A stretch of 19,168 nucleotides of DNA from Candidatus Hydrogenedentota bacterium (lineage in GTDB: Bacteria > Hydrogenedentota > Hydrogenedentia > Hydrogenedentales > CAILVY01), in the NCBI GenBank assembly GCA_029565395.1, contig JAKQOG010000022.1, positions 1 to 19,168 on the forward strand, given 5' to 3'. The notes beneath the pieces are model-generated. The model saw nothing but the letters and a program-made list of their open reading frames with translations. It searched no databases and was not told where the DNA came from. Below are positions 1-19,168 of this stretch, piece by piece. How positions within the stretch are numbered: the first letter of the stretch is position 1; each line of letters begins with the position of its first letter. The translations under genes were made by a program, and so were the position numbers.

Positions 1-1
1 G

Positions 2-1180
2 GATTTCGGGGAGCGTGCGAATTCCATTGGGGAGAGGGCAGGAGTGGCGTCCGAGTTGACCGTGCGCCAATGGATTCACGCCGGTGAGCAGAGTAGTTAG
101 CGCAGCGGCAGTTTCGGGAGCGGGGGTATAGGCGAACTCGAAGGTATGTGCGCGCGTGCTGAATGATTTGAGGGCAGGAGAGGTATCCCGGTCATATCCC
201 AGAGCGCTGAGGTGTTCGGCACACACGCCGTCAAGTGCGATCACCACAAAGCTTGGCTTATCGGAGTTTTTTTCAAGATCCGGAAACGAAGGCCCTGCCA
301 GCAGCATGCGCCGGTTGGAACCGCCTACAGGGGTCATGCCCGTATGAAGGAGCCAGTCCGGAATCTTTTCCAAAGACCAGAACACGGTGCATTGTTGGGC
401 ATTTTCTGGGATTGGAATTGCAGGGGATCGGGTCCAATTGTCTTTTGCCAAGGTCAGGATGTGTTGTTTGAGCAAGGATATCGGCGTATTGAAGGAGACC
501 AACATTGACATGCGTTCAATGGGTTCATCCAGTGCCGGGGGGGCTGCCCAGCGAAATACCAGGCTTTTTCCCCTATGCGATGAGACGTCAAAGGAAAAGC
601 GGGTTCGTTCGGGAATGGATCGTGCAGGCGCCTGAACAGAACCGGATACACAGAGCTGTGCAGGGCCCGGTGCAGCGGAGGAAGCCGCCAGTAGAATGGT
701 ATTCCATGAATGGAAGCAGTGGTAGGTGGAAAACGCACAGAGGGCCGCGGCCGCCAGCCATCCCACAGCGGGGAAGGGATTGCCGTGAACGCCTCTGATG
801 GCGCTAAAGAACGATACGAGCTTACAGAAACCGTGTAGAATGGCAAATATCCCGAGAAACACGAGGAATTCGACCTTTTGGAGTGCGGGATGCGGCCAGG
901 GAATGGGAAGTTTCAGTAAATAGGGAATCAACACGATGGCGCTGGCCTGGGACAGCGTCTCGAACAGATAAAAAGCGGGTCCTTTGGAAGGTTTAATCAA
1001 TCGCACCACGGCTGTATACAGTAATTGCAGGGCGAGGTATCCGCTGGCAATGCCAGAAGCGAGCATGAGGCTGCCATGGAAATCCGGTGTGAATCCCAAG
1101 GAGGAGAAAAAGTGATGTCCGGCGACCCCGGCGAGACCCGCAGCCAGACCCAAAGAAATTATATAGAGCGGCACTATCAT
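2..1180 (-). CDS. LtaS/EptA-like membrane-anchored sulfatase-family (alkaline phosphatase superfamily) transferase/hydrolase. The start is in the window and the 3' end runs off the window start.
   Basis: This ORF is not in the supplied track, apparently because it has no in-window stop. I translated the minus strand by hand from ATG (1180..1178) down to position 2 and found 393 codons without a stop. The product begins MIVPLYIISLGLAAGLAGVAGHHFFSSLGF... with about five hydrophobic TM segments. It then reads ...PSFVVIALDGVCAEHLSALGYDRDTSPALKSF...FEFAYTPAPETAAALTTLLTGVNP. That has the shape of the sulfatase/alkaline-phosphatase metal-binding start (VVIALD) and nucleophile motif (T-P-x-P-E-T...LLTG) with Thr in place of Cys, as in LtaS/EptA-type enzymes. 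No convincing SD precedes the ATG. Confidence 0.55.
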   Translation of the reverse strand, partial: MIVPLYIISLGLAAGLAGVAGHHFFSSLGFTPDFHGSLMLASGIASGYLALQLLYTAVVRLIKPSKGPAFYLFETLSQASAIVLIPYLLKLPIPWPHPALQKVEFLVFLGIFAILHGFCKLVSFFSAIRGVHGNPFPAVGWLAAAALCAFSTYHCFHSWNTILLAASSAAPGPAQLCVSGSVQAPARSIPERTRFSFDVSSHRGKSLVFRWAAPPALDEPIERMSMLVSFNTPISLLKQHILTLAKDNWTRSPAIPIPENAQQCTVFWSLEKIPDWLLHTGMTPVGGSNRRMLLAGPSFPDLEKNSDKPSFVVIALDGVCAEHLSALGYDRDTSPALKSFSTRAHTFEFAYTPAPETAAALTTLLTGVNPLAHGQLGRHSCPLPNGIRTLPEI

Positions 1181-1221
1181 GGAGTGTCATACTAATTATT
1201 CCAGGCAATCGCTATCAAGCC

Positions 1222-1284
1222 GGGAGGGGAGGAGGCGTGAGGGGGAGAATAGGACCAATAGGACCAATAGGACCGATAAGACCC
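1222..1284. repeat. 9-bp-periodic tandem array, degenerate GGGAGGNNN units followed by (ATAGGACCA)x3-4
   Basis: Units read off directly: gggagggga, ggaggcgtg, agggggaga, ataggacca, ataggacca, ataggaccg, ataagaccc. The 23-mer gggagaataggaccaataggacc (1243-1265) recurs at 14589-14611 with one mismatch. It lies in the divergent intergenic region between the LtaS-like gene (minus strand, start 1180) and secA (plus strand, start 1504). Confidence 0.8.
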
Positions 1285-1503
1285 TTTAAGCGCAGTGGGG
1301 CAAGGGGGGAGAAGTGCAAGAGGGTATGAAATGGGAAACAATGTCAATTTTGATGCCGATATGGATTTTTATGCGACATGGTATGGCACGATATACGATA
1401 TTCTCTTTATGCATAGGGTCCATGTTTTGGGAATTGTTTTAACGAACCCCTCTGCTTTGATATCATAGGTGCAGATAACCTGTATGAAAGAAGGTAAAGC
1501 AGC

Positions 1504-4251
1504 GTGATTTTTAAGCTTTTAGCATCGTTGTTCGGCACGGGCGCGGAACGGGACATCAAGCGTCTTTTGCCTCTATTGGAGGCGGTACAGGATCTTGAAT
1601 CTAAATTCAGCATGTTGACGAATGACCAGTTGCGTTCGTGGACCGGTATTTTCAAGGAACGGCTTGCGCAGGGGGCGACCCTGGACGATATATTGCCGGA
1701 AGCGTTTGCGGTGTGCCGTGAGACCGCCAAGCGGGTGGTGGGTCAACGGCATTTTAATGTTCAGATTCTTGGGGGCATTGTGTTGCACAAGGGTTCTATT
1801 GCGGAAATGGTCACGGGGGAAGGCAAAACGTTGGTGGCGACGCTGCCGGTATATTTGAATGCTTTGGACGGCGGGGGGGTGCATGTGGTGACGGTGAATG
1901 ATTATCTTGCTCGCCGAGACGCGGAATGGATGGGTCCGATTTATACGTTTCTTGGTCTGACGGTTGGTTTGATCCAGCATGACATGGATACGTGGGAACG
2001 GCAGGTGGGGTATCGTGCGGATGTAACGTTTGGCACGAATAATGAGTTTGGGTTTGATTATCTTCGGGACAACATGGCGGTTCGTCCGGAACACCGGGTT
2101 CAGCGGCAGTTGCATTATGCGATTGTGGACGAGGTGGATTCGATTCTGATAGACGAGGCGCGCACGCCGTTGATTATTTCCGGGCGCCCAGAAAAGAGCA
2201 GCGATATCTATTTGAAGGTGGACGACGTGGTGCGGCGTCTCCATAAGGAAACGCATTTTACTTTAGAAGAGAAAGGTCATCACATTTTGATGACGGAAGA
2301 GGGAATGGAGACGGCGGAGCGATTGCTGGGGATACCGGATTTATACACGAATGATGCGCTGGGATATGTTCATATGATAGAACAAGCGCTGAAGGCGCAC
2401 CATTTTTTCAAGCGGGATGACGAATACATGGTGCGGGACGGGGAAGTGCTTATTATTGACGAATTCACGGGCCGTACGATGGAGGGGCGGCGTTACTCGG
2501 ACGGGTTGCATCAGGCGCTGGAGGCGAAGGAACGCGTTCCGGTGAAGTTTGAATCGCAGACCATTGCCACGATCACATATCAGAATTATTTCAGGCTATA
2601 TGACAAACTGGCGGGGATGACGGGTACGGCGTTGACCGAGGCGGCTGAATTCAGCAAAACGTATAATCTGGACGTGATCCGGATTCCGACCAATCTCCCA
2701 TTGGTTCGTGAAGACATGACCGATCTGATTTTTGCCACGGAAAAGGGCAAGTTTAATTTTGTGGTGAATGAAATAGAGCGTATCCGCGAATCGGGCCGCC
2801 CGATTCTGGTGGGCACGGTGTCCATTGAGAAATCAGAATTGGTTGCGAAACTGCTGGAAGAAAACGACATCAGGGATTACCAGGTTCTGAATGCGAAGCA
2901 TCACGAGCGCGAGGCGTCGATTGTGGCGAATGCGGGCAAGCGTGGCGCTATCACCATTGCCACCAATATGGCGGGCCGCGGCACGGATATCAAACTTGCG
3001 GAAGGGATTCGGGAACTTGGGGGTTTGTTTATTATAGGCACGGAGCGCCATGAATCCCGGCGTATAGACAATCAGCTTCGCGGCCGTTGCGGCCGTCAGG
3101 GCGATCCGGGCAGCACGCGTTTTTACGTAAGTTTGGAAGACGAAGTGGCGCGGTTGTTTGGCGGCGACAAGGTGAAGCGGATGCTGAATCTCTTTGGGCG
3201 TCAGGGCAGCGAGGAAATGGATACGCAGCCGTTGAGCCAGCGGATGGTTTCGCGCTCCATCGAGCGTGCGCAACGGCAGGTGGAAGAATATAATTTTGAA
3301 ATTCGCAAGCACCTGCTTGATTATGACCTTGTGATGGACAAACAGCGCAAGTATATCTATGCGATGCGGAAGGATGTGTTGGAAGACAGGGATATTACGG
3401 AACGTCTGAACGAGATGTTTTCGAATATTATTGCGGATTGCATTGAGGAGTATGCGCCGGAAAAGGTTCCGCCGGAAGAGTGGGATTTGGATGGGCTGCA
3501 AAAGGCGTTGCGCAGTTTCTTCGGGTTTGATCTGGATGTGCTGGGGGAGAAGGATGAAACGCCGAAACCGCTTGAACAAAGCCTGTATGATCAGGTGCTT
3601 GCAGAATATCAGCGGCGGCATGCGTATATGGCCGATGAACTTCACGCCAGTTACCGGGAGCAAGTCGGAGATGAAGGGGCCGGGATTGATTTTACGAAAC
3701 TTGCGCGCAAACGCATTCACGATCTTGAGTTGATGTGTTTGCTCCGCGCCGTGGATGACAAATGGATAGATCATCTTTACGAGATGGATTATCTGCGGGA
3801 ATCGGTTCGGTTGCGCGCCTTTGGACAAAAAGATCCGCTTTTGGAGTATAAACAAGAGGGTTTTGAGCTATTCCAAAATATGGTTAGAACGGTCGAGGAG
3901 AACGTGGTTCAGACGCTTTTCCGGCTTACGGATCCGGAGGTGCGCAAGCGCCGAGCCGCAGGGATCCGGACGGGCACGCTCACGGCCAAAGACGATCCCT
4001 TTGAAGCGTTGCGGCATTACAGCTATGTGGCGGCGGACAAGGAGGCGGACAGCAGTTTCGCCTCTTTTGATACTTCGCGGTTCGCCCTGGCCGGTCAGGC
4101 TCCCCGTGCGCGCACGGAAGAAGGGCCGGGCGGCGAGAAACGACCCAAACGCGTTCCAGTGCGGGTGGCGGAGCGGGTGCGGCCAAACGAACCGTGTCCC
4201 TGCGGGAGCGGCAAGAAATATAAAAAGTGTTGCGGCAGAAACGTCGAATAA
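1504..4251 (+). CDS. secA: Preprotein translocase ATPase SecA
   Basis: 915 aa, GTG start. The N-terminus MIFKLLASLFGTGAERDIKRL matches the conserved SecA N-terminus. DEAD-like motor motifs are present (GEGKTLVATLP; DEVDSILIDEARTPLIISG; TNMAGRGTDIKL). The C-terminal CPCGSGKKYKKCCG (4195-4236) is the SecA zinc-binding (SecB-binding) tail. An AAGGT SD-like sequence lies about 12 nt upstream. Confidence 0.95.
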   Translation: MIFKLLASLFGTGAERDIKRLLPLLEAVQDLESKFSMLTNDQLRSWTGIFKERLAQGATLDDILPEAFAVCRETAKRVVGQRHFNVQILGGIVLHKGSIAEMVTGEGKTLVATLPVYLNALDGGGVHVVTVNDYLARRDAEWMGPIYTFLGLTVGLIQHDMDTWERQVGYRADVTFGTNNEFGFDYLRDNMAVRPEHRVQRQLHYAIVDEVDSILIDEARTPLIISGRPEKSSDIYLKVDDVVRRLHKETHFTLEEKGHHILMTEEGMETAERLLGIPDLYTNDALGYVHMIEQALKAHHFFKRDDEYMVRDGEVLIIDEFTGRTMEGRRYSDGLHQALEAKERVPVKFESQTIATITYQNYFRLYDKLAGMTGTALTEAAEFSKTYNLDVIRIPTNLPLVREDMTDLIFATEKGKFNFVVNEIERIRESGRPILVGTVSIEKSELVAKLLEENDIRDYQVLNAKHHEREASIVANAGKRGAITIATNMAGRGTDIKLAEGIRELGGLFIIGTERHESRRIDNQLRGRCGRQGDPGSTRFYVSLEDEVARLFGGDKVKRMLNLFGRQGSEEMDTQPLSQRMVSRSIERAQRQVEEYNFEIRKHLLDYDLVMDKQRKYIYAMRKDVLEDRDITERLNEMFSNIIADCIEEYAPEKVPPEEWDLDGLQKALRSFFGFDLDVLGEKDETPKPLEQSLYDQVLAEYQRRHAYMADELHASYREQVGDEGAGIDFTKLARKRIHDLELMCLLRAVDDKWIDHLYEMDYLRESVRLRAFGQKDPLLEYKQEGFELFQNMVRTVEENVVQTLFRLTDPEVRKRRAAGIRTGTLTAKDDPFEALRHYSYVAADKEADSSFASFDTSRFALAGQAPRARTEEGPGGEKRPKRVPVRVAERVRPNEPCPCGSGKKYKKCCGRNVE

Positions 4252-5717
4252 TCCTGCGTCTGGGCATAACCTTGTTTTGGCTCGTCATGATGGGTATTTT
4301 GGCGTATCGCGAGGTTGTCGTTCCCTGGCTGAATACGAGCCATCTCCCGCCCCGCCCGAATACGCCGATGGATCTCTGGCTGGGCATCTATGGAGGGGGA
4401 AATGCATCGGAACGGATTGGTTTTTTAAATGCGCGCAGTACTCCGGAGGTTCGCAGTGGGACGGTTGGCGTCAGCATGGGGTTGTCTGCGCGCATGGAAT
4501 TGCCCGTGTTCAGTGAAAACACGATGTTTACCCTCCACGGTTCTGCATGGATGTCGAATGCACGGGGTCTTTCGGAGTTTGATTTTACGTTTGGATCCGG
4601 CGGGCATGAAATGCGGGTTCAAGGTGAAGTGAAGGATAATCGCCTGAAGGCGAGTTTGGAGACGGGCGGGGAGAGTCTTCCTTTTGAATTACCGGTGAGC
4701 GATGAGTTATTGCTTTCCGGGGGGATGGGCATGTCCGCGTTTGACGTGCCTCTTCTTGATCCTGGCACAGAGATATATGTGGATGCCTTTGATCCCACGA
4801 CGATGTCTTTGGGCAAGGCGAAAATTACATGTGTTGGCAAGGAGGAGATATCTCTGCACGATGGGAAAACAGAGGCGTTTCTTGTCACGACCAGTATTGG
4901 CGGCATAACCAGCCGTGCGTGGCTTGCTGCCGATGGCGAAGTATTGCAGGTGGAGACGCCGTTTGGATTCACGTTAAAGAAGATCAGCCCGCAGGAAGCG
5001 ATGAGTCCGGTGTCACCCGGTGAAAATGCGGATTTGGTGCGCAGCTTTGCGATTCGGCCCAAAGGGGTCACTCCGAAACGGGACGCGGTGATGATGCGCG
5101 TGAAATTTTCGGGAGTGGAGGAGAAACATCTGCCTCCCAGTGATGCGGTGCAGACCCGTACTCCGGCAGGATATATAATTACGGTTCCGGAGGCGCCGGT
5201 GAAAGATCCAGGCGCCGCGCTCAGTGAGGAAGATCGCGCGCGCTATTTGCAGAGCGATGTGTTTGTTACGTCGGACCATCCGAAGATCCGGGAGGCCGCC
5301 GCGAATGCGGTGCGTGAGGAAACGGATCCCTGGAAACAAGCGGTTCGGTTGCATGACTGGGTGTTTTTGCGGGTGAAAAAAAAGCCCGTACTCAGCATTC
5401 CCACGGCCCTGGATGTTCTTCAGAGTCTTGAAGGCGACTGTAATGAACATGCAGTGCTCTTTGTGGCGATGGCGCGGGCGGTACAGATTCCTGCGCGGAT
5501 TGCGGTGGGTGTTGTGTGGAGTGAAGAGTTTGGTGCGTTTGGCTATCATGCATGGGCGGAGGTTTTTGTGGGAGACTGGATTCCGATGGATCCCACGTTT
5601 GGACAATTGGTGGCGGACGCCACGCATATCAAGCTGTTAAATGGCGGGATAGATCAATGGCCCCGTCTGCTTCCGCATATCGGGGCCATGCAAATTGAAG
5701 TACTGGAAGTTCGCTAG
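4227..5717 (+). CDS. Membrane-anchored transglutaminase-like (Cys-His-Asp) superfamily protein
   Basis: 496 aa. The N-terminus has the basic stretch RQKRR followed by a TM helix (ILRLGITLFWLVMMGILAY). The C-terminal domain carries the transglutaminase-like catalytic triad context: GDCNEHAVLFVAMARAV (Cys), GYHAWAEVFVGD (His), WIPMDPT (Asp). The ATG at 4227 lies inside the last codons of secA in the +1 frame, a 25-nt overlap. The alternative ATG at 4287 would cut the TM helix in half. Confidence 0.75.
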   Translation: MLRQKRRIILRLGITLFWLVMMGILAYREVVVPWLNTSHLPPRPNTPMDLWLGIYGGGNASERIGFLNARSTPEVRSGTVGVSMGLSARMELPVFSENTMFTLHGSAWMSNARGLSEFDFTFGSGGHEMRVQGEVKDNRLKASLETGGESLPFELPVSDELLLSGGMGMSAFDVPLLDPGTEIYVDAFDPTTMSLGKAKITCVGKEEISLHDGKTEAFLVTTSIGGITSRAWLAADGEVLQVETPFGFTLKKISPQEAMSPVSPGENADLVRSFAIRPKGVTPKRDAVMMRVKFSGVEEKHLPPSDAVQTRTPAGYIITVPEAPVKDPGAALSEEDRARYLQSDVFVTSDHPKIREAAANAVREETDPWKQAVRLHDWVFLRVKKKPVLSIPTALDVLQSLEGDCNEHAVLFVAMARAVQIPARIAVGVVWSEEFGAFGYHAWAEVFVGDWIPMDPTFGQLVADATHIKLLNGGIDQWPRLLPHIGAMQIEVLEVR

Positions 5718-5720
5718 GAA

Positions 5721-7280
5721 TTACTTGGGTTGTGCGTCCTTGTTTGCCTCGGCACTTTTCCCAGCTTCTTCATCTACGATTTTTGCGATTGAGTCGGGGA
5801 ATTGCACGCCGGCGATGTCTTTCATGGTGTGCAGGAGCGGGGGAACGACGCCGGCGAGATTGCTGAGGAAATTGGCGGTGGCGTTTTTGCCATTGGCGCC
5901 CGCGCCGCCGTCCCAGACGACGACTTTGTCGAATTTCACACCGGCAATGGCTTTGGCGGATTCTTCGGCCAGTTTATCCAAGTGTTCCAGCATGAGCATC
6001 TGGAAGGCGTTGTCGGAACCGCCGCAGGCGTCCACGATCTGGCGTAAACCATCGGCCTTTTGACGCAGTATCTCGAATTGACCGCGGGCCTGAGCCTCCA
6101 GTTTTGCGAAGATAGCCTTGGCCTCGCCTTCGGCTTCGATGCGCCGCTTTTCGGCTTCCGCTTCGGCCTCCACGATGATCTGGGCTTTCTGTGCTTTTGC
6201 GGGGGCTTCCAATTCCGCGCGGCGTTCCGCTTCCACCTTGGTTGCTTCCGCCAAGGCTGCTTTGGCCAACGCCAAGTTGCGCGCTTCCAATACAGCGGCT
6301 TTGGAGACTTCGGTTTGGGTTTCCGCGCGCTGGAAGGCTTCGGCTTCGCGCACCTTTAGTTCCGCGTTCGAGACGGCAATGGTGGCTTTGGCGGTATTTT
6401 CGCCTTCCACGGCTTTAGCGTTCGCGGCAGAAACGGAGACGCGCATGTCACGTTCGGCTTCTTTGATTTGTGCATCCCGTTGAAATGCTGCATTGGATTG
6501 GCCGACTTTTTCTGATTTTTCCAGTTCGGCGACTTGTACGGATTGATCGCGTTGAGCGGAGCGGATGCCGATGATCTGTGATTTCTGTGCTTCGGCGACT
6601 TGCACTTCTTTTTCACGGACGTTTTGGGCCACGCGGATTTCGCCGAGTTTTTCCTGTTCCGCCACGTCCGCGCGGGCCTGTTGCACGGCTTCGGAGGCCG
6701 CTTTCCGTCCGATGGCGTCGATATAGCCGGAGTTGTCGCTGATGTCGGTGATGTTGACGTTGATCAGCACCAGACCGATCTTGCGCAATTCGGGTTCAAG
6801 CGAGTTTTGGATGCTGGTGAGGAAGTGTTCGCGGTCCCGGTTAATTTCCTCGATGCGCATGGATGCGATGACCTGGCGCAATTGACCGAAGATGATGTCT
6901 TCGGCCTGTTTCTTGATTTGCGGCTGGGTCAGCCCCAAGAGGCGGATGGCCGCATTGTTCATGATTACGGGATCGGTCCCGATGGCCACGGTGAATACGC
7001 TGGGGACGTTTACGCGGATGTTTTCCAGCGAGAGGGCGTCTTTGAGCGGGACGTCAATCTGGATGGGTTCCAGGCTCAAATAGGCGTAGTCCTGGATGAG
7101 GGGGATGACAAAGGCGGCGCCGCCGTGGATGCATCGTGCGGATCCGCTGCCGCCGACTTTGCCGTAGATAACCATGATTTGATTGCTGGGGCAGCGTTTG
7201 TAGCGGGAGGACAGCATGATCAGGAAACTGGTGAATAGGATGGCGGCGAGGGCCGCGATGGCGATTATCCAGGCAAACAT
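5721..7280 (-). CDS. Flotillin-like SPFH/band-7 protein (YqiK/FloT-like)
   Basis: 519 aa. It has an N-terminal TM helix (MFAWIIAIAALAAILFTSFLIML). An SPFH domain follows, then a long Ala/Glu-rich coiled coil (EAEAEAEKRRIEAEGEAKA...). An AAGGAG SD sits 6 nt upstream of the ATG at 7280. The stop is only 3 bp from the convergent stop of the transglutaminase-like gene. Confidence 0.88.
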   Translation of the reverse strand: MFAWIIAIAALAAILFTSFLIMLSSRYKRCPSNQIMVIYGKVGGSGSARCIHGGAAFVIPLIQDYAYLSLEPIQIDVPLKDALSLENIRVNVPSVFTVAIGTDPVIMNNAAIRLLGLTQPQIKKQAEDIIFGQLRQVIASMRIEEINRDREHFLTSIQNSLEPELRKIGLVLINVNITDISDNSGYIDAIGRKAASEAVQQARADVAEQEKLGEIRVAQNVREKEVQVAEAQKSQIIGIRSAQRDQSVQVAELEKSEKVGQSNAAFQRDAQIKEAERDMRVSVSAANAKAVEGENTAKATIAVSNAELKVREAEAFQRAETQTEVSKAAVLEARNLALAKAALAEATKVEAERRAELEAPAKAQKAQIIVEAEAEAEKRRIEAEGEAKAIFAKLEAQARGQFEILRQKADGLRQIVDACGGSDNAFQMLMLEHLDKLAEESAKAIAGVKFDKVVVWDGGAGANGKNATANFLSNLAGVVPPLLHTMKDIAGVQFPDSIAKIVDEEAGKSAEANKDAQPK

Positions 7281-7349
7281 ACATATCTCCTTGTGTTGAA
7301 CTCTATCTAAAACCGGGGGAAAGGCGGGATACCTTTTCCACGTTTACCC

Positions 7350-7946
7350 TTATACGACTTTTTTCATGTGCTTTACTTCGACGGTGTTTTCATTCACAAT
7401 GCCGGTCACAATCACATCGCTGCCGGTTGGAATGGATACTTCTTCGTCGGTGAAGGCTTCATATTCCATGGAACGGTTCTGGACGGCGACGGTCACCTTG
7501 CCTGCGCCGGTCCGTTTTGCCGGGATGGTTAGATACACTGTAGCGGTCATGCCCAAGGCGTTTTCAATGCGAACCGTGCCTTCGGCGTGCAGGGTCATGA
7601 AGAGATGCATTACCCAGGCTACCAGAATCATGGCGGCGACGCCGGCAGACAGTGCGAGGGAAAAGGCAAAGAACGAGGGCAGGCCGGCGGACATTCCCAA
7701 TCCGCCGCCCAGTCCGAAAAAGGTGATGGAGGCCACCATCGATCGGAAGCTGACCAGTTTGAAAAACCAGGAGGAATCGTGTGTATCGCCACCATGATGC
7801 TCGGTGGCGTGGGCGCCGTCATGCATGTCGAAGTGTTCCGAACCATCCGCCATGCCATGGTGGTCCAACCCGATTAGGGCGAGGATGAACTGGATGGTCA
7901 GAATAATTCCGCCGGCCACCGCACACACTGCATATAGGGTAAACAT
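7350..7946 (-). CDS. NfeD-like membrane protein (short form, C-terminal OB-fold), cotranscribed partner of the flotillin gene
   Basis: 198 aa from the ATG at 7946, which is preceded by GGGAGAG 6 nt upstream. There are TM helices (MFTLYAVCAVAGGIILTIQFILALIGL; ...MVASITFFGLGGGLGMSAGLPSFFAFSLALSAGVAAMILVAWV). A His-rich loop follows (HHGMADGSEHFDMHDGAHATEHHGGDTHDS). The C-terminal beta-rich tail is ...TVYLTIPAKRTGAGKVTVAVQNRSMEYEAFTDEEVSIPTGSDVIVTGIV, which fits an NfeD OB-fold. The gene lies 69 nt upstream of the flotillin gene, the classic NfeD-flotillin pairing. The track's longer ORF (to 8207) uses a TTG and runs through the 9-mer array. An alternative in-frame ATG lies at 8024. Confidence 0.75.
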   Translation of the reverse strand: MFTLYAVCAVAGGIILTIQFILALIGLDHHGMADGSEHFDMHDGAHATEHHGGDTHDSSWFFKLVSFRSMVASITFFGLGGGLGMSAGLPSFFAFSLALSAGVAAMILVAWVMHLFMTLHAEGTVRIENALGMTATVYLTIPAKRTGAGKVTVAVQNRSMEYEAFTDEEVSIPTGSDVIVTGIVNENTVEVKHMKKVV

Positions 7947-8092
7947 CGGCTTTCTCTCCCATTTCCGGCACGTTGGTGTTCTGGTTTTCACCGGTATTAC
8001 AACCATACTAAGGAAAATATTCATACTCGTCAATGTATTCTTTTGGGCTGGGATGGAAACGGTTGGTTGAGAATATTCCAGGACGATAGCAT

Positions 8093-8200
8093 GGGAAGAC
8101 TGGGAGGACTGGGAAGACTGGGAGGACTGGGAGGACTGGGAGGACTGGGAGGACTGGGAGGACTGGGAGGACTGGGATGGATAAATGGGATGAAATGGTT
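8093..8200. repeat. Perfect 9-bp tandem array (GGGAGGACT/GGGAAGACT) x9, decaying into degenerate 9-mers
   Basis: Nine contiguous units span 8093-8173 (gggaagact, gggaggact, gggaagact, then gggaggact x6). Degenerate units follow: gggatggat, aaatgggat, gaaatggtt. The array sits in a divergent intergenic region between NfeD (minus strand) and sulfatase 1 (plus strand). The unit resembles the downstream gene's own RBS context (tgggaggtgact ATG at 8291-8305). Confidence 0.9.
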
Positions 8201-8302
8201 TAGGCAAGGGGAATCTTTAATTTTTAGCATTGTTGACCTGTTATGGCTGGAGTTTGTAAAGTGAGGATAGGATAGAAGCTCGAAATTACTTGGGAGGTGA
8301 CT

Positions 8303-9745
8303 ATGATGACTGTATCGTATACGCGTCGGGAAGCTCTGAACCGGATGGCCATTCTGGGTGCATTGGGTTTACTTGGAGGGCAGGGGGGCGCCTCCGCCAA
8401 GACTAAACCATTGCCCAATATTCTGTTTATCATGTCGGATGATCATGCGGCGCATGCGATAGGGTGTTATGGGAGCAAGGTGAATCAAACGCCGAATATT
8501 GATCGCATTGCGAAAGAAGGGATGCGTTTTGAGCATTGTTTGTGCTCTAACGCGATTTGCGGCCCGAGCCGAGCGGTGATTTTGACTGGGAAGTACAGTC
8601 ATATTAATGGATTTCGCACGAATAGCGACAAGTTTGACGGTTCGCAGCAGACCTTTCCCAAGTTGTTACAAAAGGCGGGGTATGCGACCGCGATCATCGG
8701 GAAGTGGCATCTGGTGAGTCCACCGACGGGATTTGATTATTGGAACATTCTTCCGGGCCAGGGGGATTACGTGGATCCAGTGTTGATTGAAATGGGGGAG
8801 AAGAAAAAGCATCAAGGGTATGTGACGGATCTTATCGCCGATTTTACGATGGAGTTCATCCGCAAGCGGGATAAGAATAAGCCGTTTTGCGTGATGTGCC
8901 ATAACAAGGCGCCGCACCGGAATTGGATTCCCGATGCCAAGCATGCGGATATGTATAGCGACCCCATTCCGGTTCCGGAAACGTTTGATGATGATTACCA
9001 GGGGCGAAGCCCAGCGGCGGCACGTGCGGAGATGCGTGTTGCGCGTGACATGACGCCGAAGGATCTGAAAGAGAACCCGCCGGAGGGTCTTGAAGGCGAA
9101 GCGCTGGCACGATGGAAGTATCAGCGGTACATGGAAGATTATCTGCGGGTAGTGGCATCGGTGGACGATAATGTGGGGCGGTTGTTGGATTTTCTGGATG
9201 CGGAAGGGTTGCGCGACAATACGCTGGTGATCTATACATCGGACCAGGGATTTTTCCTGGGGGATCATGGATGGTTCGACAAGCGGTTCATGTTTGAGGA
9301 ATCGTTGAAGATGCCGTTGCTGGCGCGTTGGCCCGGGGTCATTGAACCTGGCACCGTGAACGAGGATATGGTGTCGAATATGGATTTTGCGCCGACGTTT
9401 TTAGCGTGCGCGGGGATAGAAACGCCGGGGGACATGCAGGGGCACTCCATGATGCCGATTTTGAAGGGAAAGCATCCTAATGATTGGCGAAAGACGTTTT
9501 ATTATGAGTATTTTGAGTATCCGGCAGTGCACAGTGTGTATCCGCATTATGGGGTGTGCACGAAAAAGCATAAGCTGATTCATTATGTGTACAAGGAGGA
9601 GATTGATGCGTGGGAGCTTTTTGATCTCGAAAAGGATCCGCATGAAATGCACAGTGTGTATGACGATCCCGCGTATGCCGACGTGGTGAAGGAGTTGAAG
9701 GGGGAGTTGGCAAGATTACGGAAGGAATTGAAGGTACCAGCGTGA
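8303..9745 (+). CDS. Cys-type sulfatase (formylglycine-dependent) with Tat signal peptide
   Basis: The start is ATG 8303 with a GGGAGGTG SD 5 nt upstream. The track's GTG at 8297 is less likely. Tat-like N-terminus: TRREALNRMAILGALGLLGGQGGASA. The sulfatase signature is NILFIMSDDH ... CSNAICGPSRAVILTGKY (C-x-P-x-R), followed by IGKWHL. Confidence 0.88.
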   Translation: MMTVSYTRREALNRMAILGALGLLGGQGGASAKTKPLPNILFIMSDDHAAHAIGCYGSKVNQTPNIDRIAKEGMRFEHCLCSNAICGPSRAVILTGKYSHINGFRTNSDKFDGSQQTFPKLLQKAGYATAIIGKWHLVSPPTGFDYWNILPGQGDYVDPVLIEMGEKKKHQGYVTDLIADFTMEFIRKRDKNKPFCVMCHNKAPHRNWIPDAKHADMYSDPIPVPETFDDDYQGRSPAAARAEMRVARDMTPKDLKENPPEGLEGEALARWKYQRYMEDYLRVVASVDDNVGRLLDFLDAEGLRDNTLVIYTSDQGFFLGDHGWFDKRFMFEESLKMPLLARWPGVIEPGTVNEDMVSNMDFAPTFLACAGIETPGDMQGHSMMPILKGKHPNDWRKTFYYEYFEYPAVHSVYPHYGVCTKKHKLIHYVYKEEIDAWELFDLEKDPHEMHSVYDDPAYADVVKELKGELARLRKELKVPA

Positions 9746-9776
9746 GCAAGATTTGCGTGGTTATGAGTACATTGAT

Positions 9777-11216
9777 TCATGGAGAATACGGCACGGTTCC
9801 GGTTTTGTCTACTGTGTAGCCGAATTGCTGGATGTATTTCTCGGCGGGGAGGAAGCGGTCGTTGCGTTCGTTAAGTTTTTGTTGGAGCAAGTCGTCCAGT
9901 TGGTGTTGAATGGCTGAATTTTCCGGGGAATTACACAGATTTTTTTGTTGATAGGGATCGGCTTCATTGTCGAAGAGGAGCCAAGGGCCGTTCAGGTCGC
10001 GTACGTACGTGTATCGGAGGGTGCGAATCCCGCGGCATTCACGGCCGCCTTGCTTTCGGGTCCATTCGCCGAAGGGGGCCATGCACAGTAATAGGGCGGC
10101 GTCTACTTGAGGATCTTCACCCTGTAAAAGCGGTGTGGAGAGATCCTTGCCTTCCACGGTGGACGGAATGGGAACAGCACACAGACCCAGAAGGGTGGGC
10201 ATGATGTCCGGGGCATTAAGCAATGTGGGAACGTTGCGTCCTTTTGTGCCGAGGCGCGCGGGATAACGCAGGAGAAACGGAACGCGGAGGGATTCGTCGT
10301 AGGGTTTTTGTTTTCGAATCATGCCTTGGGAAAACAGCATGTCGCCATGATCGGACGTGAAGACGAACACGGTATTTTCCGAGAGGCGGCATTCGTCCAG
10401 AGTGGCGAGGAGATCGCCGATGCAGTCGTCCAAGGCACAGATATGTGCATAATATCCCGCGAGATCTCGCCGAGCTTCTTTTTCCGAGGCTTCGGGGACA
10501 TTCGGGCGCAATACCAGTTTCTCCGAAGTAATGCGTTTTTGGCAGGATTCCGGGGCGGTTTCGTAGGGGTTGTGGGGCGGCCCCCAGGAGAGAAATAGTG
10601 CAAAGGGCCGATCAGTGGCATGGTTGCGGACGTACTGTTGGGCCTCGCGGGTTTGCGCAATTGCATCATAGCCTTCCCATTCTTTAGGCACTGGTTCGTC
10701 GGCATAGTATTTTGAATGGTTGTAGTCGTGGGTGCATTCCTGGACCCGCCAATACTGAAATCCCTGGCGGTGTTCGGGGGGAATGAAACTGGAGCGGCCA
10801 TGGCCTTCCAGATGCCATTTGCCGATATAGGCGGTGTCGTACCCGGATCCTACGAGGGCTTCCGCGATACTCACGGCGTCGTCGCGCAGGTGGACGTCGT
10901 TTAAGAACACTCCGTGGGTTTGCCAGTATTGTCCGGTCAACAAACTGGCGCGATAGGGGGAGCACACGGGACATCCGGAAACGGCATGGGTGAAATTCAG
11001 GCTTTGCGCCGCCAGTTGGTCCAGGTGGGGTGTTAGCGCGTTGGGATCGCCTGCGTACCCGGTGGCTTGCGCGCGCCATTGATCCGCAAACACAAATACG
11101 AGATTCGGCGGTTTCGTTCCGGAAGTTTTTGCGGATTCAATAGCAAAAGTACCTGGAGATATGGCCAAGCCGGCAGCCCCGGCGGCAAGGGTATTTAAAA
11201 ATTCACGGCGTTTCAT
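9777..11216 (-). CDS. Cys-type sulfatase with Tat signal peptide
   Basis: 479 aa. The N-terminus MKRREFLNTLAAGAAGLAISPGTFA is a twin-arginine motif. The signature is LVFVFADQWR ... SGCPVCSPYRASLLTGQY (CxPxR) and IGKWHL. It is convergent with sulfatase 1, 31 bp apart. Confidence 0.88.
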   Translation of the reverse strand: MKRREFLNTLAAGAAGLAISPGTFAIESAKTSGTKPPNLVFVFADQWRAQATGYAGDPNALTPHLDQLAAQSLNFTHAVSGCPVCSPYRASLLTGQYWQTHGVFLNDVHLRDDAVSIAEALVGSGYDTAYIGKWHLEGHGRSSFIPPEHRQGFQYWRVQECTHDYNHSKYYADEPVPKEWEGYDAIAQTREAQQYVRNHATDRPFALFLSWGPPHNPYETAPESCQKRITSEKLVLRPNVPEASEKEARRDLAGYYAHICALDDCIGDLLATLDECRLSENTVFVFTSDHGDMLFSQGMIRKQKPYDESLRVPFLLRYPARLGTKGRNVPTLLNAPDIMPTLLGLCAVPIPSTVEGKDLSTPLLQGEDPQVDAALLLCMAPFGEWTRKQGGRECRGIRTLRYTYVRDLNGPWLLFDNEADPYQQKNLCNSPENSAIQHQLDDLLQQKLNERNDRFLPAEKYIQQFGYTVDKTGTVPYSP

Positions 11217-11247
11217 GGTATCTAAAAACCTTAAAGATTTATATTGT

Positions 11248-11277
11248 TAATCACTACTACTTTCTTTTCACGAGAAA
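11248..11277. other. Perfect 13-bp inverted repeat / stem-loop (CTACTTTCTTTTC-acga-GAAAAGAAAGTAG) between two sulfatase genes, with no U-tract on either side
   Basis: Both arms were read directly and their reverse complement verified. The element lies in the 83-bp spacer between the sulfatase at 11300..12937 and the sulfatase at 9777..11216, both on the minus strand. Confidence 0.6.
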
Positions 11278-11299
11278 AGAAAGTAGCAAAGAAAAGCGG

Positions 11300-12937
11300 T
11301 TATTTGAGGACGTCTCCTGGTTTATCGGGAAAGCCTTTGACTCCTCGTGAGTGATCGAACTGATATATCCGTTGCATGGGACGATCTTGCGGGGGCAAGA
11401 CGAGCAGATTGCCGTCTTTGTTGAGTGCACGTTTGACATTGGTACGGGACAGCGCTTTTGCGGCCACTTTGCGCAGGCGTTTGGCCACTTCGGAGTCAGT
11501 GGTAATCCGTTGCTTCAACTCGTTCGGGTCATCTTTCAGATTAAAGAGCTGTTCCAAACCGCCGTTGGCCATGAAGATGTATTTCCAATTGCCTTCGCGC
11601 ACCATGACCTTGAAGAGATTCTTGCCGGGCATGCCGTAATAGCCGATGAGGTGTTCGCGGCCTTTCGCGTTTCCTTTCGCTAGATCGAGCACATTTATGC
11701 CTTCGCGCAGTTCCGGATTTCCCGAAGCGGACGTGGCGATTCCGAAGAGATCCGTCAGGGACACGAGGGCATCGTTTTTCACGTTGGCAGGCAACTGTTC
11801 CGGCCAACTGACCAGGAAGGGGACGTGGCATGCGGCCTCGAAGAAACTTTCTTTCTGCCAGGAGTAATGATCGCCGAGATGATCGCCATGATCGGAAAAG
11901 AAGCAAATCAGAGTATTCGCGGCATCGCCGCGCGCCTCTACGGCATCGAGAATCCGGCCAAGACACTGATCGATATAAGAAATTTCGCCGTAATACCGCG
12001 CTTTGAGCACGCGCGCATGGGAATCATTGATGTCCTCCGCCCAGATGGCGTGATTCATCCAGCGGAGTTGTTCATCCATCAGGTCGACGGCCTTGTCGCC
12101 CCGAATGGGATCCGGCATGCGGTCGGGATCGTACATACGGTTGAAGGGAATAGGGGGCGCGAGTGGGGGATGGGGGCCGATGAAGGATACAAGGCCGAAA
12201 TAGGGGCGTGGGTCTGATTGTGCGATCTGCTCGACGGCACAGTCGGCGGCCCATGCTTCCACGCCGAATGCAGCGGGGAGGGGACTCATCTGGGGCATGT
12301 AATACATTTCCGTGCGCTCGCCCATGAGCCCTTCAACGAAATCGTATTCGGGGTGTTTCTCCCGAATAAACGTTGCGTATGAATCACGATTACGTTGATC
12401 CGGAGAGCCGTAGAGTTCTTCGCTGTGCCGATGCACTTCATAGCCGACGTCTTCATCCCAGGGATGGGTATGGAATTTTCCGATGCCGAAGGTGCGGTAG
12501 CCGCGTTGAGTCATCGTGCGTGCGAGATAGGGTCCGCAACGGTCTTCATTTTTTTCGGGTTGGCCCTCGACGAGTTTTGGTCCAGCATTTGAATAGACGC
12601 CCGTAGTGGGCGCGTCACAGCCGGTACGGATGGTCAATCGGGCGGGAACGCATACGGGGCAGGGCGAATAGGCATTGGTGAACGCGATGCCGCGCGCCAC
12701 GAGCCGGTCGTAATTTGGCGTGTAGATGTGCGGATTGCCCAGCGCGGCGATGGTGTCCGCACGCTGCTGATCCGTCATGATGAACAGGATGTTGGGGGGA
12801 TGGCTGGACGGTGGGGCGGGGGGTGGTGCACCTTCTTTCGCTGTGGCGGTGAGGGAGGTGGCCGCGGCGGCGGTGAGAATGCCTAAAAACTCACGGCGCT
12901 GGAGCATTCCCTGTGTGGGGGAAGAAGGTTTATGCAT
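11300..12937 (-). CDS. Cys-type sulfatase with Tat signal peptide
   Basis: 545 aa. The ATG at 12937 has an AAGGAAA SD about 5 nt upstream. The Tat motif is QRREFLGILTAAAATSLTATA. The signature is NILFIMTDQQR ... YSPCPVCVPARLTIRTG (CxPxR) and IGKFH. Confidence 0.85.
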   Translation of the reverse strand: MHKPSSPTQGMLQRREFLGILTAAAATSLTATAKEGAPPPAPPSSHPPNILFIMTDQQRADTIAALGNPHIYTPNYDRLVARGIAFTNAYSPCPVCVPARLTIRTGCDAPTTGVYSNAGPKLVEGQPEKNEDRCGPYLARTMTQRGYRTFGIGKFHTHPWDEDVGYEVHRHSEELYGSPDQRNRDSYATFIREKHPEYDFVEGLMGERTEMYYMPQMSPLPAAFGVEAWAADCAVEQIAQSDPRPYFGLVSFIGPHPPLAPPIPFNRMYDPDRMPDPIRGDKAVDLMDEQLRWMNHAIWAEDINDSHARVLKARYYGEISYIDQCLGRILDAVEARGDAANTLICFFSDHGDHLGDHYSWQKESFFEAACHVPFLVSWPEQLPANVKNDALVSLTDLFGIATSASGNPELREGINVLDLAKGNAKGREHLIGYYGMPGKNLFKVMVREGNWKYIFMANGGLEQLFNLKDDPNELKQRITTDSEVAKRLRKVAAKALSRTNVKRALNKDGNLLVLPPQDRPMQRIYQFDHSRGVKGFPDKPGDVLK

Positions 12938-12963
12938 GGCATTTTCCTTTTTGCGCGAGGCTA

Positions 12964-14364
12964 TTACACTGTAGGCACAGTAAATGGATCTTCAGCGTTT
13001 TTCAAGGCTTCGATTAATTGAGCGTTTAGATCTTTTCGGATCTTGGCGAATTCGGGATCATCAATGAGGTTTTTCAGTTGCAGGGGATCTTCCTGGTTGT
13101 CGAACAGGCACCAGGGTTTGTCAGGGTAGACGGCGTAGGTGTAGCGGGGCGTGCGCAGTCCGCGAAAGAGGGGCGCGGGATGATTCTCGCCGCCGGAGGC
13201 GTTTTTCTTGGAGATGTGCATGATAAGCTGTGCGTCGGGCGCGGGACCAGTTTTCCCAAGCATCCACGGGGAGAAATCCTGTCCGCCGCATCCCGGTGGC
13301 GCACTGAGGCCCGCGAGGCTGCATAGGGTGGGCAGGATGTCAATGGCGCCGAATAATGCATCGCACCGCGTGCCGGGCGGGATGATGCCGGGGCCTCGAA
13401 TAAAAAACGGCACACGGATGGATTCTTCGTAGGGTTGGCGTTTGCTTCCCAGTCCATGGCTTCCCATCATGCTGCCGTGATCGGAGGTGTACACCACGAT
13501 GGTGTTTTCGTTGAGGCCGAGTTCGGAAAGCGTGGCCAGAAGACGGCCCAGTTCATCGTCGATGGCGCTGATGTGCGCGTGGTAGCCTTGGTAATAGGGC
13601 CAAGTGTTCTTTCCCCATATTTTTGCGTCGTCCGCCTTTCCTTTTTGGATTTCCTCCGGAACATTTCCGCGCCAGGGGAGGGAGCCTTCCGGATACAGCG
13701 CCTTCTTTTCCGGGGGTGGATCGAGGAAATTGGAGTGAGGGGGATGCAGGGAGAGCATCAGGAAAAAGGGATTGTCTTTATTGTTGCGGATGAACTGCAG
13801 CGCCTGATCGGTCATCAGGGTAGCGTTGTAGCCTTTGGGCTGAACCGGTTTGCCGTCACGCGGATGATATCTCCCGTGATCCCAATGGATGTTTTCATCG
13901 GTCCAGATGAGGGAGGTGTCAAAGCCGAAGGATTCCGCGCGCACGCCGCCGAGATGCCATTTGCCGACGTAGCCCGTTTTATATCCGGCGGATTTAAAGG
14001 TTTTGCCGAGGGTGGGGAGAGCATCGCTCAGTTGGATATTGTTGTCGATCATGCCGGTTTGATAGGGCCAGCGGCCGGTCATCAGTATGGCGCGATAGGG
14101 TGTGCAGACGGGGTAATTGCTGATGCAATGGGTGAAGGTTGCGCCTTCTTTGGCCATGCGGTCCATGACAGGGGTATGGAGTTGCGGCATTTCCGAGCAG
14201 GCCATGGACTGCCAGCGGTGCTCGTCGCTGAAGGCATAGATCACGTTGGGTTTTCGGGGGGATTGCGCGTGGGCGGAGGCGCCGAGGGCGGTCAAGGCGG
14301 CCACACCCGCCACGCGGCCCATGAATTCGCGCCGGGGCATGTCTTTTGAGGATCGAAAGTTCAT
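12964..14364 (-). CDS. Cys-type sulfatase with Tat signal peptide
   Basis: The track ORF begins with a TTG at 14382. The first ATG is at 14364 with an AAGGAA SD about 6 nt upstream, giving MNFRSSKDMPRREFMGRVAGVAALTALGASAHA. The signature is NVIYAFSDEHR ... SNYPVCTPYRAILMTGRW (CxPxR) and VGKWHL. A 26-bp gap separates it from the next sulfatase, consistent with co-transcription. Confidence 0.85.
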   Translation of the reverse strand: MNFRSSKDMPRREFMGRVAGVAALTALGASAHAQSPRKPNVIYAFSDEHRWQSMACSEMPQLHTPVMDRMAKEGATFTHCISNYPVCTPYRAILMTGRWPYQTGMIDNNIQLSDALPTLGKTFKSAGYKTGYVGKWHLGGVRAESFGFDTSLIWTDENIHWDHGRYHPRDGKPVQPKGYNATLMTDQALQFIRNNKDNPFFLMLSLHPPHSNFLDPPPEKKALYPEGSLPWRGNVPEEIQKGKADDAKIWGKNTWPYYQGYHAHISAIDDELGRLLATLSELGLNENTIVVYTSDHGSMMGSHGLGSKRQPYEESIRVPFFIRGPGIIPPGTRCDALFGAIDILPTLCSLAGLSAPPGCGGQDFSPWMLGKTGPAPDAQLIMHISKKNASGGENHPAPLFRGLRTPRYTYAVYPDKPWCLFDNQEDPLQLKNLIDDPEFAKIRKDLNAQLIEALKNAEDPFTVPTV

Positions 14365-14543
14365 AGCCGGTTCCTTGTTCAATAGTGATTGTACCCACTG
14401 CTGGGGAGGCGATCAACGTATTATCGAGGGAAATAGGTGAAGATGATTGTTTTCTGCCACCCCTCCAGGATGGTTTGTTTATGGGGGGGGCCGGGGGTAT
14501 CGCTTCGCTCAACCCCTGGCTTTCGGACAGTACGGCAACGCTG

Positions 14544-14624
14544 GGGGTGAGTGGGAGGACTGGGAGGACTGGGAAGGCTGGGAAGGCTGGGAGAATAGGA
14601 CCAATAAGACCTATAAGACCTATA
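14544..14624. repeat. 9-bp-periodic tandem array, (GGGAGGACT)x2, (GGGAAGGCT)x2, GGGAGAATA, GGACCAATA, (AGACCTATA)x2
   Basis: Units read directly from 14553 onward. The array contains the 23-mer gggagaataggaccaataagacc, shared with 1243-1265. It lies upstream of sulfatase 4 (minus strand) at the left edge of the AT-rich islet. A G8 homopolymer sits 55 bp to its left, at 14483-14490. Confidence 0.85.
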
Positions 14625-14789
14625 AAAGGGAGCGTGTATCAGGGGGTGGACTGAATTTGAGGAGGGAGTGAGGCAGCCGCTGTATATTGCATTTTCAGTA
14701 TGAAACCTTTTTGTTGTCAGGGGAGTCTTAAGGGTGTATTCAGTCGGGATGCATTGAGGTTCAGAGGAATTTTTCAGCATGTTTATTCT

Positions 14790-14990
14790 ATGCGTGTATC
14801 TAGTGTTTTTTTCGCCGGAGTCGCGGTAGCGGTGGTGTTGGTGGGGCTGGCGCATGCTGCTCCCGAGAAAAAACAGCGCACTCTCACGGTTGACTGCGCC
14901 GATACGTTTTTTAATAGGAGGCATGCTTGGTGTGAATCGATGGCTGTTTTTTACGCTATATCACATCGGATCGGCCAGAGGATGTTCTAA
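14790..14990 (+). CDS. Hypothetical small secreted protein (66 aa) with a signal peptide
   Basis: The internal ATG at 14790 gives MRVSSVFFAGVAVAVVLVGLAHA|APEKKQRTLTVDCADTFFNRRHAWCESMAVFYAISHRIGQRMF, a textbook n-h-c signal peptide with an AHA-A cleavage site and a roughly 43-aa mature part with 2 Cys. The RBS is weak (AGAGGA 22 nt upstream). It overlaps a competing minus-strand ORF (14421..14924) that I consider less likely. Confidence 0.3.
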   Translation: MRVSSVFFAGVAVAVVLVGLAHAAPEKKQRTLTVDCADTFFNRRHAWCESMAVFYAISHRIGQRMF

Positions 14991-15157
14991 ATCAGTATCC
15001 TCCATTTCACCAGGAGGAAATTTTCAGGATTCACGCGTAGCCGGTGGTAACGTTGGTGGCTGAGAGTGTTCTTTGAGTTCATTTTCATCGCTGCGATCAT
15101 TTGTGGCCATGCGGGGCATGTGAGGGCATGTGAGTCCTAATGAGTAACAAAGAACGC

Positions 15158-15589
15158 CTATAACAACTCAATTTTTTGAGTTCGGCAAACATCTATGAAA
15201 TCTTCCGCATTAAATGTAAGCAAAGCATCCTTTTTTATGGTGATGTCGTCTAGAACAAGACGTATTACCATGTCCGCAAGCGCGATAACTCTTTTTTTTG
15301 ATTTGGACCATCGAAGAGTAATCTCAAGAGCTTTGTCCCGGTATGGTGTATCATCTATGCGCAAGAAATGAGGCTGACGCAGCAAGGATTCAAACCGTAC
15401 GACCTGATGTGGTTTTTTGCAAAAACGTGTATTAATGGTTTCGTAAAGCGATGGCCAAGGCACCAGGACATTCATCTGTGCCAATACATTTTCTTTTTCC
15501 CCCGCCTGTGCATGGTACTGGTCTCTTGGATCAAATAAAGCGAACCAAAATCCGGTGTCCACAACAATACTTTTCGTAAATCTACTCAT
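15158..15589 (-). CDS. PIN-domain ribonuclease (VapC-like toxin family)
   Basis: 143 aa. The N-terminal SIVVDTGFWFALFDPRDQYHAQA follows the canonical VapC pattern (first Asp in the DT motif, ALF-x-D-xx-H-xx-A). Further acidic positions appear in LYETINT and ALADMVI. The C-terminal LLTFNAEDFIDV is the T-x-N-xx-DF PIN signature. Its ATG overlaps the stop of the upstream gene by 8 nt (ATGAGTAG). The local sequence is AT-rich. Confidence 0.75.
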   Translation of the reverse strand: MSRFTKSIVVDTGFWFALFDPRDQYHAQAGEKENVLAQMNVLVPWPSLYETINTRFCKKPHQVVRFESLLRQPHFLRIDDTPYRDKALEITLRWSKSKKRVIALADMVIRLVLDDITIKKDALLTFNAEDFIDVCRTQKIELL

Positions 15590-15902
15590 CCGTGTCTTCT
15601 ATATCTTCTGCAGATACGGCGTACCCGGTCCATGGGGCAGTTTTTCGGGAACCTGTAATGAAAGTTCCTTTCATTTTTCCATTCGCGAGATGAATCACAT
15701 ATAACCGGGAACGTCCGTTGAGATGAACATGAGATGCCAAATCTTTCTTGAGAGCGTCAATAAGATCTCCGGAGTGTTCAAATCTCAAACACGCCAAGCT
15801 ATCCCCGCATTCTTTGGCCTCATGGTTGTCCAACCAGGAATATAGCGCCTCATAATCTCCTTGAACGCCTAAATCAAAGGAAAACCAGATAAAACTTTTC
15901 AT
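15582..15902 (-). CDS. Uncharacterised 106-aa protein, upstream translationally coupled partner of the PIN nuclease (candidate noncanonical antitoxin or co-effector)
   Basis: The ATG at 15902 is preceded by a strong GGAGGTG SD 4-5 nt upstream. The track's longer start at 15992 lacks one. The protein is MKSFIWFSFDLGVQGDYEALYSWLDNHEAKECGDSLACLRFEHSGDLIDALKKDLASHVHLNGRSRLYVIHLANGKMKGTFITGSRKTAPWTGYAVSAEDIEDTDE. I see no RHH, AbrB/SpoVT, Phd/YefM or HTH-like N-terminus. The hydrophobic N-terminal strand ending in FDL, a helix, ECGDSLACLRFE, a helix, then SRLYVIHL is reminiscent of the Cas2/VapD ferredoxin-like b1-a1-b2...a2-b4 pattern. This is an inference from memory, not an alignment. The acidic C-terminal tail (EDIEDTDE) is typical of labile antitoxins. 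Confidence 0.6.
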   Translation of the reverse strand: MKSFIWFSFDLGVQGDYEALYSWLDNHEAKECGDSLACLRFEHSGDLIDALKKDLASHVHLNGRSRLYVIHLANGKMKGTFITGSRKTAPWTGYAVSAEDIEDTDE

Positions 15903-15953
15903 AAAACACCTCCTCGAAAAACATTCTAGCACACCTATTGTTATGTTGCAATC

Positions 15954-15968
15954 TTGAATGATTTTCAA
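15954..15968. promoter_or_regulatory. Short palindrome TTGAA-tgatt-TTCAA in the divergent promoter region, a possible operator
   Basis: The inverted 5-bp arms were read directly. The element lies about 52 bp upstream of the start of the partner-PIN operon and about 105 bp upstream of the oxidoreductase start. Confidence 0.2.
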
Positions 15969-16073
15969 AGCGTTTATAAGGCACATTTTCACATGGGTCT
16001 GTGCTGCTTTCTTTACTCACATATGCGAAAAAGTACATACTGGCACGTTGTGTTAATCAGAAGGAGACATTTC

Positions 16074-17261
16074 ATGCGTGTAACACGAAGAGGATTTATG
16101 GGACAGACGGCGGCGGCCGTGCTTGCCGCGCAAACGTTGGCCAAGGCGCAGACCGATCCGGCGGCCGCGCCGAAATTGCGTGCGTGCGTGATTGGCGACG
16201 GGAAACAGGGCGTGTATGGGCACAGCATGCATCTCGCATTTGCTACGCGGGATGACGTGGAAGTGGCGGGGCTTGCGGACCCGGTTGAGGAAACGCGTGC
16301 GAAGGCGGCGGCATCGTCCAAGGCGCAGCGCACGTATGCGGACTACCGGGAGATGCTGGAGAAGGAAAAACCGGATCTGGTGGTAGTTGGGCCGCGTTGG
16401 ACGATTCATCACAAGGAATACCTGCTTGCGGCGGCGGCGGTTGGCGCGCATGGGTTTATGGAAAAGCCGGTCAGTCATGATTTGGCTGAAGCCGATGATA
16501 TGGTCCGTGCGATTGAGGAAAAGAACCTGAAGTGGGCTGTTGCCTATAATTTCCGGGCTTCCGCCCAGCTCGCGCATGCGCGCCGCATGATTATGGAGGA
16601 GGGCATCATCGGGGATGTGCTGGAAATTCGCGGCCGCGGGAAGGAGGACGAGCGCGCCGGAGGAGAGGATCTGATTGTGCTGGGAACGCATTCGTTTGAC
16701 GCCATGCGTTATTTCCTGGGCAATCCCTTGTGGTGCGAATCGGATATCACGGTGGAGGGACGGGCTGCGACGAAAGCGGATGTGCATGAGGCTACGGAGC
16801 CGGTGGGGCCCATTATGGGCGACCGCATCAGGGCCATGTTTGGCTTTCCGAACAGCATTGCAGGCTATTTCTCCACGACGAAGAACACGCATGGCTATGG
16901 CGGGCGCTGGGGATTGGATATTATGGGATCACGGGGCATGGTGACCATCCGGATCAACGGCGGCATCAATATCTGGCTGCTGCGCGATCCCGCATGGGCT
17001 CCGGGCGGGCGTGATAAGGTGTGGGAACCACTGCCTGATATGCCGGTGTTCGAAGAGAAACGTCCTGAAATAGAACGCAACGCACCGATTGTGTCGGATC
17101 TGATCGCGGCGATTAAGGAGAATCGCCTGCCCAAGGTAAGCCTGCAGGATGGGCGGGATTCGACGGAGATGATTCACGCGGTGTATGAAGCGTATCTGCA
17201 TGGCGGGCGGGTGGCGTTCCCTATGAAAGATCGAACCCATCCGCTTACACGGCCCGCGTGA
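16074..17261 (+). CDS. Gfo/Idh/MocA-family NAD(P)-dependent oxidoreductase with a Tat signal peptide
   Basis: The start is ATG 16074 with an AAGGAG SD 7 nt upstream, not the track's 15954. The Tat N-terminus is MRVTRRGFMGQTAAAVLAAQTLAKA. The Rossmann start is LRACVIGDGKQGVYGHSMHLAF. The family-typical EKP motif appears in HGFMEKPVSHDLAEADDM. Confidence 0.85.
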   Translation: MRVTRRGFMGQTAAAVLAAQTLAKAQTDPAAAPKLRACVIGDGKQGVYGHSMHLAFATRDDVEVAGLADPVEETRAKAAASSKAQRTYADYREMLEKEKPDLVVVGPRWTIHHKEYLLAAAAVGAHGFMEKPVSHDLAEADDMVRAIEEKNLKWAVAYNFRASAQLAHARRMIMEEGIIGDVLEIRGRGKEDERAGGEDLIVLGTHSFDAMRYFLGNPLWCESDITVEGRAATKADVHEATEPVGPIMGDRIRAMFGFPNSIAGYFSTTKNTHGYGGRWGLDIMGSRGMVTIRINGGINIWLLRDPAWAPGGRDKVWEPLPDMPVFEEKRPEIERNAPIVSDLIAAIKENRLPKVSLQDGRDSTEMIHAVYEAYLHGGRVAFPMKDRTHPLTRPA

Positions 17262-17283
17262 AGGAGATCGGGATTCGGGGCCC

Positions 17284-17325
17284 GATAGCGATAGCGATAG
17301 CGATAGCGATGCTAATTCTGATGCT
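17284..17325. repeat. Hexamer tandem repeat (GATAGC)x4 followed by degenerate units (GATGCT, AATTCT, GATGCT)
   Basis: Read directly: cccgatagcgatagcgatagcgatagcgatgctaattctgatgct. It lies in the 3' intergenic region between convergent genes. A GATAGC copy also directly abuts the 9-mer array at 8085-8090. Confidence 0.8.
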
Positions 17326-17405
17326 CTGTCATAGATAGTGGATTAGACATTGTACAGGACTTACGGCACTTGTTTTATGTAACAAAAGGCACACAGAACA
17401 TGAAA

Positions 17406-17445
17406 AAGGCCGCTGGACTCGAAGGAATCCAGCGGCCTTGCGCTT
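17406..17445. terminator. Rho-independent terminator hairpin (GGCCGCTGGA-loop-TCCAGCGGCC), strong for the minus-strand gene and weaker for the plus strand
   Basis: A perfect 10-bp GC-rich stem (17408-17417 and 17428-17437) is extendable by two A-T pairs. On the minus-strand transcript it is followed by UUUUUCAUG, and it lies 20 nt downstream of the TAA of the Ig-like protein gene. On the plus strand it is followed by UUGCGCUUU. Confidence 0.75.
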
Positions 17446-17457
17446 TAGTCTAGGTGC

Positions 17458-19168
17458 TTATTTTTTCCTGCGGATTCGGAGGACGCCCAGCCCGCCGGCC
17501 AATGCGGCCAACGCGGCCAGACCCGTTATGCTCGCCACAGGAATACTGTAACCGACTTTCAGGGTGGCTTCAGAGGTAATGGTTTTCCCTGCGCCATAGG
17601 TACTATCGGCTTCTGAGACTTCTACCATGTACAGGCCGTCATCGGAGGTATCCGGGGCGATGAAATCCACGTAAGAGGTGTATACGCCCAAATCCTGCCA
17701 TGCCTTTGCTCCGTCGTCTTTGAACCAGCCATACGAGACGGGTTCAAGGCCGCCTTTCACGGTCACAGACCATCGATAGTCTTCATTTAACGGAATGGTG
17801 GTATCTTGCAGCGGTTTCTCGAACTCAATGTGATCGGCGAACTCTACCGAACCGTTTGTTGAACATGCGGTATCGACTGCATCTGTAATGCAGACCCGAT
17901 AGTCATAAAGGCCCTGTTCGCCCGCTGGATTCACTGTCAGGACCACGGAGTTACCTTCGATGAATTCCGTGAAAACGCCCAGAGAAGTTTCATCCGGGGT
18001 GCCCGATGGATTGCGCAGCCATTCGTAGCTGGCCGGGAACAAACCACCTTCAAACATGGCATCCATGACAAACGGCGGCTCGTCCGAATACACTCTGAAA
18101 TCGCCGGGATTCCGAGTGTACGTGATGGGAGTGCCGACATACAGGAGGGCGGTTTGAGAGGTTAAGGTGGTCGGGCCGGAAATCGTGCTGCCCTGGTCCA
18201 CCGCTACCACGTCAAAGGCATGCCCATTATCATCCGCAATGGTCACGATGCCCAGATCCAGCGTGGAGTTGTCCGGCGCCCCCATGGGAACACCGCCTTC
18301 ACGCCAAGTATGGACGAGCGGCAGGAAGCCTCCCGAAATGCCAACGCTGAGTTGGACGTTGGTGCCTTCGTAGACGTACACATCCGACAGATTGGTCACG
18401 ATGACCGGTGCATTTGCCACACTCACCACACTGGGTCCGAGTGTGATTGGCGGATTGGCCGGGCTGGTATCATCCACGACCACCGTGTACGAGCCGATAT
18501 CGCCGGCATCGGCGGTTCCCAGATTCAATGTGATGTTACTGGGAGCGCCCGGAATAGGCGTGCCGCCCTTGCTCCAGGTGAAGCTATAGGGGGGCACTCC
18601 ATTGTCCACCGTTGCGGTAATGGCGAGCGCTTCGCCTGTATACGCGCGAATCTCAGCAGGCAATGAACCGTTCATATGAATCGTTACGGTCAAGGATGCG
18701 GAATTTGAGGTGACGGACTGCGGGGTTGGTGTTCCGCTATCGCTTACCGTAACCCGATAGTTTCCTGCGTCCATGACGCCATCGCCGCTGAGTTCAATGG
18801 ACAAGGTATCCGTGTCCGCGCCCGATACCTGGGAGCCGGAACCGGACACGTGGTCTCCATTGGTGATGGTTACCCATGAGCCGCCATGATACCATTTCCA
18901 TTCGTAGTGTAACGGTTGAAGGCCGCCGCGTTCATTGGTTACGACATTGAACTGGGCGGTTTCATACTCGTTTTTGGTGGTGTTTTGCGGATGCTGCGTG
19001 ATAGCGAGGTTATTCCTCACGTACAGTACACCGTATTCAGACTGTATGCTGTCTCCGGTGTCATTCAGCAAACAGTAATAGCTGCCTTCGGCGTTGAACC
19101 CGAGACTGGTCAGGTTCAGCGTGGAGGTGCGGCCTGCCGTCACAATGGCAACGTTGGTGGAGGAATCA
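17458..19168 (-). CDS. Large surface/adhesin-like protein of tandem Ig-like domains with a C-terminal TM helix plus basic tail. Partial: the N-terminus is outside the window.
   Basis: At least 570 aa in the window, with at least five repeats of about 90 aa. Each carries the Ig-like pattern Y-x-W...G...L-x-L...D-x-G-x-Y-x-V (YEWKWYHGG; YSFTWSKGGTPIPGA...IGSYTVVVDD; HTWREGGVPMGAP; YEWLRNPSGTPDE...GLYDYRVCITD; YGWFKDDGAKAWQD...DGLYMVEVSE). One repeat has an N-terminal ...AEGSYYCLLND. The extreme C-terminus GLAALAALAGGLGVLRIRRKK is a TM helix plus a basic cluster, the architecture of PEP-CTERM-like sorting signals or a tail anchor. No PEP motif is seen. Confidence 0.7.
   Translation of the reverse strand, partial: DSSTNVAIVTAGRTSTLNLTSLGFNAEGSYYCLLNDTGDSIQSEYGVLYVRNNLAITQHPQNTTKNEYETAQFNVVTNERGGLQPLHYEWKWYHGGSWVTITNGDHVSGSGSQVSGADTDTLSIELSGDGVMDAGNYRVTVSDSGTPTPQSVTSNSASLTVTIHMNGSLPAEIRAYTGEALAITATVDNGVPPYSFTWSKGGTPIPGAPSNITLNLGTADAGDIGSYTVVVDDTSPANPPITLGPSVVSVANAPVIVTNLSDVYVYEGTNVQLSVGISGGFLPLVHTWREGGVPMGAPDNSTLDLGIVTIADDNGHAFDVVAVDQGSTISGPTTLTSQTALLYVGTPITYTRNPGDFRVYSDEPPFVMDAMFEGGLFPASYEWLRNPSGTPDETSLGVFTEFIEGNSVVLTVNPAGEQGLYDYRVCITDAVDTACSTNGSVEFADHIEFEKPLQDTTIPLNEDYRWSVTVKGGLEPVSYGWFKDDGAKAWQDLGVYTSYVDFIAPDTSDDGLYMVEVSEADSTYGAGKTITSEATLKVGYSIPVASITGLAALAALAGGLGVLRIRRKK

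What the first reader, a model, noticed from the sequence alone, without database searches (positions are those of the whole stretch)
8093..8200. Family of 9-bp-periodic GGGAGG-core tandem arrays in three divergent promoter regions
The arrays at 1222-1284, 8093-8200 and 14544-14624 are all built of 9-bp units. Each starts as GGGAGGACT-like units, nine perfect copies at 8093-8173, and drifts to ATAGGACCA/AGACCTATA units. Two arrays share a near-identical 23-mer (gggagaataggaccaata[g/a]gacc). All three sit between divergently transcribed genes. All reading frames are open through them, and the track's spurious ORFs encode (GGL)n, (SPP)n, (SQS)n and (EDW)n. The unit contains an SD-like GGAGG and matches the RBS context of the adjacent sulfatase gene (tgggaggtgact). 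The 9-bp period differs from the 10.5-bp helical repeat, so successive copies rotate around the helix. This looks like a dispersed, genome-specific intergenic element family. Its copy number would change promoter spacing, so it could be a VNTR or phase-variation element, a regulator binding array, or expanded RBS-derived sequence.
Basis: seen in the sequence. Interest (0 to 1): 0.6.

Follow-up and report, generated by a model that had tools for sequence, protein, structure and literature searches.

The report
Intergenic 9-bp simple-sequence repeat arrays
Three non-coding stretches in this uncultured Hydrogenedentota genome are tandem arrays of 9-bp units, most likely grown by replication slippage in the loosest part of promoter-bearing spacers; they are an ordinary kind of bacterial repeat, though the same 9-bp units turn up in several other phyla.

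Summary
The arrays are real and far beyond chance. They use two unit types: GGGA(G/A)GACT and ATA(G/A)GACC(N). Arrays 1 and 3 share a 23-mer junction with one mismatch.

The window comes from a Hydrogenedentota MAG. The arrays fall in the three longest spacers. By consensus prediction they lie upstream of the -35 boxes, so they are probably not transcribed.

- **Stability:** arrays 1 and 2 are base-identical in three assemblies each of the same strain.
- **Variation:** both differ by whole units in a relative with 97% SecA identity.
- **Absence:** relatives at 75-84% SecA identity lack these units.
- **Flanks:** flanks are unrelated and there is no Rfam match.
- **G4:** G-tract counts across 57 arrays decay with no peak at four.

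My best reading is slippage-driven long simple-sequence repeats of the 5-11-bp class, a nonamer counterpart of the heptamer families known in Nostoc, Xanthomonas and Beggiatoaceae. The RBS-derived, phase-variation and genome-specific readings are not supported.

One thing remains unexplained. The same nonamers, sometimes in the same G-type-then-AT-type order, occur in Prevotella, Alistipes and Lentisphaeria and widely in metagenomes.

The parts
1222..1242 (+). G-rich, non-periodic lead of array 1 (GGGAGGGGAGGAGGCGTGAGG). It begins 4 bp upstream of the predicted -35 box of the minus-strand promoter.
   Evidence: Sequence read. Not reported as periodic. G4Hunter-type window 1215-1255 scores 1.29.
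1243..1284 (+). Array 1: junction unit GGGAGAATA, then GGACCAATA x2, GGACCGATA and AGACCC. In the other register this is ATAGGACCA x3 plus ATAAGACC.
   Evidence: TRF 1248-1283, period 9, 4.0 copies. Probe matches. Identical in three assemblies. About two units shorter and partly different in the relative with 97% SecA identity.
8093..8182 (+). Array 2: GGGAAGACT, GGGAGGACT, GGGAAGACT, then GGGAGGACT x6, then the degenerate unit GGGATGGAT.
   Evidence: TRF 8092-8177, 9.6 copies, 96% matches.. Identical in three assemblies. Different unit order in L115. Two canonical G4 motifs on the + strand.
8183..8212 (+). Degenerate G/A-rich tail of array 2 (AAATGGGATGAAATGGTTTAGGCAAGGGGA).
   Evidence: TRF row 8179-8198, period 10. 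Shares the 9-mers ATGAAATGG and GGCAAGGGG with the right flank of array 1, but flank similarity is not significant.
14544..14593 (+). Array 3a, G-type units: GGGGTGAGT, GGGAGGACT x2, GGGAAGGCT x2, and the start of the junction unit GGGAGAATA.
   Evidence: TRF 14552-14593, 4.7 copies.. One canonical G4 motif at 14543-14573. A JGI contig ends inside it.
14594..14628 (+). Array 3b, AT-type units: AATAGGACC, AATAAGACC, TATAAGACC, TATAA.
   Evidence: TRF 14594-14625, 3.6 copies.. The 18-mer shared with array 1 spans the junction.
8005..8033 (-). Predicted sigma-70-type promoter (TTGACG-17-TAGTAT) for the 198-aa gene that starts at 7946/7955. Array 2 lies upstream of it.
   Evidence: consensus match only. 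The block is conserved in the 97% relative, while the 5' UTR just downstream has diverged.
8233..8262 (+). Predicted promoter (TTGACC-18-TAAAGT) for the sulfatase gene that starts at 8303. Array 2 lies upstream of it.
   Evidence: consensus match only.
1189..1218 (-). Predicted promoter (TTGATA-18-TAGTAT) for the membrane sulfatase-family gene that starts at 1180. It would give a near-leaderless transcript.
   Evidence: Conserved in L115.
1439..1466 (+). Predicted promoter (TTAACG-16-TATCAT, with TG) for secA (start 1504).
   Evidence: Conserved in L115.
14388..14416 (-). Predicted promoter (TTGATC-17-TACAAT) for the sulfatase gene that starts at 14364. Array 3 lies about 130 bp upstream of its -35 box.
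   Evidence: consensus match only.

Best explanation
The three arrays are non-coding, probably non-transcribed long simple-sequence repeats with 9-bp units. This is the 'LSSR 5-11 bp' class of bacterial tandem repeats.

They sit in the least constrained middle of long spacers, upstream of the promoters on either side. They most likely grow and shrink by whole units through replication slippage, or unequal exchange, starting from short proto-repeats. Occasional ectopic copying between arrays would explain the shared junction.

Their effect on the cell is probably small and indirect. They lengthen the spacer between promoters, and their G-rich strand could form weak G-quadruplexes. On this view they persist because they are tolerated there, not because each array has a dedicated function.

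**Shown:** periodicity, non-coding status, whole-unit differences between relatives, stability within a strain, absence from more distant relatives.

**Inferred:** slippage as the mechanism, lack of transcription, near-neutrality.
For: 1. Head-to-tail 9-bp arrays far beyond chance.
2. Array 2 has a homogeneous interior of six identical units, with its variant units at the edges. This is the usual signature of slippage turnover.
3. The relative with 97% SecA identity keeps arrays at the same two positions but differs by whole units. Array 1 has about two fewer ATAGGACCA units. Array 2 has the G/A unit order shifted by one unit.
4. Relatives at 75-84% SecA identity keep the sulfatase/secA/transglutaminase synteny but have no such arrays in about 60 kb. 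Their secA spacers are 42-251 bp, against 324 bp here.
5. The arrays occupy the three longest spacers. In the alignment of the secA spacer with the 97% relative, predicted promoter blocks are conserved while the middle, including the array, carries the indels.
6. Flanks of the three arrays are not significantly alike (p = 0.05-0.6). This argues against a larger mobile element.
7. No Rfam family or tRNA is found. Reading frames through the different arrays are inconsistent, and the G-type frame hits TAG at the junction (sequence).
8. Across 57 non-coding GGGARGACT arrays in other genomes, the number of phased G-tracts falls off: 2:14, 3:17, 4:8, 5:5, 6:7, then a few longer. There is no peak at four.
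9. Genomes that carry these arrays also carry many other 7-, 8- and 9-bp arrays with different units. This points to a general tendency for repeats to expand.
10. Published precedent. Mrazek 2007, as summarised in PMC4679880, proposed that the abundance of 5-11-bp repeats reflects polymerase slippage. Rehm 2015 (PMC4692102) found heptamer repeats at the same intergenic positions in two Xanthomonas species, with extensive length variation and no identifiable regulatory role.
Against: 1. The same two nonamer types recur together in unrelated phyla: the window, Prevotella L048/L037/L107, Alistipes L027 and Lentisphaeria L066/L031/L057. In the window and in the Prevotella and Alistipes loci they are joined directly, in the same 5' G-type to 3' AT-type order, with a similar junction GGGAGA(A/T)ATAGGAC. 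Random seeds plus slippage do not predict this.
2. ATARGACYN arrays are very common in metagenomes: at least 120 loci where about one is expected. G-runs are enriched on their 5' side, 95 against 42.
3. 18 of 65 G-type arrays begin with NAT-GGGA.
4. Arrays 1 and 3 share a 23-mer, which needs copying between loci.
5. Arrays 1 and 2 are identical across assemblies of the same strain. They are therefore not highly unstable, although the samples may not be independent.
6. Promoter positions are consensus predictions only. No transcript data were available.
Confidence: 0.55

Rival explanations
1. G-quadruplex or other non-B-DNA element. The G-rich strand of arrays 2 and 3 folds into G4 structures under the negative supercoiling produced between divergent promoters. 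It then acts as a supercoil sink, insulator or transcription modulator.
For: All canonical (G3N1-7)x4 motifs in the window are on the + strand. Three of the four lie in arrays 2 and 3. The unit scores about 1.3 on the G4Hunter scale. G-rich heptamer repeats of Xanthomonas and Nostoc form G4 in vitro (PMC4692102). Arrays 1 and 2 lie between divergent promoters, where negative supercoils accumulate under the twin-domain model (general knowledge).
Against: The AT-type units (all the periodic part of array 1 and half of array 3) have no G-tracts. Loops would be 6 nt, and predicted G4 energies are weak: -6.8 kcal/mol for three G4s in array 2. 31 of 57 related arrays have fewer than four G-tracts, and there is no peak at four, unlike the heptamer class. 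Rehm 2015 found their G4 repeats under-represented between divergent ORFs, the opposite of the situation here. The whole + strand of the window is G-rich, so many windows pass the G4Hunter threshold anyway.
Confidence: 0.14
2. Binding array for a sequence-specific DNA-binding (or RNA-binding) factor that recognises a core such as (A/G)GGAC or AAGAC repeated every 9 bp. Such a factor would be shared by several phyla.
For: Both unit types share A(G/A)GAC. The same units and the same composite order recur across phyla. Unit families in Lentisphaeria share an (A/C)TGGGA / ATAGGA core. There is 5' polarity and a preferred ATGGGA start.
Against: No candidate protein was identified. Arrays lie next to functionally unrelated genes. 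They are absent from the orthologous spacer in relatives at 75-84% SecA identity. Unit sequences vary widely within one genome. Length distributions look like slippage decay. In other genomes the arrays occur in tandem, convergent and divergent contexts alike, though that analysis was crude.
Confidence: 0.12
3. Contingency (phase-variation) locus. Frequent gain and loss of units changes promoter geometry and switches expression of the flanking genes.
For: Whole-unit differences between close relatives. Several independent contigs end inside arrays, which could reflect population heterogeneity. The arrays are in promoter-bearing spacers.
Against: Arrays 1 and 2 are base-identical in three assemblies each. 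They lie outside the predicted -35/-10 spacers and outside ORFs. 9-bp steps do not shift a reading frame. The neighbours are secA and sulfatases, not surface-antigen genes. Contig breaks are equally well explained by short-k assembly of repeats.
Confidence: 0.06
4. Mobile or copied element: a miniature transposable element, or footprints of repeated 9-bp target-site duplications, spread within the genome and between phyla by horizontal transfer.
For: A 23-mer shared between two loci 13 kb apart. Similar composite arrays in distant phyla. In one Lentisphaeria MAG the arrays are embedded in a recurring hairpin-containing repeat.
Against: The flanks of the three window arrays are not significantly similar. 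There are no terminal inverted repeats and no transposase in the window. Target-site duplications would be locus-specific, not shared units. Three-unit G-type arrays gave no hit in 2.9 million viral contigs.
Confidence: 0.05
5. RNA-level or coding element: a transcribed 5' UTR with multiple SD-like GGAGG sites (RBS-derived, a ribosome or CsrA-type sponge), or a small glycine-rich ORF such as the 57-aa gene called over array 2.
For: The unit contains GGAGG and resembles the sulfatase RBS context. Public gene calls include a 57-aa ORF (8091-8264 +) and a 167-aa ORF (14421-14924 -) across the arrays. Many arrays start with ATGGGA.
Against: Predicted promoters place the arrays upstream of the transcription starts. 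The frames differ between arrays, and the G-type frame stops at the junction (GGA GAA TAG). There is no SD before the ATG at 8091. There is no Rfam hit. The same units occur in Bacteroidales, where SD pairing is little used (general knowledge).
Confidence: 0.04

Closest known systems
Long simple sequence repeats with 5-11-bp units (LSSR 5-11; Mrazek, Guo & Shah 2007, as summarised in PMC4679880 and PMC4692102)
   Same: Perfect or near-perfect head-to-tail repeats of a 5-11-bp unit. They are longer than chance, mostly intergenic, patchily distributed among lineages, and variable between close relatives. They are thought to reflect slippage rather than a dedicated function.
   Different: Heptamers were the dominant class in that survey, whereas here the unit is 9 bp. 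The host is an uncultured Hydrogenedentota. Two unit types are joined in one array.
G-rich heptamer repeats GGGAATC (Xanthomonas) and GGGGA(C/T)T (Nostoc, equivalent to STRR1) that form G-quadruplexes (Rehm et al. 2015, PMC4692102)
   Same: A G3 tract in every unit, so the canonical G4 motif is met. Non-coding bias. Retained at the same intergenic positions in related genomes, with length and sequence variation. No identified regulatory role. The unit shares the ACTGGG core with the Nostoc heptamer.
   Different: 9-bp rather than 7-bp unit, giving 6-nt loops. No preference for four units. Here the arrays lie between divergent genes, where the heptamers are under-represented. Half of the family (ATAGGACC units) cannot form G4.
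TAACTGA heptamer direct repeats of Beggiatoaceae, Cyanobacteria and some Bacteroidetes (MacGregor 2015, PMC4679880)
   Same: One specific short unit recurs as intergenic tandem arrays in phylogenetically distant lineages, with no evident transfer mechanism. Function is unknown.
   Different: Those repeats sit within a few nucleotides of start codons, which suggests translational control. The window arrays are 40-220 bp from start codons and upstream of the predicted promoters.
Phase-variable promoter or ORF simple-sequence repeats of host-adapted pathogens (Neisseria, Haemophilus; 1-5-bp units)
   Same: Tandem repeats near promoters whose copy number can change by slippage.
   Different: The unit is 9 bp. 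It lies outside the -35/-10 spacer and outside ORFs. No within-strain variation was seen. The neighbours are housekeeping or catabolic genes.

Membership tests
Long simple sequence repeats, 5-11-bp units (LSSR 5-11) | Head-to-tail iterations of a 5-11-bp unit | tested here: met
   Period 9, with 3.6-9.6 copies.
Long simple sequence repeats, 5-11-bp units (LSSR 5-11) | Run longer than expected by chance in that sequence | tested here: met
   12 and 5 probe matches against a mean of 0.01 in 200 shuffles.
Long simple sequence repeats, 5-11-bp units (LSSR 5-11) | Copy number and sequence vary between related strains by whole units | tested here: met
   Window compared with L115, the relative with 97% SecA identity. 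Arrays 1 and 2 are identical within the same strain.
G4-forming G-rich repeat class (Rehm 2015) | Each unit carries a run of at least three G, so four or more units meet G3N1-7 x4 | tested here: inconclusive
   Met for arrays 2 and 3a. Not met for the AT-type units, which make up array 1 and array 3b.
G4-forming G-rich repeat class (Rehm 2015) | Heptameric unit GGGNATC or GGGGAYT | tested here: not met
   The unit is the nonamer GGGA(G/A)GACT.
G4-forming G-rich repeat class (Rehm 2015) | Strong preference for four units | tested here: not met
   G-tract counts 2:14, 3:17, 4:8, 5:5, 6:7, then a tail. The window arrays have about 10 and about 6.
G4-forming G-rich repeat class (Rehm 2015) | Quadruplex formation shown biophysically | not testable with these tools
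   Only a thermodynamic prediction was possible, and it is weak.
Phase-variation (contingency) repeats | Repeat lies within an ORF or between promoter elements, so a unit change switches expression | tested here: not met
   The arrays lie upstream of the predicted -35 boxes on both sides and outside ORFs. This rests on prediction only.
Phase-variation (contingency) repeats | High-frequency length variation within a strain or population | tested here: inconclusive
   Consensus sequences are identical in three assemblies each for arrays 1 and 2. Read-level heterogeneity could not be examined.
REP / BIME / MITE-type dispersed elements | Palindromic or hairpin-forming core, or terminal inverted repeats, with conserved sequence beyond the repeat | tested here: not met
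   The array 2 strand has no predicted hairpin, 0.0 kcal/mol. Flanks are not significantly similar.
Known structured RNAs (Rfam 15) and tRNA/tmRNA | Match to a covariance model or tRNA fold | tested here: not met
   No match in or near the arrays at E <= 1. No tRNA.
Collagen-like (Gly-Pro-Ile) coding repeats, for the ATAGGACCA units | Array lies inside a long ORF in the GGA-CCA-ATA frame | tested here: not met
   In the window the arrays are 35-42 bp long and lie in spacers between genes. In contrast, most viral hits to the same pattern are coding.

The most novel reading that the evidence does not exclude
The window arrays belong to a cross-phylum family of 9-bp repeats with an (A/C)T(G/A)GGA / A(G/A)GAC core. 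The family has a preferred 5' G-type to 3' AT-type order and a preferred ATGGGA start. On this reading, a dedicated sequence-specific agent makes or maintains the family: a conserved DNA-binding protein, or an enzyme that adds or copies units. Generic slippage would not be the cause. The arrays would then act as spacers or insulators upstream of promoters.
Probability: 0.12. Interest if true: 0.7.

Novelty: new member of a known kind. Interest (0 to 1): 0.33.

Why it matters
**Practical consequences**
- These arrays break metagenome contigs. Four independent contigs end inside them.
- They create spurious ORFs in public annotation: a 57-aa and a 167-aa "protein" here. Recognising them improves assembly and annotation of Hydrogenedentota and of other repeat-rich uncultured lineages.

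**Biological consequences**
- The arrays extend the little-studied class of 6-9-bp bacterial repeats, which Rehm 2015 notes are rarely reported, to nonamers and to a new phylum.
- The recurrence of the same nonamers in distant phyla parallels the unexplained TAACTGA case. It could be followed up in cultured Prevotella or Victivallis.
- If the arrays are simply tolerated slippage products, they are ordinary.

Tried and rejected
1. **Larger mobile element.** Arrays 1 and 2 share a few colinear 8-9-mers in their flanks. Local alignment against shuffles is not significant, p = 0.05-0.6. Rejected.
2. **Link to the replication strand.** All three arrays are G-rich on the strongly G-skewed + strand. 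In 56 loci from other genomes, array orientation matched local GC skew 31 times and opposed it 25 times. No general link.
3. **Preference for divergent promoters.** A crude masked-ORF context analysis of arrays in other genomes gave 40 tandem, 16 convergent and 13 divergent. No general preference. My first ORF-based classification was invalid, because the arrays themselves create long open frames.
4. **Selection for four G-tracts (G4).** Not seen.
5. **Small-ORF reading.** The frames are inconsistent and the G-type frame hits a stop at the junction. Rejected from direct reading of the sequence.
6. **Phage carriage.** Three-unit G-type arrays gave no hit in viral contigs. AT-type hits there are mostly collagen-like coding repeats.
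7. **Literature.** Literal searches for the nonamer dimers found nothing. Searches for nonamer or 9-bp tandem repeats found nothing relevant beyond MLVA markers. Mrazek 2007 itself is not held and is cited through PMC4679880.
8. **Scan limits.** The source genome's other contigs were not retrieved, so no genome-wide census was possible.

Full report

Yes, in its core. Tandem Repeats Finder reports period-9 arrays at four places:

| Coordinates | Unit | Copies |
|---|---|---|
| 1248-1283 | AATAGGACC | 4.0 |
| 8092-8177 | TGGGAGGAC | 9.6 (96% matches) |
| 14552-14593 | TGGGAGGAC | 4.7 |
| 14594-14625 | AATAAGACC | 3.6 |

- Two-unit probes with up to three mismatches find 12 and 5 matches, all on the + strand. 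The mean in 200 dinucleotide-preserving shuffles is 0.01, and no shuffle reached the observed count.
- Arrays 1 and 3 share the exact 18-mer GGGAGAATAGGACCAATA.

Five details need correcting:
- Array 2 has seven GGGAGGACT and two GGGAAGACT units, not nine perfect copies.
- 1222-1242 is G-rich but not periodic.
- The switch to ATAGGACC-type units is an abrupt junction about 5 bp out of phase, not a drift.
- The AT-type units carry TAG or TAA in one + frame, so not every frame is open.
- The divergent context holds for arrays 1 and 2. For array 3 it depends on an unverified small ORF (14700 or 14790 to 14990) with no Pfam match.

**2. Source and setting**

- An exact-protein look-up places the window on contig DAONNH010000144.1 of MAG GCA_035393045.1.
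- The named SecA homologues at 67-73% identity are from Candidatus Hydrogenedentes.
- The genes are a membrane sulfatase-family gene (-), secA and a transglutaminase-like gene (+), a Band-7 gene and a 198-aa gene (-), four sulfatases, a small low-GC segment, a GFO/IDH/MocA oxidoreductase and an Ig-domain protein.
- The arrays occupy the three longest spacers, about 324, 348 and at least 415 bp.
- Consensus promoter scans put a sigma-70-like promoter for each flanking gene outside the arrays. The -35 boxes are at 1213-1218 (-) and 1439 (+), at 8028-8033 (-) and 8233 (+), and at 14411-14416 (-).
- If those predictions hold, the arrays are upstream of the predicted promoters on either side (both sides for arrays 1 and 2; no +-strand promoter was predicted to the right of array 3) and are not transcribed. 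This is inference from consensus matches. No transcript data exist.
- Rfam and tRNA searches find nothing in or near the arrays.

**3. Behaviour across strains and relatives**

- *Same strain.* Array 2 is base-identical in the MAG and in two JGI metagenome contigs. Array 1 is identical in the MAG and two ENA assemblies. The flanks are 100% identical, so this is the same strain, and the samples may not be independent.
- *Assembly breaks.* Four contigs end inside arrays. Short-k assembly of repeats explains this as well as population heterogeneity does.
- *Relative with 97% SecA identity (L115).* Arrays sit at the same two positions but differ by whole units.
  - Array 1 has roughly one clean ATAGGACCA unit, against three to four here.
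  - Array 2 starts G-A-G-A, against A-G-A-G-G-G in the window.
  - The predicted promoter blocks are conserved, and the spacer middle carries other indels too.
- *Relatives at 75-84% SecA identity.* The sulfatase/secA/transglutaminase synteny is kept, but there are no such arrays in about 60 kb. Their secA spacers are 42-251 bp.
- *Relative at 79% SecA identity (L346).* It has a different nonamer array, GATGGACAC x4.5.

So the arrays are young and lineage-specific, and they change by unit gain and loss on the timescale of species divergence.

**4. Not genome-specific**

About 70 such 18-mers are expected by chance in 596 Gb, and many hits are coding Glu-Asp-Trp runs. Non-coding arrays of three or more units, however, cluster in:
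- Lentisphaeria and Victivallales MAGs, with 12 contigs from one MAG;
- Opitutales;
- Prevotella, Alistipes and Tidjanibacter;
- a few other lineages.

These genomes also hold many other 7-, 8- and 9-bp arrays. Examples are TATGGGTCC, ATGGACATT, GGGAATAAT, TGAAAAT and CACCAGT. Some spacers of about 1 kb are mosaics of such arrays.

Of the arrays with enough flank to classify:
- 74 look non-coding and 30 look coding, the latter mainly collagen-like Gly-Pro-Ile repeats;
- about a fifth of those with full flanks have an inverted copy within 80 nt.

**5. What slippage alone does not explain**

- The two unit types co-occur in the window, in three Prevotella loci, in one Alistipes locus and in Lentisphaeria. 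In the window and in the Prevotella and Alistipes loci they are joined directly, in the same 5' G-type to 3' AT-type order, with a similar junction GGGAGA(A/T)ATAGGAC.
- Upstream of AT-type arrays, GGG is twice as frequent as downstream, 95 against 42.
- 18 of 65 G-type arrays start NAT-GGGA.
- These regularities, together with the 23-mer shared by arrays 1 and 3, keep open a sequence-specific agent or copying between arrays.
- Against a mobile element: the flanks of the three window arrays are not significantly alike, and three-unit G-type arrays are absent from 2.9 million viral contigs.

**6. Tests of the other mechanisms**

- *G-quadruplex.*
  - All four canonical G4 motifs in the window are on the + strand, and three are in arrays 2 and 3.
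  - However, the loops would be 6 nt and the predicted energies are weak.
  - The AT-type units cannot take part.
  - Across 57 related non-coding arrays the number of phased G-tracts decays (2:14, 3:17, 4:8, 5:5, 6:7, then a tail) with no peak at four. The heptamer class of Rehm 2015 does show that peak (PMC4692102).
- *Strand bias.* The shared + orientation matches the strong local GC skew of +0.17. In other genomes orientation is unrelated to skew, 31 against 25.
- *Context.* A crude masked-ORF analysis shows arrays in tandem, convergent and divergent spacers alike in other genomes.
- *RBS origin or small ORF.* The predicted promoter positions, the inconsistent frames (the G-type frame stops at GGA GAA TAG) and the lack of an SD before the ATG at 8091 all argue against these readings. 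The public gene calls across the arrays (57 aa and 167 aa) are best treated as spurious.

**7. Best explanation**

- The arrays are long simple-sequence repeats of the 5-11-bp class. They sit in the least constrained part of promoter-bearing spacers and grow and shrink by replication slippage, with occasional copying between arrays. Their direct effect on expression is small at most. My confidence is about 0.55.
- The closest described relatives are three:
  - the LSSR 5-11 class of Mrazek 2007, as summarised in PMC4679880;
  - the G-rich heptamer repeats of Xanthomonas and Nostoc (PMC4692102);
  - the TAACTGA repeats shared by Beggiatoaceae, Cyanobacteria and Bacteroidetes (PMC4679880).
- The window arrays meet the defining features of the LSSR class.
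- They fail those of the G4-heptamer class (unit length, preference for four units), of contingency loci (position, within-strain variability) and of REP/MITE elements.

**8. Novelty and score**

- This is a new member of a known kind: nonamer rather than heptamer units, in a new phylum.
- No paper in the searchable library mentions these nonamers.
- The cross-phylum recurrence and the composite order are mildly surprising, but they parallel the TAACTGA precedent.
- Interest is 0.33.
- The most novel reading not excluded is a dedicated sequence-specific agent behind a cross-phylum nonamer family. I give it a probability of about 0.12. It would deserve an interest of about 0.7 if true.

Noticed in passing
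window 1-19168; also L115: Very strong GC skew. (G-C)/(G+C) is about +0.17 over the whole window and up to +0.33 in 1-kb windows, whichever way the genes run. The relative with 97% SecA identity shares it (+0.20). Relatives at 75-84% do not (-0.07 to +0.06).
   Followed up: partly
window 17283-17310: A perfect hexamer array, (CGATAG) x4.7, in the convergent spacer between the GFO/IDH/MocA oxidoreductase and the Ig-domain gene. The same hexamer CGATAG lies immediately 5' of array 2, at 8084-8089.
   Followed up: no
window 15001-16000: A low-GC segment (0.43, against about 0.54 elsewhere) with two overlapping small minus-strand ORFs, 15158-15589 and 15582-15992. The first gives a sub-threshold PIN-domain match (E = 0.0088, 17.1 bits against a cutoff of 23.6). 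This may be a toxin-antitoxin pair or a small acquired island.
   Followed up: partly
window 8091-8264 (+) and 14421-14924 (-): Public gene calls on the source contig include a 57-aa and a 167-aa ORF that run through arrays 2 and 3 (Gly-Gly-Leu and Ser-Pro-Pro runs). These are probably spurious proteins now sitting in databases.
   Followed up: partly
L114 1, L115 8669, L238 1, L247 1: Contigs from four independent assemblies end inside or at the edge of arrays 1, 2 or 3. These short arrays therefore fragment metagenome assemblies of this organism.
   Followed up: partly
L064 2900-3950; L066 3200-3850 (Lentisphaeria MAG CAIKZE01): Spacers of about 1 kb built almost entirely of many different 7-, 8- and 9-bp tandem arrays, interleaved with short hairpin repeats such as ACTCCAAAGTCTCGGAGT and CCGTCCGAGACGGACGG.
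   Followed up: partly
L118, L146, L148, L205 and others (metagenome loci): ATAGGACC-type arrays are often followed within 80 nt by their own reverse complement, 24 of 116 cases. Several of these long hairpins lie just after stop codons, which suggests a terminator-like or REP-like use of the same unit.
   Followed up: partly
L346 5682-5726: Another Hydrogenedentota (SecA 79% identical) has a different nonamer array, GATGGACAC x4.5, in a spacer. The unit resembles the ATGGACATT arrays of Lentisphaeria.
   Followed up: no
L248-L343 (viral contigs): The ATARGACYN x3 pattern hits 96 viral contigs, mostly inside long ORFs (80 coding-likely against 29). These are probably collagen-like Gly-Pro-Ile repeats of tail fibres and giant-virus proteins. 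The same DNA word is therefore used both as coding and as non-coding repeat.
   Followed up: partly
window 1-1180, 1504-5717; L116, L344, L345, L346: The arrangement membrane sulfatase-family gene (-) / secA (+) / transglutaminase-like gene (+) is conserved across Hydrogenedentota relatives down to 75% SecA identity. The spacer before secA ranges from 42 to 324 bp.
   Followed up: partly

Follow-up and report, generated by a model that had tools for sequence, protein, structure and literature searches.

A widespread two-gene module pairs a divergent VapC-like PIN protein with a partner of predicted Cas2-like fold: a putative mobile toxin-antitoxin system

Two small overlapping genes in a sulfatase locus of a Candidatus Hydrogenedentota bacterium (contig JAKQOG010000022.1, positions 1 to 19,168, hereafter the window) raise the question of what a PIN-type nuclease gene does beside a partner that resembles no classical antitoxin, and whether the two form a functional unit at all. 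The genes are arranged head-to-tail on the minus strand, with gene A first. Gene A (15582-15902) runs from an ATG at 15902 to a TAG at 15582-15584 and encodes a putative antitoxin of 106 residues, while gene B (15158-15589) encodes a 143-residue protein, predicted to be a divergent VapC-like PIN-domain nuclease and the putative toxin of the pair. As read from the sequence, the 3′ end of A and the 5′ end of B share the 8 nt ATGAGTAG (15582-15589, minus strand), an overlap that implies translational coupling, and a Shine-Dalgarno sequence, GAGGAGG (15909-15915, minus strand), is located 6 nt 5′ of the ATG of A. Farther upstream is a candidate σ70-like promoter, TTGCAA-17 nt-TAGAAT with an extended −10 TG (15951-15923, minus strand); a promoter scan returned three such sites compared with 2.3 expected, which is chance level, and only its location favors the site at the operon. 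The overlap and the strong Shine-Dalgarno sequence had been claimed in an earlier note on this DNA, as had an AT-rich cassette of ~43% GC within a GC-richer sulfatase locus, and all are present: in a composition profile the cassette has 42.6% GC, compared with 54% for the whole window and 55-63% for the flanks. The cassette lies in an AT-rich islet of ~45% GC (14500-16050). Several sulfatase genes in a row border the islet on one side, and a divergently transcribed GFO/IDH/MocA oxidoreductase gene, followed by that of an Ig-domain protein, borders it on the other. No structured RNA, tRNA or terminator was found within the islet. No palindromic operator was found 5′ of A in the window, and comparison of 149 loci with shuffled sequences (5.9 vs. 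5.4 nt) gave no clear enrichment. A 14-nt direct repeat at 14785 and 16069 was considered as an insertion scar and rejected, as it occurs at chance level.

If A and B work together, they should be found together, and comparison across genomes shows that they are. A pattern scan for A covered one genome per species, ~185,000 species genomes in all, of which 206 encode an A relative; 80 loci were kept. The carriers belong to more than 15 phyla and include Hydrogenedentes, Latescibacterota, Nitrospirota, Gemmatimonadota, Acidobacteriota, Binatota, Desulfobacterota, Planctomycetota, Spirochaetia, Alpha- and Gammaproteobacteria and Entotheonella, among others. In 77 of the 80 A-seeded loci a B homolog is located immediately 3′ of A, with a gap in the relatives of mostly −17, −4, −1 or +3 nt. 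The remaining three contain an intact A and ~20-25 codons of the B N terminus, followed by a deletion. The reverse also holds, as A lies directly 5′ of B in all 79 B-seeded metagenome loci with enough upstream sequence and likewise upstream of two Bacteroidota B homologs. The expectation that A homologs would co-occur with PIN genes is thus borne out from both sides. Loci that are similar in A also tend to be similar in B, the pairwise identities of the two proteins being correlated (r = 0.73). A chance pair of open reading frames is ruled out, because A homologs are numerous (82 in one database and, in an exhaustive profile search of a second, 416 clusters at 50% identity) and because the adjacency is kept in both directions. 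No third conserved gene emerged from all-against-all clustering of flanking open reading frames, which gave only A, B and antisense shadows, nor from a Pfam census of 150 flanking genes, in which 98 families were matched, none in more than four genes. No Cas family was among the 25 most frequent of these 98, and no association with cas1/CRISPR or with VapX, VapY or VapW was found; the PIN gene is the only conserved neighbor. A and B are therefore strictly co-inherited and constitute an autonomous two-gene module, which is real, widespread and unannotated.

The sequence of B falls below standard cutoffs, scoring 17.1 bits against the Pfam PIN family PF01850 (cutoff 23.6 bits) and 16.9 bits against the NCBIfam VapC model NF047959 (cutoff 80). 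Some of its relatives do match PIN (16 of 50 at E ≤ 0.01, with a best E of 1.4e-7 against Pfam PIN), which together mark B as a divergent PIN subfamily. When the B family profile was searched against the PDB, VapC20 and AF1683 ranked first with marginal E-values. The AF2 model of B (pLDDT 91.7) displays the three-layer α/β/α architecture of the PIN fold, and the top Foldseek matches of this model, Mtb VapC20, PH0500-type PINs, AF1683, VapC15, VapC11, FitB, Shigella VapC and VapBC, were obtained with a probability of 1.0 and TM scores of 0.55-0.73. Alignment of 50-70 homologs shows that D11 and D106 are invariant and that at least 97% of the sequences keep E50 and D130, so that the acidic tetrad of PIN proteins is retained; position 127 is N in 89% of homologs and D in 11%. 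Also conserved in the family are a P-W-P-x-L-Y-E-T-x-N-T-R-F motif and residues D23, D80, R84, D115 and C135. These models and alignments indicate that B is a VapC-like PIN protein with conserved acidic active-site residues. The earlier note had reached the same assignment from PIN motif strings, which are indeed present in B.

By comparison, A itself matched nothing in Pfam, NCBIfam, PADLOC or PHROGs, or in phmmer and profile searches of the PDB, and its 82 homologs in the first database, proteins of ~100-115 residues without Pfam domains, are all labeled "hypothetical protein." None of 62 A relatives matched Pfam at E ≤ 10, whether to RHH, AbrB, Phd or HTH families or to Cas2 or VapD. Hence the N-terminal DNA-binding domain that defines VapB proteins (RHH, AbrB/SpoVT, Phd/YefM or HTH) was not found in A with Pfam and NCBIfam, as had been surmised, and the family searches connect A to no known antitoxin family. 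The family is nonetheless strongly constrained. Its alignment contains 14 invariant and 12 near-invariant positions, which together are W6, S8, D10, L11, G12, G15, D16, Y17, Y21, L24, D25, A29, E31, C32, G33, D34, S35, A37, R66, Y68, G79, F81, G84, R86, W91 and G93. Judged from strand register, W6/S8/D10, S35/A37, R66/Y68 and G79/F81 would all lie on the same side of the sheet. Conserved throughout the family is an acidic/Ser/Cys cluster formed by D10, D16, D25, E31, C32, D34 and S35, which, from its sequence conservation, is more suggestive of an active or ligand site than of a passive scaffold. A is also the better conserved of the two proteins, with a mean pairwise identity of 51% compared with 43% for B, and A exceeds B in 89% of 2,415 pairs. 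Together with the invariant acidic/Ser cluster, this conservation suggests that A may have an activity of its own.

The AF2 model of A (pLDDT 85.9) contains a strand at residues 2-10, a helix at 17-26, a short bridge at 30-31, a strand at 36-42, a helix at 47-58 and a hairpin formed by 66-73 and 76-83. From residue 84 the chain is modeled as coil, and confidence drops below 50 at 99-106. Within the coil, residues 84-95 contain the conserved segment G84-x-R86-K87-x-x-P-W91-x-G93-Y, and residues 95-106 form an acidic tail, in keeping with the acidic disordered tail that had been anticipated; in the family this tail has a mean length of 12 residues, 40% Asp/Glu and a net charge of −4.5. The whole A protein is acidic as well (net charge −4). 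The best fold match of the model is Cas2, and residues 1-83 are predicted to adopt a Cas2-like ferredoxin fold. The Cas2/VapD-type ferredoxin fold proposed in the earlier note therefore stands at the level of predicted fold. It does not stand at the level of sequence, where hhalign comparison of the A family with an SSO1404-seeded Cas2 alignment, shallow at 10 sequences though with members confirmed to carry PF09827, gave a probability of 3%, or 1.6% in a relaxed run. Likewise, searches for Cas2/VapD homology (PF09827, PF09707 and VapD) gave no Pfam match for A, and the PDB profile search was empty. When hhalign was forced end to end, the two families aligned colinearly and D10 of A was placed on the catalytic D10 of Cas2.

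This placement bears on the possibility that A is an enzyme. D10 is invariant and lies at the C-terminal end of strand 1, where Cas2 and VapD have their catalytic Asp, while S35, conserved in at least 90%, is in the turn that leads into the next strand. In secondary-structure position, these residues resemble the Asp/Ser pairs of two Cas2-fold proteins: VapD, for which an Asp...Ser arrangement has been described (PMC11980593), and the CRISPR-independent BPSL1038, which harbors a D11(X20)SST motif (PMC10491678); in both, the Ser occupies the β2-β3 turn. The module could accordingly consist of two enzymes, with A either an active Cas2/VapD-superfamily nuclease or a GhoS-like, type V-like antitoxin that binds or cleaves RNA, acting with the PIN nuclease or on its mRNA or products, possibly as a defense or abortive-infection pair. 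On the basis of sequence and models we regard this as possible though unlikely. The Cas2 fold match, the invariant Asp with its near-invariant Ser, the colinear forced alignment and the conservation of A above B all fit such an arrangement, but the Cas2 profile comparison is not significant, none of the 62 A members matched Pfam Cas2 or VapD models, no PADLOC model was matched and the D10/S35 equivalence derives from secondary-structure position rather than superposition. In addition, Cas2 itself is described as having weak or dispensable nuclease activity (PMC11980593). A more specific proposal makes A a functional protein of the Cas2/VapD lineage that is independent of CRISPR and whose Asp/Ser/acidic pocket would be catalytic or bind nucleic acid, and makes the pair a two-nuclease conflict module in place of a toxin and its passive inhibitor; it appears doubtful to us.

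Which of the two proteins would be the toxin can be addressed by asking which gene decays. Deletions, truncations or frameshifts affect B in 12 of 78 A-seeded loci, although some of these 12 are in long-read MAGs and may owe their frameshifts to errors of assembly. Damage to A was seen in 1 of 74 B-seeded loci. The asymmetry is significant by Fisher test for A-seeded and B-seeded loci taken from different collections (p = 0.0024), but no longer so when only clear deletions are counted (5/78 vs. 1/74, p = 0.21). Where B has been lost or has decayed, the conserved A residues are intact. The excess of B decay and the solo intact A genes beside B remnants are what one would expect of a toxic B and a protective A. 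The persistence of A residues after B loss would also suit an A with a function of its own, as the two-enzyme arrangement requires. These same data speak against reversed roles, in which A would be a VapD-like toxin and the PIN-fold B its antitoxin or immunity partner. Toxins of the VapD-type Cas2 fold are known (PMC11980593) and A keeps the Asp/Ser pair, but all PIN catalytic residues of B are strongly conserved; it is B, not A, that is found deleted or frameshifted; three genomes contain a solo intact A with B remnants, where an unopposed toxin A would be lethal; and the order of the genes, with the small acidic protein first, is that of antitoxin then toxin. We consider this reversal highly improbable.

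The base composition of the cassette points to its mobility. The GC content of the cassette lies below that of its flanks in 77 of 78 loci, on average by 9 points, and the horizontal acquisition that had been inferred from AT-richness at this one locus thus extends to nearly all of them. An intact pair is located on the conjugative plasmid pWTk445 of Advenella kashmirensis, beside umuDC, repA and parA. A second adjoins the gene of a CI/CII-like regulator on a temperate-phage contig from IMG/VR that also contains primase, tail and tape-measure genes, and a third is found in a Bacteroidales defense/toxin-antitoxin island with SocA_Panacea, AbiH and KilA-N genes. None of the deposited phage genomes carries the pair. 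Horizontal mobility is the best explanation of these findings, and the occurrences in a temperate phage and a defense island would in addition suit a two-enzyme defense pair. No PADLOC-DB v2 defense model matched A or B at E ≤ 1, and neither protein passed an NCBIfam toxin-antitoxin model. Mobility is hard to reconcile with a housekeeping role in which a PIN RNase and an RRM-like cofactor would process RNA without any part in conflict or addiction. PIN domains do function in rRNA and tRNA maturation, and the sheet-face residues W6, Y68, F81 and R66 of A may resemble an RNA-binding surface, but the distribution is very patchy (206 of ~185,000 species genomes), the context is variable, the AT bias relative to the host recurs in 77 of 78 loci, the pair occurs on a plasmid and in a phage, and B decays frequently. 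A housekeeping function is therefore very unlikely.

Taken together, the pair is probably a type II-like toxin-antitoxin module of the VapBC kind, in which VapB has been replaced by a new family of Cas2-fold antitoxins. The anatomy, conserved residues, linkage and mobility of the module are observed and its folds predicted; its function and the steps that follow we infer. B would be a Mg2+-dependent PIN endoribonuclease that arrests growth when free, and by analogy with its closest structural neighbor VapC20 its target might be tRNA or the 23S sarcin-ricin loop. Through translational coupling, A would be made first and in excess. A probably dimerizes through its Cas2-like domain, and its C-terminal G84-x-R86-K87-x-x-P-W91-x-G93-Y segment and acidic tail probably cover the active site or RNA groove of B. 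B would then be released if the cassette were lost, or if A were degraded following plasmid loss, phage infection or stress. The Cas2-like domain takes the place of the usual DNA-binding domain; it might bind DNA or RNA, for example in autoregulation, or be catalytic.

Evidence was counted on both sides of the toxin-antitoxin reading. Classical antitoxins are built of a folded N-terminal domain followed by a disordered, neutralizing C terminus, and the layout of A, with its folded N-terminal domain, conserved low-confidence coil and acidic tail, supports an antitoxin role. The operon anatomy, in which a Shine-Dalgarno sequence and an 8-nt overlap frame a small gene followed by a PIN gene, also supports the toxin-antitoxin reading. 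Counted against it is the conservation of A above B, as most type II toxin-antitoxin pairs show the opposite pattern to an antitoxin that is more conserved than its toxin. The acidic cluster of A, intact even where B has been lost, was weighed in the same direction, as were the acidic character of A, which has no DNA-binding domain and no enrichment of upstream palindromes, and the properties of B, whose net charge is −2 rather than basic and which, like A, passed no PADLOC or NCBIfam model.

Comparison with known systems locates the module between two groups. Like VapBC systems such as Mtb VapBC20 and FitAB, it consists of two small overlapping genes, with a small acidic protein preceding a PIN nuclease; it shares the predicted PIN fold and its four conserved acidic residues, B being closest to VapC20, VapC15, VapC11 and FitB; and it is mobile and patchily distributed. 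Unlike VapBC, A has no RHH, AbrB, Phd or HTH domain and no sequence relation to any VapB, and is instead predicted to adopt a Cas2-like fold, B lies under the Pfam PIN and NCBIfam VapC cutoffs, and the antitoxin candidate is conserved above the toxin. With Cas2/VapD proteins, including BPSL1038, A has in common the predicted fold, a length of ~100 residues, stand-alone occurrence and, judged by secondary-structure position, an Asp that ends strand 1 with a Ser in the turn after it. However, it has no significant sequence or profile similarity to them, there is no Cas1/CRISPR context, its partner is always a PIN protein, and only the A family has the ECGDS and RK..PW.GY motifs together with the acidic tail. 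Because A fails on sequence homology and Cas1/CRISPR context, we leave it outside the Cas2 family.

There are precedents for Cas2-fold antitoxins, with different partners, in VapW-VapD and GhoS-GhoT. GhoS cleaves the mRNA of a membrane toxin, its partner GhoT. VapW is an inactivated VapD homolog that acts as the antitoxin of VapD and has lost the catalytic Asp/Ser residues (PMC11980593), whereas A keeps these positions invariant or near-invariant and is paired with a PIN nuclease. The literature searched, the coverage of which was incomplete, contained no account of a PIN toxin with a Cas2-like partner, which is absence of evidence. The NetFlax study, whose text nowhere uses the word "ferredoxin," lists PIN toxins together with antitoxins that include RHH and PanA (PMC10440598). 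If the toxin-antitoxin reading is correct, A would define a new antitoxin family for VapC/PIN toxins, one that none of Pfam, NCBIfam and PADLOC contains, and a Cas2-like fold would be seen for the first time in a PIN partner. It would also extend the short list of toxin-antitoxin components with a Cas2/VapD fold (VapD, VapW and GhoS) and in this way bear on the proposed toxin-antitoxin origin of Cas2. Were A instead an active enzyme of the Cas2 lineage, it would be a living example of the toxin-antitoxin-type Cas2 relatives thought to have been recruited into CRISPR adaptation modules. The strong conservation of A further suggests that neutralization or regulation may differ from that of a textbook VapB.

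In a representative library, apparent fusions of A (P0216, P0230, P0241 and P0340) proved to be frameshift read-throughs into B and were rejected as real fusions. Two other entries, P0242 and P0352, bear putative N-terminal extensions on A. Cultured carriers of the pair include Parvibaculum sedimenti HXT-9, Paracoccus xiamenensis 12-3, Rhodomicrobium sp. Az07 and, on pWTk445, Advenella kashmirensis.

The pair formed by gene A, which encodes the predicted Cas2-like putative antitoxin, and gene B, which encodes the divergent VapC-like PIN-domain putative toxin, was found on a conjugative plasmid, in a phage contig and in a genomic island. In the Advenella conjugative plasmid pWTk445 (NC_017965.1; locus L084, positions 5001-5750), the pair is adjoined by umuDC, repA and parA. 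Gene A is intact in this plasmid and is annotated as hypothetical. Directly 3' of it lies an intact B reading frame, which is absent from the PLSDB gene table, where the locus tags show a gap at RS20760. In an IMG/VR contig (L169), the A-B pair (5989-6765) directly follows a gene for a CI/CII-like regulator, and genes encoding a phage primase and both tail and tape-measure proteins are located nearby. Because the pair sits amid this regulator and phage genes, the A-B module can be carried by a temperate phage as a moron. In a Bacteroidales MAG (L087), the pair (3657-4417) is surrounded by HU-HIG, SocA_Panacea, 23S_rRNA_IVP, KilA-N and AbiH genes; the context there is a defence or toxin-antitoxin island.

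In the Hydrogenedentota window, the cassette is adjoined by three tandem ORFs of 472-545 aa (9777-14382, minus strand), two of which contain Sulfatase and SGSH_C domains, as does a fourth, database-annotated gene nearby. Genes for an oxidoreductase and an Ig-domain protein are located on the far side of the cassette from these ORFs. The surroundings resemble an unremarkable locus for sulfated-glycan utilisation, with the cassette inserted into it. An imperfect 14-nt direct repeat, ATTCTATGCGTGTA (14785-14798) and ATTTCATGCGTGTA (16069-16082), flanks the cassette on both sides, with the second copy containing the start codon of the GFO/IDH/MocA oxidoreductase gene. In 1.9 kb, chance alone would produce about as many such repeats as were seen; this repeat is therefore probably not an insertion scar.

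Comparison of the window with contig CAYYRW010000065.1 (L004), the record of which is titled 'uncultured Nitrospirales bacterium', reveals synteny, with 76-82% nucleotide identity over the oxidoreductase, cassette and sulfatase. This relationship makes the bin label or the binning of L004 doubtful. The spacer downstream of gene B is not alignable between the two contigs outside a 42-nt block (14779-14820 in the window, about 5901-5942 in L004), which is identical in both. The block overlaps the start of a 66-aa ORF (14790-14990, plus strand), which has a signal-peptide-like N-terminus, MRVSSVFFAGVAVAVVLVGLAHA, and gave no match in the Pfam search.

The spacer in the window, which separates the sulfatase gene from gene B by 775 bp, also contains two adjacent 9-nt tandem arrays (14552-14625), consisting of 4.7 copies of TGGGAGGAC and 3.6 copies of AATAAGACC. 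A database-called ORF of 167 aa (14421-14924, minus strand) extends over these arrays; because its translation is of low complexity and had no match in the Pfam search, this ORF is probably spurious.

Each protein of the pair also harbors one near-invariant cysteine. In A (15582-15902, minus strand) this residue, C32, is part of an ECGDS motif, and in B (15158-15589, minus strand) C135 lies shortly after the last acidic residue of the PIN domain.
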